Assembly: GCA_963751345.1 (NCBI GenBank)
Contig: CAVVUS010000023.1
Coordinates: 192,001-256,000 of the forward strand
Source of the DNA: an uncultured Chloroflexia bacterium
Lineage (GTDB): Bacteria > Chloroflexota > Anaerolineae > B4-G1 > SLSP01
Direction of reading: 5' to 3'
DNA length: 64,000 nucleotides
The translations under genes were made by a program, and so were the position numbers. Position 1 is the stretch's first letter, and the number at the start of each line of letters is the position of its first letter. Shown here piece by piece: positions 1 to 64,000 of the stretch. The notes under the pieces are model-generated. The model made no database searches. It was given only the letters and a program-made list of their open reading frames with translations, and was not told the origin of the DNA.

Positions 1-174
1 ATGATGGGATTGGCTGCTGCAATTGGTGCAGTCCTTGCCGGACGGCTCTTCGACGCGGTCGGGGGAGCTATGACCTTCCGCCTGGCGGCGCTCATGCCCC
101 TTGTGGCACTGGCAATCCTATGGATGGGTGTGCGGGCACGTGGCCGAGCCGGACAAAGTGCCTCTCAGATCTGA
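1..174 (+). CDS. C-terminal fragment of a probable MFS transporter (5' end outside window)
   Basis: Frame 1 reads MMGLAAAIGAVLAGRLFDAVGGAMTFRLAALMPLVALAILW..., the G-x-L-x-D-x-x-G pattern of the last MFS helices. Stop TGA at 172-174. Confidence 0.6.
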   Translation: MMGLAAAIGAVLAGRLFDAVGGAMTFRLAALMPLVALAILWMGVRARGRAGQSASQI

Positions 175-788
175 GAGCCTGAACGCTCGACACCGCGCTG
201 CTTACGACCGGGTGTCGGCGCATTTTGCGCTGGTCAATGCCGAGATGCCCGCGCAGGTCGCCGAGTCCGCGAGGCGCTTCCTCGCGGCGGTCGGGGGCGG
301 CGGGGTGGTCCTGGACCTCGGCTGCGGCCACGGCCGCGATGTGATGTGGCTCGAGGCGCGAGGTCTGCGTGTCGTAGGGTCGGATCTGTCGAGAGGCATG
401 CTGTCGGAGGCCACCCATCGCGTGGATGGCCCGTTGGTGCAGATGGATATGCGTCTCCCGGCCTTTCAGGATGGCGCTTTCCAGGGTGTCTGGTGCAATG
501 CTGCGATCCTGCATCTCCCCAAATCCGACGTCCTGCCAACGCTGAAGGAGATCCGGCGCAGCACTGCAACCGGGCGGGACGCTCTTCATCTCCATCCAGG
601 TTGGGACGGGGGAGACCTGGGAGAGGGGCGCATACGAGCAGCCCGTCTCCCGTTTCTTCGCACGCTATCAGCCTGAGGAGTTCGCCGCATACCTCAAGCA
701 GGCGGGATTCACGTTGGTCAGCCAAGACGACAGCCACGCGAGCCCGGCACGTCACTGGGCGCATTACCTGACCGAACGTATCGAGTGA
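158..788 (+). CDS. Class I SAM-dependent methyltransferase (frameshift near 565)
   Basis: VLDLGCGHGRD SAM motif, GSDLSRGML and FQGVWCNAAILHL. Continues in another frame as PGGTLFISIQ...HYLTERIE to TGA at 786-788. Start uncertain. Confidence 0.75.
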
Positions 789-861
789 CGCGTGGCCTCT
801 GCCCTTGGGCTGTGTCTTCGCATACGCACAGACTCTCGACAGCACAGCATCAATCGTCACT

Positions 862-917
862 TGTGACTTGTCACACTTCATCTGGCTCTTGCAATTCATG
901 ACGGTTTGATCTATGAT
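862..917 (+). promoter_or_regulatory. Putative sigma70 promoter with upstream palindromic operator for the GH63/ABC operon
   Basis: TTGCAA (889-894), 17-nt spacer, TATGAT (912-917). Palindrome TGTGAC-TT-GTCACA at 862-875. Confidence 0.5.
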
Positions 918-1028
918 ATATCGGTAGCCAGGGTGCATTCCGGTGAGCTGCCGACTCTTGTGCGGCGCCTTGCCCCAAGCTTCCATGGAGGGCCGAGGAC
1001 CTTGAACGATCCGATGGAGCGTCAACCG

Positions 1029-3776
1029 ATGGATTTTCGGGGCGCCTTCGAAGCGCTGCAGGGATCACACGATCTGCGTCTGTCCAACTGGGGGCCCTAC
1101 ACCAAACGCTATATGGGCGTCAGTCACATTCACGACGTGGCGTCCGGGGTTCGCTTCGACCTGAGTGTGTTTCCCGGCCTCTACCGTCGTGGCGTGAATG
1201 CCCCCAACGTGCTCTGGGAATCGGGGTACCATATCTGGGAGGCGGCGCCCGATCTCTCGTTCTTCCGGCACCGTCACCAGCTCGTTTGGAAGGACAAGGT
1301 CTACGCCGATATCGACTTCTTCAGCCCCGGCGACGCCGACTCAGATGACTGTATGTCGGTACGGGCCACGTGTGTGAATGCCAGCGACGAACCACAGAAC
1401 CTCGTTCTACATTGGATGGCCTCTGTTCATCTGCCGCCCGAGAGCGTGGTTGGCGGCAAGCCGCTGCAGGTGTCGCGGGTCCACGTGCCCGCGGGAGGGG
1501 TTTGGGTGGATGCGCTCGACTACGCATTCCTGTCGCTGGGCCACGAAGCTCACCGGGCGAACCTCACCTACGATGGCCAGCTCCGCGGAGAGGTGCGTGT
1601 CAGCGGGTTCGTGGGCGGCGTTGGGCTAGGACAGGGGTTTGGGCTGAATGAAGGCGACGCCGTCATCTACCGGGTAGAACTCCCTCGGGACCTCGCCTAT
1701 CCGGTTGTGGTGCTGCGATACCGGTTGGAGGATCGGGCCGAAGCGAAGATCGGCTTCCCTGGCGCGCTCGATCGTCCCGTCCGACTGCGGGGCACAGGGC
1801 AGATCGCCGTCCGCGAGATCCCCCTGGACCACCGGCTGTCCGGTGACGTGCTCCTGACGCTGGCCTCTTACGAACCCGGTCAGAGTGTGGAGATCGATGG
1901 GTTCGCCGTGGTCGATACGAGCCAGCTCGACGACGTTTCATTCGATCAGGAAGCGTGGAGCTATGTCCCGAAGCGTCTGCCGGGGCCGAGGCCTGACACG
2001 CTGGTGTTATTGTATGACGCACTTGCTATGACGTATGGCATCGCCTGGGGGGCACGGTCCGGCGCCGAGGTGCCCTTCCAGATTCGTGAGTTTTTCTGTG
2101 ACGACCTGGATACAGCCCTGCATCTCTCAATCCACAACCATACCCGCCACACGTTTTCCGGGCCCGGCGAGGGTCACTACACCAACGTCTTCCAGCGCCC
2201 TATCTTCATGGCTCCACAGAGCCGGCGCGTCATCACGGGGTTGGTGTGCCGGGGTGAGCCCAAGGCGGTCTATACCCGGTTGGCTAACTTCGACCCTTCA
2301 GATGCCGGTTGGGATGAGCGACACGCACGAGCGCGCGGCAGGGCCATCCGCGTGGGCACGACGGTTGCCACAAACCCATCCGGGGATGCCTACGCCGAGA
2401 GCCAGACGCGGATGGCGGCAACGGTCCTTTCCAATGTGGTCTATCCCGTTCGAACCCGGGGAACGTGGATCCGGCACTATACGCCTGGGCGCTGGTGGGA
2501 CAGCCTGTATACCTGGGACTCCGGCTTTATCGGCCTGGGTCTGGCTGAGTTAGACCTGGACCGCGCCCTGGACAACCTCAACGCCTATACGACCGAGCCG
2601 GGCACTCCGGATGCGGCCTTTATCCACCACGGGAGCCTGGTACCTACCCAGTTCTACCTCTTTCTCGCGCTCTGGCATCAGACGCAGTCCCAGCCACTGC
2701 TTCGCTATTTCTACCCCAGGTTGGCCCAGTATCACCGCTTCCTCGCCGGTAGGTGGGGCAGCTCCACCACGCGCGATCTGGAATCCGGCCTGATCCGTCC
2801 GTGGGACTACTTCTACAACTCCGGCGGGTGGGATGACTATCCGCCCCAGGTCCACGTTCACAGGTACGGCCTGGAGCCGTCCGTGACCCCTGTGATCAGC
2901 ACCGCACAGGTCATCCGAACGGCCAAGATCCTGCGGATGATGGCCCTCGCGCTCGGCGAGCCGACGGCGGAGTTCGACGACGACATCAGGGAGCTCTCAG
3001 GTGCGCTTCAGGCTCACGCGTGGGATGCCGAATCCGGCTACTTTGGCTATGTGGGCCACGATGATGCGGGCAAGCCCACGGGCATTCTCCGCGACGCAGA
3101 TGGCGTCAACTACAATATGGGCATGGGCGGGGCATCGCCATTGGTAGCCGGCATTTGTACCCCCGAGCAGGAGGCGCAGCTTATCACGTCGCTGATGTCG
3201 CCGGAGCGCATGTGGTCGCCCTATGGTCTCTCGACCGTGGATCAGTCGGCGCCCTACTATCGCGCTGACGGCTACTGGAACGGGGCGGTATGGATGCCGC
3301 ATCAGTGGTTGTTCTGGAAGGCACTGCTGGATCTCGGCTGCGCGGACGAGGCCCACAAGATCGCAAAGACAGCGTTGGATGTCTGGCAGACCGAGGTAGC
3401 ACGCTCCTACAATTGCTTCGAGCATTTCATCGTCCAGACCGGACGTGGCGCAGGATGGCACCATTTCAGCGGGTTGTCGACGCCGGTCCTCTCGTGGTTC
3501 GGCACCTACCACAGGCCAGGACGTTTGACGACGGGGTTCGACGTGTGGGTCGAGGCGCTCGATGTCGCCTCGGACGCGCGGAGGTTGACGGCGCGTCTGC
3601 GTCACTACGGGGCGGCGCACCACGCACCGTTGTGCATCGTCACGCTCGTTCCGGGCGACTACGAGGCCACGTGGAATGGTGCGCTCACTGCCAGCAACGA
3701 GCGCTATCCCGGCACGCTCGAGGTCTGGCTGCCGCAGGGCGCCGAGGCAGGTGAGTTGATCGTCGCGCCGCGGTGA
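1029..3776 (+). CDS. GH63/MGH1-like (alpha/alpha)6 glycoside hydrolase
   Basis: YTWDSGF, NSGGWDDYP and YWNGAVWMP motifs of GH63/GH37-type enzymes. GGAG SD precedes ATG 1029. Confidence 0.8.
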   Translation: MDFRGAFEALQGSHDLRLSNWGPYTKRYMGVSHIHDVASGVRFDLSVFPGLYRRGVNAPNVLWESGYHIWEAAPDLSFFRHRHQLVWKDKVYADIDFFSPGDADSDDCMSVRATCVNASDEPQNLVLHWMASVHLPPESVVGGKPLQVSRVHVPAGGVWVDALDYAFLSLGHEAHRANLTYDGQLRGEVRVSGFVGGVGLGQGFGLNEGDAVIYRVELPRDLAYPVVVLRYRLEDRAEAKIGFPGALDRPVRLRGTGQIAVREIPLDHRLSGDVLLTLASYEPGQSVEIDGFAVVDTSQLDDVSFDQEAWSYVPKRLPGPRPDTLVLLYDALAMTYGIAWGARSGAEVPFQIREFFCDDLDTALHLSIHNHTRHTFSGPGEGHYTNVFQRPIFMAPQSRRVITGLVCRGEPKAVYTRLANFDPSDAGWDERHARARGRAIRVGTTVATNPSGDAYAESQTRMAATVLSNVVYPVRTRGTWIRHYTPGRWWDSLYTWDSGFIGLGLAELDLDRALDNLNAYTTEPGTPDAAFIHHGSLVPTQFYLFLALWHQTQSQPLLRYFYPRLAQYHRFLAGRWGSSTTRDLESGLIRPWDYFYNSGGWDDYPPQVHVHRYGLEPSVTPVISTAQVIRTAKILRMMALALGEPTAEFDDDIRELSGALQAHAWDAESGYFGYVGHDDAGKPTGILRDADGVNYNMGMGGASPLVAGICTPEQEAQLITSLMSPERMWSPYGLSTVDQSAPYYRADGYWNGAVWMPHQWLFWKALLDLGCADEAHKIAKTALDVWQTEVARSYNCFEHFIVQTGRGAGWHHFSGLSTPVLSWFGTYHRPGRLTTGFDVWVEALDVASDARRLTARLRHYGAAHHAPLCIVTLVPGDYEATWNGALTASNERYPGTLEVWLPQGAEAGELIVAPR

Positions 3777-3901
3777 TCGCAGGCCCGGCGAGGCCTACGC
3801 GTGGTTGGCTCTATGAGGCACCTTCGACCACGCATGCGTCAACGCGAGCAGACGGCACCTAATCTTCGCAAGGTTTCTCGGTTCACAGGAGACTTATCGC
3901 G

Positions 3902-5497
3902 ATGAAAAAAGTGTGGGGTGGTATCCTGACGTTGATCGGCGGCCTGATCGCCCTGGCCTGCGTACCCTTTCTGCTGCACGCCTTGATGAACGCGCTCTTT
4001 GCCCTGATCCTGCAGCAGCCTGTGCCCGCATGGTGGTGGCGCGCTATCGCGCCCATTCAGAACATCGTGGCGCTGCCAATCCTCGCTTTTGCCTTTGTCA
4101 TCAAGATGGGGCCGACGCTGTCGCTGGTCATCCCGGTGGTCATCCTCGCCGTCGTGCAGACGGTGGGAGTGCTGATCCTGTGGGCCGGGCTGCGCATGCT
4201 GCGACGGCCCGGGAGCGGGAAGGGACGAGGCATCGCCTCGGCTGCCGGTGTGTTGCTGGTCCTGTTCTCACTCTTTGCCTGCCAGAAGCAGCCCGCTGCC
4301 GTGGAGCCTACGATCGAGGCGCCTCCGGGCACTGTGCTCCTTCAGTGGTCGAACTGGGGCGGCAGCGAGAGTGTCGCGCTCCAACAGGAGATCGTGCGCA
4401 ACTTCGAGGCGACGCATCCCGGCATCAAGGTGCAGTTGGTGACCGTTGCGGATTTCACGAACTATCTGACCAAGCTTCAGACCCTGCTGGCCTCCGGGAC
4501 GCCACCCGACGTGATGACGCTGGGAAACGAGTGGTTCCCGGCTTTTCTGGAGAAGGGAGCCTTCCAGGAGCTGACGCCCTACGTCGCCGGCGATGCCGAG
4601 CTGAACCTGGACGACTACATCCCGTTGACGCTGCAGGTGCTGACCCGCGATAGTAAGCTTTATGCGCTGCCGGCAGACTTCAGCGTCGACGCGCTCTACT
4701 ACAACCTCGACGCCTTCGACGCCGCGGGGCTGGCCTATCCGGACGATACGTGGACGTGGGACACACTGCTGAGTGCCGCGCAGCAGCTCACCGAGCGAGA
4801 TGCGAGCGGGCGAGCGATCCGCTACGGGTGGTCCGACACCGCCCTCAACCTGTGGCCCTGGATCTGGCAGAACGGCGGCACCGTCTTCGACAACGAGCGC
4901 GATCCCACGCGCTGTACCCTCACCGATCCGGCGGTGGTTGATGCCGTGCAGTTCTACTATGATCTGTCGTTGAAATACAAGGTCGCGCCCAACGTCGCCG
5001 AGCTTCAGCAGACGCCGCTGCGCGAGATGTTCATCGCGGGACGTGTGGCCATGATCTACGACAACGTGGGAGCCCAAGTGCCGTTCTCCCAGATCACGGA
5101 TTTCCGCTGGGATGTCGCGAAGCTGGCGATGGGCAAGGAGCGTGTGACGCCGATGGCCGAGAACGGCTATGCGATGTCGGCGGCTACCGCGCACCCGGAG
5201 GAAGCGTGGACGCTGATCAAGTATCTGTCGAGTCCCGAGGCCGTCCGGGTGATCGTCGGCGCGGGTGGGGGGATGCCCGCTCTGAAAGCGCTGGCCGAGT
5301 CAGGCGAGTTCAGGGTGAAGCCGGCGTTCCTGGAATCCGTGCCGTATTCGAAGCCGATCTTCTCCGCCCCGCAGATGCTCGATATGCTGGCCGTCTTCCG
5401 CAACGAGCAACCCCTGATGGCGATGGGGCTCAAGCCCGTGCCCGAGACGCTGCGATCGATGAACGAGATCTTCAACGAGATGCTGGGCGCGCAGTAG
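3902..5497 (+). CDS. Sugar ABC transporter substrate-binding protein with an extra N-terminal membrane segment
   Basis: SBP_bac_1-like body (FEATHPGIKV, SGTPPDV, LYYNLDAF, WTWD, EEAWTLIKYL). About 100 hydrophobic residues precede an internal lipobox (LFAC). Confidence 0.85.
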   Translation: MKKVWGGILTLIGGLIALACVPFLLHALMNALFALILQQPVPAWWWRAIAPIQNIVALPILAFAFVIKMGPTLSLVIPVVILAVVQTVGVLILWAGLRMLRRPGSGKGRGIASAAGVLLVLFSLFACQKQPAAVEPTIEAPPGTVLLQWSNWGGSESVALQQEIVRNFEATHPGIKVQLVTVADFTNYLTKLQTLLASGTPPDVMTLGNEWFPAFLEKGAFQELTPYVAGDAELNLDDYIPLTLQVLTRDSKLYALPADFSVDALYYNLDAFDAAGLAYPDDTWTWDTLLSAAQQLTERDASGRAIRYGWSDTALNLWPWIWQNGGTVFDNERDPTRCTLTDPAVVDAVQFYYDLSLKYKVAPNVAELQQTPLREMFIAGRVAMIYDNVGAQVPFSQITDFRWDVAKLAMGKERVTPMAENGYAMSAATAHPEEAWTLIKYLSSPEAVRVIVGAGGGMPALKALAESGEFRVKPAFLESVPYSKPIFSAPQMLDMLAVFRNEQPLMAMGLKPVPETLRSMNEIFNEMLGAQ

Positions 5498-5610
5498 GGG
5501 TGGATGCTGGAAGCCGGAAGCCAGATGCTGGACGTTGGATGTTGGCCGCCAGGCAACGCGTTCGGGCTTACTCCTTGCTCTATGCTGATCGCTGAAAGCT
5601 GACCACCGCC

Positions 5611-6489
5611 ATGCGCTACAGGTCACCCCATCGGCCGGGCCTGTGGGCGCTCTTCTTCCTGGCGCCGAGCCTGGTCGGGTTCCTGCTCTTCACCCTCGGT
5701 CCGGTAGTGGCCTCGCTGGTGCTCAGCACGACGCAGTGGGACCTGATCGGTAGCCCGCACTTCGTCGGGCTGCGGAACTACCGCGAGATCCTGGGTGACG
5801 CCGTCTTCGGTCGCGTGGCGGTCAACACCGTGGCCTACAGTGGCGGGGTGGTGCCCCTGCTGCTCGTCGTCTCGCTCGTGCTCGCCCTCGCGCTCAACCG
5901 ACAGTTCAGGGGTCGCACGCTATATCGAACGATCTTCTTCATGCCGGTCGTCTCCTCGACCGTGGCCGTCGCCATGGTCTGGCGCTGGATCTATGCCCCC
6001 TTTGGCGCGATCAACGTCGGTCTCACAGCCCTTGGCCTACCGGCCGTGGAATGGCTGACGACGACGCAGTGGGCAATGCCGTCGGTCATTTTCATGAGCG
6101 TCTGGCAGAGCATGGGCTACAGCATGGTCATCTTCCTGGCGGGGCTCCAAGGGATCCCCCAACACCTCTACGATGCGGCAGCGGTCGATGGCGCGACGGG
6201 TTGGCGCAGATTCCGATACATCACACTGCCCTTGCTCTCACCCACCACGTTCTTTGTCGTGGTGATGGCCGTGATCACGACGTTCCAGGTCTTCGGGCAG
6301 GTCTACATCCTGACCGGTGGCGGTCCCGCGTTCGCCACGAGCACGATCGTCTACTACATCTACGAGCGGGCGTTCCTGTCGCTGCATATGGGGTACGCGA
6401 GCGCGCTTGCCTGGGTGCTCTTTGCGGCGATCTTCGGGCTCACGCTGGCCCAGATTCGCCTGCAGCGACGGTGGGTGACGTATGAGTAG
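5611..6489 (+). CDS. Carbohydrate ABC transporter permease (MalF/UgpA-like)
   Basis: FVGLRNY, LAGLQGIPQHLYDAAAVDGA (EAA loop), FRYITLPLL, GYASALAW. Confidence 0.92.
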   Translation: MRYRSPHRPGLWALFFLAPSLVGFLLFTLGPVVASLVLSTTQWDLIGSPHFVGLRNYREILGDAVFGRVAVNTVAYSGGVVPLLLVVSLVLALALNRQFRGRTLYRTIFFMPVVSSTVAVAMVWRWIYAPFGAINVGLTALGLPAVEWLTTTQWAMPSVIFMSVWQSMGYSMVIFLAGLQGIPQHLYDAAAVDGATGWRRFRYITLPLLSPTTFFVVVMAVITTFQVFGQVYILTGGGPAFATSTIVYYIYERAFLSLHMGYASALAWVLFAAIFGLTLAQIRLQRRWVTYE

Positions 6490-7360
6490 GGCTGTAGGCT
6501 TGGACCAATCTGCTGGGATTGGTCCAAGCTACCGCCGCGGGAGGGGGTTTCGCGCATGGGCTGTGGCACGATACGTCGGGCTCACTGCGGCAGCGGCGCT
6601 GGCGGTGCTGCCGTTCCTGTGGATGATCACCACGTCGCTTCGCCCGCTGATCGACGTGATCAGCAAGCCCTTCGGACTCCCGCTGCCGCCGCTATGGTCC
6701 AACTATCCTGCGGTCTTTGACACGATTCCGTTCGGGCGCAGTTATCTCAACACGCTCTTTGTCGCGCTAGCACGCACAGCAGGTGTGGTGCTCACCTCGT
6801 CGATGGCCGCCTACGCCTTCGCCAGGCTGCACTTCCGGGGGCGCGATGCCCTCTTCGCGGTCTACCTGGCGACGATGATGATCCCGTCACAGGTGACGAT
6901 GATCCCGACGTTCATCCTGATGCGCCTGCTGGGCTGGCGCGACACGTACCAGGCGCTGATCGTGCCCCAGTTGGCCAGCGCCTTTGGCACCTTCCTGCTG
7001 CGCCAGTTTTTCCTCACGCTGCCCACCAGCCTGGAGGAGGCCGCGGTCATCGATGGCTGCTCTCCCCTGGGCATCTTCCGCCACGTCATCCTGCCGCTGG
7101 GAAAGCCGGCGCTGAGCACGCTGGCGGTCTTCACCTTTCTCGGGGCCTGGAACGACTTCATGTGGCCCCTGATCATGACCGACTCGCCTGAGTTGGCCGT
7201 GCTCAGCGTCGCGCTCTCATATCTCCAGCAGACGAGCCACACCGACTGGCCGCTGCTAATGGCGGGCGCCGTGATGGCGCTGCTGCCCGTGCTCGCGGTC
7301 TACGTCGCCGCCCAGCGCACCTTCGTCGAGGGCATCGCGCTGACGGGAATCAAGGGCTGA
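6482..7360 (+). CDS. Carbohydrate ABC transporter permease (MalG/UgpE-like)
   Basis: AAYAFARLHFRGR, FLLRQFFLTLPTSLEEAAVIDG, WNDFMWP, C-terminal GIKG. Confidence 0.92.
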   Translation: MSRAVGLDQSAGIGPSYRRGRGFRAWAVARYVGLTAAAALAVLPFLWMITTSLRPLIDVISKPFGLPLPPLWSNYPAVFDTIPFGRSYLNTLFVALARTAGVVLTSSMAAYAFARLHFRGRDALFAVYLATMMIPSQVTMIPTFILMRLLGWRDTYQALIVPQLASAFGTFLLRQFFLTLPTSLEEAAVIDGCSPLGIFRHVILPLGKPALSTLAVFTFLGAWNDFMWPLIMTDSPELAVLSVALSYLQQTSHTDWPLLMAGAVMALLPVLAVYVAAQRTFVEGIALTGIKG

Positions 7361-7389
7361 CAGTTGACGCGCGATCGGTCGGTGATCAC

Positions 7390-8493
7390 CTACCAGTCGA
7401 CCACCGCGCCGTCGAAGGCGTCGTAGCTCTCGTGGTTGAGCCAGTCGTGGTCGATCTTGTCGGCCATGGCGTCCTCATCGAGCTCGATCCCCAGCCCGGG
7501 CTTGGTCGGTAGCTCGACGTAGCCATCCTTGAACGTGAAGGGCTCCTTGAGGTAGCCTTCGCCCAACGTCGTGTGCTCCTGGGCGATAAAGTTGGGGATG
7601 CTGGCGTCGAGCTGCACGCAGGCCGCCAGGGCGATCGGCCCGAGCGGGTTGTGTGGCGCGATGGCGGCGTACGCTGCCTCAGCCATCCCGGCGATGAGAC
7701 GCACCTCGGTGATGCCGCCGGCGTGGCAGAGATCGGGCTGCAGGATGCTGGCGGCGCGCTTCTCCAGGATCTCACGGAAGCCCCATTTGGTGAAGACCCG
7801 CTCGCCCGTCGCGATAGGCAGGTGCGTGCTGTGGGCCAGGTCGGCGAGGACGTCGACGTCCTGACACTGGACCGGCTCCTCAATGAACATCGGCTGGTAG
7901 GGCTCGAGTTCGTGAATGAGGATCTTCGCGGTCTGGGGGCTGATCGCGCCGTGGAAATCGATCGCGATGTCAATCTCGGGCCCGGCGACCTCACGCATCC
8001 GCGCGAAGTGGGCGACCGCTCCATCGATGAATGCCTTGTTCTCGATGATCCGCGCCGGGCGCTCTTTGTAGACCCCGGTCTTGAAGGCCGTGAACCCCTT
8101 GTCGATCCACTCCTGGATGTTCTCGGGGCGCGCGCCGCCCTTGTAGAGCCGGATGCGGTCGCGGGTCGGCCCGCCGAAGAGCTTGTAGGTTGGGACGCCG
8201 AGCGCTTTGCCGGAAAGGTCCCATAGCGCCTGGTCGACGCCGCTCAGCGCACTCGTGAGCAGCGGGCCGCCGCGGTAGAAGGCGTGACGGTACATCGCCT
8301 GCCAATGGTGGACGACGCGGGTGGGATCCTTGCCGACCAGGTAGGGCGCCAGCTCGGCGACGGCGGTTGCGCAGGTCTTCGCGCGGCCCTCCAGGATCGG
8401 CTCGCCGAGGCCCACCAGCCCCTCATCAGTGTGGATCTTGAGGAAGAGCCAGCGTGGCTTGACGAGCAACGTCTCAAGTCTGGTGATCTTCAT
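7390..8493 (-). CDS. dgoD: Galactonate dehydratase (enolase superfamily)
   Basis: MKIT..PRWLFLKIHTDEG..GEP..EGRA, FYRGGP, DQALWD, DFHG, FIEEP, ATGER, APHNPLGP. Confidence 0.85.
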   Translation of the reverse strand: MKITRLETLLVKPRWLFLKIHTDEGLVGLGEPILEGRAKTCATAVAELAPYLVGKDPTRVVHHWQAMYRHAFYRGGPLLTSALSGVDQALWDLSGKALGVPTYKLFGGPTRDRIRLYKGGARPENIQEWIDKGFTAFKTGVYKERPARIIENKAFIDGAVAHFARMREVAGPEIDIAIDFHGAISPQTAKILIHELEPYQPMFIEEPVQCQDVDVLADLAHSTHLPIATGERVFTKWGFREILEKRAASILQPDLCHAGGITEVRLIAGMAEAAYAAIAPHNPLGPIALAACVQLDASIPNFIAQEHTTLGEGYLKEPFTFKDGYVELPTKPGLGIELDEDAMADKIDHDWLNHESYDAFDGAVVDW

Positions 8494-8623
8494 GTAGTAC
8501 CTCCAGGATCTGGGTGAGTCCGGATCAAAGGAACGACAAGTTGTCGTCCGGATGATAGGGGTGGGGCAGGGGCTGTCAAACAGTGCCTTGGGCTGTGGCC
8601 CGCTGCCGAGACGGAATGCCCCG

Positions 8624-9064
8624 CTATGGCCGTCCGCTTTCCAGCAGCCGCTTCAGGGAGACCAGGTCAGACTGAAACTGGCGTTCCGCCTGCCGGCTGG
8701 CCATGCGCTCCATCAACCGGTAGGTACCGCCCAGTTCGACCTGGACCTCAAGTACCAGGAGTGTGCCGCTCCCCTGCGGACTGAGCTTGACTGTCATCTC
8801 GATCAGGGCCGGGCCGCCGATCGCTCTTGACTTCGACTCGTTCGGCGGGTCCCAGCGCGTGATCTCGACCGCGGCCTCAACGCTTCGACCTACGAGGCTT
8901 GCCACCATCTTGAGTGTCGACCCGACGCCATGAGGAGGCTCGGACGTCCATTCAAAGACCTCGACGCCAGTCTGCCACCGAGGATTGTTGGCGGGGGTCG
9001 TCACGAAGTCGAATACGTCCTCTGGGGACCGGTTGATGTACGTGCTTGCCTCAAATGCGAACAC
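8624..9064 (-). CDS. SRPBCC (polyketide cyclase/dehydrase-like) family protein
   Basis: INRSPEDVFDFVTTPANNPRW N-terminus and DLVSLKRLLE C-terminal helix. Start taken as GTG 9064. Confidence 0.8.
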   Translation of the reverse strand: MFAFEASTYINRSPEDVFDFVTTPANNPRWQTGVEVFEWTSEPPHGVGSTLKMVASLVGRSVEAAVEITRWDPPNESKSRAIGGPALIEMTVKLSPQGSGTLLVLEVQVELGGTYRLMERMASRQAERQFQSDLVSLKRLLESGRP

Positions 9065-9528
9065 TGTGCTTGCTCCTTTCGCCTTCCGCGGTCGCCACCC
9101 GCGTTGTTGGGCGCACCTACGATGTCTGCGGGAGCGAGGATCTGAGGAAATCCGGCCAGGGGTGCTCAATACCACCTCCCGGACCCGGCGGGCGGGGCGT
9201 TCAAGACGCTCGCCGGATGCGTACCAACGTCATCGGGATGATCGGCATCTCTTGTTGCCTCGTTTCCTGCGCGCCACTGCTCATCACCGTAACGCTTTCA
9301 TCGGCTGTTGCCTCAGTATAGGCTACGTGGCGATCGGCGCCAATGTGTGGTTCTGTGGAGTGATATTCCCACGTAGCACCAACTCTTGACCTTCCCCCGT
9401 CGCCTCGATATACTCCCTCCACACGCGATCGACACGCGGAACTCGGTCTCTCATCCAGTCATCGCCGGTCGTCACTCTTTCGTGCGGCGCGTTGCACGTG
9501 TCGTTACCCTGTTCTATCGAGGTCTCTT

Positions 9529-10266
9529 ATGTACATCAAGTGTCTATCCTGTGAGGCGCTGGCGCGCCTCGTCTATCTGTCGGCGGCGCGGTCCCCGCAT
9601 ACCGTGGATGTGGAGCTTTTCCGGCTGGGGTGGCACAGCAACCCGCCGGACCTGCGGACGCGGCTGCAGGCCGCCATCGATGCGGCAGCCGAGGATCCCG
9701 AGCGCCACTACGACGCCGTGGTGTTGGCCTATGGGCTCTGCGGAAAGTCGACGGCGGGGCTGGTCGCGAAGGGCGTGCCGCTGGTCATGCCGCGGGCACA
9801 CGACTGCATCACGCTTTTCCTCGGCGGGCGCGCGCGTTACCAGCGGGAGTTCACGGCGAACCCCGGCACGTATTGGTACGTGCAGGACTACGTCGAGCGC
9901 AACGGCGGCAAGACGGCGCTCTCGCTCGGGGCGGAAGGCTACGATGACGTGGCCTCGATGTATGATGAGTATGTCAAGAAGTATGGGACGGACAACGCCG
10001 ATTACCTGATGGAGGTGATGGGCGCGTGGCAAGCGCACTACAACCGCGCGGCCTATATCGATATGGGTGTGGCGGACGGCGCTAAGGTGGAGGTCGAGAC
10101 CCAGGACGAGGCAGCCCGGCGCGGGTGGACATTCGAACGGATGGCGGGTGATCTCGTCCTTATCAAGCGCTTGCTCGACGGCGATTGGGACGACGACTTC
10201 CTGGTGCTCCAGCCCGGCACGGCAGTGAAGATGGTCTACGACGAGCGCGTCGTCGCCTGCGAGTGA
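9529..10266 (+). CDS. DUF1638 domain protein
   Basis: LSCE, GWHSNP, YDAVVLAYGLCG, PRAHDCITLFLG and PGTYW motifs. Confidence 0.8.
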   Translation: MYIKCLSCEALARLVYLSAARSPHTVDVELFRLGWHSNPPDLRTRLQAAIDAAAEDPERHYDAVVLAYGLCGKSTAGLVAKGVPLVMPRAHDCITLFLGGRARYQREFTANPGTYWYVQDYVERNGGKTALSLGAEGYDDVASMYDEYVKKYGTDNADYLMEVMGAWQAHYNRAAYIDMGVADGAKVEVETQDEAARRGWTFERMAGDLVLIKRLLDGDWDDDFLVLQPGTAVKMVYDERVVACE

Positions 10267-10342
10267 TGCTCGTGAGCGCTGAGCCCTGCGAAGGCAACCC
10301 AGGCCCAGCTCGGGCCGGAGCCTTCGCCAGGTCTCCGACCCG

Positions 10343-11033
10343 ATGATCAACACCTACAACGAGAAGTCGCTCCACGCCGCGCTGAAGGTGTGGTACGCGG
10401 GTGAGGAGGGACGAACCGAGGTGCCGGTCGACGGCTACATCGTCGACGTTGTGCTGGGGGAGCAGTTGATCGAGATCCAGACGGCGAGCTTTGCTTCCGA
10501 TCAAGCAGAAACTCCAGGCGCTTTCTGAAGCGCACCAGGTCCTGTTGGTCTACCCTATCGCGCGGGAAAAGTGGGTCGTGCGGCTGCCGGGGGAGGGTGC
10601 GCCGGTCGCGGTGCGGTCCCGGCGCAAATCCCCACGACGCGGCTCGGTCCTGGACCTATTCCCGGAGCTGGTCAGCTTTCCGGGGCTCGTCACGAACGCG
10701 AACTTCGCCGTGGAGATTGCCTTCACCCAGGAGGACGAATTGCGGCGCTATGACAAGCGTCGCGGCTGGCGCCGGCACGGATGGGTGCCCGACGACCGCG
10801 AGCTGCTGGACGTGGTAGAATGCCGGCGCTTCGGCGGGCCGGGGGACTTCGCTCCGCTGATCCCGGATGGGCTTCCACGGCAGTTCACCACGGCGGATGT
10901 GGCACGCGCAACGGGCCGGGCGCGGCGGTTTGGCCAGCAGATGGCCTATTGCTTGCGGGAGATGGGTCTGATCGACGCCGTGGGGTTCCGGAGCCGGTCC
11001 GTCCTCTACGAGCGGGGTGGGGGGGCGCTGTAG
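10343..11033 (+). CDS. Conserved hypothetical protein with PD-(D/E)XK-like motif (frameshift near 10495)
   Basis: NEKSLHAALK..EVPVDGYIVDV..LIEIQT (10343-10528) joins IKQKL..RRKSP..MAYCLREMG (10491-11033). Confidence 0.6.
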
Positions 11034-11035
11034 GG

Positions 11036-11689
11036 ATGGGCGTGCTCACGCTTCCTGCCGCCCGCCGGCTGCTTCGGGTCGCAGAGGCGATATCTGGCGA
11101 GGATCCAGTCGCTGCCTATCTGTGTGCGTGGGCGGCGTTCGATCATGCGGTCGGCGTGCTGGCCGCGAGGGCGGGCGTCCGGGCGCAGTTTGGCCTGCGC
11201 AAGAACGGTACGCTCCGCACCCATACGGTGGGGGGCGCCAAGATGCCTGAGGTCAGCCTGCCGGCACCCGAGCAGCAGCGCGCTGCTGCGCTGCACGCCC
11301 TTACGCTGGAGGCTCGCGATCGTCTCATCCGCCACCCCGCCGCCGCTGCGCTGGCCCACCGTGTGCCCACGCTGAACGGCCGGCTGGTGGCGTATGACAG
11401 CCGCAAGCAGCGGTTGACCGGCGTATTGGATGTCCCCGCCACGCTCGATCCGCGCTTCCCTGTCTGGGCGCCCATCGATGGCGCAGCCCTTCGGGCGTGG
11501 ACCGGCGGAGTACGGGATGCAGCGAAACGCGACGACCTGGTTGGGCAAATCGTCGCGGTCCTGGAGACGATCCATCGGGACCTGCGGCTTGCCGCAGGTC
11601 CCGATGAGGGTGAAGCCAACGTCGATCTCGCCAAGAGCGCGTTGCCACTGCTCGTGCTGTTGGTGGAGGCCTTGCTGGAAGGCTCTTGA
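11036..11689 (+). CDS. Hypothetical protein
   Basis: ATG 2 nt after the upstream stop. 217-aa helical-looking ORF with GC-biased codons; no family recognised. Confidence 0.55.
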   Translation: MGVLTLPAARRLLRVAEAISGEDPVAAYLCAWAAFDHAVGVLAARAGVRAQFGLRKNGTLRTHTVGGAKMPEVSLPAPEQQRAAALHALTLEARDRLIRHPAAAALAHRVPTLNGRLVAYDSRKQRLTGVLDVPATLDPRFPVWAPIDGAALRAWTGGVRDAAKRDDLVGQIVAVLETIHRDLRLAAGPDEGEANVDLAKSALPLLVLLVEALLEGS

Positions 11690-11773
11690 GCCCGTGTCCC
11701 AGAGACTTTTGGGGTCTCTTCGGCCAACAGATGTCTGCCGGACAAAGGCCCCAAAGGTCCTTTCTGTCAGCCG

Positions 11774-12658
11774 CTATCCCTCGGTCTTCGTCAGTGCCTC
11801 GTCCGCGTAGCTGACGAAGGGCTTGAGCATATTGATGAGTTCGACTGGGATTACGAACTTGGTCGCCGCGCTGGCCCCAATCGCCTTGAGGGCATCCAGA
11901 TACTGCAGGCTCATCGTCCGTGCGTCGATGCCCTTGGCAGCGTTGAAGATCGTCTGCAGCGCGAGCGCGTAGCCCTCGGCGGCCAGGATCTGCGACTGCC
12001 GGTTACCCTCCGCCCGGAGGATCACCGACTGCTTATCGCCCTCTGCCACCGTGATCGTGGCCTGCTTCTTGCCATCGGCCTCGGTGACGACCGCACGGCG
12101 TGTCCGCTCGGCCGACATCTGCCGGGTCATTGCCTCCTGGATCTCGCGCGGTGGCAGGATTTCGCGGATCTCGACAGCGGTCACCTTGTTACCCCACCGC
12201 TCGGTCACCTCGTCGAGCTTGGTGCGCAGGACGGTGTTGATGTGCTCGCGCTGGGCGAGGACGTCGTCGAGCATGATGTCACCGATGACGGCGCGCAGCG
12301 TCGTCGTCGCGATTCCCTGTGAGGCCCCCGCGAAGTTCTGCACCTGGATGACGCTCGCCACCGGATCCGCCACCTGCCAGTAGATCAGGAAATCCACCGA
12401 GATGTTGGCATTGTCCTTGGTGATGGTCGTCTGATGCGGTACCTCCAGGTACTTCTCCCGCAGGTCGACCCAGGTCGCCCGATCGACCAGGGGAATCAGG
12501 AATACCAGTCCAGGGCCGCGCTGGCCTATGCACCTCCCGAGCCTGAAGACGACCAGGCGCTGGTACTCGCGCACCACCTTGATCGCCACAAACAGGAGGA
12601 TGACGACAACCAGCACAATAAAGAAGCCCAAACTCCAGAACGCTGCTAATCCGCTCAT
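11774..12658 (-). CDS. SPFH/band 7 (slipin/stomatin-like) protein
   Basis: N-terminal TM, EYQRLVVFRLG, GPGLVFLIP, TKDN, TTLRAVIG, QMSAER. Confidence 0.92.
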   Translation of the reverse strand: MSGLAAFWSLGFFIVLVVVILLFVAIKVVREYQRLVVFRLGRCIGQRGPGLVFLIPLVDRATWVDLREKYLEVPHQTTITKDNANISVDFLIYWQVADPVASVIQVQNFAGASQGIATTTLRAVIGDIMLDDVLAQREHINTVLRTKLDEVTERWGNKVTAVEIREILPPREIQEAMTRQMSAERTRRAVVTEADGKKQATITVAEGDKQSVILRAEGNRQSQILAAEGYALALQTIFNAAKGIDARTMSLQYLDALKAIGASAATKFVIPVELINMLKPFVSYADEALTKTEG

Positions 12659-12696
12659 CTTACGCCTCCGCGTGACCTGACCACGATGCTACTTAC

Positions 12697-14043
12697 CTAC
12701 GACTTGATTACGTTACCCTGATTCGCTCGGACGACGTACAGGCGTAGTCCCTGCACCTCTACGACCCGAACGGCATCGCCCTTGACAATGGGCTCGCCCT
12801 GGGCGATCGCCGTCCAGAGCTGCCCGCCGATCTGCGCCACGCCCTCCGGGCCCAGATCGGATGTCGCTATACCGGTCGCCCCGACAAGCTGTCCCTTGCC
12901 CATCAGTACCGGATAGTTTCGTGCGCGCACGGCAGCTCCCAGAGCGAAGAGGAAGAACGCTACCATGATCACCGCAAGTGCCACGATGAGGACGGGTGAG
13001 ACCGTGACCGCGGGAAACTCGGGCAGGGAGGGGTTGCTGGCCGAGAAGAGCAGGAGAGCGCCGACCACGAAGAGCGCCACCCCACCCGCGGTCAGGATAA
13101 GGCTGTTCACCTTGACGTCGATGATGAACAGCACGACGGAGAGAATGACCAGAATCACCCCGCCCCAGTTCACCGGCAAGCTGCCAAACGTGATGAAAGC
13201 CAGCACCAAGCAGATGCCGCCCGTGACCGCGGGTACGATGGCACCGGGGTTGAAGAGTTCGAGGGCAAGCCCGAACATGCCGACCAGAAGCAGAATCAGG
13301 GCTACGTTGGGATCTACCAGTGTGTGGAAGAACTGCTGCGCCACGTTCATATTGCGGGTGACAACGGGAGCCTGCTGCGTGTGAAGCGTGATCTCACCAG
13401 CGGTAGTCGTGACGGTTCTGCCATCGACCTTGTTGAGCAGATCGTTGAGGTCGGTGGCCATCAGGTCGATGACGTGCAGGTCGAGCGCCTGCTGGGCAGT
13501 AGCGGAGACGCTGCTGCTCACAGCTTCCGTGGCCCACTCAGCATTGCGACCTCGCTCCTGGGCGATATTCTGGATGATGGAGATCGAGAAGTTGGTGATC
13601 TTGGTCTGCTCATCGCTGGGGATGTTCTGCCCCGTCGCGTCCACCGGATGTGCCGCGCCGATCGTCGTGTCGGGCGCCATCGCCGCAATGTTGGCCGCGA
13701 GCGTGATGAAGGTCCCGGCCGATCCGGCCCACGCGCCCGCCGGATAGACGAAAACGATGGTGGGGACGCGGGCGTTGAGCATTCGCGTGGTGATATCCTG
13801 CATCGCGCCGAGCGTGCCGCCCGGCGTGTTGAGGACGATGACGACCGCGCCTGCCCCCACGCTCTGGGCATGGTCGATCTCGTTGCTGATGTAGCGATCG
13901 ACCCACGAGTCGATTGTGCCGTTCACGGTCAGGACGTCGATCTGTTGGGGGGCCTGCGCCCTGGTGGTCGCTGCCAGACTCAGTGTCAGCAGCAGCGCGA
14001 GCGCAAAGCTGCCTGCGATCAGTGTGCTCTTGTGTTTGCCCAT
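12697..14043 (-). CDS. nfeD: NfeD family membrane-bound serine protease
   Basis: LNTPGG, AGSAGTFI, AAMAPDTTIGAAHPV, TM block and C-terminal OB fold (GQLWTA). Adjacent to slipin. Confidence 0.9.
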   Translation of the reverse strand: MGKHKSTLIAGSFALALLLTLSLAATTRAQAPQQIDVLTVNGTIDSWVDRYISNEIDHAQSVGAGAVVIVLNTPGGTLGAMQDITTRMLNARVPTIVFVYPAGAWAGSAGTFITLAANIAAMAPDTTIGAAHPVDATGQNIPSDEQTKITNFSISIIQNIAQERGRNAEWATEAVSSSVSATAQQALDLHVIDLMATDLNDLLNKVDGRTVTTTAGEITLHTQQAPVVTRNMNVAQQFFHTLVDPNVALILLLVGMFGLALELFNPGAIVPAVTGGICLVLAFITFGSLPVNWGGVILVILSVVLFIIDVKVNSLILTAGGVALFVVGALLLFSASNPSLPEFPAVTVSPVLIVALAVIMVAFFLFALGAAVRARNYPVLMGKGQLVGATGIATSDLGPEGVAQIGGQLWTAIAQGEPIVKGDAVRVVEVQGLRLYVVRANQGNVIKS

Positions 14044-14317
14044 GCCACCTCTTCCTCACGCCCTCGGCCATGACCCAGCAGCGATGCGAAGCGTTCCCTC
14101 GTCACGGAGGGTGTCGTCTGCGGCTGGGTGCGGAGGCTTCCCTCGGAAGTGACACCTGACACAGATGAGATTCGGCGGGAGGTCAGGGCTCGGCAACCGC
14201 TACAGAGAATTATACAGCAAATCGCGATCATGGACTGTCAACTTTGCTAGCCGACGCATACGGTCTATAAATGGATGCGAGATGGTTCGTCTCTAGAGGA
14301 AGGAGCGAGATAAGCCG

Positions 14318-16223
14318 ATGCTCAGTGATCGCTACAGTGTCGAGACCCTGAAGTCGATGTTGATTCCACAGGAAGTATGGCAGCCCTATCCGACGGTGGA
14401 GGATCGTGGGGCCTGGCAGAGCCTACCTCCTCACGTGCGGGACTTCTACGTCAGCCGGGCCGGATGGGCGCTTGGCTACGATTGGCCTGCGCTGCCCGCG
14501 ACGCTCTTCCTGGAGTTTCAGCGTACGGGAGACCGGAGCCACTACGAACACGTGAACGATCTGCGTCGTCGTCCGCTGCGCGACCTGGTGTTGGCAGAGG
14601 CGATCGAGGGGAATGGGCGCTTCCTTGATGATATCGCCAATGGCATCTGGACGACGTGCGAGGAGACCTATTGGGGCTATCCCGCACACGTCTACATCCA
14701 GCGGGCCGGCGTCGGACTGCCCGATGTCGAGGAGCCGACGGTGGACCTCTTTGCGGCGGAGACGGCGGCCCAACTTGCCTGGACGCTTTACCTGCTTGGT
14801 GACCGGTTGGACGCCGTATCGCCGCTGATCCGACCGCGCGTACACTACGAGGTCAAGCGCCGCGTATTGGATCCTTGCCTGGAGCGGGATGACTTCTGGT
14901 GGATGGGACTGCAGCCGATCCCCGACCTGGTGAATAACTGGAATCCCTGGATCAACTCCAACTGGATGGCGGCGGTGCTGTTGCTGGAGGAGGATGCGGA
15001 GCGCCGTGGCGCGGCATTGCACAAGATCCTGCGGAGTCTGGACGTCTTCCTCGGGGTCTATGCCGAGGCCGGGGGATGTGACGAAGGACCGGGCTACTGG
15101 GGGCGCGCCGCGGCGTCGCTCTTCGACTGCCTGGATCTGCTCCACAGCGCCACCGGAGGCGGGGTCGATGTCTTTGGCGAGGCGAAGATACGCAATATGG
15201 GGGCATTCATCTACCGGACGCATATCCACGACGACTACTACGTCAACTTCGCGGATGCTTCCGCCCTGAATCGCCCAACTGCGTCGCTGGTCTACCGTTA
15301 CGGAAGGGCCGTGAGGGATGCTGAGATGATGGCCTTCGGCGCGTGGTTGATGGAGGAAGACGCGGGCGACCCCGGCACGCGCGAGGGGAGTCTCGGGCGC
15401 ATCCTGCCGGCGCTCTTCGACCTCCCCGATCCGCCGGGTGCAGCGCCTGGCGCAGCCGCTGCCGCGTGATGCGTGGTTCGACGGCATCGAGGTGATGGTA
15501 GCGCGTGACTCGGGGGGCACGGCGGCCGGCCTCTTTGTGGCTGCCAAGGCAGGGCACAACGCCGAGAGTCACAACCACAACGACGTAGGCAACCTCATCA
15601 TCTACGTCGATGGCAATCCCGTGATCGTGGATGCGGGGGTGGAGACCTACCGGCGTGAGACCTTCAGCCCGCAACGCTATGAGATCTGGACGATGCAGTC
15701 GGCCTACCATACGCTGCTGCCCGCTTTCGTGCACCGCGAGGACGTGGAGCAGCAGGCCGCGGGCGGGAGCATGCCGCCCGCGACGTGGCCTATCGCGGCG
15801 GACGATGCACGCGCGGTCCTTTCGCTCGACCTGGCGGGTGCCTATCCGGCAGGGGCCGGGGTCATCCGCTGGCAGCGCACCGTCACGCTTGTGCGTGGCG
15901 AGGCCGTCACCATTGAGGACGCGTTCGCACTGCGCGACAGCCCATCCCAGATCACGACGGGGTTTCTGACGCCGTGTGACGTCGACGTTGCCGCAGGGAA
16001 GGTGGTGCTCAAGGTCACGTCGTTTGGTCCGCCCGACAACCCGCGGACGACAGGCGCTGGGACGTTGACCTACGATCCGACTGTGTTCGACGTTGGCGTC
16101 GAGCGGATTGGCATTGACGACGCGCGGCTAGGCGGCGTGTGGGGCGATCACCTCAATCGTGTGATCTTCACGGCGATGTCGCCGCCCGCTCAGGGCACGT
16201 GGACCTGGCGGTTCGCCGCGTAG
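14318..16223 (+). CDS. Heparinase II/III-like family protein (frameshift near 15430)
   Basis: VDLFAAETA, NNWNPWINSN, GGCDEGPGYW, YVNFAD, then KAGHNAESHNHNDVGN..DAGVETY in the next frame. SD AGGAG. Confidence 0.85.
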
Positions 16224-16257
16224 CCCCTGCTGCGCGAAGGGGTGCGCCGCTTCTCCT

Positions 16258-16292
16258 CTGTTCCGGGCGGATGCTAAGTCCGCCCGGAACAG
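16258..16292. terminator. Hairpin between convergent genes
   Basis: Perfect 14-bp inverted repeat CTGTTCCGGGCGGA / TCCGCCCGGAACAG with a 7-nt loop. Confidence 0.6.
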
Positions 16293-16317
16293 GCTTCAAT
16301 ACGTGGTCACCCTCGCT

Positions 16318-16560
16318 CTAGGCTGTGGCCTCACGCATCCAGGCGACGATCTCTCCCTTGGACGGGATGCGCCCCGATGACTTCACGACCTCGTCGATCA
16401 CGAGGCCGGGGGTTATCGACACATCGTAAGCGAGGATCGCGTTCATATCCGTCACTTTGCTAAACGTCGCGTCGATGCCTGCCTCTTCGGCAGCATCGCG
16501 GGCGAGCTGTTCGAGCCGCTTGCACTTGGGGCATCCCTTGCCCAGAATCTTGATATGCAT
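16318..16560 (-). CDS. Small thioredoxin-like redox-active disulfide protein (MTH895/TM0996-like)
   Basis: MHIKILGKGCPKC..TPGLVIDE..SGRIPS. SD AAGGAGG. Confidence 0.9.
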   Translation of the reverse strand: MHIKILGKGCPKCKRLEQLARDAAEEAGIDATFSKVTDMNAILAYDVSITPGLVIDEVVKSSGRIPSKGEIVAWMREATA

Positions 16561-16589
16561 CCTTGCCTCCTTGGCTATGATTGATATTC

Positions 16590-17945
16590 CTACTTGACGA
16601 CCCACCCGAAGATCAAGCCCGAGAGCGTGCTGAACACGGTGACGAGCGAGACGTACACCGCTGTCTTTTTCCTGCCGACGATGGAGTTGGTGATGAGGAT
16701 CGACTGCAGGCTCAGCTCGGGGTCGGCCAGCAGGTAGGCCAGCAGCGGGCCGCGCTGCATCCCGAGCGACAGGAAGGTCTGCGCGATCGGCACTTCGACA
16801 AGGGTGGGAAAGTACATGACGACGCCGAAGAGCACACCCGCGAGGTTCGCCAGCACGGTATCGTGTCCGGCGATCGACGTGATCCACGCAGCCGGGACGA
16901 TGTTGCGCGCCATTCCGGCCACGAAGACGCCCACGAGGAGCAGTGGGAAGATCTGCTTGACGAACCGCCACATCTCCCAGAGCCATTCCTGGATCTCGTG
17001 CTCTTCGAATCTCGTGGCGGCCATCCACCAGACGGCTGCCACAAACGCGATCTCCGCGATGAGCTTGCCTGTGATACCGATGCTCACGCCCGACGCTAGA
17101 ACGGAGACGCTGAACGAGGCGACGAGGACCGTGAGTGTGATGAGGCTCAGGGCCACGAAGGTCCACGGGTTGTAGCCCTCGTCGACCGTGTTGAGTCCCC
17201 GCCACGCGGTCGCGCCGATGAGGAGCAGGAGGCCGATCAGCACGACCCCGTGCAGGCTCACGCCCTCGATGCCCAGGCTCGGGTTAGGCGGGATGATGCC
17301 ATCAAGCCACGCCTGGAACCCGGAAGCCCAGGACTCACCCACCGTCAGGGTTGCGTAGCTATGGGTGAGCACATTGATCCTAAGCGTGCCAGCGATCAGA
17401 ATCCCAAGCAGAAGCAGGAAGAAGACCCAGATGTGCGAAGGGACCTTGGCCGACGCGTCGAACCCGCCGCCGTTGGTCTCGGCGTCGTGTGCCGCATCAT
17501 CCTTGCGGAAGAACCATGCCATCAGAAGACCGATGCCGACGCCGAAGACGATCGAGAGGACGACGCGCGCGATGGCGATGTCCATGCCTATCGCCACGCC
17601 GGTCAGCGAGATGGCCAGGATGTTGATAGCGGGCCCCACGAAGAGAAAGGTGATGGCAGGACCGAGCCCTGCCCCCTTCTTGTAGATACTGGCGAAGAGC
17701 GGCATGATCGTGCACGAGCAGACGGCAAGGACAAAGCCGCCTAACGCGGATGCCGGATACGAGATCCACTTCGGGGTGGTGCGCCCGAGATAGCGGGTGA
17801 TCGCCTCCTTCGGGATGAGCGCAGCAAGCGCCCCGGCGATGAAGAAGGCAGGGAGCAAACACAAGAGGACGTGGGCTGCGAGGTAGGCGGCCAGGCTGCC
17901 CAACCCGGTCTGCAGCAATGATAGCGCGATGTCGACGAAGTTCAT
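16590..17945 (-). CDS. DUF318/ArsP-family permease
   Basis: HVLLCLLPAFFIAGA, AVCSCTIMPLF, GAGLGPA, YFPTLVEVPI. Lies in an ars operon. Confidence 0.85.
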   Translation of the reverse strand: MNFVDIALSLLQTGLGSLAAYLAAHVLLCLLPAFFIAGALAALIPKEAITRYLGRTTPKWISYPASALGGFVLAVCSCTIMPLFASIYKKGAGLGPAITFLFVGPAINILAISLTGVAIGMDIAIARVVLSIVFGVGIGLLMAWFFRKDDAAHDAETNGGGFDASAKVPSHIWVFFLLLLGILIAGTLRINVLTHSYATLTVGESWASGFQAWLDGIIPPNPSLGIEGVSLHGVVLIGLLLLIGATAWRGLNTVDEGYNPWTFVALSLITLTVLVASFSVSVLASGVSIGITGKLIAEIAFVAAVWWMAATRFEEHEIQEWLWEMWRFVKQIFPLLLVGVFVAGMARNIVPAAWITSIAGHDTVLANLAGVLFGVVMYFPTLVEVPIAQTFLSLGMQRGPLLAYLLADPELSLQSILITNSIVGRKKTAVYVSLVTVFSTLSGLIFGWVVK

Positions 17946-17971
17946 ACCGCTCCTTGACCCAACCAAATGCG

Positions 17972-17994
17972 ATTATATTCGCAAATGTGAATAT
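17972..17994 (-). promoter_or_regulatory. Putative ArsR operator overlapping a -10 box upstream of the permease
   Basis: Palindrome ATATTC-N8-GAATAT (17975-17994). TATAAT on the minus strand at 17972-17977. Confidence 0.6.
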
Positions 17995-18048
17995 GAAAAA
18001 CCAAAAAAGGAAGCGGCGTGAGCCGCTGTGCTGAAGATTTCCTTGCGT

Positions 18049-18429
18049 CTACCCGGCGTTGCACCCGCAGGCGTCGCCGTCGTCAGCGCCATCAGGATCG
18101 ACCAGCGCACAGGTCCCCAGCTCCGCACGGATGACCGTCGCCATCTCCAGCAGCGTGTAGACCTCGGGTCGGCCAATACGATAGTAGGCGTTCCACCCGT
18201 CCTTCCGGTAGCAGACCAGACCCGCCTCGCGAAGCACCGTTAGCTGCTGGGAGACGTACGATTGACGCAACCCCAGATCCTCTTCCAGCTCGCAGACGCA
18301 CCGCTCACCCTCACGCAGGGCTTCGAGGATGGCCATCCGCTTGGGGTGCGCCAATGCCTTGAAGAGCGGAGCCAGGTCTGACGGCGTGACGGTGATCGCT
18401 TCTTCCTGGACCTTATCGAGTAACTCCAT
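18049..18429 (-). CDS. arsR: ArsR/SmtB family metalloregulator
   Basis: FKALAHPKRMAILEAL..ERCVCEL..QSYVSQQLTVLREAGLV..YYRI, with C-terminal CGC. Confidence 0.88.
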   Translation of the reverse strand: MELLDKVQEEAITVTPSDLAPLFKALAHPKRMAILEALREGERCVCELEEDLGLRQSYVSQQLTVLREAGLVCYRKDGWNAYYRIGRPEVYTLLEMATVIRAELGTCALVDPDGADDGDACGCNAG

Positions 18430-18919
18430 ATGCCTCCAGTATTACCCTAGGTGGGAATAGAATGGCGCCGGGCCGGCACAGCCTGGCGCAGGAACTGCAA
18501 CCGACCACACAGGCGAAGGGTTCAGCAACTGCAACTTTGCCTTCCTTCGTGGGCGCGAGGGCGTGCGACGCACAGATGCGCAGGCAGCGCCCGCAGCCAT
18601 CGCAGAGATCCTCGTCGACGGTTGGGTACCACGGGATCTGCTCCCGAGGGTGCCCACGCCAGGTGCCGTAGCCGGAGGGTTTGCGCGCGCTACTGCCGTC
18701 GCCCAAAGCGAACACAGCATATTCGCGGCTCAGGGCGGCGCCGTAGACGTCGCGGGCGCCGTACGGGATGTAGTTGTCGCGACCCAATCGAGCGACCAAC
18801 TCGGCGTCGAGCCCATCATCGCCCGGCGCGAATCCCTCACGCTTCAGGGCTGCGAAGACATCATCGAGACCCAAGATACCGACCGGTGACCCGTCCACGA
18901 TGATCTGCCGATGGTTCAA
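18413..18919 (-). CDS. 4Fe-4S dicluster ferredoxin-domain protein with N-terminal extension
   Basis: PREQIPWYPTVD, CDGCGRCLRIC and CVVGCSSCARLCRPGAI. Confidence 0.8.
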   Translation of the reverse strand: MNHRQIIVDGSPVGILGLDDVFAALKREGFAPGDDGLDAELVARLGRDNYIPYGARDVYGAALSREYAVFALGDGSSARKPSGYGTWRGHPREQIPWYPTVDEDLCDGCGRCLRICASHALAPTKEGKVAVAEPFACVVGCSSCARLCRPGAILFPPRVILEAYGVTR

Positions 18920-19377
18920 GCTAGGCGGACCTCGAAGGGATTGGTGGCGAGCAGAGCCTCGGGCAGCGTCTCCACATAGGCGTGGATGTCATCACGGACG
19001 CGCCGGTAGTGATCCAGCGCTTCCTCTTCCGTCTTGGCGTCCTTCGCCAGCTTGGGTGGGTCGTCGAAGCCCTGGTGGACCACCTTGGCTTTCCCCGGAA
19101 AGACCGGGCAGTTTTCCCTGGCGCGGTCGCAGACCGTGACGACATAGTCGAATGGGATGTGCATCAGGTCCCGCACGTGCTTTGTGGTGTGGCCCGAGAT
19201 GTCGATACCCGCTTCTGCCATCACCTTCACTGCCCGTGGATCGAGATCGTGGCGCTCGATACCCGCCGACCACACGTCGATCTGATCGCCCTTGAGATGT
19301 CGCGTCCAGCCCTCAGCCATCTGGCTGCGGCAGGAATTGCCGGTGCACAGAAAGAGCACCTTCAGCTTGTCAGCCAT
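18916..19377 (-). CDS. arsC: Arsenate reductase, thioredoxin-coupled (LMW-PTPase fold)
   Basis: FLCTGNSCRSQMAEG, VTVCD..ENCPVFP, FDDP, RRVRDDI. Confidence 0.9.
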   Translation of the reverse strand: MADKLKVLFLCTGNSCRSQMAEGWTRHLKGDQIDVWSAGIERHDLDPRAVKVMAEAGIDISGHTTKHVRDLMHIPFDYVVTVCDRARENCPVFPGKAKVVHQGFDDPPKLAKDAKTEEEALDHYRRVRDDIHAYVETLPEALLATNPFEVRLA

Positions 19378-19392
19378 AGTCGCCTCCAACTG

Positions 19393-19440
19393 TATTCACA
19401 AAACCGAATATATTGTATCATGGACCTTGTCTCAGGGCAA
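19393..19440 (-). promoter_or_regulatory. Sigma70 promoter and putative ArsR operator for arsC
   Basis: Minus strand TTGCCC, 17-nt spacer, TACAAT with extended-10 TG, followed by TATTC-N8-GAATA (19393-19410). Confidence 0.65.
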
Positions 19441-19548
19441 GCGCACCGCGGACCGGGATGCCGCGCTGCTTGCCAGTGATGGGGAGGTCGCTATGATGGG
19501 AGGGCAGGAGCCGAGAAGTGTTCCTGGAAATATAGCGAGGGGTGAGAC

Positions 19549-21906
19549 ATGGACCACATTGACCTGACGGATCTGTGGCGTTTCCAACCTGACCCGGCGA
19601 GCACCGGCGCAGCCAGAGGGTACGCTGCGCCTGCCTACGACGACCACCGGTGGCGCGAGGTAAGGCTTCCGGCCGATTTCGAGTTGTGCCATCCCGCCCT
19701 GGATACCTACGAGGGTGCCGGATGGTTCAGACGGCGGGTCACCGTCCCGGGCGCTTGGCGTGGCTACAGGGTCGTCCTGCGCTTTGAGGGGATCAATGCC
19801 CACGCGCAGGTCTGGGTGAATGGTGAGCCCGTGGGTATCTGCGGGGACCCTTTCCTGCCGTTTGCGTTCGACGTTGGCGACATGTTGGCCTTCGATGCAC
19901 CGAGCCTCATCGCGGTCTGCGTCGACAACGAGCAGCGGTTGGGGGACGTGCCCGGACGGCAACGCGGGTGGCGCAACTTCGGCGGCATCCTGCGGGAGGT
20001 TGGGCTTTTCAAGACGAGTCGCTGCAGCATCGATGCGTTGCACGTCGATGCCGCGCCCGGGGAGGAGGGCGGCCATTTCACGCTCTCGGCTAGCGTCGTC
20101 AATTCGCTGGATAACGGCGTGCAGGCTACCGTCTCGGCGTCGCTTGCGGATCCCAATGGCGAGGTGTTGGCCAGGATGGTCAGCGGGGCCACCCTTGTCT
20201 CCGTGGGAGAGCGCGTCACGATCTCTGTGGAAGGTGACGTGCCGGGCGTCGAGCCCTGGTCGCCTGACCAGCCGACGCTGTACACGGTCGAGGTGACGCT
20301 CCGGGTAGGGAGCGAGGCGGTGGACACGCGGTCACTGCGCGTGGGCTTCCGCGCGGTCGAGGTGCGGAATGGGCGCTTGATGCTCAATGGCGCACCGATC
20401 TATCTCACAGGCTACAATCGCCACGAGGACTCGCCGGACCGCAACATGCGCACGGATCTGGAGCTGGTGCGCCGGGACCTGACGGCGATGAAGGAGGCCG
20501 GTGCCAACTTCGTCCGCCTCTGCCACTATCCGCATCATCCCGGCGAGCTCGACCTGTGCGATGAGGTAGGGCTGCTCGTGATGGACGAGATCCCCCTGTA
20601 TTGGTGGGACGGGTTGGAGGAGGGGGAAATCGCATCGGCGGAGAAGCTTACGACGGCCAAGCGGCAACTCGAAATGCTCGTGGCGCGAGATCGCAACCAT
20701 CCCTCCGTGATCTTCTGGTCGGTGAGTAACGAAACGCACGAAGAGCGGCCCGAGGTGGCTGCGGGCAACCGCGAGCTGGTGGCCCTGGCGCGTGAGCTTG
20801 ACCCGTCGCGACTGGCGGTTCACGTCAGCGATCATTGGCGAGAAACCCCAAACTTCGATGAGGATGGCGTGATCTGCGTCAATGGCTATCCGAGCATTGG
20901 CCCCCTGATCTACGATCCCGATCCCGATTTCAGCCCTGCGCAGTCCACGGCGTTCTGGCGGGAGGAACTCGCAGCGCTTCACACGCTCTATCCGGACAAA
21001 CCGATCCTGGTGACGGAGTTCGGCTATACCTCATTCTATGGCGTGGTCGATAATGCCTTCAGCGGCGACCAACACGCCGACGTCATCGCGGCTGAATTCG
21101 CCGGGATGGACGCGCCATACGTCTGCGGTGCGACGATCTGGTGCTGGGCCGATCACGCGTGGCCACCCGCGACCTTCAGGTTCTGTGGCTATCTGGCAGT
21201 CAGCCCTTACGGCGTGCTGACTCGCGACCGGCGACGTAAGCCCGCCTATTGGCGGTCCCGTGAGCTTTTCCGCGCCAGGCAGGGGCTCGTCCAGCCGTCC
21301 AAGGTCGGCCAACCTCGCGAGCCTGGTCCCTCGGGCTACGAGGTCTCCATGGTGCGACCTAATCTGCGCGACATCCCGCAGGTCGCCCTGCCCGACGGTT
21401 TCAGCATTCGACCGATGCGCCGGGACGACGGAGCCCTGTGGACGGATATCTGGCGTGATGCGGAGGAGTATGGTCCCATTGGGCCGTGGCTGTTCGAGGA
21501 TCAGTTCGGTGACGATCCGGAGGCGCTGAAATGGCGGGGCTTCATGGTCGAAGATGAACGGGGTGTCGCCGTGGCCACTATCACGGCGTGGTACAACCGG
21601 ACGTACAAGGGTGAGGACTATGGCCAGATCCACTGGGTTGCGGTGCGCAAGGCGTACTGGGGGCGTGGGCTCGGGAAGGCAATGATGACCCACGCCCTCA
21701 ACGAGATGGCGAAATGGCACGACAGGGCATTCCTGGGCACGCAGACCAAGCGTCTGGCCGCCATTAAGGTTTACCTGGACTTCGGGTTCGTGCCGGATCT
21801 GGATCACGAGGGCGCAGGGGAAGCATGGCGAGTCGTGAAGGCGCAGCTGTCGCATCCGGCGCTCGTGACGGTGGGCTGCCGAGCGGTGAACGGAGAGCGC
21901 AAATGA
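19549..21906 (+). CDS. GH2 beta-glucuronidase/galactosidase-like hydrolase fused to a C-terminal GNAT domain
   Basis: YEGAGWFRR, GYNRHED, RLCHYP, NHPSVIFWSVSNE and LVTEFG (GH2), then IHWVAVRKAYWGRGLGKAM..AIKVYLDFGF (GNAT). Confidence 0.85.
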   Translation: MDHIDLTDLWRFQPDPASTGAARGYAAPAYDDHRWREVRLPADFELCHPALDTYEGAGWFRRRVTVPGAWRGYRVVLRFEGINAHAQVWVNGEPVGICGDPFLPFAFDVGDMLAFDAPSLIAVCVDNEQRLGDVPGRQRGWRNFGGILREVGLFKTSRCSIDALHVDAAPGEEGGHFTLSASVVNSLDNGVQATVSASLADPNGEVLARMVSGATLVSVGERVTISVEGDVPGVEPWSPDQPTLYTVEVTLRVGSEAVDTRSLRVGFRAVEVRNGRLMLNGAPIYLTGYNRHEDSPDRNMRTDLELVRRDLTAMKEAGANFVRLCHYPHHPGELDLCDEVGLLVMDEIPLYWWDGLEEGEIASAEKLTTAKRQLEMLVARDRNHPSVIFWSVSNETHEERPEVAAGNRELVALARELDPSRLAVHVSDHWRETPNFDEDGVICVNGYPSIGPLIYDPDPDFSPAQSTAFWREELAALHTLYPDKPILVTEFGYTSFYGVVDNAFSGDQHADVIAAEFAGMDAPYVCGATIWCWADHAWPPATFRFCGYLAVSPYGVLTRDRRRKPAYWRSRELFRARQGLVQPSKVGQPREPGPSGYEVSMVRPNLRDIPQVALPDGFSIRPMRRDDGALWTDIWRDAEEYGPIGPWLFEDQFGDDPEALKWRGFMVEDERGVAVATITAWYNRTYKGEDYGQIHWVAVRKAYWGRGLGKAMMTHALNEMAKWHDRAFLGTQTKRLAAIKVYLDFGFVPDLDHEGAGEAWRVVKAQLSHPALVTVGCRAVNGERK

Positions 21907-22994
21907 TTGAGCGGTACCTGGATGATCTGGAGTCGCGGATCGACCCGCAGGTGGAGGACGCGCTGTGGGACGACTGGATGGGGTTTGTCGAGGGTGCGTT
22001 CGAGGGCGACATCTTCTCACCCACGGGTCAAGGTGTCGCCGACCGGCGTTGACTGGCCTCACGTCTTGGTCAATGAGGCGCTGGATAGCTACGAGGCGAT
22101 GGCGCTGCAGCAGCTTGGCCCTTGCTCGGACGCGCTGGCAAGCGGCACCGGCCATCTGATGGCCGTGCGGTGCAACTACGGCACCGGGATCCTGCCCTCG
22201 CTCTTCGGTGCGGAGCTCTTCGTGATGGATCGCGAGACCGACACGCTTCCGACGGTAGTTCCGCTGGGTGGTCTGGAGGCCACACGCCTCGACGCGTCGC
22301 TGGTCCGAGCGGATACATCCAAGGCCGCGGGCGCCGTGCGGGCGCTGCTGGCGGGGGGCGTCCCGGATCTCACGGGCGGGTTAGGGGGCAAGGTATTCGA
22401 GACGGCGGAGTACTACGCCGAACTCTTCGCGCCCTATCCGAAGATCCGCCGTACGTTCACCTCTATCACCCCGATCTGCAGGGACCAATGGACATCTGCG
22501 AGCTGCTCTGGGGCAGCTCGCTCTTCGTCGCCCTCGTCGAGGCGCCGGATCTGGTGACCGATCTGCTCGACTTGGTGACCGAGACCTACGTCGCGTTTAT
22601 GGACAGGTGGTTGGCACAGGTGCCGCCGGACGATGGACCTGCCGTCCACTGGTCGATGGCCCACTTGGGCACGATTATGGTGCGGGATGACTCGGCGATG
22701 AACCTCTCGCCACGTATGTTCGACCGATTCATCCGGCCCTACGACGGGCGCCTCTTTGACTACGGCGGGGGCGCGCTCCACTTTTGTGGCCGGGGCGACC
22801 ACTACATCCGCAGTGCCTCGGAGATCCCGGGTGTGACCGCGATCAATATGTCGCAGCCGGAGTACAACGATATGGATACGATCTTCGACCACACGGTGGA
22901 GAAGGGGATCAACATCATCGGCTTGCCCCGCGAGGCCGCGGAGTCGGCGCTGGCGCGTGGGCGCGACCTGCACGGCCGCGTTCACTGCTGGTAG
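21903..22994 (+). CDS. Uroporphyrinogen decarboxylase/MtaA-CmuA-like TIM-barrel protein (frameshifts near 22020 and 22450)
   Basis: Pieces MIERYLDDLE.., RCNYGTGILPSLFGAE, and YHPDLQGPMDI..RDDSAMNLSPRMF..LHFCGRGDH. Confidence 0.65.
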
Positions 22995-23006
22995 AAGGAG
23001 GTTGCG

Positions 23007-23800
23007 ATGCGCGCTAAAGATCTACAAGCCTATTTCCGCTCGCTCAACGGCGGGTGGATGAATCTCAACCAGACGGTCGATACTTTCAAGAGCGGTAGTC
23101 CCGACGTCGAGGTGAAGGGGATTGCCGTGTCGTGGATGAGCACGCGTGAGGCGCTTGTGCAAGCGTCCGAGCTTGGATGCAACATCTTCGTCACCCACGA
23201 GCCGACTTACTACAATCACAGGGACGACCCGAACGACCGCATCTTCAAGTTTGCCGGCGCACAGGAGAAGCGAGAGTTCGTTGAGGCCGGCGGCATCACG
23301 ATCATCCGGTGCCACGATCTGTGGGACCAGGTCCCTGAGATAGGGATTCCCGATGCTTGGGGTGGGGCGCTCGGCTTTGGCCGGGCCGTGGCCGGCGAGG
23401 GGTACTATCGCGTCTACGACGTCGGCGGGCGAACGGCGGGCGATGTTGCGCGACAGGTGGCAGAGCGCACGCAAACTTTGGCCAAGAGGCCGTGCAGTTG
23501 GTCGGCCATCCGGAGACGCCGGTAAGTCGGGTCGCGATCGGCACCGGGGCGATCACACAGCTTTTCGTCTACGTTCGTGAGTTTGGCGTGTCCTCCGAGC
23601 ATCCCGTCGACCTCGCGATCTGTACGGATGACGGGTTCACCTACTGGCAGCACGGGGCGTATGCGCTGGACGTAGGGCTGCCGGTGATCATCGTCAACCA
23701 CGCTACCAGCGAGGAGCCGGGCATGATGCAGTTGGCGGAGCACCTGAAGAAGCGGTTCCCCGAGGTGCCGGTGCACTTCATTCCGCGGGGATGCCTGTAA
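23007..23800 (+). CDS. Nif3-like dinuclear metal-centre protein (frameshift near 23478; 3' end uncertain)
   Basis: TVDTFKSG.PDVEVKGIAVSW, FVTHEPTYY, RCHDLWD, then VNHATSEEPGM. Confidence 0.8.
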
Positions 23801-24063
23801 GGTTGGTCCCGGCCGCATTCTAGACTGCACCCGGGCGTGTCCGGCCCCGGTAAGACTCCATTCGGCGGAGCATACCCGTTTGGCCTCCGGTCTACACTCC
23901 GAGCTGCCAAACATCGCTGGGGAGGGAAACCCCAAGGTCTAGGTAGGACCTACGACCAAAGTCTGAGATGCGGTTCGGCCCCTGTGCTGATGCCGGCACC
24001 GCCGGACGCCTGTAGAGTGAACTATAGGCTCCAATGTGTCACTAGCAGCAGGAGGGTAAAGCA

Positions 24064-24482
24064 ATGAGAATCAAAGTCACTTGGTTAGCGGCCTTGGTCG
24101 CTGTCTTGGCGGTGACGTTGTTAGTGCCGGCGACGACAGAGGCGGCACCGGCGCAGTGGAATTCGTGTACGCAGTGGCACACCGTCGGGTGGGGAGAGAA
24201 CCTATACCGGATCTCACTCTACTACGGGACGACGGTGGGCCGGCTCCAGGCGCTGAATGGCATTGCCAATCCGAACTACGTCCGGTACGGCCAGGCGCTT
24301 TGTGTGCGTGGCGGGGCTTCATTCCCCTACGGACACCACGGCTTCTCCTACACCGTTCGGTATGGCGATACCCTTTACGGCATCGGGCAGCGCTTCGGCG
24401 TGAGCGTGTGGTCGCTTGCTACTATAACCACCTTCCGTATCCCAACTGGATCTATGCAGGTCAGGTCCTATGGATTCCCTGA
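24064..24482 (+). CDS. Secreted protein with two LysM domains (frameshift near 24420)
   Basis: Signal peptide ending AEA, HTVGWGENLYRIS..NGIANPN, YTVRYGDTL, then YNHLPYPNWIYAGQVLWIP. Confidence 0.85.
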
Positions 24483-24490
24483 TCGTCCGA

Positions 24491-24519
24491 GGCCCGCGGC
24501 GCATGATACGCCGCGGGCC
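24491..24519. terminator. Hairpin between convergent genes
   Basis: Perfect 11-bp inverted repeat GGCCCGCGGCG / CGCCGCGGGCC with a 7-nt loop. Confidence 0.5.
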
Positions 24520-24536
24520 GCCGGGCACGCGCCGTT

Positions 24537-26108
24537 TCAGGGTGCGTGACCTGTCAGCGGAATGACAGCGCGCACGCAGGTTCCTCCGGCGGGCGCGCTG
24601 TTGATGATGAGACGTCCCCCCAGGTGTTGTGTGCGTTCCCGCATCGACTGCAGGCCAAAGTGCCCCGGATAGATCCTGCCGGCGTCGAAGCCGGCACCGT
24701 CGTCCTCGATTAGCAGCGTGATCTCCCCGTCTGCCGGGATAAGTTGGACACGGACGTTGGTGGCCTGCGCGTGTTTGACGACGTTGCTCAGTGCCTCGTG
24801 GGCGATGCGGTAGAGAGCCTCCTTCACCTCGCCGGCACCTTGGGCTCGTCGGGGAAATCGGTCGAGATCCGCAGTTTGTAGCGCGCGCAGAGGCCGGTCA
24901 CCTGTTTGTCCAGGGCGGAGACCAAGCCGTCTTCCTCCAGCACGTCGGGCCGCAGCTCCAGGAGGATGGCGCGCATGTCGGTCAGCGCGGTCTCGGCCAG
25001 GTCCAGCACGTACGTCAATGCCTGCATCGCCCGGTCGGGCTCGGTGTTCAGGCTAGCGCACGCCGTACGGACGCCCAACCCAATGCCATAGAGCGCTTGG
25101 GAAACGGAGTCGTGAAGCTCGCGCGCGATGCGTTGGCGCTCCTGGAGGATGGCAAGATGCTGCGCAGCTTCGTGGAGGCGTGCGTTGTCAAAGGCAACCG
25201 CTACCTGGTTGGCGAAGGCAAGGGCCAGGTTGGCGTGGAGCAGCGAGAAGTGACCGGGGTCGGCGTGCTCCAGCGCGAGCACGCCGATCAGGCGGTCCTT
25301 GGCCATCAGCGGAACGCCCAGCCATGAGGCGCAGTGGTGCGCGAGGACGCCGAGATGCTTGCCCCACGAATGCTGCCATGCCCGCGCACGCGGCGTCGCC
25401 GCGTGGACGTTCGGGATCGTGAGGGGCCGCCGCCGGTCGAGCACCATGCGGATGTGTTCGAGCTGGTCCGGGGGCCAGTAACGGGGCAGGTCGAGGATGG
25501 CCCACGGCCCCCGGGTGTCGAGCAAGGTGAGTCCCCCATCGTCATTCGTCGCGAAGATCGTGGCTGCGTCGTACGTGACGACCTCGGCGAGCAGGTCGAG
25601 CGTCTTGGCAAGCAGGGGCTCAAGTTGGAGAGTCGACGCCACGTCGCGCGAGATCTGCAACAGGATGGAGAGCTCACGTGTGCGCTCCCGTACTCGCATT
25701 TCCAGACCCTGTATGGCGTGGGCCCGGTTGGTTACGTCGCGCACGACGCTGAGCACGTGTGGCTCACCCCCGTGGATGAAACCGCTGCTGCGTACTTCCG
25801 CGTCGAAGAGCGTGCCGTCGCGTCGCCGGCCCACAGCCTGCACGACGGACCCCTCGTCTCTCTCGATTCGCCCGGGTGTGGCCTTGAGGAGGGCGTGGCT
25901 CGGCGTCGATCAGGGCGGAGAGCTTCAGCCCGATCGCGTCCCTGCGTTTATACCCGTACATCACGCAGGCGGCGGGGTTGATCTCCACGATGCGTCCGTC
26001 CCTCCCCGTGACGATCAGGGCATCGCCCGTCGCATCGAAGATGGCGCGAAACCGGGCCTCACTCTCCCCAGCGGCGGTCTCGCGGTTCGGCGCGCGCTGG
26101 TCGGACAT
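24537..26108 (-). CDS. PAS-GAF sensor histidine kinase, HisKA_3 (NarX/DesK-type), frameshifted
   Basis: SEARFRAIFD PAS, GAF (SWLGVPLMAKDRLIGVL), ERQRIARELHDSVSQAL, EALSNVVKHA, DDGAGF, GHFGLQSMRER. Confidence 0.85.
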
Positions 26109-26749
26109 CAGGTACTTTCGTCGAGGGTGATCAGGCCGGTCCTGACGGCGTAGAGAGCCGCTTCGGTGCGGCTGAGCACACCGAGCTTGCCGAGGACGTT
26201 GCTGACGTGGGTTTTGACGGTTTTCTCGGTGATGCCGAGCGAGAAACCGATCTGGCGGTTCGTCTTTCCCGATGCGATAAGACAGAGCACCTCGGACTCA
26301 CGCGGCGTCAGGTCCACCGGATCGTCTGACAGGTCGACGTGCGCGATCAGACGCATCGCGGCTTCGTGGGAGAGCTGAACCTGTCCGGCCGCCGCGGCCT
26401 TGATCGCCTTACAGAGCTCGTCGCCTCCGGTGTCCTTGAGCAGGTAGCCCATAGCACCCACGCGAATGGCGTCGTAGACGAGTTTGTCTTCCAGGACGCT
26501 GGTGAGGGCGATGACCTCGGTGTCGGGTAGTGCCTTGCGAATGGCCTCCGTCGCCGCGATCCCGTCCATCTCCGGCATCAGGAGGTCCATCAGCACCACA
26601 TCCGGTCTCAGTTCGGCGGCCTTCTCGACGGCTTCGACACCGTTTTCGGCCTCGCCAACCACCGCCAACTCGCGATCCAGCCCCAGGAACATTCGCAGAC
26701 CCTGCCGAACGACGGCATGGTCATCCACAATAAGGACGCGAACGCTCAC
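26108..26749 (-). CDS. NarL/LuxR family response regulator
   Basis: VLIVDDHAVVRQGL, PDVVLMD, GYLLKD, LTPRESEVL, TVKTHVSN. Confidence 0.92.
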   Translation of the reverse strand: MSVRVLIVDDHAVVRQGLRMFLGLDRELAVVGEAENGVEAVEKAAELRPDVVLMDLLMPEMDGIAATEAIRKALPDTEVIALTSVLEDKLVYDAIRVGAMGYLLKDTGGDELCKAIKAAAAGQVQLSHEAAMRLIAHVDLSDDPVDLTPRESEVLCLIASGKTNRQIGFSLGITEKTVKTHVSNVLGKLGVLSRTEAALYAVRTGLITLDEST

Positions 26750-26819
26750 TTGGTTAGTTACCCCTTTCGATGGGCGGGCTTTGGGCCCCCCGGCGGACCC
26801 AAAGCCCCAGGTTGCGCCG

Positions 26820-27803
26820 TTACTCGGCGTACACGGCCTCCTGGAGGCCGCGCAGATAGCCGATGGCGAAGAGCCGGCCGATGCTGGAGTAGCTCGGCCG
26901 TGAGTTGTCGTCGCCCTCCATCGTGGGGACGTGGTCGGGGCGGCAGACGCCGTCAAATCCGACGTCGCGATAGGCCCTCATGCACGCCAGCATGTCGGTC
27001 TTGCCCTCGTCGTGGAAGGTCTCCACGAACTTCTTCACCGTGCCGCGGACGTCGCGGAAGTGGACGAAGAAGATCTTCTTCTGCTCGCCGAACTTGCGGA
27101 TGGCCGCCGGAAGGTCGTCGGTCATCAAGGTGAAGTTGCCCTGGCAGAGCGCGATGCCGTTGACAGGGCTGGGGACGAGGTCCAGGAGCCGCTGGTAGTT
27201 GTCGATGCTGCGCATGATGCGCGCCAGGCCCCGGATCGGTGAGAGGGGCGGATCATCGGGATGCATCGCCAGCTTCACACCCGCTTCCTCGGCGACCGGG
27301 ACGATGATCTTGAGGAAGGACTCCAGATTCTCCCAAAGAACGTCGTCCTCCACCACACCGTACTCGGTGAGGGGGGCGTTCTTGATCAACTCGTAATCGA
27401 AGCTGGTGGCGAGCGCGCCGCCACGTGCGGGCGTCGTGGTCGATGTGCGCATCCAGTTCATGATAGGCATCCACTCATAGCACCAGCAGGGGATGCCGAG
27501 CTTGCCCATATTCGTGATCAGGTCGATGACGTACTCGATCTCCTGGTCCTTTCCCGGCAGGCCCAGCTTGATCTTGTTCATCGGCGGACGGCTTTCCAGC
27601 ACGTCAAGGGTGAAGCCGTAGTCTTCGTACATCGTCTTGAGCCGCACGAGCGACATGTAGCTCCAGGGCAAGCGCTCCTTGGGCACATCAAGGCCGCCGC
27701 GACGTAGATCCATGCCGCCGACGGCGTGCGTGACGCCGGCTTGCTTGACCATGGTCCAAAGTGAAGAAGGATGGGGGGGCAACATCTCTGCGATCTTGAT
27801 CAT
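26820..27803 (-). CDS. uxuA: Mannonate dehydratase
   Basis: [49 protein letters not shown]. Confidence 0.85.
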
Positions 27804-27879
27804 ACGTTGGCTCCTTGGGTGATGGTATCATTGGTATGTTAGCAGGATTGATGGCTAATGCGAACCGGTATGCGTGGCC

Positions 27880-28407
27880 TCACCTACACTTGCTTCTATA
27901 AGCAAGGGAACGTCCGTCGATGGCGCGGGCGACTGCCAGAACGCCGTCGAGGTGGTCACACTCGTGCTGTAGAAGCTCCGACAGGTCGCCCTCGAGGTGC
28001 ACCACGCGTTCGCGCCAGGTCAGGTCGCGGTAGACGATGTCGCACGAGGCGTGGCGTTTCAGGCGGACAAGGAGATCCGGGAAGCTCATGCAGTCGTCCC
28101 AGAGCTCGATCATGGCCTCACTCTTATGGGTTAGCACGGGGTTGAAGAGCGGGGTGGGGGTGTCGATGCCGCTGTCGTTGGCGTCGGTCACGTTGCTGAC
28201 GCGCTCAAGGAAAACGATGCGCTTCATCACGCCGATCTGGGGCGCGGCAATGGCCCGGCCGACGCCGTGCCTTGCTCGGAACGCGAGCAACGTGTCGCGC
28301 AGATCCTGAACGGCTGGGCCGAGCGACTCGAGTTCCTCGCGTCTCACAGGGGCGCAGACTTCGTAGAGCTTGGGGTTGCCCAACAGCAGGATGTCACGGA
28401 TGGCCAT
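27880..28407 (-). CDS. def: Peptide deformylase (variant motifs)
   Basis: GRAIAAPQIG, DDCMSFP, QHECDHLDG. Confidence 0.85.
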   Translation of the reverse strand: MAIRDILLLGNPKLYEVCAPVRREELESLGPAVQDLRDTLLAFRARHGVGRAIAAPQIGVMKRIVFLERVSNVTDANDSGIDTPTPLFNPVLTHKSEAMIELWDDCMSFPDLLVRLKRHASCDIVYRDLTWRERVVHLEGDLSELLQHECDHLDGVLAVARAIDGRSLAYRSKCR

Positions 28408-29963
28408 CTAGACTCCCGGTCTTCCTGAGACGATTGGTCGTGGCGCGAACGCCCAGCCCATGTCGGCCATCGCCTCGCGAACGATGTCTTCCTCGATCCA
28501 TGGCAGCGTCTCATCGGCGCGCTCCAACGTGATCTCGCCGGCCTTGCCGCAGAAGACGACGGTGTCGCCGGGCCCGGCGTGGCGAAGCGCCCAGTCGATC
28601 GCCTCACGCCGGTCGGGCATCAGGCGGTAGTTACCGCGCCCTGCCTCGTCGGCGCCGCGCTTCATCTCGTCGAGGATATCGTAGATTGGCGTGTCTCGGC
28701 AGTCCTCCTCGGTGAAGATCGCGAGGTCGGCTAGCTCCGTCGCCACCGCCCCGAGGGGTGCGCGCTTGCTCGGGTCGCGTGGTCCACCTGCCGAGCCGAG
28801 CACGACGATCAGCCGCTTCTCGGTGGTCTGGCGCAGGCTCCCCAGCGCGTTGTGGAGGCTTTCGGGCGTGTGGGCGAAGTCGAGCACCACGCGCACGGGC
28901 CCGGTGTTGATGACCTGCATACGCCCAGGTACACCTGCGAAGGAGGCCAGGCCCGCCCGGATGTCGGGGACCGTGACGCCCAAATGCGCTACGGCGGCGA
29001 TGGCACCCAGAGCGTTGGCCACGTTGTAGGTGCCGAGAAGGGAAAGCTCCACCGGGAACGTCGCGCCGGGTGAGTGAACTACGAAGGTGAGCTCGCCGCC
29101 CTGTTCGACGACGTCACTCGCCCACCACGCGGCGCGGACGCCGTTAGCGCGGACGCCGTTAGCGTGGACGCCATTGGCTCCGAGGCCTTCGGCGTCGGCA
29201 TAGGTCAGATGGGGACGGTCGGTGAGACGCATGCCATAGGGATCGGCCGCATTGACCACGGCGAAGGCGGCGTTGTCGAAGAGGATCCGCTTCGCCTGGA
29301 AGTAGCCCTCCATATCGCCGTGGAAGTTGAGGTGCTCGGGCGCGAGGTTGGTCCAAATTGCGACGTCGAAACTCGTACCGCGAAGCCGCTGCTGTGCGAG
29401 GGCCTCGCTGCTTGCCTCGACCACGGCGTGGGTGCACCCGCGCGCGACCATCGTCGCGAGCGTTTCCTGGACCTGGGGCGCCTCAGGCGTGGTGAAATGT
29501 GCGGGGAATTGGTGCAGGACATCGTCGTCGAACTTGTAGCCCAGGGTGGAGAGCAATCCGGTGGGGTGCCCGGCGTGCCGGAGCAGGTGTCGTGTGAGCC
29601 ACGTCGTCGTTGTCTTGCCCTTGGTGCCCGTGACGCCGATGACGTGAGCTTGCGACTCGGGTAGCCGTTGAGCGCGGCCGCGAGGTCGCCCAGGGCACAG
29701 CGGGCGTTATCGACCTTGAGATAGGGGACGGACAGCGTCTCGCTGCCGGCCCAACCCTCACCGACGATGAGGGCGGCTCCACGTGCCAGGGCGTCGGGGA
29801 CGAAGCGGTGACCGTCGTGCGTATGTCCGCGCACGGCCACGAACGCGTACCCGGGCTTGATCCAACTCGAGTTGTGGGTCACACCGGTGACGTCTGCCGT
29901 GCCGTGCGGCGGCGCGCCCTCGAGACGGCCGCCGGTGATTTGTGCTATGGTCGAGAGATCCAT
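28408..29963 (-). CDS. murE: UDP-MurNAc-L-Ala-D-Glu diamino-acid ligase MurE (frameshift near 29645)
   Basis: DGHRFVPDA, GVTGTKGKTTT P-loop (third frame), FTTPE, EASS, TNLAPEHLNFH, GVPGRM, DFAHTP. Confidence 0.88.
29132..29176. repeat. In-frame 15-bp tandem repeat (3 copies) inside murE
   Basis: GCGCGGACGCCGTTA twice plus GCGTGGACGCCATTG. Encodes ANGVH-ANGVR-ANGVR. Confidence 0.8.
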
Positions 29964-30077
29964 TGGGTATGCCTCCTCCGCTGCAGACGATACCGCCGTC
30001 CGAGCGCGGCGTCAAGGGGCAGGCTGCTCGCGGTCCACCGGGGACGGCAAGACGTCGGCAGGGCCAGAAGGTCGAGC

Positions 30078-30187
30078 GGTGCCAGGTACCTGATCCGGCG
30101 AGCCTCTGGGATGGTCATCCGGCTCGCGGGCGGATCGCAACCAAGTGCCAGGCACTCCGCCGCAGACGGCGGGAAGTGCCAGGCACT
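30078..30187. repeat. Cluster of short REP-like palindromes
   Basis: GGTGCCAGGTACC (30078), AAGTGCCAGGCACT (30143) and AAGTGCCAGGCACT (30174) in intergenic DNA. Confidence 0.65.
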
Positions 30188-30240
30188 GAGAGGGGGGGCG
30201 TGCCGGATGGGTCCCGCCCGCGGTCCCCTGAGTATCCCCT

Positions 30241-31432
30241 CTATCGCGAGCCGGGGTAGTCGCGCGGCGGATGTCTCAGCAGCTCCGCCTCGATCGAGAT
30301 CGGAACCCAGGCCGGGCCGATCGGGCACTTTCAGATAGCCGTCCTCGACCTCGAAGGGATGTGTCATCAGGTCGTCGCGCCACGGCGCGTCGTCGACGTC
30401 GAGTTCCAGAATAGCGAAGTTGGGGATCGTGGCGCAGAGGTTCGCCGAGATCAACGTTGTGAGCGGGCTGTGGCAGTTATGGGGCGCGACCAGGACATCA
30501 TAGGTGTATGCGAAGTCGGCGATCTTCTTGCCCATCGTGAGGCCGTTCCAGGCCAGATCGGGCATGATGACGTCCTGGGCGTGAAGCTCCAGATAGGGGC
30601 GGTAGCCCTGGGTGCCGAAGAGGCTCTCGCCGTGGCAGATCGGCGTCGACGTCGCGTCGCGGATCACCCGCAGCGCCGCAGGGTCGAAGGTCTCGGTCTC
30701 CAGCCACATCATATCGTAGGGCTCCAGCGCGCGGGCGAGCTTGGCCGCCGCTCCGAGCTTGAACTCGAAGGCGACGTCGAGGGCGATACCCACATCCGGT
30801 CCCAGCACCTCACGGAAGATACTGACCACGGCGACGGCATCGCGAAGCGTGGCAGGGGCAATGGCGCCGGTCGGGTGGGTGAAGATGTCGCGGTCGGCCG
30901 CCGTGTCCGGACGGTCGGCCAGCCGGATCAGGTTGGTCTTGAGTGCTGTGTACCCGCGCGCAGCGACTTCCACCGCAAAGGCGCGCAGGTCGTCGCTGGT
31001 CTCGATCGCGGGGAGCCCGAGCGCCTTCGCCCATGCCGGCCGTGCGCGGGTGGATCCACAATGCGTCCAGTAGAGGCGCAGACGGTCGCGCATTTTGCCC
31101 CCCAGGAGCTGCCATACGGGGACGCCAAGCGCCTTGCCGCGGATGTCCCAGAGGGCAGAATCGATGCCCGCGGCGGCCTTAGAGGCGATGCCGCCGGTGT
31201 GACGGACCGAGGCGGCGGATAGGTCCCACCAGATGGCCTCGACCTGCATCGGGTCGCGGCCGACCACGAAATCCGCCCACCGCGCCACGGTGGCTGCGAT
31301 AGGGCCGGGTGCGCCCCAGTCGGTGCAGTCGCCCCATCCGACCAGGCCCGGGTCGCTCGTCTCCACTTTGACGAAGGTCCACGGACGGAAACCCCCGTCG
31401 ACGATGAACGTCTTGATGGCGGTGATGCGCAT
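30241..31432 (-). CDS. Mandelate racemase/muconate lactonizing enzyme family protein (C-terminal frameshift near 30290)
   Basis: GIDSALWDIRGKALGVPVWQLLGG, LKTN, WLETE, CHGES, APHNCHSP, PDRPGLG. The ORF extension to 29945 is taken as artefactual. Confidence 0.85.
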
Positions 31433-31452
31433 AGATCGCTCCTAACCGTGCC

Positions 31453-31938
31453 TCAGTTTTGTGTCTCCAGATAGGGTGCCATCTGCTGATATCGTTCGCG
31501 GTAGATCCTGATGGTGCCGACCTCCGGCTCGCCGATCACCAGCCGGATCGCGGGGCGTCCGTAGAGGCGCGCCGACTGCGTCTCCACGATCTCGGACCAC
31601 GGGATCAGCAGTCTGGCCTTTGTCAGCATGGGCGGTCGTACCCAAAGGTACAGTCCCTCGTCGCTCATGGCGATATCCACGCAATTGCGGTAGCGGATCG
31701 TGCCCACGCCGATCGTCTGGCCGGTCCAGCTTGTGCCGTTGGACGCGCCCGCGGGCGCCCGGGTTGCAGGGTAGGCCTCGGCCAGTCTGGCCAGGCCACT
31801 GACGTTGGCAAACGGTCCCATTCTGGTCACCTCGCTCTCCTCCGGTCTGACCGCGGGCTCACCTGGGGCTATCTGCCGTGAGGCAATCGGGCGGGTGCAG
31901 CCGGCGGTAGTCAATAAGAACAGCAGAAAGATATGCTC
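31453..31938 (-). CDS. Hypothetical protein
   Basis: SGLARLAEAYP..RYRNCVDIAMSDEGLYL..LLIPWSEI looks like a folded domain. Start uncertain. Confidence 0.45.
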   Translation of the reverse strand, partial: EHIFLLFLLTTAGCTRPIASRQIAPGEPAVRPEESEVTRMGPFANVSGLARLAEAYPATRAPAGASNGTSWTGQTIGVGTIRYRNCVDIAMSDEGLYLWVRPPMLTKARLLIPWSEIVETQSARLYGRPAIRLVIGEPEVGTIRIYRERYQQMAPYLETQN

Positions 31939-32201
31939 AAGTCTAGTGGGTCTCATTTTACGCACTTTTGCGGTGACTCGTCGTCTTCGTTCTGGGCACC
32001 ACATCTGACCACCATGATGAGTCTACTCTTGGGTTCGCTCCAGATCGCGTCGAGGAGATGCGGTCGCTCTACGGTCGCCCGGTCATCCGCGGGACCGAAC
32101 CCAAGGGCATAGCCGAACTCCTCTGGGAGAGCATTACCTCACCGACGATGCTCGCCAGTGCGTGGATCGAGGTCCGGGAATGGGTCGCGCTCGGGTGACG
32201 G

Positions 32202-33368
32202 CTAGTCGAAGTACGTGTCGCCGTTCCACAGAAGCGACTTCGCGACGTCGTCGTTGAGTTCGACACCAATGCCGGGACCCTCCGAGACGTGCATGTACCC
32301 GTGATCGATGAAGGGCTTGTCCCCGTCGCAGAGATCGTTCCACCAGGGGATCTCGCGGCCGTGGAACTCCAGGACGAAGAAGTTGGGCACCGAGGCGCAG
32401 ACGTGGCAGGCCGCCATCATGCCCAGCGGGGAGCTGACGTTGTGCGGCGCCATCGGCACGTAGAAGGCGTCGGCGATCTCCGCGATGCGTTTGCCTTCCA
32501 TGATCCCGCCGGCCTTGGAGAGGTCGGGCATGATCACGTCCACGGCTTGCCGCTGGAGCAGCTCCAGGAACTCGAAGCGAGTGTACTGGTTCTCGCCGCT
32601 GCAGATCACGGTGCTGGTCGATGCTTTCACCTGTGCGAGGGCGTCGACGTTCTCAGCGGGCACGGGCTCCTCCAGCCACATCAGGCGTAGATCCTCCACG
32701 GCCTTCGCCAGCGTGATTGCTGAAGGAATGTCGAACTGGCCGTGGCAGTCAATGGCCAGGTCGATGTCCCAACCAATCGCCTCACGACTGGCGCGGATGA
32801 GCTCGATGATGTGGTTCATCTCTTTGGCGCCGACGGTCCAGTTGACCGGGTCGAGCTTGCCGACACCGGTGTGGTCGACGTCGAACTTGACAGCACTGTA
32901 CCCTTCTTGCTCCACGACCTCGGCCGCTTTCTCGGCGTAGGCCTCAGGTGTCTCCTCATCGCCGGCGTGCAGGTCGGCATAGAGCCGGATCTTGTCGCGG
33001 TAGGCGCCACCCAGAAGCCTGTAGACGGGCACGCCCAGCGCTTTGCCGGTGATGTCGTAGAGGGCATTCTCAATCCCCGTGATCGCGAAGATGATGGGGG
33101 CGCTGCTCGTTCCACCATATCGCCCGCGGCGGCGGAGCAGCTCGTAGAGAGGGCCGGCGTCCATCGGATCCTTCCCGATCAGGAAGGGCTTCATCGTCAG
33201 GATGGCCTCCTTGACGGCAAAGCCGGAGGCGCCGGCAGCGGCCGAATTGCACTCGCCGGTGCCGACGATGCCTTCGTCGGTGTACACACGGACGAAGGTC
33301 CAAATACAGCCGCCGCTGGCGGGCTCGTTTCGACCGATGACACAAGCTTGGATGTCGGTGATCTTCAT
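32202..33368 (-). CDS. Mandelate racemase/MLE family acid-sugar dehydratase-like protein
   Basis: MKITDI, TDEGIVGTGE, GIENALYDITGKALGVP, KFDVD, DCHG, WLEEP, GEN, APHNVSSP. Confidence 0.88.
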   Translation of the reverse strand: MKITDIQACVIGRNEPASGGCIWTFVRVYTDEGIVGTGECNSAAAGASGFAVKEAILTMKPFLIGKDPMDAGPLYELLRRRGRYGGTSSAPIIFAITGIENALYDITGKALGVPVYRLLGGAYRDKIRLYADLHAGDEETPEAYAEKAAEVVEQEGYSAVKFDVDHTGVGKLDPVNWTVGAKEMNHIIELIRASREAIGWDIDLAIDCHGQFDIPSAITLAKAVEDLRLMWLEEPVPAENVDALAQVKASTSTVICSGENQYTRFEFLELLQRQAVDVIMPDLSKAGGIMEGKRIAEIADAFYVPMAPHNVSSPLGMMAACHVCASVPNFFVLEFHGREIPWWNDLCDGDKPFIDHGYMHVSEGPGIGVELNDDVAKSLLWNGDTYFD

Positions 33369-33459
33369 TGCAGTCGTCTCCTTTGCATCAACACGCCCGC
33401 TGACTCGTGGTCTGATCTGATCTGAAGGGCGCTGCGGTTCCCGTGGGCGGCAGACTCTA

Positions 33460-36400
33460 TCAGTCCTGGGTCTGGTCTGCGATCGCGGACCTCGGCAACC
33501 ATACATGAAAGGTTGCACCATGGCCCAGCTCACTCTCTACGTCAATGCGCCCGCCGTGCTCTTGCACGATATTGCGGCTCACGAATAGCCCCAGCCCAAG
33601 TCCCAGCTCCTTGGTGCTGTGGAAGGCTTCGAACATGCGCCGCACTTCTTCCGGCGCGATGCCCAATCCCGAATCGGCAAATGAGATCCGCACACCGAGC
33701 GGCTCTTCCGTGTCTCCTGCTCGTATGCGCAACTCCCCTCCGTCAGGCATAGCGTCGATGGCGTTCAGCACCAGGTTCAGAAACACCTGCTGGATGTGTT
33801 CGCCTACTATCGCGACGGGCTGCAGGCCATCGTCGCCCTCCCATATCAACTCCACGCCACGGTTCTGGGCCTGATTGCGGGTGAGAAGCATCACCTTTCT
33901 CACCAGGTCGCCCACGTTAGTCAGCTCCCTGTGCCCTTCTCCACCTCGGCCCATATCGCGCATCCGGTGCACGATTCGCGCGGCGCGCCTCAACTCGTCC
34001 ATCGCCACGCTCATATACTCCGTGGCGTCCTCGCCATCATCAAGATTCTCCATCGCCAAACCCAGGCATCCGACCACGGCCTGGATCGGATTGTTGATCT
34101 CGTGGGCCAGCGAAGCCGTCATGCGTCCCATGGCCGCCAGGCGTTCCGTCTGGATCAGCGCCTCGTGAGCACGTTTGCGTTCGGTGATGTCGCGTGCGGC
34201 CGCAAAGATGCCGGTGACCTCTCCCCTCTCATTGCGGTAGACCGAGGCGTTGTAGAGGACGGAGGTGATATGGCCATCGCGATGCCGTAGCTCGAGTTCG
34301 AGGTCGTGTACCGAACCCTCGCGGAAGACGTGCTCATAGCTGGCACGCGACCACGGCCGGCGCGGTGAAGTAGTCGGAGAAATCTGTCCCGATGAGCTCG
34401 GAGCCGCGAGCGTCCTGTCGCGGTCTCGGCTGCCGTGTTGACGTCGGTGATTCTCCCATCCGGCCCAATGGTCACCAGCGGATCGAGGCTGGCCTCGATC
34501 AGGCTACGGTTGTAGGCATTGGCCTGATGTAGTGCTTCCTCGGCCCGCTTGCGCTCGGTGATGTCATCCACCAGAGCCAGCACGAGAGGCGGGGCCCCGG
34601 CGTCCTCCCGGAGCCACGACACCGTGGCGTTGGCGTCGCCCCTCTGTCCATCCCTGCGGCGGTAGCGAGTCTCAATCGAGGTCTCGCTCGCCTGCCGGGC
34701 CACGAGTTCCGTAAGCCACGTCTGGGCAGCGGGGTCGGCGTTATCCAGGAGTCGCACGAAGTCCATACCCACTAGCTCCTGTTCGCTGTACCCAAGCATC
34801 CGCCGCAGCGCCGGGTTGGTGGCGACCAGCCTGCCCTCGGCAGTCGCCAGGGCTATGCCGATGCCCGCCCCCTCGAAGATGGTTCGGAAGCGCGCTTCGC
34901 TCGCCTCCAGAGAGGCTGTTCGCTCCTGCACGAGCGTCTCGAGTTCGTCGGCGTGGCGCTGTACCTGCTCGTACAAATAGACCTGCTCCAGGCCAATGGC
35001 CAGCTGTAGGGCCAGCTCGTGTATCACCTCGATGTGCTCAGCCGGGACCGCGCCGGGCGTCGCCATGCCGACACCGAGCATGCCCAGAAGCCGTTCGTGG
35101 ATCAGGACCGGCTCGTAGATCTGGGCACGCACGCCTTCTGCCCGGAGTTGGGCAATCAGCGACGACGAAGATGGCAGCGCCTGCAAGTCGTCGACGATAT
35201 AGCTTCTGCCCTCCATCAACTCTGCGAACACCGGGTCCCACGTCGGGTCTGCAGGGCCTCGCCAGCCACTGCCGAGCGCGCTCTCGTCCCTTGCTGGCTG
35301 AAGGTCGCCAGCAGTGACAGTTCCTGCGTGTCCGGCTCATAGATCACCACGCTGGTGCGCAGGCACGGGAGCAACTGGGAGATCTGCCGCACGACCGTCT
35401 GGGCTGCCTCCTGCAGCGAATGCGCGGCAATGATGCGTCTCGTCGATCTCGTGGAGGGAACGCAGTCGTTCTGCATAGCGGTGCAGCGACTTCTCAGCCT
35501 GTTTCTGCTCGGTTATGTCCTGGAAGTAGACCGATATGCCGCCGCCTTCCCGCGGGAAACAGCGATTGTGGAACCAGCGGCCCCAAGGCTCGTAGTAGTT
35601 CTCGAAGTCGCGAATCTCCCCGGCCGCAGCCCGACGATATTCGCGCTCCAGCACGGTCCCGAGCGTGAGCGGGAAGACTTCCCAGTGGCTCCGGCCGAGT
35701 ACCTCGTCGCGGCGAATGCCCAGAATACGCTCCGCAGGGGCGTTGACGTAGACGAAACGCCAGTCGGCATCACAGGCAAAGAAGCCGTCGCCAATGCTCT
35801 CCAGGGTGGTTCTGAGCAGTTCCTGGTGAGCTTTCTGTTCGCTAATGTCGCGCCAGGCGACAATGCCGCCGATCACGTTGCCGGCAGCATTGCGGATTGG
35901 CCCAGCGGAGCACAGAAGCGGAACGTGCTCGCCGCGAGAGTTGGCCTGCACGAGTTCCACATCCTTGACGATCTCACCGTGCTTAACTGCCCGCATCACA
36001 GGTAGCTCGTCGTCAGGCAATAGTGTTTCGCCATCAGCCTGATAGACTCGCCACTGGGCAGCCACATCCGTCGTCTGCATGCCCTCGTGCGGACCCCCGA
36101 GGAGCTCCTCCCCGTAGCGACTGACGCGGGTCATGTTGAGCGCCGCATCTACCATCGTGATGCCTTCAGGCACATATTCCATCAGCGCCGAAAGCATCCG
36201 GTCGCCCTCCTCGGCCCTGGCAAGGGCCTCACGCAACTGCTTTTCTGCGCGTTTACGTTCGGTGATGTCGCGGGCGATGACCGTCGCGCCCGCAGGCTTC
36301 CCGCTTTCGTCTGCGGTGAACGTGACGTCCAGGCCTACGTCGAGGACGCGACCGTCGCGGCCGCTCACCCTGTATTCAGCGGCACGTATCCGGTTTCTCT

Positions 36401-37251
36401 CCATTGACCCACGTGGCGATTTGGCTCCGAAACGGGGCGCGGTCTTTCTCATCGAGCAAGCCAAGCGGGTCCATTGCCAGCAGCTCCTCACGGCCGAAGC
36501 CGAGCATGTCGCACATGGCGTCGTTGACGGAGACGAATCTCTCGGCCGGAAAGTCGATTTCGCAGATGGCTACCGGCGCGTGCCTGACAAGCTCCCGATA
36601 ATTCCGTTCGGTCTCGAGACGCGCGGCCTCACTCTCGCGTAAGGCCGCTTCGGTCTTCCGCTGCTCACTGCTCTCGATGATCTGCCAGCGACCGGCCCGC
36701 TTGAGGAGGGCGAAACGATGGTTGCTCACCACATCCATAATCTCGGCTGCACCACACCTGTCGAGGCTGTAGGTACAGAGCGCCAGCATGCGATACTGGC
36801 CGATGACGCGGTTGACAGCCTCTTCGTAGGCGGTGAAGTCGTCCCAGTCCTCGTCCTCAAGCCAGAAGGTGTTGCCTGTCAAGCGTAGACCCTCGAAGCC
36901 TCGATCGAGGGCGCCCTGCAGTTTGTCGACCCAGCCCTGGAGCACGTCGTCGGCGTTGAAGCTGCCGGTGCGAGTGTACCACTGGGTATAGTCCAGGATC
37001 TCGATCTGGCCTCTGCGAAGATAGTCGTCGAGGGCAGGTTCCGCGGCCCCCAGGGCTGCCCGTGCCTCGTCCACTCCCAGGGGCTCGGAAGTAACCCACA
37101 TGCAAAACTCGTTGTCGGTCAGCCCCTGTCGGAAATAGGGCACCAGGATATCGATGAGGTCCTGCTTGTTCTGGTAGAACTGGCAGAGGTGGGTACCCCA
37201 CGCCGCGTTGCCAACGACGTCTATCCCCGTGCGCCTGAAGTGCTCTTCCAT
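33460..37251 (-). CDS. Cytoplasmic MEDS-multiPAS-GAF-PAS sensor histidine kinase (several frameshifts)
   Basis: WGTHLCQFY..GLRLTGN..LCTY (MEDS), repeated DITERKRAE PAC ends, GAF, SLAHEINNP H-box, QVFLNLVLNA, DSGLGI, GLGLGL. Confidence 0.85.
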
Positions 37252-37487
37252 CCGTGCCTCTATAACCTGGCTTTCGCGCCAATGCGGCGATGTCCTTGTT
37301 TCAAGGTGACGCCCGGCTCAGTATAAGCTTCTCCTACCAATAGGCCAGTGGCGAAGGTGGTTGGCCGAGGATCATATCCACCCATCTCTCCGGCGTCTCC
37401 TGCTATGCAAAGTACGGGATGCTCGCTATACTCGCGAGCGGCGGCGTGCGATTTCAATTATGTGGCAAGTGGGGAAGGAGATGGCAG

Positions 37488-37836
37488 ATGATGGACCCAA
37501 GCTATCTGGAGCACTATGAGGCGCTTCTGAGAATTCGCCATCGGGCAGCCCGAAGGATGCGACCTCACCCGCTGGGTATTCATTGTCTCTATGCTGGTGG
37601 TTCTTCGCGTCCGGCCTTCTTGGCCACCTACAAGGGCTAACGCTCTACGTAGCCACGCCTTCTCGTTGCGTTCGGTGCTGCCTACTGGTCGCGTGAAGTC
37701 GAAATCGCCACGACCGAGCATCTGTTCGAGCTTGTTGAGCCTCCGGAATCGAGATCGCTGGCCAAGGCACGTCCGGTTGGATCGCCGGCCACCGGGCTTG
37801 CTGCGTCCGCCGTCCAGATACTGCGCAATAGGCTAG
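37488..37836 (+). CDS. Possible small membrane protein, frameshifted
   Basis: SD AAGGAG then MMDPSYLEHYEALLRIRHRAARR. Hydrophobic pieces (WVFIVSMLVVL, FGAAYWSREVE) lie in neighbouring frames. Confidence 0.25.
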
Positions 37837-39978
37837 CCCGAAAGCGTGCGCCGGAAATCGCCGGCAGCGTTTCTTCCGGCGGGATGAGTCGCCAGGCACC
37901 CGGGCACGAACTTGCGTGCCGCGCCCCGGTGCGCTGACGATGTCCAATGTGCCTCCCATACTGGCCGCACGCTCGCGCATCGACTGCAGGCCCAAGTGAC
38001 CCGGGTAAGCGATCGATGGGTCAAAGCCTAGGCCATCGTCGGACACCTCAAGTTCGAGGCTCCCCCCTTCGCATGCCAGATGCACATCCAGGCGGCCGGG
38101 GCCCGCGTGTTTGGCTGCGTTGTTCAATGCCTCTTGGGCAATGCGATAGAGCGCTTCCTTGGCCAAGATCGACACATCCGGCTCATCGCACAAGCTCAGC
38201 CCTACTTCGATGCTTCCGCGTGCGCGCAGCGCTGATGCCTGATGGGTCAACGCTGCCACCAAGCCTTCCGTCTTCAGCGACTCGGGTCGCAGATCAAATA
38301 TGAGGGCACGCATCTCGGTAAGGCCGTTCTGGGCCAGGGAGAGCACGTAACTCAACGCTTCACGTACCTTGGCCCGATTGGTGTCGAACAGCTTGATCGC
38401 CGTGTTGGCCCCCAACGCGATACCGTACAGCGCCTGCGATACGGAGTCGTGCAGCTCGCGCGCCAGGCGTTGGCGCTCCTCCTGCGCTGTGCGGTCCCGA
38501 GTGCTCTGCGCCAACTGTACCTGCACCCGGCGCAGGATAATCTCTGACTGTCTGCGTCGGGTGATATCGTGGGCAATCGCTGCGAGGCAGGGCTCTCCGT
38601 TGACTGTCATAGGCGTCAACGAGAAAAGGAGTGTGGCGGTGTCGCCCTGTTCTGTCGCAAGATCGAGCTCGTAGTCGGCCACCCGCCCGTGTGTCAGGAG
38701 CAGCTCCTGCAGCTCGGGCAACTTCTCCGGCGGTAAGAGGTGCCTCAACTGGGACCAATTCAGGCCGACGACCTCGGCGCGCGCATAACCCAGGATCTTG
38801 GTGAAGGCCTCGTTGATGTCGAGCAGCACACCGTCAGCCGCCCTGAAAATGCCGATAACGTCGGGCGACGAGTGGAACAGCGCGGCGAACTTGGCCTCCG
38901 AGGAGCGGCTTGCCTCTTCTGCGCGCTTGCGGTCGGTGATATCGAGGCAGATGCCGCTCATTCGAGCAGGCCGATTCTCTCGATCGTAGGCACCCTTTCC
39001 GAGCACGCTTATCCAGCGGAGCTGCCCGTCAGGCAGCATAACCCGGTACTCGCTGGCGAGTTCGGAGTGCTCCTCCAGGGCCACGGCTATCTGCTCTCCG
39101 GCCCGCTCGCGGTCGTCGACGTAGAGCACGGACCACCAGGCATCAAGTGAAGCTTCTGTGGTGTCTTCATCCAGGCCAAGGAGGTCGAACGTAATTGACG
39201 ACCATCTGAGTTGGCCGGTTGCGGAGTCCCAATCCCACGAGCCTGCGCCGGCGGCGGCCTGAGTGAACTTGAGCCGCTCCACCGACTCCTCCAGCATTGC
39301 CTCAGCCTGCCGGCGTTCCGTGACATCCTGGCTGAAGACTGCCAGCCGGGTGATGTTGTCCTCAGCATCGCAGATCGGATGCACGTAGTTTTCCAGCGTC
39401 CTGCCGGCCCGCTCGTCAGTAAAATGCAGGGGCTGACCGGACTGCAGAGCGATATCCAGATACGCCCTTCTTCTTTCCTTCACGTCGGGTGGAAAGTAAT
39501 CGAAGAGGGAAGAACCCACAAAGTCCTTGTCTGTGGCGCCTACTCGCCGAGCCGCCGCTTCATTTGCCGCCAGGACGATGCCGGAGGTATCGATCAGCAG
39601 GGCAGCGTCAGGCGAGGCATCCATCAATGCGCGCTCCGTCTCCCGGGCTTCGCGCAGCGCTCCCTCAATGCGCTCTCTCCGAGCGATTTCGACCTTCAGC
39701 CTTTCGTTGGACCATTCCAGTTCTGCCGTGCGCTGGCGCACCCGCAACTCCAGGGTGTCATGCGACTGCTGCATCGCTGCGGCGGCTTGGCGGCGTGACT
39801 CCATCGTCCGGTGCGTCGAGACATAGACGATGAGGGCGCCCGACGCCACGAGGATGATGTGCGATGTCGTAAGCAGACGGGAGGCGCGCATCCAGCTGTC
39901 GAGGACGAAGTCCAGCAGGAGAAACCCTATGGCGAATAGGGCTGAGATCACGGCGGCCTGGTAAACCGTCCTCTTCAT
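37645..39978 (-). CDS. Membrane-anchored multi-PAS sensor histidine kinase, HisKA_3 (true stop probably near 37833)
   Basis: Two TMs, three PAS/PAC, ERQRLARELHDSVSQAL, EALNNAAKHA, DDGLGF, GHLGLQSMRER. Confidence 0.88.
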   Translation of the reverse strand: MKRTVYQAAVISALFAIGFLLLDFVLDSWMRASRLLTTSHIILVASGALIVYVSTHRTMESRRQAAAAMQQSHDTLELRVRQRTAELEWSNERLKVEIARRERIEGALREARETERALMDASPDAALLIDTSGIVLAANEAAARRVGATDKDFVGSSLFDYFPPDVKERRRAYLDIALQSGQPLHFTDERAGRTLENYVHPICDAEDNITRLAVFSQDVTERRQAEAMLEESVERLKFTQAAAGAGSWDWDSATGQLRWSSITFDLLGLDEDTTEASLDAWWSVLYVDDRERAGEQIAVALEEHSELASEYRVMLPDGQLRWISVLGKGAYDRENRPARMSGICLDITDRKRAEEASRSSEAKFAALFHSSPDVIGIFRAADGVLLDINEAFTKILGYARAEVVGLNWSQLRHLLPPEKLPELQELLLTHGRVADYELDLATEQGDTATLLFSLTPMTVNGEPCLAAIAHDITRRRQSEIILRRVQVQLAQSTRDRTAQEERQRLARELHDSVSQALYGIALGANTAIKLFDTNRAKVREALSYVLSLAQNGLTEMRALIFDLRPESLKTEGLVAALTHQASALRARGSIEVGLSLCDEPDVSILAKEALYRIAQEALNNAAKHAGPGRLDVHLACEGGSLELEVSDDGLGFDPSIAYPGHLGLQSMRERAASMGGTLDIVSAPGRGTQVRARVPGDSSRRKKRCRRFPAHAFGLAYCAVSGRRTQQARWPAIQPDVPWPAISIPEAQQARTDARSWRFRLHATSRQHRTQREGVAT

Positions 39979-39996
39979 AGAGAGCTCCCAAGGATG

Positions 39997-40665
39997 CTAC
40001 CGAGTGCCGTTGACTGTGTTGGGACGCAGTGGTCTGGAAGGTACCAACCCGGCACGTACGGCGTAAAGTGCAGCTTGTGTGCGGCTGGACAGGTTCAGCT
40101 TCTCCAGTATGTGGCTGACGTGGGTTTTCGCGGTCTGCTCGGCGATGTGCAAAGTCCGGGAGATCTCCTTGTTTGACTTGCCCTGGGCAAGCAGCCGCAG
40201 TACATCCGTCTCGCGCTCAGTCAGCGAGTCCGCGCTCTGCTCGGGCGCGAAGAGCTCGTGCATCAGGCGTTCCGCGACCTGGGGGGCCAACTGCACCTGG
40301 CCGGCAGCGGCGGCCTTGATCGCACGGCACAGTTCGTCGGCTCGGGTATCCTTGAGTAGATAGCCGATGGCTCCCGCGCGCACGGCATCGGCGATCGTGG
40401 CTTGTTCCAGGACGCTGGTGAGCGCCACGACTTCGGTGTCGGGCATCTCGCTGCGGATGGCGACTGTTGCGGCAATGCCATCCATGACGGGCATAATCAG
40501 ATCCATCAGCACGACGTCAGGCGCAAGCTGGTGGGCGAGGCTGATAGCTTCCGCGCCGTTGCGCGCCTCGCCTACAATCTCTAGGTCCGGGTCTGAGCTC
40601 AGATACAGCCGCAATCCCTCCCGTACGACGCCGTGATCGTCCACAATCAATACACGGATCGGCAC
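39997..40665 (-). CDS. NarL/LuxR family response regulator
   Basis: VLIVDDHGVVREGL, PDVVLMD, GYLLKD, LTERETDVL, KTHVSHIL. Confidence 0.92.
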   Translation of the reverse strand: MPIRVLIVDDHGVVREGLRLYLSSDPDLEIVGEARNGAEAISLAHQLAPDVVLMDLIMPVMDGIAATVAIRSEMPDTEVVALTSVLEQATIADAVRAGAIGYLLKDTRADELCRAIKAAAAGQVQLAPQVAERLMHELFAPEQSADSLTERETDVLRLLAQGKSNKEISRTLHIAEQTAKTHVSHILEKLNLSSRTQAALYAVRAGLVPSRPLRPNTVNGTR

Positions 40666-40885
40666 CCCGTCCTCCTAATACTTTAGTATGTGCTCCGCAT
40701 CACTCCAATGTATCCGCACAAGATACCCCACTCACGTGATGCGGAGACGTGAGCAACACTCTATACTGGTATTACGATTCGACGTGTGCGCCGTAGAATC
40801 GAGCTGGTCCCCGGAGCTTCCTGACAGCGATTATAGCATGCGCTCGACACCAGGGAAACACATCGGTTCACGACTTGGGGTGGAG

Positions 40886-41275
40886 ATGATACGGCTCGTA
40901 ATTGTTGCAGGACAGCCAACACTCACGAAAGGCTTACAGATGCGTCTGGCAGCCGAATCGGACCTCGTGGTGGTTGGCGAGACGTTGGATTGTGAGGCTG
41001 CGTTGGACTTGGTCCAGCGACTCCGGCCCGACGTCGTGGTCGTCGACCTGGAGAGCCCACATAGGGATCAGATCGCGATGGCGAGCGTGCTTCGCGCCAT
41101 CTGCCTGGAGGTCCCGGTCATCATCCTAAGCATGCACGATGACTCGCTTGAGCGCGCATGGGCGGAGCGGGCCAGTGTAGCTGCGTTTGTGGGGAAATTC
41201 CTACCGGTGGAGGCGCTGCTGACGACCATTAGAGGGGTCGTCGGCGGCTATGGGCCGGCCAAGCTCGGCTCTTGA
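40886..41275 (+). CDS. Stand-alone receiver-domain protein (atypical acidic pocket)
   Basis: MIRLVIVAGQP (lacks the usual DD), RPDVVVVDL, VIILSMHDD, AFVGK. SD GGAG. Confidence 0.65.
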   Translation: MIRLVIVAGQPTLTKGLQMRLAAESDLVVVGETLDCEAALDLVQRLRPDVVVVDLESPHRDQIAMASVLRAICLEVPVIILSMHDDSLERAWAERASVAAFVGKFLPVEALLTTIRGVVGGYGPAKLGS

Positions 41276-41447
41276 GACAAGTGACTAGGAGGTGAACTCG
41301 GGGACAAAGGATTTTGACACCGGCTTCATTGCTGGGCTTCCACATGCTACAGACGCGCAACAGGCTTATGGCGCACGTTTGAGATCGTTGGGGTGGCCCA
41401 GGAACCAGCTGCCGTAGGTCATCGGTACTATTGAAAGGAGCAATACT

Positions 41448-44400
41448 GTGCTTAGCCGTAAAATCCTAAACCTTCTGGTCCTGATATCCATGTTGGCGTC
41501 CCTCTTGGTTGTGGGTGGCGCGAGTCCTGCGAGCGCCGATAATGTACAGAGCCCCACCTGCTGCCCGCGACGAGCAGCGTCACGGCCTGCCCGATCAGGT
41601 CCAACGGACGAGACGAAGGTCCCGCACTACTTCGGCCCCTGGCCGAACTGGGCCAACAGCGCCTACACGCTGCCGGATGTCACCGTGACGATCAACGGCG
41701 ACGGTATCCGGCGCAACGGCGGCTGCCACGGTCGGGGGCAATGGTGCCGTCACCGGCGTCGAGATCACCAATCCCGGAAGTGGCTACACGTCCGCTACAG
41801 TTGACTATCAGGCGGCGCCGGCAGCGGAGCGGCGGCTGATGCCATGGTCACAACCTCGAGGCGCGGTCACCAGCATCAATGGTAACCGCGGCGGGCGGCG
41901 CATACACCGACCCCGTCGCGGCCTTCTCGGCGGGGGACGGGACCGGGCCGCGGCGACCGTCTACGGCGGCGTCGATGACGATCACATTGGTGACTGCGGG
42001 CAGCGGGTACACGATGCCTACCGTCGACTTCGATCTACCGGATGACCCCAACGGGACGATCGCCAAGGCACACGTCGATTGGGATCCGGTCACGGGCGTC
42101 ATTTCGGACGTCGTGGTGGATGATCCGGGGTCCGGGTACTCCTTTGCGCCGAACGTGGTTATCCGGGATGGTACCCAGTTCGAGCCCCTCAACACTCGTG
42201 CACTCAACGCCGCCAAAGCCGCCCGCGAGGCAGCTCTGGCCTCCCCGAGCGCGGATGCAGTCCCTTCCAGCGCCATAGCCCCCCTGGCCGTGCCGCGGAC
42301 GTTAATGCAACCGCCACCGCGACCTTGTTCGTCTCGGCGGTGAAGGTCGACACCAACGGCTCGGGGTACACGTCTGCACCGGCGGTGACCATCCTCGACG
42401 CGACCGGGATCGGCAGTGGTGCGGCAGCCACGGCGTTCACCGATATTGGCGCAGTCACTGCCATTACCCTGACCGCCGCCGGCTCGGGCTACGTCACGCC
42501 GGGCGGCATCCAGAAATTCCAGGATGGCCTGCCGATGCTGTGTGACCCCTCCGTCGGCTGCACCGACAATGACCTGGGGCAGCATGTCCCGCTCGCCGTG
42601 CCCGACACGACGACTTTCCCGGGTGCCGACTACTACGTGATCGCGCTGGTCCAGACGCGCGAGCAGATGAACTCGTCCCTACCTATCACGGGCACACTGC
42701 TACGCGAGTACGTGCAGCTCGAGACCGCCGATAATTTCTCCTGGAGCAAGCACGTCGCTCTGCGGACTGAAATGCTCGATGGCACATCCGTGCCGACCCT
42801 CATGCCCGACGGATCTCAAGCCGTTGCAGTTGACGATCCGCACTATCTGGGACCGATCATCCAGACACAGAAGGATCAGCCGGTCCGCATCCTCTTCTAC
42901 AACCTGCTGCCGACCGGAGCCGCCGGCGACCTGTTCTTCCCGATGGACTCCACCTTCATGGGCGCCGGGATGGGTCCGGAAGCTATGGATGCCATGCAGC
43001 CGGAGGATCTGGGCACCGTCATGGACCAGGTGCGCAACCCCATGTGCAGCGAGAAGATGACGCCCATGGAGCGCAGCCTGTGCTTCGCGGACACGCGGGC
43101 AAGCCTCCACCTTCACGGCGGCATCACCCCGTGGATCAGCGATGGCTCACCGCACCAGTGGATCACGCCGGCTAATGAGCAGACCGGCTACCCCGAGGGT
43201 GTCGCCGTCCGGCAGGTCCCGGATATGGTGGGACAGGCCGCGATCGATGCAGGCATCCCTGACTGCTCGGCGGCGAATGACGGCTGCATGACCTTCTACT
43301 ACACCAACCAGCAGAGCGCGCGGCTGATGTTCTATCACGACCACGCCTGGGGCATCACGCGGCTCAACGTGTACGCGGGCGAGGCTGCCGGCTATATCAT
43401 CCGCGACGCCACCGAGAAGGCGCTCATCGACGCCGGTGTGATCCCGAGCGGTGCCGACGAGATTCCGTTGATCGTTCAGGACAAGACCTTTGTCCCGAGC
43501 GCGGCCCAGATGGCAGAACAAGATCCCACGTGGGACTACAGCCGCTGGGGCAGTGAGGGCGACCTGTGGTACGAGCACGTTTATATGCCGGCCCAGAACC
43601 CCAACGACCCCTCGGGCCTGAGCACCGTAGGGCGCTGGTTCTATGGACCATGGTTCTGGCCACCCTCGTCCCCGACCTATCCGGCGATCGATAACCCGTA
43701 CTACAATAAGGATCCCGATGGCGCGGACAATATCCGGGGCAACGCAGACGACTGGTTGAACGACTTGGCAACGCCATGTCGCCTGGACGACCCCGCCACC
43801 TGGCAGTACGACACGGACCCCTACTGCGAGCCGCCCCAGATCCCCGGCACGCCGAACAACTCGGCCGGGATGGAGCAGTTCAACGACACGCCAACCGTCA
43901 ACGGTACCGCCTACCCGACGGTCACGCTCGAGCCGAAGGCGTACCGGTTCCGCATCCTTAACGCCGCCAACGACCGCTTCTTCAACTTCCAGTGGTACAT
44001 CGCCGACCCGACGACCGGGACCGATAGCGAGGTCGCGCTGGATCCCTCGCTCTTGGCGGCTGCACAGCTCGACCCGAACGTCTTCCCGGTTCCTCTCGAG
44101 AGCATGGTCATCAGCGGCACGACCGTCGATCTGAAGGGGCCGGACTGGATCCAGATCGGCACCGAGGGCGGCTTCCTGCCGGCACCGGTGGTGGTGGACG
44201 GTCAGCAGGAGACCACCTGGATCATCGACCCGACCCGGTTCGACGTCGGCAATGTGGATAAGCACTCGCATGTTGGTGGCGCCTGCCGAGCGGACCGACG
44301 TGATCGTCGACTTCTCGCAGTTCGCGGGGAAGACGCTGATCCTCTACAATGACGCGCCCGCAGCGTTCCCGGCACGCATCTCCACCTACGACTACTACAC

Positions 44401-46352
44401 CGGCGCCCCGGACCTCAGCCCGGCAGGCGCTCCTACCGACCTTGCCCGGGTACGGGCCGAACACCCGCACCATCATGCAGGTCGTGATCACGAACACATC
44501 CACCCCGGCGCCTAGGTACGACCTGCGCGCACTCCAGCGCTGCCTTCCGCCATCACGCGATGGCTCGGGCGTCTTCGAGTCCGGCCAGAATCCGACCATC
44601 GTCGGGCAAGCCGGCTACAACTCAGCCTACGGCACGGACTTCGTCTCCGGAAGCTGGTGTAACGATCCCGCGGCGCCCCCAGACACACCGTGTGATGGTT
44701 TCGCGCGGATCAGCGAGCAGGGCCACGATATGTTCAAGTTCGACACCCTGATCGGCATCCAAAGCGGCACCCAGATCAGTGTCAGCATCGAGCCTAAGGC
44801 CATCCATGACGAGACGAACGCCACGAACTTCGAGCCGTGGGGCCGGATGTCGGGCAACCTAGGCGTCGAGGCCGTCCCCGCCACACCACTGGGGCAGACC
44901 ATCGTGCTGTACCCGTTCGTGAACCCGCCGACCGAGCTCTTCGACGCCACGAACTTGCCGACGACCGACACGGTGACGCCGATCGCGGTAGCGGATGACG
45001 GGACCCAGATCTGGAAGTTCACGCACAACGGCGTGGACACGCACCCGATCCACTTCCACCTCTACGACCTCCAGCTGCTCAACCGGGTGACGTGGGATAA
45101 CATCGTCATCGCGCCCGAACCCGGAGAACTCGGCTGGAAGGACACGGTGCGGGTGAGCCCGTTGGAAGACACCTACTTCGCCATCCGGCCGATCATCCCG
45201 GTCATCCCATGGGAGATCCCGAACAGCATCCGACCGCTCAGCCCGGAGATGCCGCTCGGCAGCACCGGGGAACCAGGGATGTTCAACTCGACCGACGCGA
45301 ATGGGAACCCAACCGACCCGATCGTCAACAAGCTGGTCAACTTCGGCTGGGAGTACATGATGCACTGTCACATCCTCTCGCACGAGGAGATGGATATGAT
45401 GCGACCGCAGGTCGGTGGCTGTACCGCCGGTCGCGCCGGATGGGCTGGCCTACACGATCAGCGGGAGCAACCTCGGTCCTGAGCTGGAACGACAACTCGA
45501 TCAGCGAGACGGGGTACGGCGTCCAGCGGTCCACAGATGGCGGTCTGACCTGGAACAATCTGGGGGTCGTCGACTCGCCGCTGAACGTGCCGAACACCAG
45601 TGGTACCACGCGTTCCTACATCGACACCTCGCGCGTGCAGGGCACGGCCTACACCTATCGGGTCCTCGCCCTCAACACCGTCGGCTACGGTGGCGCGTAC
45701 CCGTCCATGACGGTGCAGTCGGCATCGCCGACGCTGCTGGTGGGCGCGCCGGCGGCGCCGTCGAATGTGAACGCCACGGCTGCACCATCGGGAGGCTACG
45801 CCACGGTCACGGTGACGTGGACGGACAACTGCCAGCAACGAGACCTCCTTCACGATTCAGCGGGCGACTGATGCAGCCTTCACCACTGGTCTGCTCACGC
45901 GCAACGTAGCGGCCAACAGCACTACATATACGACGGGAATCCTGCCAGTGGGGGTGGACTTCTACTTCAGGGTCAGGGCGAATAACGCGATAGGGTCATC
46001 CGCGTGGGTGAACGCGGTCCCGTTCCCGATACATGTCACACCAGCGACCGTTCCTGCGGCTCCATCCAACGTAGATGTGCAGCTGTGGTGCGCATCCGCG
46101 GGGCCTATGCGACGGTCACGCTGACCTGGACGGATAACTCCAACAATGAGAGCCGACTTCACAATCCAGCGCGCCATCGATGCGGCCTTCACCGCGGGCG
46201 TACTACACGCTAGGGGCGGCTGCCAACAGTGTCACCTATCTACGTCAGGACAGTCCCCGTGGCCTTAACTTCTACTACAGGATCCGCGCGAACAACGCGG
46301 CAGGGTCATCTGCTTGGGTCAACGCACGCCGTTCCCTGTCCCCACGCCTTAG
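41448..46352 (+). CDS. Large secreted multicopper oxidase (CotA/bilirubin oxidase-like) with N-terminal GSGY repeats and C-terminal FN3 repeats (several frameshifts)
   Basis: Signal peptide ending ASA. Copper motifs HLHGG, FYHDH, HPIHFH and HCHILSHEEMDMM. FN3-type LSWNDNS..ETGYGVQRS, YTYRVLA and WTDNSNNE. Confidence 0.85.
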
Positions 46353-46586
46353 CTAGGCTAGGACTCAGGCTGGCCGCCGTCGGCTAGCGCGGTCACTGCG
46401 CGAACCGAGTGCGTACAGGCAGCGGAGGGCGGTACGAGTACACATCGCAGGTGCAGATTGAAGGGAGCGGCAAGTCAGCTGTGGCCATAGCCTACGGGGA
46501 GCTTGTGCCAGAGCGGCTGATGGTAGCGTAGCCATAGATTGCGATGTACAATTCGAGGCGTAGCGATCGACATACAGGAGGAAGCG

Positions 46587-46841
46587 ATGGACCACCAATA
46601 GAGCAACCAGCCGGATGTGTCAGACGAGCGGTTTCAGGGCTGCCCACAGGAGAAGCTGGTCTGGCATGCACCGAAGTGCTTTGCCTTGGGCGTGAGAGCA
46701 ACGCGTGGCGGGCACGGTCACGAGGTCGATACGGGGGGGCAGACCTACACCTTCACTCGGCTGCCCCACATCGATATGGGCTACCTGCCTTGTGCGCATC
46801 CCGACCGGATCACGGATAGCCGATCGGGAATACGTTGCTAG
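46587..46841 (+). CDS. Putative lasso peptide precursor (A)
   Basis: SD AGGAGG then ATG 46587 (in-frame TAG at codon 5; open from GTG 46617). Leader KLVWHAPKCFALGVRATR fits [YW]xxP....L....T(-2). Core begins GGHGHEVD with Asp8. Confidence 0.7.
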
Positions 46842-46984
46842 GCTGAAAGGCCTAGTGACGTCAGCTTGGTGTCAGCATAGGGCGACCTGCCCAGTTGTCG
46901 TGGAAGATTAACACCAGCAGCGCTCTGCCGTGGGGGGCCCAACTCAGGCGTCAGTGGCGATGTTGATTAAGCATAGTCAAGTTC

Positions 46985-47015
46985 ACCGGCGGCACGAACC
47001 TTTCGTGCCGCCGGT
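46985..47015. terminator. Hairpin between convergent precursor and cyclase genes
   Basis: Perfect 14-bp inverted repeat ACCGGCGGCACGAA / TTCGTGCCGCCGGT with loop CCT. Confidence 0.6.
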
Positions 47016-47049
47016 TGCATGTCGGCTCGTTAGGGGAGGCGGCACTCGG

Positions 47050-48933
47050 GTTCAGGGCCACCAGGTGACCGCCCACAGAACACCGGATTCGCCCAGCTTG
47101 CCATCGCCGGTGCCGTCCCTGACCATTATGGCTAGGGTTTGCGTAACCCGGTCTGCTTCCACGAAGCGCGGTCTCCCTTCAGTCTAGAGGCGGTGCTGCA
47201 GTCTAGCCAAGAGGATCTTGAGCACCGGAGCGATGCTGTCTCTGCTTGTGCAGCAATGGCTGTGTCAGTCTTTGAATCGAACCAGCGAACGCTCTCTGGG
47301 AGGATGCCACCGAGCTAAGCCGATAGAGATAGCGCCGCACGCCATGTCGGACGAACATCGTCGGCGGGAGGCCCAGCGCAAACTCAACGACACGACGGTC
47401 GAGGAGCGGGAATCGATAGACAATGCCGTGCTCTGCTCCGTGGGATGCCCGAGATTCGGCGCGCCACGTTAGGTGCCCGCGCCGTAGCAGCGCGATCTGC
47501 GTGCCCCGAACGCTTGATCGAGCGACCTGACGGGGCAGTCGCCGATGCCGGCGCTCTGGAGGGCTTCTGCGAGTTCCGGCGACAGGAACAGAGAACACCT
47601 GCGCCAGTGATGCGATTCGATCCTCGGTTGGGCGTTGGCGAACCGCCCGGAGGACCAAGTTCGGGCATCATAGGGCGTAGCAACGTGGCAGCTACGGTGC
47701 GGACGGTCGCGCGATCCTGCACCTTGGCTTCCCGCCACAAGCGTACCCCACTTCCCGCGCCAGAACAAGTCCGCATAGAAACCACGGCCGTTGAAGGACG
47801 CGAGTTCGTCGCCGCCCCAGCCCGACAACAGAACACGGACCCCGGACTCGCTGGCCAGACGGTTCACGGTGAGCTCCATCCGGGCCGTGACGGCAGGACG
47901 CGTCGTGATATCGCGATCAAAGAGCGCAATCCAGTCGCCGGTCGTGGCCGCGGCATAGCGTATTGGCATGTCTTCCTGCCGGCTGATCTCGTCGACACGG
48001 TGCCGCTCATCGTCGAGGCCCAGTGAGGCTCCGGTCCTCAACCGGAGGCGACCAGGAGAAGCCAGCAGCTATATCTTTGCTTTGCGCCCGGAGCGCGCGT
48101 GCTGCCAGGACCGCTACCGAGGACGAGTCTAGGCCGCCGCTGATGTGCGCACCCACCGGGTAGGATGAGCGGACTCGGCATTCGACGGCTTTCGTCAGAA
48201 GTTCTCGCAACGCGTCAGCGTAGGCCGCGTCCGAGGGCAGCCGCACGGCTCGCGCATGCTCGGGATGCCAGTACTGCCACTGTTTGAGTCCGTCCTGGCC
48301 CACCGACAGGGCATGCGCCGGCGGGAGCTTCGCGACCTGAGCGTAGAAGCTGCGCGCCAGGTGCACGGTAGGGTTCTGGCTCATGTAACCAGCAAGGGTG
48401 GCAATGTCGAGCACTGGCTCGATGCCCTCGAAGGCAAGCATCCCTCTGACATCCGTTGCGAAGCAGAAGCCGGTCTGGGTTGCGTGGTAGTGGAAGGGCA
48501 TCACACCGAAGATGTCGCGCGCACAGAACAGCCTCCGCAGGCGCGCATCCCAGATGGCGAAGGCGAAGTCGCCCAGCAGGTGCTCCGGCGTCGCCTCGCC
48601 CCACTTCTGGTAGGCCAGCAGGATGAGCCGGCTGTCGGGCATCGCGGGCCTTCTTGCGGCGTCACCCGTAGCGCGCCGAAGAGCTCGTCGCGGTTGTCGA
48701 TCCGCGCATCGGCCGTGATCGTGAGCCCGGCGACAGCATCGTGGTAGGGCAGGCGCTCGACCTGCGACTCGGGGGTCACCCACATCATCTGGTGGCCCAG
48801 CGCGGCACTGCCCTCACACCAGACACCTGACCCATCCACGGCGTAGTGGCGCCATCGCGGCCATCGGTGCCGCCAGGTCGGCCGGGGAGGCGGGCCTGCC
48901 GTCGAATCGGACGATCCCGCAGATCGCGCTCAA
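47050..48933 (-). CDS. Lasso peptide cyclase C (asparagine synthase-like; several frameshifts, 3' end approximate)
   Basis: TTG start MSAICGIVRFDG (Ser in place of the Ntn Cys), TADARIDNR, LLGDFAFAIWD, ARDIFG, HISGGLDSSSV, LSGWGGDE, YRFPLLDRRVVEFALGLP. Confidence 0.85.
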
Positions 48934-49383
48934 GGGGTCACGCCCCTTTCGTCTGCAAAGCTGTTGACAACACAGAATCGCTGACGTCCGGCCCCGCCGA
49001 TGACGATGGTCTCGCCACATCGGAGCCACGCGTGCGCGTCCAGAGCCACCCCATCGGCTTTAGCGACACCCAGGTAGAGGGTGCTGGGAAGGCCGCGCCG
49101 GTGGAGCATCCGCTGGGCGGCGATAGCCTGGTCGAAGCAGTAGGATCTTCCACGGGACATACCGCCGGACCGCGCGGATGGCCCACCCAGACGCGTGGCA
49201 GCCTGCTGGTCCGGCGCACCTCGTGCGGGGACTCCGCCATCTGCTGTCCCAGGTGCTGGCGCGATGGTTCGGAAGGGCAGCACCACCACGGCCAGCCGCG
49301 CGACCGCCAGCCAGAGGGTGGCCTCCACGACCAACCGCCGATCAGCCGGTGGCAGGGAGCGGCGTCCGGACCTTACGGGCCAA
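48930..49383 (-). CDS. Lasso peptide leader peptidase B2 (transglutaminase-like)
   Basis: EATLWLAVARLAVVVLPFR, CFDQAIAAQRMLHRRG, LYLGVAK, DAHAWL. Stop overlaps the cyclase start (TTGA). Start approximate. Confidence 0.88.
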
Positions 49384-49663
49384 CGATCTCCAGGAGTTCG
49401 GCATCCAGCAGCACGCCCAGGAACTGGTTGACGTCGCGACGGCAAGTGTCGGCGTCGACGTCGTAGGTGTCCATCAGCTGGTCGCAGATCGAGGACACCG
49501 AGCACGGCGACCCCACAATGTCCCAGATACGCGTGCCGATATCATCAAAGCCGTAGTACATGCCCTTGTCGACGTTCATCGCAGCCGTCTCGTTACCCAC
49601 CGGTGCTGAGATCGACCCGGGCCGTCGCACAACCACGGTATCCAGCGTGAGCCCAGCAGTCAT
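49373..49663 (-). CDS. PqqD-family RiPP recognition element (lasso B1)
   Basis: MNVDKGMYYGFDDIGTRIWD..SICDQLMDTYDVDADTCRRDVNQFL. Confidence 0.9.
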   Translation of the reverse strand: MTAGLTLDTVVVRRPGSISAPVGNETAAMNVDKGMYYGFDDIGTRIWDIVGSPCSVSSICDQLMDTYDVDADTCRRDVNQFLGVLLDAELLEIVGP

Positions 49664-49725
49664 TCGGCTCAAGGATTCCTCCTATGCAATCGAGTTGTTG
49701 CCAGCGGGTCGGCTGGCGATCGGCC

Positions 49726-50608
49726 CTAGAAGGCCGGGTAGCCGTCATCTGTCAGGTAGCCGAACCGGCGCATCACATCGCCGTGCGCTGCGATGATGCT
49801 CGCGACGTGGTCGGATGTGAGCGCCTCCCGCCACGTCCCCACCTCGCCCCTCCGGAAGAACGACGTCGCGAGCGGCATCTTCTCACCGAAGCCATGCTCC
49901 TGCTCCTGACGCCGTAGCTCGTGGAAGCTGGAGAAGGCCAGGGCTTTCTCAATACGCGCGACATCATCCTCAAGTCCCAGGTAACGGACAGCCCACGAAA
50001 GGTCTCCAGCGTCCGCGCCTTCATATCCTCGTAGCGCACGACGTGGACGTCAAGGGATGGCTCGTCGACCCAGCTGACGACGTGCCCGCTCCAGGTGAGC
50101 AGGCGCTGCCGCAGTTGGTTGTACAGCCGGTCCTCGCGATCGACAAAGGCGAATTCAGGGTCGTTCATCTTCGCGATCATCTTGTCCACCGAGGTTGCGC
50201 TGTGATGTGCAAAGGAGACGGCAACGTCCAGGGGGTTGCGGATGAGGTAGAGCACGCCCTTAGTGGCCTCCGACGGAACGAGGGGCGATCCGTCTGGGTG
50301 TGTAGGTGAAAGCGTCGTGGATCTTCAGGTAGAGGGTCTCACTGCTGTTAGCAGCGACCTGCACGGTAGACCCTAGGCCGGTAACGCTCGATCTCGTCCT
50401 GCGTCAGGTCCGAGGCCTCGACGCCCACGGCTTCGTCGAAGATGGTGCGGGCACTGGCGATGGGGCCCCCTGTATCCAGGCTGTTGATGTCGACGGGCTT
50501 GTCGCCATCGGCAAGGTAGTTGCTCAGGAAGGCGCGCATCCACGTGTTGCCCGACTTGGGGTAGGAGGCCAGCCAGACGATGCGGCGAGCGCCAGGGGCG
50601 TCAGTCAC
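49726..50608 (-). CDS. PAPS-dependent sulfotransferase (Sulfotransfer_1; frameshifted)
   Basis: WLASYPKSGNTW (5'-PSB loop), KIHDAF, YLIRNPLDVAVS (3'-PB), RYEDM, FFRRGEVGTWRE. Confidence 0.85.
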
Positions 50609-51534
50609 GCGGCCCTCTCCCATCAAGTCCTCCTCAACAGCTGAAGCCAGCTCATCGAGCAGGTAGGGGTGCGTGGGTCGCGTCACGCGTACAACGCGGG
50701 CGGCGTTGGCCGCCATCGCCACCAGGCTGAAGTGTTCGACGCGCATGGCCAGTCCATCCAGGAAGCGGCCCCGGTAGGTGTTGTGAAGGAGGACCCCGAA
50801 CTTGCGCGCATCCTCGACCGGCGCCAGCAGGAGCTCCTGCCTTGTTGTGCGTCTGCAGCAGGTAGACCGCGTACAGAGGCAGCGGTTCGCGAGCGAACTG
50901 GGCTTCGAGCGGTACGGCGTACTTGTCAAGCTGGGGGCGGACGCGGCGCAGTGAGTCCGTGTCGAGCTCGAGTCTCCTGGCCGCATCCGCCCAGAGCTTG
51001 GTCTGGGGATAGCCCGGCAGCACGATTGGGGTGGCCGTACCATCGGTCGTGGGCGCAATCGCGCAGACGTCGTCGGCAAGGAGCCGGTAGCCACGCTGCC
51101 ACAGCGCCGCGGCGAGCGTCGACTTGCCACTGCCGGAGGTCCCGGAGATCAGGACGGCCCCCTTCGGCGTCTCGATCGCGCTTGCGTGGATAACGAGCAG
51201 CCCGCGCTGATGGAGCAGGGCAGCCGAGAGCCGAGCCCAGCAGGAAGAGCCGGATCTCGTCATCGGTGGCGCCAGGTACGGGTTCGACCACGATGTCCCG
51301 CCCGTCCGTCACGTAGTAGCCCGCGATGGCATCCAGCCTGAGCAGGAACTCGTTCGGCTTGGCCTGATAGAGCACCCCGGTGCCGACCGGGTCGTCAAGC
51401 TCCTGAGGAACCTGACCTAGGCGGATCCGGACGGCATCCTCCGGCACGTCCTGCAGGGGGAGGGGGAGGAGCTCCGGGAGCTCGAAGTCGGAGATGATGG
51501 TCAGTCCGTAGGCGGTGTATGTATAGGGCGTCAT
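50605..51534 (-). CDS. HPr kinase-like lasso peptide kinase (PadeK-like; frameshifts near 51230 and 50840)
   Basis: YTAYGLTIISDFELPEL, RLFLLGS, LLHQRG..IHASA, GTSGSGKSTLA Walker A, LLADD, PGYPQTKLW. Confidence 0.85.
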
Positions 51535-51570
51535 TGCTCTTACGTGTCCAATGGCTCCAGTATTGGGCGC

Positions 51571-51579
51571 ATTATAGCA
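51571..51579 (-). promoter_or_regulatory. Extended -10 element for the lasso maturation operon
   Basis: Minus strand TGCTATAAT, 36 nt upstream of the kinase ATG. Confidence 0.5.
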
Positions 51580-51774
51580 GGTCCCGCGCGCGCCACAACC
51601 CCAAGTGGCGCGGCTAGCGCGCTCACGGCATGGAGCCTTGCCAGGTCTCGGCGTGACGTCAAGGCACCTTCGCCCACGCAAGATCTGCGGCCGCACAGGG
51701 CAGGCTAACCCTCGCAAGATCGGCCCTAGTGCAAGATCAGGCGACGTGTTCGGGAAAGCCACGACGGTCGGCGA

Positions 51775-51830
51775 AGACCTTTGGGGTTTCCTTCGAGCGG
51801 TACCTGACTCGAAGGAAACCCCAAAGGTCT
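51775..51830. repeat. Long perfect inverted repeat (REP-like or terminator)
   Basis: 23-bp arms AGACCTTTGGGGTTTCCTTCGAG / CTCGAAGGAAACCCCAAAGGTCT with a 10-nt loop. Related copies at 11703, 23925 and 60310. Confidence 0.75.
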
Positions 51831-52601
51831 CAGCGCGGGCGAGGGGGTCCATTCCCGAGGATCTCTTCTGTCTTTGCACTAGCTGCCCTTCTCTCCTCCG
51901 CATACACGTGCCCCGCCATGATCGCGCGGACCTGCTTGGCGGTCGTGGCGCGGTGGAGCGCGCCCATCCGCTCGGCCTCCTCGTCGCGGAGCTTGCGGAC
52001 GTTGTCGAGGACGGCCTCCAGCTTGTCGGCCGGGAACTTGACGGCGCCGTTCTCGTCCATGTGGATGATCTCGCCGGGCGCGACGTCCATCCCCGCGACG
52101 TGGACCGGGACGTTGATGGCGTGGATCGCCTGGGGGCCGTGGCCCGGGCAGACGCCGCTTGTCAGGTACTGGAAGCCCATCGGGCGGATCTCGTCGATGT
52201 CGCGCGAGGGGCCGTTGGTGATCGCGCCGATGCAGCCCACGGCCTGCATCGCCGAGGTCATGTTGCCGCCGGACAAGCCCACCTTGCCCGCGATCTCGGG
52301 CGGGAAGCGCTGCTCGAAGACGAAGATCGTGGGCTTTGGGCGACGCCTCCATCGCGTCGATCACGTCCATGAACGAGAGCCCGGGGAAGTTGGGGTCGGG
52401 CAGGCCGTAGACGCAGGTCACGGCATAGCCGGCGATGGCGCCCATCTCCGGGTACCAGCACCGTAGCCGCTGGTCGGTGTACCAGTTCATCGTCCATGGG
52501 TTGTAGAGCCCCAGGCAGAGCGGGTTGCCGGGGTACGTCGCCACGACGTTGGTGATGGACGGCGTGTCGAATTCGCGAAGCGCGGTCAGTAGGTCAGTCA
52601 T
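51830..52601 (-). CDS. RraA/HMG-CHA aldolase family protein (frameshift near 52335)
   Basis: LREFDTPSITN, IAGYAVT, GGNM, GCIGAITNGPSRDIDE, VHVAGMDVAPGEIIHMDENGAV. Confidence 0.8.
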
Positions 52602-52624
52602 GTCAAACTCCTTTCAGTCGTTCC

Positions 52625-53796
52625 CTATCAGTTGTAGCTACGATCCTCATTCCGGCGCGGACTTTCTGATGAAGTCGAGGTCCAGCGTGATGCCCAGGCC
52701 GGGACGGTCGGGGATTGCGAGATAGCCATCCTCGAGCGCGAACTGCTCCACGGTGACGCCGTCGCGCAGCGGGTTGGGCGCTGCGATCGTATTCGAACCA
52801 AGGCTCTGCGGGGAAGCGGCGATCGGGGAAGTGGGGGAGCGCGGCGATGAGCTGCAGTGACGCCGCGAGACCGACGTTGGTACCCCAGACGTGGGGCACG
52901 ACAGGTAGGTTTGCGGCGCTCGCCATCGCCACAATGCGCATCATCTCGGTGAATCCGCCGGTGGCGCAGAGGTCGGGCTGCAGGATGTCGACCGCGCGCC
53001 GATTGATGAGGTGGCGGAAGCCAAAACGGGTGTATTCGCACTCGCCACCAGCGATGGGTACGTAGCCGGCCTGGCGCAGTTCAGCGTAGCCATCTATGTC
53101 CTCAGGTGGCACAGGTTCCTCGAACCACGTGAGATCGTACGGGGCAAGGTCGCGCGCCAGACGCAGCGCCTCGGGGGCGTTGTAGGCGTGGTTGGCGTCG
53201 ACCATAAGCGCCAACTCGTGGCCGATGGCATGGCGAATTGCGTGGACGTAGCGGAGGTCTGTGCGCGCGTCGTAGCCAATCTTCAGCTTCATGCCACGGA
53301 AGCCCTGCGATGCGTAACCTACGGCCTCTTCGACGAGGGCTTCGGCCACACTCGGCACGCCCTGGGGCTCGTAGAGGCCTGTGGCGTAGGCCTTCGCCCG
53401 TGTGCGGTAAGCCCCACCCAAGAGCTTGTGCACGGGAAGGCCCAGTGCCTTGCCCTTGATGTCCCAGAGCGCGATATCCACGGCGCTGATGGCCGATATT
53501 GTGAGGCCTTTCTGCCCCTGGTCGCGGGTCCAGTTGTAGAGCATGTCCCAGATGACGGACGTGTCGAGTGGGTCCAGCCCAAGGATCAGCGGGCCAAGCC
53601 CATGGTCGATCAGCCGGGCGACAATGGTCGAGGGGCCACCGAAGTAGAACGCTTCGCCGGCCCCCTGAATCCCGGCGTCGGTTTCCACGATGCAGATCGC
53701 AGTCTGGCGGCTGTTGCCGACGCGCTGCGACCATCCGAAGGCGTGGGTGCCCAGATCAGCCTGGAGGACATAGGTCCGGATGCCTGTGATGTGCAT
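52625..53796 (-). CDS. Mandelate racemase/MLE family protein, galactarolactone cycloisomerase-like (frameshift near 52780)
   Basis: FGWSQ, RDQGQKG, SAVDIALWDIKGK, YATGLY, KLKIG, DANHAY, WFEEP, PHVWGT, EYDRS. Confidence 0.82.
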
Positions 53797-53833
53797 GGAT
53801 GCTCCTTGATCGAGATCTAGACTCGTCCCGAAC

Positions 53834-56800
53834 TCAAGCAATCATCTCGCCGAGCTCGCGCATCTCGGCGACCACGTCGTCGGGGAGCACCGGCGGTTCG
53901 ACACCCAACAGCCTGCAGGTGAGGAGCTTTTCGGCGGTCGACTCGATGATGAAGGTGACGTCGGCAGCCCGGCGAACGCTGCTGCCCGCGACGACCAGCC
54001 CGTGATTTTGCATGAGCGCGGCAGAGCCGTGACCGCCGATTGCCGCGGCGACGGCGTCGGCCAGCTCGGTGGTGCCGGGTCTGATGAAGGGCACCACCGG
54101 CACATCGCCGAGAAACGCGGCCTCCGCCGAGATCGGCAAAAACCGCGTGCCGGTCAGCGCCATCAGCATGGCCTGCGGGGCATGCGAGTGGACGATGGCT
54201 TGGACGTCGGGCCGCTCACGGTAGATGGCGCAGTGGACGTGGCGCTCGCTGGAGGCGCTATAGCCGTTGTCGCTCAGGACGCGGCCCTGCAGGTCGATGC
54301 GTACGAGCATCTCCGGCTGCAGGGCTCCCTTGAAGACGGCGCTGGGCGTGATCCAGAGCTGATCCGGATTGCCGTCCACGCGCGCGCTGACATTTCCCCC
54401 TGTGGGTGTGATAAGCTGCGCCGCGTAGAGGTCGTGCACTGCTTCAAGGATGTCGTCCCGGACGTCGCCAACACGATGGGCGGGCGCCGGGCCTATCGCC
54501 GCGGATGTCGCGACGGCGGGTATGGGGGAGGGCGAGCCGGACCCGGTAGCAGCGGGGCCGCCGATCCGGGTGAGGTCGCCGGGATCTCCGACCGCCTCGC
54601 GCGCCGCCGTGTAGAGCTTCCCCAGGTCGCCCTGCAGCCGCTGGAAGGCCATCGCTTTGCTGGTGTCGCCGCTGAAGGAGAGCTTGCCGGTCATTGCTGC
54701 GCGCATACCGTTGACCTGGCCGGTGAAGATCCCGTCCAGGGTTGCCGCGCTCATCTTGAGGTGAACGTTCGCCGCCTGTGGCGGCGTGCCCATGCCGGCA
54801 GATACGCGTCCGCCGATGAAGCTGAGGTAGAAGTCCAGCGCCAGATCGCGCAGTGTGAACAACATCGTGACGTCCTTGCCCTTGGCGAAGTCGGCCATCT
54901 TGGGATCGGCGGCGACCGCGGCGGTGAAGCTATCCAGGATGCGCACAATCGTGTTCTCGGCGTCTCGGGATGCGGGCTGCGGCTCCGGCGCCGCTGCGGG
55001 CGTGCCACGGAATCGCCTGGCGAAGCGGCTGAACAGGCCTCGCTCAGTGGGCGCTGCCGGGTTACTCGCCGGTTCGCGTTCTGCTTGTGCCTGCGTCTGG
55101 AGTGCTGGGTCGACAGGGCCCGTCTGGGCGGAAACGGGACGTACGGCGGCCTCGCCAGCGTGTACCGTCCGCGCCTCTACCTGGAGATCGCTCACAGCCG
55201 GACCGGGGCCCGCGGCCAACCGGTTCAGCGTCTCTGTCGCAACGCTCCTCTCGCCGGTCCAGGAGAAGCCGGCCAAGGTCTCCGGGTTCAGGAGGTGGTG
55301 CGGCCTCTCGCCCGCTAACATGCGCTCGATCTCGGCGACGACGACCGCGCCTTGATGCGCAGCAACGTCGTGGGTGTTCCCGGCCACGTGCGGGGTAGCG
55401 ATCACGTTGGGGCAAGCGAGCAGCGGGTCGTCGGCGCCCGGCGGCTCGATGGAGAAGACGTCAAGTGCAGCGCCTCCCAGCTTCCCGGAGGTGAGAGCGT
55501 GCGCAAGCGCGCGGTCGTCGATCAGGGCTGCCCGCGCCGTGTTGATCAGGAACGCGCCATCCTTCATGTGGGCCAGGGCATCTTCGCCAATCATGCCAAG
55601 CGTCTCATTTGTCACCGGCGCGTGGAGGCTGACGAAGTCGCTCTCGGCAAGGAGCCGATCGAACGACACCTTGGTGGCCCCGAGCAGCGCGGCTTCCCCG
55701 GTGCTTACAGCCGGATCGGTTATGACGATGCGGGCGCCAAAGGGCAACAAGCGACGGATCACCCCTCGTCCTACCGCACCTGCGCCGACCAGGCCAACCG
55801 TCTTGTGCCATAGTTCGTCGCCCTGGAAGCTCTCGTGGGCCATGCCCATGCGCCCCATATCGCCGGCCTCACCACCGGGCCGGCGCAGAAAAGCCGTTGC
55901 CTCCGGCAATTTCCGAGCCAACATCAGCATGAGCGCCAGAGCCAGATCTGCCACCGCGTCGGCATTTCGCCCCGGCGTGTTGACGACAGGGACACCGGCG
56001 GCGGAGCACGCTGCGAGATCGACGTTGACAGGGTTTCCCCGGCACGCAAGGATCAGCCTCAGATCCGGCAGCTTCTGCAGAGCCTCTGCGTCGACCACGT
56101 CCACTTCGGTGACGAAGACATGGTATCCCTCCAGTGCCTCCCACAGGTCCTCACCGACCAGGAGGCGGCTCTCCTGGCGGTAGCTGGCGAAGGTGACATC
56201 ACCCAACTGCCGCAGCCGGTCCAGGGACGCGCCATCCACATCGGCGCTGACATAGATTCGGGGCCGGAAGCCGAAGGTGGGAGCCAGCTCCTGCTCATCG
56301 GGCTCCTGAAGGAGCTCCTGGACAATCGCCTCCGCCACGATTTCGTTGGTCTCGGCCTGTCCCTCGCGCATGTCCAGCCAGCGCGCATATCGTGACTCGT
56401 ACGCGTCCACCGACGCCGGCTGCGGCGTGTGGCTGCGGGTGACGGTGGTCAGCCTTTCCGCGCCGGCTGCCGCATCGCCGAATAACCCAGAGCCCACACC
56501 CGCGCAGATCGCAGCGCCCAATGCCGATGCCTCGGGAGGCCCCGCCACATTGATGGGGAGACGCGTCACGTCGGCGAGTATCTGGCCCCACAGCGCGCTG
56601 CGGCTCATGCCGCCGGCCAGCCGAAGCGTCTCGGGCGCTTGGCCTGAGACTTCCCGGACGCGTTCGAGGTTGAGCCGGACGGCGTAGGCCATGCCCTCCA
56701 GGACGGCTCGCGCCATCAGGGCCCTCCCAGGGGTGTCGCGGACCATGCTGGTAGCGGAGAAGGTCAAGTTATCCACAGGCAGACTGAGGTCCGAGGCGCT

Positions 56801-57847
56801 GAAAGCCCGTGCGCCCACTGTCGATGCGATGCCGCCTGCTCCGGGCGAAGCGTGAGCGGCCTCCGCGCAGAGGGCTGCGACGGGGTCCGGCAAACCGGCA
56901 TACCAGGCTGCGGCTACCCAGGCCAGAGTCTCGCCTGAGGATGCAGCGTTGCTCTCCAGTACGTAGAGACCCGGCACGACGTGCAGGTCGGTCCACAGAC
57001 GCTTCTTGGGATCGATGATCGGCCGGCTTGTCGTCAGCATGACGGAGGTCGTCGTTCCGGCTACAACCCCAAACTGACCTGATGTGGCGGCACCCGTCGC
57101 CAGGAGGGCACACTGCGTGTCGGCCCCGCCCGCAATCACGGGAGTTCCCGCCCGGAGGCCAAGATGCGAGGCTGCGGCATCGGTCAGCTCGCCGACGACC
57201 GCGCCTGCATCCACGAGCTGCGGGAAGATGCGGCGCGGCAGTCCGTACGAAGCCAGAAGATCCGCGGCCCACTCGCGGCTCTCCAGATCGAGCGCCATCG
57301 TCTCGGCTGCCTGCGACCGGGTGAAAGCCACGTTGCCCGTCAGCCTGTAGCCGAGCCAGTCACTGACGCTGAGCGTTGCACGGGCGTCCTTCAGCAGGCC
57401 GGGGTCGGTCTGGGCCAACCACATCAGGCGCACGGCGCTGAGGATGGGGTTGGGCCAATGCCCCGTGCGCCGGTAGATCTCGTCGCCTCTGTCGTTGCCG
57501 ATCTGTAGGGCCAAGATCCCCGCTCGGGCATCCATCGTAGGCGTCGCAAAGAGAACAGCGCCATCGCGGTCGATCAGGACCGTGCCGTGTCGCATGGAGG
57601 TTATGCCGATGCCGGCGACGTTATCCGGGGTGGCCCCCGCTTGCTGCATGGCCTCGCGACAGGTCTCGCCGACGACGCGCCAGACAAGATCCACGTCGAG
57701 ATCGAGGGCCCAGTGACCGTGCTGCGGCGCGCGAAGGTGCGTCCAGCTGCGGGTGCTCGTCGTGGATTGCCCAGTCTCCGTATCGATGACCAGGCACCGC
57801 CCGCCGCTTCCGCCCAAGTCGAATCCTACCAGGTACCGTGCGCTCAT
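53834..57847 (-). CDS. Multidomain fusion: FGGY carbohydrate kinase + D-2-hydroxyacid dehydrogenase + SCP2 + class II aldolase
   Basis: GFDLGGSGGR/GGADTQ/RAVLEG (FGGY); GLVGAGAVG/INTARA/LDVF/TPHVAG (2-HADH); NGMRAAMTGKLSFSGD (SCP2); GGNVSAR/SSERHVH/HSH/NHG (FucA-like). Confidence 0.9.
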   Translation of the reverse strand: MSARYLVGFDLGGSGGRCLVIDTETGQSTTSTRSWTHLRAPQHGHWALDLDVDLVWRVVGETCREAMQQAGATPDNVAGIGITSMRHGTVLIDRDGAVLFATPTMDARAGILALQIGNDRGDEIYRRTGHWPNPILSAVRLMWLAQTDPGLLKDARATLSVSDWLGYRLTGNVAFTRSQAAETMALDLESREWAADLLASYGLPRRIFPQLVDAGAVVGELTDAAASHLGLRAGTPVIAGGADTQCALLATGAATSGQFGVVAGTTTSVMLTTSRPIIDPKKRLWTDLHVVPGLYVLESNAASSGETLAWVAAAWYAGLPDPVAALCAEAAHASPGAGGIASTVGARAFSASDLSLPVDNLTFSATSMVRDTPGRALMARAVLEGMAYAVRLNLERVREVSGQAPETLRLAGGMSRSALWGQILADVTRLPINVAGPPEASALGAAICAGVGSGLFGDAAAGAERLTTVTRSHTPQPASVDAYESRYARWLDMREGQAETNEIVAEAIVQELLQEPDEQELAPTFGFRPRIYVSADVDGASLDRLRQLGDVTFASYRQESRLLVGEDLWEALEGYHVFVTEVDVVDAEALQKLPDLRLILACRGNPVNVDLAACSAAGVPVVNTPGRNADAVADLALALMLMLARKLPEATAFLRRPGGEAGDMGRMGMAHESFQGDELWHKTVGLVGAGAVGRGVIRRLLPFGARIVITDPAVSTGEAALLGATKVSFDRLLAESDFVSLHAPVTNETLGMIGEDALAHMKDGAFLINTARAALIDDRALAHALTSGKLGGAALDVFSIEPPGADDPLLACPNVIATPHVAGNTHDVAAHQGAVVVAEIERMLAGERPHHLLNPETLAGFSWTGERSVATETLNRLAAGPGPAVSDLQVEARTVHAGEAAVRPVSAQTGPVDPALQTQAQAEREPASNPAAPTERGLFSRFARRFRGTPAAAPEPQPASRDAENTIVRILDSFTAAVAADPKMADFAKGKDVTMLFTLRDLALDFYLSFIGGRVSAGMGTPPQAANVHLKMSAATLDGIFTGQVNGMRAAMTGKLSFSGDTSKAMAFQRLQGDLGKLYTAAREAVGDPGDLTRIGGPAATGSGSPSPIPAVATSAAIGPAPAHRVGDVRDDILEAVHDLYAAQLITPTGGNVSARVDGNPDQLWITPSAVFKGALQPEMLVRIDLQGRVLSDNGYSASSERHVHCAIYRERPDVQAIVHSHAPQAMLMALTGTRFLPISAEAAFLGDVPVVPFIRPGTTELADAVAAAIGGHGSAALMQNHGLVVAGSSVRRAADVTFIIESTAEKLLTCRLLGVEPPVLPDDVVAEMRELGEMIA

Positions 57848-58048
57848 TACCGATCCTTTCATGGCTGGGTATCGGCTCGCCAACATTGTGAGGCTACTTG
57901 GCATCCGGTCGTGCAGACGCCTGTGGAGGCACCCCGAAGGCAGGTGGTGCCCCTGACCTCGGCAAGATCTGACGCCCTAAGAGTGCGTTGTTCTCGTCAG
58001 GGTACTGCACGCCGCTGGTACGGTCAAGTGCCGGCGATTGGGTGTATA

Positions 58049-59333
58049 ATGGCTCGCACGCCTATGAACCCATACACACGCCTGACCATCATCGCGTTTC
58101 TCCTCTTCATGTCCAGAGGCATGACGGGCCCCTTGAGTTCGATCTACTGGCGATCCATGGGGGCAAGCTACCTGACCATCGGCCTGTTGGGCACGGTCAC
58201 GTCGATCACGGCGATTGTCTTCAGTTATCTCTGGGGACGCGCCTCCGATCGACTCGGACAGCGGAAGATCTTCCTGCTCGGCGGGTTGGGAGGGTTGGCC
58301 CTGTGCTATGTCCTGCTTGTCGGCGTCCGCGGGACGATTGTGCTCTTCCCGATCAGGGCCTTCACAGCGGTCTCACAGGCCGCGTACGACACTGCCAGCC
58401 TGGCGCTGATGGGAGATTGGCTCGAGCACCGGCAGCGCGAGCGTAGCCGCAACAGCGCGCAAGCCGGCGAGACGGCGGAGGCGCGGCGCGGGACTGCCGG
58501 ACGCAGGATGGGAACCTACCGGGGTCTGGCATCGCTGGGCTTTGGGCTGATGGCCTTCGTCTCGGGCACGATTGCCGATCGGTTCACACTTCGGACGCCC
58601 TTCGCGCTTGCGGCGGGATTTCTCACCATCGCACTGCTGCTGGGTCTGAGCGTCCGCGAGCCACCGGCAGACGAAGAATCGGACGCAGCAGGATCTGTCC
58701 GGCAAGGACCGGAGGCGTCGCGTCTCGGCGCTCTGAGGGTGCGACCCCATCGCCGCGCCTGCCTCTGCCGCCTCTGCTCGTCGCTGCACTGCTTTGGTCG
58801 CTGGTCGTTCGGCGCGGTCTATGCTGTGTGGGCCAACTATATGGTGGAGGAGATCGGGTATACCACCGCGCAGATGACCAGGCTGTGGTCCGTGGCCTCG
58901 CTCTCGGAGTTCCCGCTGATGATTCTCGCGGGCTGGCTCTCGGATCGCGTCGGCAGGTTGCCGATGCTGGCGATCGGGTTCCTGGCGTGGACCGTAGTCT
59001 TCGCGGGTTACCTCGTCGCTCCACAGATGCCCTTCATCGTCTTGGTGCAGTTGACGCGGGGATTCGCCTTCTCGGCCTACACCGCCACGGCGATGACCTA
59101 TGCTGCCGAAGTCAGGGCGCGGGCAGAACGCGGGCGGGTCTCGGGGATGTACGGCACGGCGGGTGCACTTGGCTCGATCATGGGCTCATCGTTGGGCGGC
59201 GCCGTGACGCAGTTCGCCGGGTTCCGCACGCTTGATCGGCGCCTGCGCCGGCATCATCTTCGCCGGGTGCGCTCTACCTGGGCAGCGTCGCCCTGCGTTT
59301 CGCGTCGAGTGTCAGGGCTGCCCTGTCAGAAGC
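58049..59333 (+). CDS. MFS transporter (frameshifts near 58740-58800 and 59230)
   Basis: WGRASDRLGQRK and AGWLSDRVGR motif A, multiple hydrophobic segments, ERGRVSG. End approximate. Confidence 0.85.
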
Positions 59334-60127
59334 GTCAGCGCAGTAAGCAGCGTCCGTCCGAAAGGCGTGACGCGGAACGCCAGGAGCTTGGGCGCCAGGC
59401 CGGGCGGACGTTCGGCGTAGTCAGGTTCGATGATGCCAAAGTCGGCGGCGACGGTGATCACAATCCGGCGTACGGCCCACCGGAGCAGATCGGTGTGATC
59501 GCCGGTCCACTCCTCCTCCCACTCCAGACCCGTACGGCCGGCCAGAGTATCTGCAAAGGCGGGGAAGGGGATGCGCCGGCCCGGCGGAATGGCGGCCAGC
59601 CGCGAGAGGGTGATCCGTGTGAAGCCGCGGGGTAGATAGTCGCCCAGACCCGTCAGTGGGTAGGCGATCATCCAGTTGGTCTCAAACCACCAGATCGTGA
59701 GCAGCTTCAGCACCTGGTGCGGGCTGTCGGCCTCCAGAAACGCTTCGCCCGCGGGGGTCAGCCGCCAGCGCGCTCCCTGGGGTGTGGTCAGCAGCCCTCC
59801 TACCTCCGCGATGCTGTGCAGGAAGTAGAGTGGCCAGAGGTTGTACTCTGTGCGCAGTTGGTATACCTGATCTCCAATCTTCTCCTCGAGCTCAGGGGGA
59901 TTCACGAACTCCGCGGTGACCTGGCGGATCATCTTGAGCGGCATGTTCCCGGTGCTGCGCGTGCCCACGACCTTGTGTTCCTCGACGAAGTGCAGCAGCG
60001 TGACCATATCCCGGCGTAGGGCGAGTGTATCGGCGGCTTCGGTCGTAGTGTCGTCGCCGAAGTCTTCCGCCCATTCCTGGTATTGCCAGTCCTGCCTGGC
60101 TGCAATGCGCTCCAGTGGATCTTCCAT
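59312..60127 (-). CDS. Hypothetical protein
   Basis: MEDPLERIAARQ.. with SD GGAG. TRSTGNMPLK, WRLTPAGE and FRVTPFG are winged-helix-like ends. Confidence 0.55.
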   Translation of the reverse strand: MEDPLERIAARQDWQYQEWAEDFGDDTTTEAADTLALRRDMVTLLHFVEEHKVVGTRSTGNMPLKMIRQVTAEFVNPPELEEKIGDQVYQLRTEYNLWPLYFLHSIAEVGGLLTTPQGARWRLTPAGEAFLEADSPHQVLKLLTIWWFETNWMIAYPLTGLGDYLPRGFTRITLSRLAAIPPGRRIPFPAFADTLAGRTGLEWEEEWTGDHTDLLRWAVRRIVITVAADFGIIEPDYAERPPGLAPKLLAFRVTPFGRTLLTALTLLTGQP

Positions 60128-60496
60128 AGCATCTCCCGTACTTCCTCGTGTGGTCCCGATCTGCGATGTCCCAGACCGGGCGAAGTATACGCCGAAAGCT
60201 GCCCGGGAACAGGGGTCCGTTGAGGGCAGGCATCGAGGCGTAGTCGCGTGCGAGAGCTTTGTCAGGGGTAGCTTACGAAACCTTGCGAAGGTGCGGACCG
60301 AGGGGATGTCCCCAAAGGTCCAAAGTCCCGAGGCCGATCCTCTTGCGAGGCCTTCGGGCTGACGTATACTGGCACGCGTGACATCCGCGGTGGTTGCATC
60401 GGATGAGGGCCGACGGGCTTCGGGGATTGGCTCCATTGCGCCGGACTACATCAGCCGATGGGCACAAATCTGGTACTGGAAAGGACGGTACATACG

Positions 60497-61523
60497 ATGA
60501 CGGTCTATCCAGCGGATCAGTGGGCGCGTGTGGCGCCCGAAGATGCCGGTTTCGATGTGGGGAGGCTGGTGCTCGCCAGCCAGTGGCTGGATGACCACGC
60601 GCCCGAACGTGGGTATCGTGTGGCCATCGTCCGTGACGGCTACCTTGTGTTCCAAGTGAATGTCGGGTTCACGCCGGACGAGCGCCTGCCGATCGCATCG
60701 GCTGCGAAGTCGATCTTCGGCAACGTGCTGGGCATTGCCGTCCACGAAGGGCGTCTCTCCTCTGCCCGACGCGCCCGTGGTCGACCTTTATCCGGAGATG
60801 ATGGATGTACCGGAGGGCACGGGGCCCAAGGAGGGCCGGTATGCCTTCCCCAAGGATCGGGCGGTGACCTATCGCCAGTTGATCTCGAACACATCCGGCT
60901 ATATGAAGCCCGGTGAGGAACCCGGCAAGGTCTTCAACTACCAGACCTTTGGCATGAACGTGCTGACGCACGCCGTCGCGACTGCCTATGGCCTCTACAA
61001 TCTCGAGGACCCCGAGGGGTCGCCGGGATTCGCGGCGCTGGTGCGGGACAAGGTAGCCGACCCCATTGGTGCCCGGTGGGCCTACACCCTGTCGAACTTC
61101 GCACTGCAGGAGCGCGCGCGGCTGCCCATCTTTGGGTATTACTGCCAGATCCACACCGACCCGCTGGACTTGGCCCGCGTCGGCTGGCTATGGTGCAATT
61201 GGGGGCGCTGGGGCAATCGCCAGGTGGTTCCGGAGGCCTGGATGCGCGAGTCGGTGAAGGTCAATCGCGACTTGATGGTGAATGCGCCGCACGAACAACA
61301 GCAGTACGGCTATGGCATCTGGACAAACGAGCAGGGCGTGCTCTGGCCCGACCTGCCGCGCGACGGCTTTACGGCCAGCGGCGCAGGGGGGCATTACGCA
61401 ACCGTCTTCCCGGGTCAGCGCCTGGTCATCGTTCAGAATCCCGGCCCCTATCTGGCGGGAGAGGCCGCCAGCCGCGCCAATGTCGAGTTCCTGGAGTTAG
61501 TGTTGGCGGCGCTTGTGGGATAA
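60497..61523 (+). CDS. Beta-lactamase-family serine hydrolase (frameshift near 60765)
   Basis: ASAAKS (SxxK), PGKVFNY, DLARVG, YGYGIW, ASGAGG. Confidence 0.82.
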
Positions 61524-61551
61524 GGCGAGACATGCTGAAAGGAGACGAAGC

Positions 61552-62542
61552 GTGAGTCAAAAGGTCTACGTGACCCGAGAGGTACCGGATGCGGGTCTCA
61601 CTATGGTTCTGAAGGCCTGTGATGCTGAGGTGTGGGAGGGGGGACTTCCGGTCCCGCGTGAGGTACTCCTGGAGAAGGTCGCGGATGTCGATGGGCTCTA
61701 TTGCCTGCTCACGGAGCGGGTGGATGACGAGCTGCTGGACGCCGCGCCCAACCTGCGCGTGGTGAGCAACTACGCCGTCGGGTTACAACAACATCGATGT
61801 CGCCGCGTGTACGGCGCGGGGCATCCCCGTCGGCAACACGCCCGGCGTCCTGACGGATACCACAGCCGATTTCGCCTTCACGCTGTTGGTGGCTGCCGCG
61901 CGGAGAGTGACCGAGGCTGCGGCCTACGTGCTCGATGGAAAATGGCAGACCTGGGGGCCGAAGCTGCTGCTGGGCGTGGACATTTACGGCGCGACGTTGG
62001 GCGTCATCGGCTATGGGCGGATAGGACAGGCGGTAGCTCGCCGCGCCCGGGGATTCGACATGCGCGTGCTGTACCACGATCCCTATGCCGCCGGAGGCTC
62101 CGGGGCGTCCGATCCCGACGGCCCGAGAGCCGTCGACCTGAACACCTTGCTCGCCGAGTCCGATTTTGTGTCGGTCCACGTCCCGTTGACCGAGGAGACG
62201 CACCACCTGATCGGCGCGGACGAGCTGGGCAAGATGAAGGCGACCGCGATACTGGTCAACACATCGCGCGGGCCGGTCGTCGATCCCGACGCCCTGACTG
62301 ATGCCCTCGCGTCTCATCGTATTGCTGCTGCGGCGCTCGACGTCACCGAACCGGAGCCCCTGCCCGTGGATCACGCGCTCCTCGCACTGCCCAACTGCAT
62401 TGTCACCCCCCACATCGCCAGCGCCAGCGTCGCGACGCGCAACAAGATGGCCGTGATCGCTGCAGAGAATCTCCTGGCGGGCCTGGAGGGGCGGCGGATG
62501 CCACACTGCGTGAACCCTGAGGTGTATACCTCGGGCGAATAG
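61552..62542 (+). CDS. Glyoxylate reductase / D-glycerate dehydrogenase (frameshift near 61785)
   Basis: KVYVTRE, NYAVG, NTPGVLTDTTAD, GVIGYGRIG, VNTSRG, LDVTEPEP, TPHIASA. Confidence 0.88.
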
Positions 62543-62563
62543 GGGCCTGGTACCTGGGGTGAT

Positions 62564-62717
62564 GGATATGCGCCTCGGACGGCGGATATGCACCTCGGAC
62601 GGCGGATATGCGCCTCGGACGGCGGGCTCGCGCCTCGGACGGCGGTGCGCCTCGACGGCGGTCGCGCCTCGGACGGCGGTGCGCCTCGGACGGCGGGCTC
62701 GCGCCTCGGATGGTGGC
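62564..62717. repeat. Intergenic tandem repeat, 8 imperfect units of 17-20 bp
   Basis: Core GCGCCTCGGACGGCGG followed by ATAT, GCTC, TC or T. No unique spacers. Confidence 0.9.
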
Positions 62718-62740
62718 GTGCGCCCCAAAGGCTGCCCAGC

Positions 62741-62768
62741 TTGACACGATGCCTTTCGCCCATAGAAT
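62741..62768 (+). promoter_or_regulatory. Sigma70 promoter
   Basis: TTGACA (62741-62746), 16-nt spacer, TAGAAT (62763-62768). Confidence 0.6.
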
Positions 62769-62818
62769 GGCATTATCTTGTTGATCTCGATAGTGGCATT
62801 CATTGAAAGGACGGCATC

Positions 62819-63997
62819 ATGGATATCTTCATGAAGTGTGGGGAGTTCACCGACGCAGATAGTGCCCGCGAGGCCGGTCTCTATCCCTACTTCATTCCCC
62901 TGACGAACAACGAGGGGACGGAGGCGGTGATCGGGGATCATCACCTGATCATGATCGGCTCCAACAACTACCTGGGCCTCACCGTGCACCCTAAGGTTCG
63001 AGAGGCGGCGATGGCTGCGATCAAGACGTATGGGACGAGCTGTACCGGCTCTCGCTTTCTCAACGGCACCCTGGAGCTGCACCTTGAACTCGAACGACGG
63101 TTGGCCGAGTGGTTGGGCGTGGGACGCGCGCTGGTCTTCAGCACCGGCTACCAGGTGAACGTCGGCACGATCTCGGCCGTGGTGGGTCGCGACGATTTCG
63201 TCATCACGGACAAGGATGACCACGCCAGCATCATCGACGGGTGTCGCCTCTCCTACGGCACGATGAAGCGGTTCCCACACAACGATCTCGAGGCGCTGGA
63301 TCGGGTGCTGGCTTCGCTGCCGGAGGAGAGCGGTAAGCTGGTCGTCGTGGACGGCCTTTTCAGCATGGGAGGCGACATCGCGCCGCTGCCTGATCTGGTC
63401 GCGGTCTGCAAGAAGTACGAGGCGCGCCTCATGGTGGATGATGCTCACGCGATGGGCGTGCTCGGCGGCGGGCGCGGCACGGCGGCAGACTTCGGGCTGA
63501 CCGACGGCGTGGATTTGATCATGGGTACGTTCAGCAAGTCGTTCGCCTCGCTGGGCGGCTTCATCTCCGGTGATGCCGATGTCGTCGACTACATCCAGCA
63601 TCACGCGCGCTCGCTCATCTTCAGCGCCAGCATCCCGCCGGCCAACGCGGCAGCGGCGATGGCCGCCCTGGAGATCATGCAGGACGAGCCCGAGCGCATT
63701 CAGCGACTGATCGACATCGGCGCGACCATGCGCAGAGAGTACCGGGCGTTGGGATTCAACATCGGTGGCAGCCAGACACCGATTATCCCCATCATCATCG
63801 GTGATGACGACCGGACGCTGAAGTTCTGGAAGGCGCTTTTCGATGCCGGCGTCTACACGAACCCGGTCCTGTCGCCTGGGGTGCCTGCAGGGATGCAGTT
63901 GCTCCGCACGAGCTATATGGCCACGCACACCGACGAGCAGTTGGACAAGGTGCTGTCCACCTTCGAGCGCGTCGGGAAGCAATTGGGTGTGATTTAG
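62819..63997 (+). CDS. PLP-dependent alpha-oxoamine synthase, serine palmitoyltransferase-like
   Basis: GLYPYF, GSNNYLGL, YGTSCTGSRFLNGTL, DHASI, VDDAH, MGTFSKS, IFSAS, MATH. Confidence 0.85.
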   Translation: MDIFMKCGEFTDADSAREAGLYPYFIPLTNNEGTEAVIGDHHLIMIGSNNYLGLTVHPKVREAAMAAIKTYGTSCTGSRFLNGTLELHLELERRLAEWLGVGRALVFSTGYQVNVGTISAVVGRDDFVITDKDDHASIIDGCRLSYGTMKRFPHNDLEALDRVLASLPEESGKLVVVDGLFSMGGDIAPLPDLVAVCKKYEARLMVDDAHAMGVLGGGRGTAADFGLTDGVDLIMGTFSKSFASLGGFISGDADVVDYIQHHARSLIFSASIPPANAAAAMAALEIMQDEPERIQRLIDIGATMRREYRALGFNIGGSQTPIIPIIIGDDDRTLKFWKALFDAGVYTNPVLSPGVPAGMQLLRTSYMATHTDEQLDKVLSTFERVGKQLGVI

Positions 63998-64000
63998 AGG

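Follow-up and report, generated by a model that had tools for sequence, protein, structure and literature searches.

The stretch of DNA analysed here (64,000 nucleotides, hereafter the window) raises the question of what a lasso peptide gene cluster makes when it carries both a kinase and a sulfotransferase, and whether genes that are broken as assembled can make it at all. The cluster is genuine; on balance, we find it more likely than not that its kinase and sulfotransferase act jointly at the C-terminal end of the peptide, and that the frameshifts are artefacts.

A kinase-bearing lasso peptide cluster of Chloroflexota

Positions 46587-51534 of the window are a genuine lasso peptide gene cluster of the class-II type and of the kinase-bearing kind, in a metagenome-assembled genome (MAG) of an Anaerolineae-like member of the Chloroflexota. 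The nearest named relatives of the rpoB product are labelled Anaerolineae bacterium (80-89% identity), in line with the preliminary description, which had proposed a probably Chloroflexota-like organism. On the minus strand, the genes follow the order kinase (K), sulfotransferase (ST), leader-binding protein (B1), leader peptidase (B2), and cyclase (C); the precursor gene (A) is convergent to them, across a hairpin. Ten minus-strand ORF fragments were submitted to a Pfam search and eight gave matches: Hpr_kinase_C for a K fragment (E 4e-8), Sulfotransfer_1 for ST fragments (E 6e-7 and 2e-3), PqqD for B1 (E 7e-17), Transglut_core3 for B2 (E 1e-19), and GATase_7/Asn_synthase for C fragments (E 5e-16 to 6e-8). 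Gene bounds were taken from frameshift-aware alignment to intact relatives. All six genes of the preliminary description are thus found where it had placed them, and the gene content bears out its reading of a paeninodin-type kinase cluster with split B1/B2 and an added PAPS-type sulfotransferase.

K (51534 to about 50600) is an HPr-kinase-like lasso peptide kinase of about 308 aa, 83% identical to the intact K of the relative G015 and 62% identical to that of G016. It has frameshifts near 51220 and 50840, and a base missing at 50607 makes K run in frame into ST as assembled, which blurs the K/ST junction. ST (about 49726-50608) is a PAPS-type sulfotransferase of about 293 aa, 89% identical to the intact ST of G015 and 73% identical to P0002; it retains the PKSGNTW loop, the catalytic His, and the RNPLDVAVS motif, and is interrupted internally by three frameshifts (about 50362, 50298, and 49993). 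B1 (49373-49672), a PqqD-like RRE protein of 99 aa, is intact, with a TTG start preceded by GGAGGA, and aligns without frameshift to the G016 protein (54-56% identity). B2 (48930 to about 49398), a transglutaminase-like Cys protease with four frameshift events and 52% identity to its G016 counterpart, is the sole Transglut_core3 match of the genome. Finally, C (about 47017-48933) is an Asn-synthase-like lasso cyclase, in which 630 of 638 residues align with the G016 enzyme at 54% identity, across 13 frameshifts and with no in-frame stop. It carries the SGGLDSS ATP-pyrophosphatase motif and a Ser at position 2 (MSAICG), as expected of the Ser-initiated cyclase described earlier. The overlapping stop and start codons also reported are present: B2 and C share TTGA between the stop of the former and the TTG start of the latter, and the B1 and B2 genes overlap.

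The putative promoter (51571-51598, minus strand), located 37 nt 5′ of the K start, is made up of a -35-like TTGTGG, a 16-nt spacer, and an extended -10 TGcTATAAT (TGCTATAAT at 51579-51571). A generic promoter scan returned no promoter, that of K included. The extended -10 had been noted before; indeed, the elements TGCTAnAAT and GGTTGT are invariant in the four same-genus loci aligned. Such a promoter would drive K-ST-B1-B2-C as a single operon. At the other end, directly past the end of C, in the gap where A and C converge, lies the hairpin announced by the preliminary description (46985-47015), with a perfect 14-bp stem and a 3-nt loop. Its folding energy is -31.6 kcal/mol on the plus strand and -29.4 kcal/mol on the minus strand (z -5.45 and -4.33), and none of 200 shuffles was equally stable. 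It was missed by the terminator scan because it has no T-tract, and is probably a bidirectional terminator.

The precursor gene A (46587-46841, plus strand) has an ATG at 46587, with GTG at 46617 as an alternative start. A Shine-Dalgarno-like AGGAGGA, read directly at 46576-46582, stands 4 nt 5′ of the ATG, and the sister species G002 has a comparable GGGAGGGG ahead of its precursor ATG. Both the G002 and the G016 precursor align with the leader (KLVWHAPKCFALGVRATR), and the latter, used as a tblastn query, matches positions 46647-46742 (E 3e-6). The leader ends in ...VRATR and the core begins with GGHGHEVD at 46707 (Gly1, Asp8). The convergent precursor-like ORF proposed earlier stands, but as assembled it lacks the C-terminal Ser that the kinase would target. 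The assembled frame has a TAG at codon 5 (46599-46601), is open from the GTG to 46841, and closes with a stop at 46839-46841 after ...GIRC; the G002 and G016 precursors end in GS.

As to the genomic context, a Sat-CysC fusion on contig C14 provides the PAPS supply that the preliminary description had suggested looking for. No member of the ABC-transporter or peptidase families occurs among the 20 ORFs scanned (part of those between 35 and 64 kb; five had no Pfam match), in agreement with the earlier mention of no adjacent exporter or isopeptidase. An MFS transporter is encoded 6 kb from the cluster.

Frameshifts in the assembled cluster

As assembled, K, ST, B2, and C contain about 23 single-base frameshifts. 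Alignment to proteins gives 22 events, each of which involves a single base, and no stop in 1492 frame-corrected codons; with the K/ST junction added, these are the breaks to which the preliminary description had pointed, and they are true features of the deposited sequence. We consider it likely that the breaks, the precursor TAG included, are assembly errors and not decay, because the events are single-base and without stops, invariant residues are kept, dN/dS is low, the sister cluster is broken elsewhere, K and ST of the short-read relative G015 are intact, and the same assembly splits rpoB.

The alternative is a cluster of decayed pseudogenes, with frameshifts and a precursor stop that the cell really carries, and no peptide as product. 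Frameshift density is the main point on this side, with 22-23 events in 4.5 kb, about 20 times that nearby (none in an adjacent 4-kb ORF, one in the 3.8-kb rpoB), and G002, the other long-read relative, shows the same local excess. The precursor TAG is not explained by a single indel, and the C-terminus is not Ser. Among 5.8 billion proteins, no intact copy of the cyclase at 95% identity or more was found, the best match being at 75%. The 5-kb bin of the cluster also ranks among the lowest of the genome in its long-ORF ratio (0.275 for a median of 0.92), although values below 0.45 are found in 55 of 1055 bins, in many of them from other causes. Nevertheless, natural decay with some twenty indels would be expected to leave nonsense codons and deletions of various lengths as well, and neither is seen in the frame-corrected alignments. 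In the K-ST coding region, the differences from G015, a short-read relative with both genes intact, come to four extra and two missing single bases and nothing larger. The residues invariant in each family are all retained (22/22 in K and 76/76 in ST, 98/98 together). Values of dN/dS relative to G002, biased downward because the best frame was picked per block and blocks shorter than 36 nt were dropped, are 0.12 for K, 0.09 for ST, and 0.19 for C, with 0.25 for B1, 0.50 for B2, and 0.04-0.19 for flanking genes. The G002 cluster has 16 frameshifts, at positions other than those of the cluster analysed here, and in G016 the K-B1-B2-C cluster is intact, with a precursor. Moreover, the assembly of the window splits rpoB into 722 and 586 aa, where two near-identical assemblies have an intact gene of 1301 aa. 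Decay is thus unlikely, and the damaged precursor is probably a long-read assembly error too.

Probable partnership of the kinase and the sulfotransferase

The preliminary description had singled out the combination of a kinase and a sulfotransferase as notable. It is in fact a widespread conserved module, of which the locus is one ordinary member. In genome loci seeded with ST, K is present in 73 of 80 and directly upstream of ST in 58, in many phyla. In metagenome loci seeded with K, ST is found in 21 of the 49 evaluable cases, adjacent in 20 of them. None of 87 adjacent pairs inspected is fused. Lasso clusters with an HPr kinase and a sulfotransferase are also in print, by genome mining, according to the accounts of Letzel 2014 (BMC Genomics) and of Zhu 2016 as cited in a 2021 review. 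A full-text literature search found no characterised product of K-ST lasso clusters and no characterised sulfated lasso peptide, consistent with what had been said before.

Two elements are new here, a predicted K-ST complex and the C-terminal Ser as a near-universal core feature. Each of the three runs of the complex prediction gives a score of 0.88, where the highest of three controls gives 0.00, the score being the model's own confidence and not a measurement. The runs share at least 88% of contacts, with partner pLDDT of at least 85. The pass mark is reached by 58/80 solved complexes and 2/110 mismatched pairs, counts that are only roughly valid because our own alignments were used. Of the 20 K positions with the highest conservation specific to ST-linked kinases, seven fall in the predicted interface, itself 35 of the 308 residues of K (Mann-Whitney p 0.024), in a test that is not independent of relatedness since the kinases without ST used in it may form one clade. 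A block that is invariant within the ST family and peculiar to it (about residues 49-81 in the G015 protein) is also placed against the kinase by the model. On the substrate side, a C-terminal Ser closes 53 of the 80 precursor candidates and is the only near-universal feature of the cores, and 21 of the 46 Ser-ending cores of ST-positive loci have no Tyr. Given this and the predicted complex, the sulfotransferase probably acts together with the kinase, at or near the C-terminal Ser.

ST could instead work independently of K, as a tyrosine O-sulfotransferase for a Tyr of the core, like RaxST or the lanthipeptide enzymes, its adjacency to K reflecting operon packing only. A Tyr within eight residues of the C-terminus is seen in 19/46 Ser-ending ST-positive cores and 0/7 ST-negative ones (Fisher p 0.041), the latter sample being of seven cores only, part of them on short contigs. 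The window core has a Tyr and the G002 core ends in ...IYWGS. The nearest solved relatives of ST, namely Teg12, Teg14, and StaL (sequence profile E about 9e-23 to 4e-14), transfer sulfate to phenolic hydroxyls in cyclic peptides. Against this, many ST-linked cores are Tyr-free as counted above, ST is rarely found without K, and the K-ST prediction exceeded the pass mark, so we consider this reading unlikely. That ST modifies a non-peptide, or a mature, exported peptide made by another pathway, is very improbable: four of the 80 ST-family loci (L084, L089, L093, L094) lack a lasso gene within 8 kb and the genome has a second, more distant Sulfotransfer_1 gene at C27, but the other 76 loci lie inside lasso clusters, in many phyla, and ST sits inside the operon, with K on one side, B1 on the other, and junctions that overlap or are close; G002 and G015 show the same arrangement.

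Proposed pathway and comparison with known systems

With K and ST acting jointly, the pathway could be as follows. By homology to characterised systems, B1 would bind the leader, B2 would cleave it after ...TR, C would close the Gly1-Asp8 ring, and K would phosphorylate the hydroxyl of the C-terminal Ser on the linear precursor. We infer that ST, in complex with K, would then move a sulfo group from PAPS to the same C-terminal end before folding, the acceptor being the phosphoserine phosphate or a nearby hydroxyl.

The paeninodin cluster of Paenibacillus dendritiformis C454 has in common with the present cluster the split B1/B2, the Asn-synthase-like cyclase, and the HPr-kinase-like tailoring enzyme, and precursors of this kind end in Ser; its kinase targets the C-terminal Ser of the linear precursor, according to a review. 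As that review presents it, the paeninodin cluster includes a gene for an ABC transporter but none for a sulfotransferase, whereas the present cluster has no transporter, ST between K and B1, and a convergent precursor. The clusters of Letzel 2014 and Zhu 2016 have the same gene content. In these accounts they are a few clusters of Firmicutes and anaerobes, in contrast to a Chloroflexota MAG here, and the role of both enzymes is given as unknown; here the pair is found across many phyla.

Teg12, Teg14, and StaL, from glycopeptide antibiotic pathways, share the PAPS-binding fold with ST and act on peptide natural products, but are only distantly related to it. RaxST (RaxX) and SslST and SscST (sulfonated lanthipeptides) use PAPS to sulfonate ribosomal peptides, as described in a paper whose main text does not mention lasso peptides (PMC11143521). 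These enzymes modify Tyr, which many K-ST-linked cores lack.

SyanK and ThcoK, from Proteobacterial and Thermobacillus clusters for polyphosphorylated lasso peptides, belong to the same kinase family and have the same C-terminal Ser target. They add several phosphates, and the accounts of them report no role for a sulfotransferase. Finally, pseudomycoidin of Bacillus pseudomycoides, as described, is phosphorylated and its phosphate is then glycosylated by a nucleotidyltransferase. The kinase-made phosphoserine is there elaborated by a further tailoring enzyme, which sets a precedent; that enzyme is a hexose-adding nucleotidyltransferase, whereas the second enzyme in the window is a PAPS-type sulfotransferase.

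Composition and surroundings of the cluster

The locus is a lasso peptide cluster of an Anaerolineae-like Chloroflexota, one more of a widespread kind that is already known. It lies in a metagenome-assembled genome (MAG) of 5.4 Mb in 49 contigs, where a minus-strand operon faces a plus-strand precursor gene at 46587-46841. A Pfam scan of 10 ORF fragments, taken from the minus strand at 47.2-51.9 kb, gave matches for eight of them, to Hpr_kinase_C, Sulfotransfer_1 (two fragments), PqqD, Transglut_core3 and GATase_7/Asn_synthase (three fragments). With frameshifts allowed for, the proteins of intact relatives could also be aligned to the DNA over the full length of every operon gene. The five enzymes named in the preliminary description were thus recovered by both routes, and the HMM search that it had proposed found all of the corresponding domains.

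The kinase gene (51534 to ~50600, minus strand) encodes a protein 83% and 62% identical to the kinases of two short-read relatives, G015 and G016, respectively. It matches Hpr_kinase_C (E 4e-8) and carries the P-loop GTSGSGKST, and its family profile matches HPrK structures with an E-value of 8e-8. The sulfotransferase gene follows (50608 to 49729, minus strand; 89% identity to the G015 protein). Its fragment at 49773-50255 scores 29.5 bits against Sulfotransfer_1, for a cut-off of 22, and the PKSGxTW loop, the catalytic His and the RNPxDxxVS motif are all legible in the fragments. After the cytosolic sulfotransferases, we take PKSGxTW to be the 5'-phosphosulfate loop and RNPxDxxVS to be the 3'-phosphate motif. 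Next come B1, a PqqD-like RRE (49672 to 49373, minus strand; PqqD E 7e-17), which is intact and 54-56% identical to that of G016, and B2, a transglutaminase-like peptidase (~49398 to 48930, minus strand; Transglut_core3 E 1e-19; 52% identity to G016), a combination of leader peptidase and RRE that characterizes lasso clusters. The cyclase C (48933 to ~47017, minus strand; 54% identity to G016) overlaps B2 through a TTGA. It starts with MSAICG, so that residue 2 is a Ser and the Cys is not N-terminal, which agrees with the Ser-initiated cyclase initially described. The ATP-pyrophosphatase motif SGGxDS reads SGGLDSS in the translation of 48007-48783.

An extended -10 element, TGCTATAAT, is found upstream of the kinase gene, preceded by a TTGT -35-like element at a distance of 16 nt, and both are invariant across the aligned four loci of the same genus. 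At the other end of the operon, a 14-bp hairpin (46985-47015, dG -31.6 kcal/mol, z -5.45) lies after the end of C, between the convergent genes. A generic promoter and terminator scan of the cluster missed both the promoter and this hairpin, which come from direct reading backed by conservation or folding, and a search of the fetched loci for the exact promoter pattern gave no match. A perfect 25-bp hairpin (51775-51829, dG -49.6 kcal/mol, z -9.7), located between an RraA-like gene and the kinase promoter, probably serves as terminator for the upstream gene; it matches the syntenic sister species G002, in inverted orientation.

The neighbours are a PAS histidine kinase, a LuxR-type regulator, multicopper-oxidase-like, RraA-like and enolase-superfamily genes and a four-domain fusion ORF, with an MFS transporter 6 kb from the cluster. 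As the preliminary description had stated for exporters and isopeptidases, no ABC-transporter or peptidase family was found in a scan of 20 of the ORFs at 35-64 kb, five of the 20 having no Pfam match. The four-domain fusion (53834-57904, minus strand) is unusual: this 1356-aa ORF, unbroken in the window and syntenic in G002 with a dN/dS of 0.19, joins an FGGY carbohydrate kinase, a D-2-hydroxyacid dehydrogenase, an SCP2 domain and a class II aldolase. The large multicopper-oxidase-like gene (42325-46350, plus strand; Cu-oxidase_2 match) occupies at least three frames and has 90% DNA identity to G002. Three genes of the mandelate racemase/muconate lactonizing enzyme superfamily are on the minus strand (29945-31432, 32202-33533 and 52603-53841), the last one having a frameshift near its 3' end.

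In lasso precursors, the leader has a Thr at position -2, and the core starts with a small residue and has an Asp or Glu at position 7-9. In the window, AGGAGGA is found upstream of the ATG at 46587 on the plus strand, codon 5 after this ATG is an in-frame TAG, and translation could alternatively start from the GTG at 46617. The leader, ...EKLVWHAPKCFALGVRATR, is followed by GGHGHEVD... and can be aligned with the precursors of G002 (...KLSWHAPACFPLSVSEETR, then FGSSAGPEGQ...IYWGS) and G016 (...KLVWRTPTCFALNARETR, then TGNEPGVEG...GDFGS). With a presumed cut after TR, the window precursor (...RATR, then GGHGHEVD) has Thr at -2, Gly1 and Asp8, and G002 and G016 likewise have Thr at -2 and the acidic ring residue at position 8, as a Glu. 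The window precursor ends with ...GIRC, and those of G002, G016 and two further relatives, G005 and G014, have a C-terminal Ser. For the window precursor, no terminal Ser was recovered from the other frames or from an alignment of the DNA with that of G002 and G016, the cores being too divergent. With errors as frequent as they are locally, a gene of this length should contain about one assembly error.

Origin of the frameshifts

In the deposited sequence, an intact, translatable gene set is not present, with 22-23 frameshifts in addition to the in-frame TAG of the precursor. When events in the first six residues are left out as end artefacts, 22 frame changes are needed: two in the kinase, three in the sulfotransferase, none in B1, four in B2 and 13 in the cyclase, to which 630 of the 638 residues of the intact G016 protein can nevertheless be aligned. 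One further base is missing at 50607, at the junction of the kinase and sulfotransferase genes, as compared with the intact G015 contig. In G002 and G015, the TGA stop of the kinase gene overlaps the ATG of the sulfotransferase gene by 8 nt; the missing base makes the window kinase run in frame into the sulfotransferase. A genuine fusion was rejected, given this base and the fact that none of 87 adjacent pairs, among 164 loci, is fused.

From sequence comparisons, we consider it quite probable that the frameshifts are assembly artefacts, and rather improbable that they are genuine and reflect real decay of the cluster. All events are single-base; indeed, the coding region of the kinase and sulfotransferase differs from that of G015 by four extra and two missing bases and by nothing larger. 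The 1492 frame-corrected codons contain no stop, and the family-invariant columns are kept in the kinase (22/22) and in the sulfotransferase (76/76). The dN/dS values relative to G002 are 0.12 for the kinase, 0.09 for the sulfotransferase, 0.19 for C, 0.25 for B1 and 0.50 for B2, vs. 0.04-0.19 for four flanking genes, all of them biased downward since the frame was picked per block and blocks shorter than 36 nt were discarded. The G002 assembly, which likewise has few contigs, carries 16 frameshifts at positions that differ from those of the window, and the genes are intact in the short-read relatives G015 and G016. Breaks also affect other genes of the MAG, among them the RraA-like, enolase-like and multicopper-oxidase-like neighbours and rpoB, which is split into 722 + 586 aa whereas two near-identical assemblies have an intact 1301-aa rpoB. 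The split site of rpoB is near 145965 within G000:C10:143888-147659 (loci L015 and L016), and the cluster of near-identical rpoB proteins consists of the two intact 1301-aa copies from the other assemblies and of the 722- and 586-aa halves.

Against an artefact speak the density of the events, 22-23 per 4.5 kb vs. none in the adjoining 4-kb ORF and one in rpoB, and the local excess that is present in G002 too. In addition, a single indel does not explain the TAG of the precursor, and the protein collection has no near-identical intact cyclase, the best match (636 aa) being 75% identical. The only cause that we can propose for the local excess is heterogeneity between strains in an accessory region that evolves fast; the cluster has 79-90% nucleotide identity to G002, vs. 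85-95% in the flanks. None of six window ORFs was found in the protein collection as an exact sequence, which may reflect a different choice of start codon by gene callers. The GC3-based long-ORF ratio, a crude measure, is 0.275 for the bin of the cluster; low values are shared by 55 of 1055 bins, in many cases because the coding signature failed, as for rpoB.

Distribution of the kinase-sulfotransferase pair

The sulfotransferases form a tight family of ~286 aa, with 2165 proteins at E <= 1e-5 among 3246 candidates and 57-71% identity for the best 119 non-self matches. Scanning one genome per species with the family alignment gave at least 600 stretches, 579 of which were confirmed among the matches listed. 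The record titles listed name Chloroflexota, Bacteroidota, Acidobacteriota, Gemmatimonadota, Verrucomicrobiota, Cyanobacteria, Proteobacteria and Sporomusa, among others. In the best 80 of these at least 600 loci, at least one lasso gene is found within 8 kb in 76 cases, and the kinase is present in 73 and directly upstream of the sulfotransferase in 58. Conversely, among 80 metagenome loci seeded with the kinase alignment, the sequence continues for 900 nt or more past the kinase gene in 49, and 21 of these 49 carry the sulfotransferase, adjacent in 20. The sulfotransferase is thus seldom found without the kinase, and the kinase is often found without the sulfotransferase. Within 41 genomes related to the window, 19 have a lasso cyclase and four, all of the same genus, have the sulfotransferase.

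The pair is among the commonest tailoring modules of lasso clusters and is spread over Chloroflexota, Bacteroidota, Acidobacteriota, Proteobacteria, Cyanobacteria and Negativicutes. The preliminary description had the kind of cluster right but overstated its rarity, since the layout is widespread. The window locus itself is ordinary and a poor copy as working material; what matters is the family, a frequent, cross-phylum module. Three cultured strains are better bench material than the MAG: Sporomusa silvacetica DSM 10669 (L070; kinase, sulfotransferase, B1 and C matches), Petrachloros mirabilis ULC683 (L018; kinase, sulfotransferase, B1, B2 and C) and Octadecabacter dasysiphoniae G9-8 (L090; kinase, sulfotransferase and B2).

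Two variations were seen among the loci. An Anaerolineales MAG (L021; kinase, sulfotransferase, B1, C and B2) has at least six precursor genes, mostly in tandem, at 11675-12700 and 6884 on the plus strand, whose cores all end with Ser and are Cys-rich in several cases. Four alphaproteobacterial MAGs (L084, L089, L093 and L094) carry a member of the sulfotransferase family with no lasso gene within 8 kb, where it may have another partner.

A possible joint action at the C-terminal serine

By homology, B1 would bind the leader, B2 would cleave it, C would close a Gly1-Asp8 ring and the kinase would phosphorylate the linear precursor on its C-terminal Ser. We think, on the basis of sequence and modelling, that the sulfotransferase acts jointly with the kinase at or next to this Ser, because of its dependence on the kinase, the predicted complex of the two proteins, the conservation of the interface, the near-universality of the Ser and the supply of PAPS. 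The complex, modelled from the intact G015 proteins and the family alignments, scored 0.88 in three runs, whereas the highest of three controls reached 0.00; contact agreement between runs was at least 88% and partner pLDDT at least 85. Of 80 solved complexes, 58 attained the pass mark, as did two of 110 mismatched pairs, counts that are only rough here because the alignments were our own. The predicted interface comprises, in the kinase, the P-loop region 130-136, 153, 179-182, 196-202 and 252-255 and, in the sulfotransferase, the family's own invariant block 54-83 and residues 158-163 and 239-243; G51, V52, D181, R197 and N228 of the kinase are also among the predicted contact residues (G015 numbering). 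Because, judging from cytosolic sulfotransferases, these sulfotransferase stretches would be acceptor-side loops, the active sites of the two proteins may face each other in the model. Among the 20 kinase positions whose conservation is most specific to sulfotransferase-linked kinases, seven fall within the predicted interface, which makes up 35 of 308 residues (Mann-Whitney p 0.024; 78 linked vs. 27 sulfotransferase-free kinases, with a statistic that ignores relatedness).

On the substrate side, 80 of 93 regex-defined precursor candidates passed a composition filter, and 53 of these 80 have a C-terminal Ser, the sole near-universal feature of the cores. PAPS could be supplied by a Sat-CysC fusion, found in the genome search for sat/cysC that had been proposed at the outset: APS_kinase (E 4e-66) is beside ATP-sulfurylase (E 1e-82) in one 663-aa open frame (G000:C14:213129-214250). 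Elsewhere in the genome, a 388-aa open frame (G000:C27:34220-35044, plus strand) contains another Sulfotransfer_1 match, which is more distant.

Alternatively, the enzyme could O-sulfate a Tyr of the core peptide. The solved structures closest to it are the glycopeptide sulfotransferases Teg12, Teg14 and StaL, and 19 of 46 Ser-ending cores from sulfotransferase-positive loci have a Tyr among their final eight residues, vs. 0/7 from sulfotransferase-negative loci. Since this enrichment is weak (p 0.041) and 21 of the 46 cores are devoid of Tyr, Tyr sulfation was set aside as a general role.

Returning to joint action at the Ser, a more speculative and rather unlikely version is a two-enzyme machine with facing sites, in which the kinase would make a C-terminal phosphoserine and the sulfotransferase would transfer the sulfo group from PAPS to its phosphate, giving a sulfo-phosphoserine anhydride borne by the peptide. 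To our knowledge, a phosphosulfate linkage is so far known only in APS and PAPS. If this version were true, a widespread, cross-phylum class of lasso peptides would carry a new post-translational modification. What the pair makes is a question worth an experiment, for which an intact relative is better suited than the window locus; the predicted complex, the dependence of the sulfotransferase on the kinase and the Tyr-free cores make this question experimentally definable.

In the full text searched, which included few subscription papers, no characterized sulfated lasso peptide was found, as anticipated at the outset for clusters with both enzymes; supplementary tables may list lasso-sulfotransferase pairs. 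The main text of a paper on sulfonated lanthipeptides (PMC11143521, 2024) gives known sulfonated RiPPs, with lasso peptides absent from it, and PMC8776678 deals with a sulfotransferase only in a PKS context. The layout itself was noted by genome mining (Letzel et al., 2014; Zhu et al., 2016), and a 2021 review mentions a putative sulfotransferase gene in Firmicutes clusters, citing Zhu et al. (2016). This review describes a kinase chemistry that targets the C-terminal Ser, acts only on the linear precursor and includes polyphosphorylation, and reports that in pseudomycoidin the phosphate is glycosylated.

Follow-up and report, generated by a model that had tools for sequence, protein, structure and literature searches.

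The question raised by this locus is what a single bacterial polypeptide that joins a kinase, a dehydrogenase, an SCP2 domain and an aldolase might do. We analyzed a 64,000-nucleotide stretch of DNA (the window) from an uncultured Chloroflexia bacterium, in which one reading frame on the minus strand is open without interruption over 53834..57904 (1356 codons counted from the outermost ATG). A second in-frame ATG, at 57847, is preceded by AAAGGA and corresponds to M20 of the longer version of the protein (P0001). In an alignment (A1), the column of M20 was the N-terminus of 16 of 23 homologues and only one (P0004) extended upstream of it; the nearest relative (P0002) is 1337 amino acids long. 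Judging from these N-termini, the true start is likely the ATG at 57847, which the initial annotation had also chosen, giving a gene at 53834..57847 (minus strand) with 1337 codons and a TGA stop at 53834-53836. Residue numbers here are those of P0001, the 1356-residue version from ATG 57904. From the N-terminus, the domains are an LsrK-like FGGY kinase, a D-2-hydroxyacid-dehydrogenase fold, SCP2, and a FucA/DrdA-like metal aldolase. Every Pfam match of P0001 exceeded its own gathering cut-off, and the matches agreed to ~60 nt with the initial annotation, which had described one uninterrupted frame with four domains in this order. In the 24 sequences compared, the residues for catalysis and cofactor binding were conserved in each of the three enzymes, and all but one histidine of the aldolase were invariant.

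The kinase domain (residues 24-533; 56306..57835, minus strand) matched Pfam FGGY_N (residues 24-268, E 2e-44) and FGGY_C (residues 280-470, E 2e-25). As the initial annotation had suggested, it most resembles LsrK. Its top NCBIfam model was the AI-2 kinase (residues 21-533; 288 bits, short of the equivalog cut-off of 528), and its top PDB chain was LsrK itself (5ya0, E 5e-76, aligned over 493 residues), by far the best match; the next FGGY kinase was at 2e-34. D262 and Q264 of the motif GGADTQ were invariant, as were G431 and G432. LsrK is a stand-alone enzyme of the lsr operon. In contrast, the domain described here is fused to three more, and among the neighbours examined we saw no other lsr genes (homologues of LsrF, LsrG or the Lsr transporter).

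The second domain (residues 547-877; 55274..56266, minus strand) has the fold of NAD-dependent D-2-hydroxyacid dehydrogenases (2-HADH), with Pfam matches to 2-Hacid_dh (residues 581-873, E 1e-14) and 2-Hacid_dh_C (residues 656-841, E 9e-54). The best PDB chains were Mycobacterium tuberculosis PGDH (1ygy/3ddn, 2e-49), McyI (8e-46) and glyoxylate reductases (~1e-43). The domain has in common with these enzymes the fold, the NAD motif and the Arg/Glu/His catalytic set (R791, E820 and H839), which was invariant together with G707, G709, G712 and D730. It differs from them in a family-specific insert, PGGEAGDMGRMG, and in the motifs TEVD, CRGNPVN and TPGRNA, all invariant; TEVD takes the position of the 'VRS' arginine of PGDH. 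All NCBIfam equivalog scores were below their cut-offs (217 vs 454; 189.8 vs 455). Enzymes of the 2-HADH family usually require a carboxylate beside the oxidized carbon, bound by an arginine. Because that arginine (R791) is invariant here, a polyol-phosphate substrate would be unusual. As to the Bacillus subtilis proteins YoaC and YoaD, the sole paper that we found naming both gives them only a guessed role.

The SCP2 domain (residues 985-1109, Pfam core 1004-1090; 54578..54952, minus strand; E 2e-13, 50.8 bits vs a cut-off of 21.3) lies between two linkers. Linker 1 (residues 878-984; 54953..55273, minus strand) is variable in length and sequence (alignment A1, columns 901-1200), and linker 2 (residues 1112-1145; 54470..54571, minus strand) is predicted to be disordered (pLDDT <50, model residues 128-161). 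Both are rich in Pro, Ala and Ser and poorly conserved in alignment A1, much as initially described. In an AF2 model, SCP2 itself (model residues 1-125) is a well-folded alpha/beta domain, and its Atlas look-alikes are stand-alone SCP2 proteins. Relatives of ~1475 amino acids have two copies of SCP2 (alignment A1), and others (P0173, P0184 and P0195) have none, indicating that the chemistry can proceed without SCP2. There were also weak matches to Pfam Alkyl_sulf_C and to alkylsulfatase chains. The sec-alkylsulfatases (PDB 4av7, 2yhe) likewise have an SCP2-type domain added onto catalytic domains, although their catalytic partners are not those found here. Peroxisomal multifunctional enzyme 2 is another multidomain enzyme that bears SCP2. 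Our literature search found no description of SCP2 with a kinase or aldolase partner.

The C-terminal domain (residues 1146-1356; 53837..54469, minus strand) is a class II metal aldolase of the FucA/DrdA type (Pfam Aldolase_II, residues 1151-1325, E 5e-46). The metal and acid-base set foreseen in the initial annotation as E/H/H/H ligands is present (E1220, H1239, H1241 and H1301) and aligns with the equivalent residues of FucA chains; E1220, H1239 and H1301 were invariant, and H1241 was at least 90% conserved in the 24 sequences. PDB sequence matches were to 6btd, 7x78 and 6voq (~1e-20). The best matches in sequence and fold were FucA and a DHAP-bound deoxy-sugar-phosphate aldolase from B. thuringiensis (6btg/6btd; Foldseek TM 0.91, rmsd 1.4-1.5), which we take to be DrdA, cleaving 5-deoxy-pentulose phosphate. 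With ~30% identity and TM 0.88-0.91, the domain shares with both the metal and acid-base residues and the phosphate-binding Asn/Ser/Thr (N1171, S1218 and T1186, conserved here). It differs from both in being fused behind SCP2, and from FucA in lacking a tyrosine at the aligned position of Tyr113, presumably a functional residue there. Structures of YgbL, presumably 3-oxo-tetronate-4-phosphate decarboxylase, were close behind (TM 0.85-0.89), and the NCBIfam model for that decarboxylase scored 98.9 bits (cut-off 250), near the top aldolase-family score of 107.8. The domain reached no NCBIfam equivalog cut-off.

We found that the four-domain protein is genuine, intact, widely conserved and uncharacterized in the literature. 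A homologue search gave 517 matches at E<=1e-3 among 8000 scored candidates, and FGGY, 2-HADH, SCP2 and Aldolase_II were present in 120 of 120 of the full-length matches listed. The protein was covered from residue 40 or earlier to residue 1352 or later in 65 of 80 genome loci. All five ORFs tested had all four domain types, three of them uninterrupted ORFs from cultured isolates (Bellilinea caldifistulae, Mycobacterium ostraviense and M. persicum). Four independent domain matches in one frame, together with hundreds of full-length homologues, rule out chance. It could be argued that separate genes had been joined because stops were lost or frames shifted in an assembly prone to indels: at least three nearby genes in the window (RraA-like, beta-lactamase-fold and glyoxylate-reductase-like 2-HADH) have disrupted frames relative to a locus with an 84%-identical relative (L002), and the four-domain gene of L002 is itself frameshifted within the aldolase part. 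However, such errors disrupt ORFs and would not leave 1337 codons open with conserved motifs flanking the linkers, and the continuous architecture recurs in homologues of many sources. We regard an artefact as extremely improbable and, for practical purposes, refuted, in agreement with the initial annotation. That annotation had also called the architecture unfamiliar. We too found no paper describing it, but it is widespread rather than peculiar to this genome, and public databases carry it under automatic names only (such as 'autoinducer 2 kinase', 'L-ribulose-5-phosphate 4-epimerase' or 'NAD(P)-dependent oxidoreductase').

The modules also occur in other two-way fusions among related proteins. 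We found FGGY+2-HADH proteins of 888-898 amino acids (5 clusters), SCP2+aldolase proteins of 371-479 amino acids (10 clusters, one of which has 6 members, on contigs of 13-33 kb), 2-HADH+aldolase proteins (2 clusters) and a single FGGY+aldolase protein. These pairings argue for a shared pathway of the modules. The earlier proposal that the three enzymes act on one substrate is plausible. RhaEW/YuxG, a bifunctional rhamnulose-1-phosphate aldolase and lactaldehyde dehydrogenase that also occurs in Chloroflexi, is a characterized precedent (PMC3870299): in it, a class II aldolase and the NAD-dependent dehydrogenase acting in its pathway share one chain, and the RhaW part is an SDR that oxidizes the aldehyde product. 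In contrast, the dehydrogenase here has the 2-HADH fold and lies upstream of the aldolase, and a kinase and SCP2 are added.

The surroundings of the gene in the window are of the sugar and sugar-acid type (enolase superfamily, RraA-like, MFS, UxuA, glycosidases and a second 2-HADH), and we found no lipid, hopanoid or sterol genes around it there. An enolase-superfamily gene resembling acid-sugar dehydratases (52603..53796, minus strand; Pfam MR_MLE_N/C) begins 37 nt past the four-domain stop, with AAGGAG before its ATG at 53796, and is probably co-transcribed with the four-domain gene. The top model for its L002 orthologue was arabinonate dehydratase (253 bits; cut-off 650). Next is an RraA-like aldolase/decarboxylase gene (51830..52601, minus strand; Pfam RraA-like), split over two frames; the intact 242-amino-acid orthologue in L002 matches two overlapping ORFs in the window. 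On the other side, across 216 nt of divergent intergenic DNA (57848..58063), is a gene for an MFS transporter (58064..59635, plus strand; 523 amino acids from ATG 58064; Pfam MFS_1), 87% identical to its L002 orthologue. Among 81 loci, acid-sugar neighbours, including the enolase-superfamily gene, were limited to the window and L002.

Elsewhere, neighbourhoods varied between loci and many had no informative neighbour. In 21 of 81 loci (14 of the 38 whose flanks extend for 5 kb or more on either side), a same-strand aldehyde-oxidizing gene lay no more than 8 kb away; the other 60 had none within reach. These genes were of three unrelated types: AOR (13), ALDH (4) and an atypical 573-amino-acid ALDH in 4 Mycobacterium loci. 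In a subset of Chloroflexota, the adjoining operon is GntR-AOR-(MFS)-aminotransferase-peptidase-HpnA-type SDR. Chloroflexota operons begin with GntR/UTRA or SorC/DeoR-type repressors and include an MFS importer, and regulators of the SorC/DeoR/LsrR type lie directly upstream in 4 loci (210.8 bits with the DeoR model, 156.2 with LsrR). Other neighbours were lipid-type: a ligase (705.8 vs the steroid-24-oyl-CoA-synthetase cut-off of 750) with TetR and P450 in Myxococcota-type loci; an AMP-binding enzyme, a PlsC-type acyltransferase, SDRs and a WS/DGAT wax-ester/TAG synthase in Mycobacterium; DegV upstream in L038; and thiolase and acyltransferase downstream in L009. In L005, a neighbouring beta-glucuronidase bears a C-terminal SCP2; its close relative at the same position in L018 has no SCP2 listed by Pfam.

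We tentatively propose, at somewhat less than even confidence, a cytoplasmic multifunctional enzyme whose catalytic modules would act successively on one substrate, at its polyol- or ketose-like end, as SCP2 holds its hydrophobic part. The kinase would phosphorylate a terminal CH2OH with ATP, the PGDH-like domain would oxidize the adjacent CHOH with NAD+ to a ketose-1-phosphate-type intermediate, and the aldolase would cleave this to dihydroxyacetone phosphate (DHAP) and an aldehyde. Another gene would supply the aldehyde:ferredoxin oxidoreductase or aldehyde dehydrogenase that next oxidizes the aldehyde, and in some lineages an acyl-CoA ligase might activate the resulting acid. The order of reactions, the DHAP product, and the amphiphilic nature and identity of the substrate are inferred, not observed. 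Placing the kinase before the dehydrogenase follows the order of the domains along the chain, and the nearest solved relatives of the dehydrogenase (PGDH) act on a CHOH beside CH2-O-phosphate; the initial annotation had put oxidation first, an order no better supported. The DHAP-bound 6btg/6btd and FucA matches and the aldehyde-oxidizing neighbours favor an aldolase; those recurrent neighbours speak against the decarboxylation previously offered as an alternative. A hydrophobic substrate is suggested by the presence of SCP2 once or twice, its retention with the aldolase in split forms, the SCP2 on the L005 beta-glucuronidase, and the lipid-type neighbours, which lend some support to the earlier idea that SCP2 hints at a lipid-like substrate. 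The MFS importer is more in keeping with a small or amphiphilic molecule than with a membrane lipid. The logic resembles that of kinase-then-lyase routes that free an aldehyde from a deoxy-sugar or lipid, namely the DHAP shunt (5-deoxyribose, methylthioribose), the pathway of sphingosine kinase, S1P lyase and fatty aldehyde dehydrogenase, and the erythritol kinase/dehydrogenase route: a polar end is phosphorylated, a carbonyl is made or used, a small phosphorylated unit is split off and the leftover aldehyde is oxidized. The likeness is in logic only, as those routes use other families (MtnK/DrdK kinases, a PLP lyase and an FAD dehydrogenase) on separate proteins, not a single chain.

Several observations go against this route: R791 is invariant and TEVD stands in place of the 'VRS' arginine of PGDH, neighbourhoods are heterogeneous and that of the window is of the sugar and sugar-acid type, some relatives lack SCP2, and the aldolase domain is about equally far from true aldolases and YgbL. 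A rival is a soluble sugar-acid route, the alternative of the initial annotation, in which a small aldonic or tetronic acid would receive a phosphate at its omega-hydroxyl and be oxidized at C2, and an OtnC/YgbL-type decarboxylase or isomerase would yield DHAP and CO2, with SCP2 having only a structural or oligomerization role. PdxB and PGDH, which oxidize phosphorylated hydroxy acids, are models for its dehydrogenase step, and the full carboxylate-type set, the PGDH and glyoxylate reductase relatives, the closeness of the decarboxylase model and of the YgbL structures, the acid-sugar neighbours in the window, and PfkB and KDPG-aldolase genes upstream in L014 are consistent with it. We nevertheless consider it unlikely. 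Its scores are far under the equivalog cut-offs (98.9 vs 250; 217 vs 454), the acid-sugar neighbours are confined to the window and L002, and, going by the known tetronate pathway, the 2-oxo product would still need isomerization to a 3-oxo acid before decarboxylation. It also leaves SCP2, its duplication, its persistence beside the aldolase in the split forms and the three unrelated families of aldehyde-oxidizing neighbours unaccounted for.

Less likely still is an anabolic or lipid-remodeling role, in which a specialized polar lipid or metabolite would be made, either through aldolase-catalyzed condensation of DHAP and a lipid aldehyde or through action of the modules on glycerol-type lipid head groups. 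PigE is a biosynthetic aldehyde transaminase, and the operon aminotransferase is closest to it (NCBIfam 428 bits; PDB 4ppm, 7e-91). The Mycobacterium neighbours fit such a role, as does the HpnA-type SDR, from a family tied to hopanoid biosynthesis clusters (PMC12583986). However, it is hard to see where a kinase for a free hydroxyl would enter an aldol condensation, operons that begin with a repressor and include an importer have the usual catabolic layout, and AOR and ALDH suit aldehyde removal. We give the least weight to AI-2/DPD-type processing, which seems quite improbable: the kinase would phosphorylate 4,5-dihydroxy-2,3-pentanedione or a similar small diketone, the dehydrogenase reduce a carbonyl, and the aldolase cleave a deoxy-pentulose phosphate to DHAP and acetaldehyde. 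The LsrK-like kinase, the LsrR-type regulators, the presumed DrdA activity and the suitability of acetaldehyde for AOR or ALDH all favor it, but the LsrK cut-off is missed widely, the other lsr genes were absent among the neighbours examined, and SCP2 and the lipid-type neighbours are left unaccounted for. If phosphorylation, oxidation and retro-aldol cleavage do proceed as we propose, this family of proteins would cut the sugar-like end off a partly hydrophobic molecule and pass it into central metabolism.

We found that the 4-kb gene is a single unbroken reading frame, as the initial annotation had claimed. It runs from 53834 to 57904 on the reverse strand, 1356 codons from the outermost ATG, and residues are numbered here from that ATG. 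The ATG at 57847 (M20) is the preferred start because it is preceded by the ribosome-binding motif AAAGGA, because the M20 column (MSARYL...) is the N-terminus of 16 of the 23 homologues in a 24-sequence alignment (the homologue P0004 alone reaches further upstream), and because P0002, a relative that is 98% identical, is 1337 amino acids long.

All of the claimed domains were found by Pfam above the cut-offs, and the nucleotide ranges originally read for them differ by some tens of bases at most. The kinase is represented by FGGY_N at residues 24-268 (152.3 bits, cut-off 28.8) and FGGY_C at residues 280-470 (90.3 bits, cut-off 27). The dehydrogenase is represented by 2-Hacid_dh at residues 581-873 and 2-Hacid_dh_C at residues 656-841 (54.4 and 182 bits, both above the cut-offs). 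These are followed by SCP2 (PF02036) at residues 1004-1090 (50.8 bits, cut-off 21.3) and Aldolase_II (PF00596) at residues 1151-1325 (157.5 bits, above the cut-off). The two inter-domain stretches described as Pro/Ala linkers are rich in Pro, Ala and Ser and weakly conserved in the alignment, and the second is predicted to be disordered. That is, the four-domain polypeptide is confirmed.

A whole-length search gave 517 matches at E≤1e-3 among 8000 scored candidates, and the best 120 listed of these 517 (1291-1493 amino acids) all have FGGY, 2-HADH, SCP2 and aldolase Pfam domains. In a scan of one genome per species there were 512 pattern matches, 445 of which encode some relative. Because the scan patterns lie in the dehydrogenase and aldolase parts, we do not claim that all 445 stretches are four-domain. 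We fetched 80 of these tblastn-positive stretches. The match spans from residue 40 or earlier to residue 1352 or later in 65 of the 80 loci; 14 of the other 15 run into the end of the locus, and one (L047) begins inside its locus. By label, 50 of the loci are from Chloroflexota, 20 are from Myxococcota, Deltaproteobacteria, Bacteriovoracaceae, Desulfobacterales or Proteobacteria, four are from Mycobacterium (four species of the Mycobacterium kansasii group) and six are from others. Each of the five ORFs scanned for domains contained all four types (Bellilinea caldifistulae GOMI-1, locus L054; Mycobacterium ostraviense; M. persicum; Ca. Roseilinea; and a Myxococcota MAG).

We considered whether the fusion could be an artefact of assembly or sequencing. 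The assembly of the window is indeed indel-prone. Three nearby genes whose orthologues are intact in the 84%-identical locus L002 are here each broken into two or three frames that overlap: an RraA-like gene (51830-52601), a beta-lactamase-fold gene (60458-61555) and a glyoxylate-reductase-like 2-HADH gene (61513-62542). These breaks are either assembly indel errors or recent pseudogenes. The copy of the four-domain gene in L002 is itself frameshifted in the aldolase part. Indel errors break frames, and the 1337-codon frame matches a conserved family in every part. Because full-length homologues and ORFs from isolates also share the architecture, we conclude that the fusion is real and reject an artefact, the chance of which we regard as negligible.

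The kinase domain belongs to the FGGY carbohydrate kinases, with two actin-fold domains above the Pfam cut-offs and conserved motifs. D262, Q264, G431 and G432 are invariant in the 24 sequences, and D29, G31 and R36 are at least 90% conserved. We take the Asp of GGxDxQ to be catalytic and the glycine-rich motifs to be the ATP motifs of FGGY kinases. The reported resemblance to LsrK held up: the top NCBIfam model is an AI-2 kinase, and the top PDB chain is LsrK (5ya0; 5e-76 versus 2e-34 for the next FGGY kinase), the nearest solved relative, with which the domain aligns across 493 residues. The score on the LsrK (AI-2 kinase) equivalog NF008187 was 288 bits, against a cut-off of 528.

The second domain belongs to the D-isomer-specific 2-hydroxyacid dehydrogenases. 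The glycines of GxGxxG (G707, G709 and G712), D730, R791, E820 and H839 are invariant in the 24 sequences, for which mean column identity is 53%, and all align with the same residues of phosphoglycerate dehydrogenase (PGDH; 3ddn). Among PDB sequences the nearest is PGDH from M. tuberculosis (2e-49), followed by McyI and glyoxylate reductases. Scores on the D-3-phosphoglycerate dehydrogenase/glyoxylate reductase models TIGR01327 (217 versus a cut-off of 454) and NF009714 (189.8 versus 455) were far below threshold. The domain has a family-specific insert, PGGEAGDMGRMG, and the motifs first picked out in it (TEVD, CRGNPVN and TPGRNA) are invariant in the family alignment. The kinase and dehydrogenase may also resemble B. 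subtilis YoaC and YoaD, as the initial annotation suggested; the one paper found that names both offers only a functional guess (PMC2885750).

The C-terminal domain belongs to the class II aldolase/adducin (FucA) family, based on PF00596, three His metal ligands with a catalytic Glu, and fold. The zinc-ligand set read from the sequence (E1220, H1239, H1241 and H1301) does align with that of FucA; N1171, S1218 and T1186 are also invariant or nearly so in the 24 sequences. The domain is ~30% identical to, and equidistant from, the Bacillus thuringiensis deoxy-sugar-phosphate aldolase (6btd/6btg), FucA and YgbL, a decarboxylase-type relative with the same fold. Superposition of an AlphaFold model gave TM scores of 0.88-0.91 to FucA and 6btg (0.91 for 6btg, rmsd 1.5). 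We tried the NCBIfam equivalogs for AraD/SgbE epimerase, OtnC decarboxylase and FucA; scores were below the cut-offs (NF005123, 107.8 versus 251; NF043034, 98.9 versus 250), and sequence does not distinguish an aldolase from a decarboxylase or epimerase here. The roles of the conserved residues of the kinase, dehydrogenase and aldolase are established for these families. Because the catalytic and cofactor residues are invariant or nearly so in the 24 sequences, all three enzymes look active.

The remaining domain is a member of the SCP2 sterol-transfer family by its Pfam score and by the alpha/beta SCP2 fold of an AF2 model, in which five strands with flanking helices have pLDDT values mostly of 80-93 (model residues 1-125). 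Matches to PDB sequences were weak (4jgx, 4e-4; alkylsulfatases, ~0.02), and the look-alikes in the Atlas were stand-alone SCP2 clusters (scores of 0.92-0.93) that gave no functional lead. In the model of SCP2 with the aldolase (mean pLDDT 82.7, pTM 0.58) the linker is disordered and the arrangement of the two domains is not fixed, so nothing in the model suggests a channel that would lead lipid to the active site.

In relatives of ~1475 amino acids the SCP2 domain is present in two tandem copies (alignment A1, columns 1000-1500; for example P0009, P0014, P0019, P0100 and P0116). The duplication is also found in L014, L037, L040 and L041. Because lineages differ in which of two positions it occupies, the duplication appears to have arisen more than once.

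The first linker of the window protein contains a basic-hydrophobic stretch, G-L-F-S-R-F-A-R-R-F-R-G. We considered it as a membrane-targeting amphipathic helix (GLFSRFARRFRG; ~54990-55030, residues ~959-970) and dropped it as evidence. By eye, it is seen in 14 of the 24 aligned sequences. A loose pattern found it in only 7 of the 50 loci with both landmarks (among them L002, L008, L020, L035 and L054) and gave 30 matches elsewhere. Its helical hydrophobic moment was equalled by 264 of 2000 shuffles.

We searched 1.84 billion cluster representatives with the dehydrogenase-SCP2-aldolase part and recovered ~17 clusters with all four domains, along with several related architectures. The following were checked with Pfam: FGGY+2-HADH proteins of 888-898 amino acids (five clusters), SCP2+aldolase proteins of 371-479 amino acids (10 clusters), a form with two SCP2 domains and an aldolase, 2-HADH+aldolase proteins without SCP2 (560 and 576 amino acids) and an FGGY+aldolase protein (746 amino acids). 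Among the short forms are some fragments, such as P0164, which clusters with a 1298-amino-acid protein, and P0146, which bears a 'partial' label. Others are split forms of consistent length on long contigs (the P0153 cluster, six members of 424-458 amino acids; the P0152 cluster, two members of 898 amino acids). Every pairwise fusion among the kinase, dehydrogenase and aldolase exists, which is strong circumstantial evidence that the three probably belong to one pathway. SCP2 accompanies the aldolase and is dispensable in some relatives. The fusions give no clue to reaction order, since all three pairings occur.

We also called and clustered ORFs in the 80 loci and the window (81 in total, 52 with at least 3 kb upstream), and named the clusters using Pfam, NCBIfam and PDB searches. 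Gene context was heterogeneous, and many loci had no informative neighbour. Aldehyde:ferredoxin oxidoreductase (AOR) was found in 13 loci, a classical aldehyde dehydrogenase (ALDH) in four, and an atypical 573-amino-acid ALDH, with only a partial match to ALDH, in four, all Mycobacterium. Combined, the three aldehyde-oxidising types are present in 21 of the 81 loci, always on the same strand as the four-domain gene; where 5 kb or more is available on each side (38 loci), the count is 14. A class-III aminotransferase of the ornithine/PigE-like type lies beside the gene in 12 loci (nearest PigE, 428 bits; 4ppm, 7e-91), and a HpnA-like extended SDR in 15. Nine of these SDRs, all in Chloroflexota loci, score 415.6-440.6 bits on TIGR03466, 'hopanoid-associated sugar epimerase' (cut-off 367.65). 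The SDR of L077 (323.3) and the four Mycobacterium copies (122-155) fall below that cut-off, and a second copy in L006 does not score.

Other neighbours were a GntR/UTRA regulator (12 loci), an AMP-binding ligase (11 loci; top model steroid-24-oyl-CoA synthetase, 705.8 versus a cut-off of 750), an M28/M20 peptidase-like protein (nine loci), P450 and TetR (seven loci each, mostly of Myxococcota type) and a SorC/DeoR/LsrR-type regulator (four loci). Five loci have a tight operon, GntR-AOR-aminotransferase-peptidase-HpnA-four-domain gene: L006 and L019 in this form, L030 without AOR, and L061 and L063 in a rearranged version that includes an MFS gene. Eight further loci have part of the operon. 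The M. kansasii-group loci (persicum, L043; attenuatum, L050; ostraviense, L051; innocens, L065) have a lipid-type cluster encoding an AMP-binding enzyme, an acyltransferase, SDRs, the 573-amino-acid protein and a WS/DGAT. DegV is encoded in L038, and a thiolase and an acyltransferase in L009.

In L005, a beta-glucuronidase (13873-16023; GH2; 6xxw, 7e-139) with a C-terminal SCP2 domain is encoded downstream of the four-domain gene, two genes away. It is the second enzyme of that locus, besides the four-domain protein, to bear a lipid-binding-type module. A close relative is in the same position in L018 (12867-15017), with no SCP2 listed by Pfam.

In the window itself, the neighbours of the gene are shared only with L002: an enolase-superfamily gene 37 nt downstream, the broken RraA-like gene, a divergent MFS gene, the second 2-HADH gene and an alpha-oxoamine synthase. 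The HpnA-type SDR is absent. No hopanoid, sterol or sphingolipid genes were found by Pfam in 18 ORFs around the gene and 44 ORFs at 1-48 kb. The sole lipid-type match is the alpha-oxoamine synthase (62819-63997, forward strand), which scores 522.7 on a serine-palmitoyltransferase model with a cut-off of 640, higher than on the BioF or Kbl models. It is possibly a sphingoid-base-type synthase in a Chloroflexota genome. A 757-codon ORF without a Pfam match (61709-63982, reverse strand) is antisense to this gene and the 2-HADH-like gene; most likely it is no gene but a shadow ORF that results from high GC content.

The remainder of the window is rich in genes for sugars and sugar acids. Four enolase-superfamily (MR/MLE) genes, all on the reverse strand (7393-8493, 29948-31432, 32205-33533 and 52603-53796), and a UxuA-like gene (26823-27803) make an unusual density of acid-sugar-dehydratase-like genes. 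The window also encodes a 785-amino-acid glycoside hydrolase family 2 protein with a C-terminal GNAT acetyltransferase domain (19549-21903, forward strand). Gene fragments on the reverse strand, for an asparagine-synthase-type enzyme and a sulfotransferase (48007-48783 and 49773-50255), may come from a small biosynthetic cluster that has decayed or was mis-assembled; in L002, the orthologue of the asparagine-synthase-type enzyme reaches 116 bits on a lasso-peptide cyclase model, where the cut-off is 525. A series of ORFs for PAS/GAF sensor histidine kinases, with a LuxR-type response regulator, lies at 33463-40665 (reverse strand). Several of these ORFs look like pieces of larger genes and may reflect further frame breaks.

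We propose, tentatively and at somewhat less than an even chance, that the protein acts by phosphorylation, oxidation and aldol cleavage, releasing DHAP and an aldehyde from a substrate with a hydrophobic remainder. In the simplest scheme, which follows domain order, the kinase would phosphorylate a terminal CH2OH, the dehydrogenase would oxidise the adjacent CHOH, much as PGDH acts beside CH2-O-phosphate, and the aldolase would cleave the product. The first two steps could equally occur in reverse order. A FucA-type aldolase requires a ketose-1-phosphate, of which the kinase could provide the phosphate and the dehydrogenase the ketone. We favour aldol cleavage because three non-homologous aldehyde-oxidising enzymes have been recruited nearby and because the domain is like DHAP-forming aldolases. 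A hydrophobic remainder is suggested by SCP2, its duplication and its linkage to the aldolase, by the SCP2-bearing glucuronidase and by the lipid-type neighbours.

Counting against this scheme are the inconsistent neighbourhoods, the relatives that lack SCP2 and the sugar-acid context of the window. A non-acid substrate would also be unusual, since the 2-HADH fold keeps the carboxylate-binding arginine. The retained arginine and the sugar-acid context would suit a route for soluble tetronates or aldonates that ends with a decarboxylation, which we consider unlikely; it would not account for SCP2 or the aldehyde-oxidising neighbours. Of the initial interpretation, the fusion, the domains and the LsrK-like kinase were borne out, and a sugar or sugar-acid substrate remains a proposal. 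An anabolic role in lipid metabolism would be consistent with the mycobacterial clusters and is, we think, improbable given the neighbours that favour cleavage. Processing of AI-2 or DPD would be consistent with the kinase and its LsrK-like score; with that score short of the AI-2 kinase equivalog and SCP2 on the same chain, we consider it very improbable.

Based on the proposed cleavage, we considered a specific substrate class. The family could be a lipid-polyol 'head-group clipper' acting on membrane lipids with a sugar-derived polyol terminus, chiefly bacteriohopanepolyols, a speculative reading that we regard as quite doubtful. The tetrol side chain of bacteriohopanetetrol is a ribose-derived terminal polyol. 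Phosphorylation would be at C35, and oxidation at C34 would give a 5-substituted 5-deoxy-ribulose-1-phosphate. DrdA-like cleavage would then yield DHAP and a C32 hopanoid aldehyde, which AOR or ALDH would oxidise to C32 hopanoic acid. The operon partners would supply this route. Aminotriol would enter through the aminotransferase, catalysing the reverse of the HpnO reaction, and ribosylhopane aldehyde would be the substrate of the HpnA-type SDR. N-acyl groups would be taken off by the M28/M20 hydrolase, and glycosides by the SCP2-bearing glucuronidase. A phytosphingosine-type amino-triol lipid would be an alternative substrate of the same kind.

The context of HpnA-type SDR, aminotransferase and AOR recalls, by analogy, the end of hopanoid side-chain biosynthesis. 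According to a 2025 survey, aminotriol is made from ribosylhopane by HpnO, an aminotransferase-family protein, the enzyme converting ribosylhopane to bacteriohopanetetrol is not established, and the function of HpnA is unknown (PMC12583986). SCP2 and the structure that best matches the aldolase are consistent with the hopanoid reading. Its basis is gene context in a minority of loci, and there is no hopanoid gene in the window. Enzymatic cleavage of the hopanoid side chain was not found in our literature search, which most subscription journals lay outside; listings on the biodegradation of bacteriohopanetetrol were geochemical.

Every domain is in a well-known superfamily, and none reaches the cut-off of a characterised equivalog. 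The literature search found no description of the four-domain architecture either, absence there being no proof, and public databases hold hundreds of copies under automatic, mutually inconsistent names. Because the domains are known, no equivalog applies and the architecture is undescribed in the literature searched, we class the protein as a new multifunctional architecture made from known enzyme families. As a fusion, its closest functional counterpart is RhaEW, in which a class II aldolase and a dehydrogenase of one pathway are joined, validated in Chloroflexus and B. subtilis (PMC3870299). The dehydrogenase of RhaEW differs in being an SDR that acts on the aldehyde, and RhaEW has neither kinase nor SCP2.

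Judged from its sequence, the protein is an authentic, conserved and uncharacterised pathway-on-a-chain with a putative lipid-binding module. An apparently whole short pathway (ATP-dependent activation, NAD-dependent oxidation and C-C cleavage) is carried on one polypeptide. Identification of the substrate would give a function to hundreds of entries misnamed as AI-2 kinases, epimerases and generic oxidoreductases, and would test the 2-hydroxyacid-dehydrogenase fold on a non-acid polyol phosphate.

Geochemists find C32 to be the dominant chain length of early-diagenetic hopanoic acids, and ascribe C32 hopanoic acids and hopanols to early diagenesis. If the hopanoid reading were true, this would be the first catabolic pathway for hopanoid side chains and an enzymatic source of those compounds. 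It would also matter for understanding the pre-burial alteration of a major class of molecular fossils, and would give HpnA its first biochemical context. More generally, the family might show how abundant necromass-degrading bacteria take the polar ends of recalcitrant lipids.
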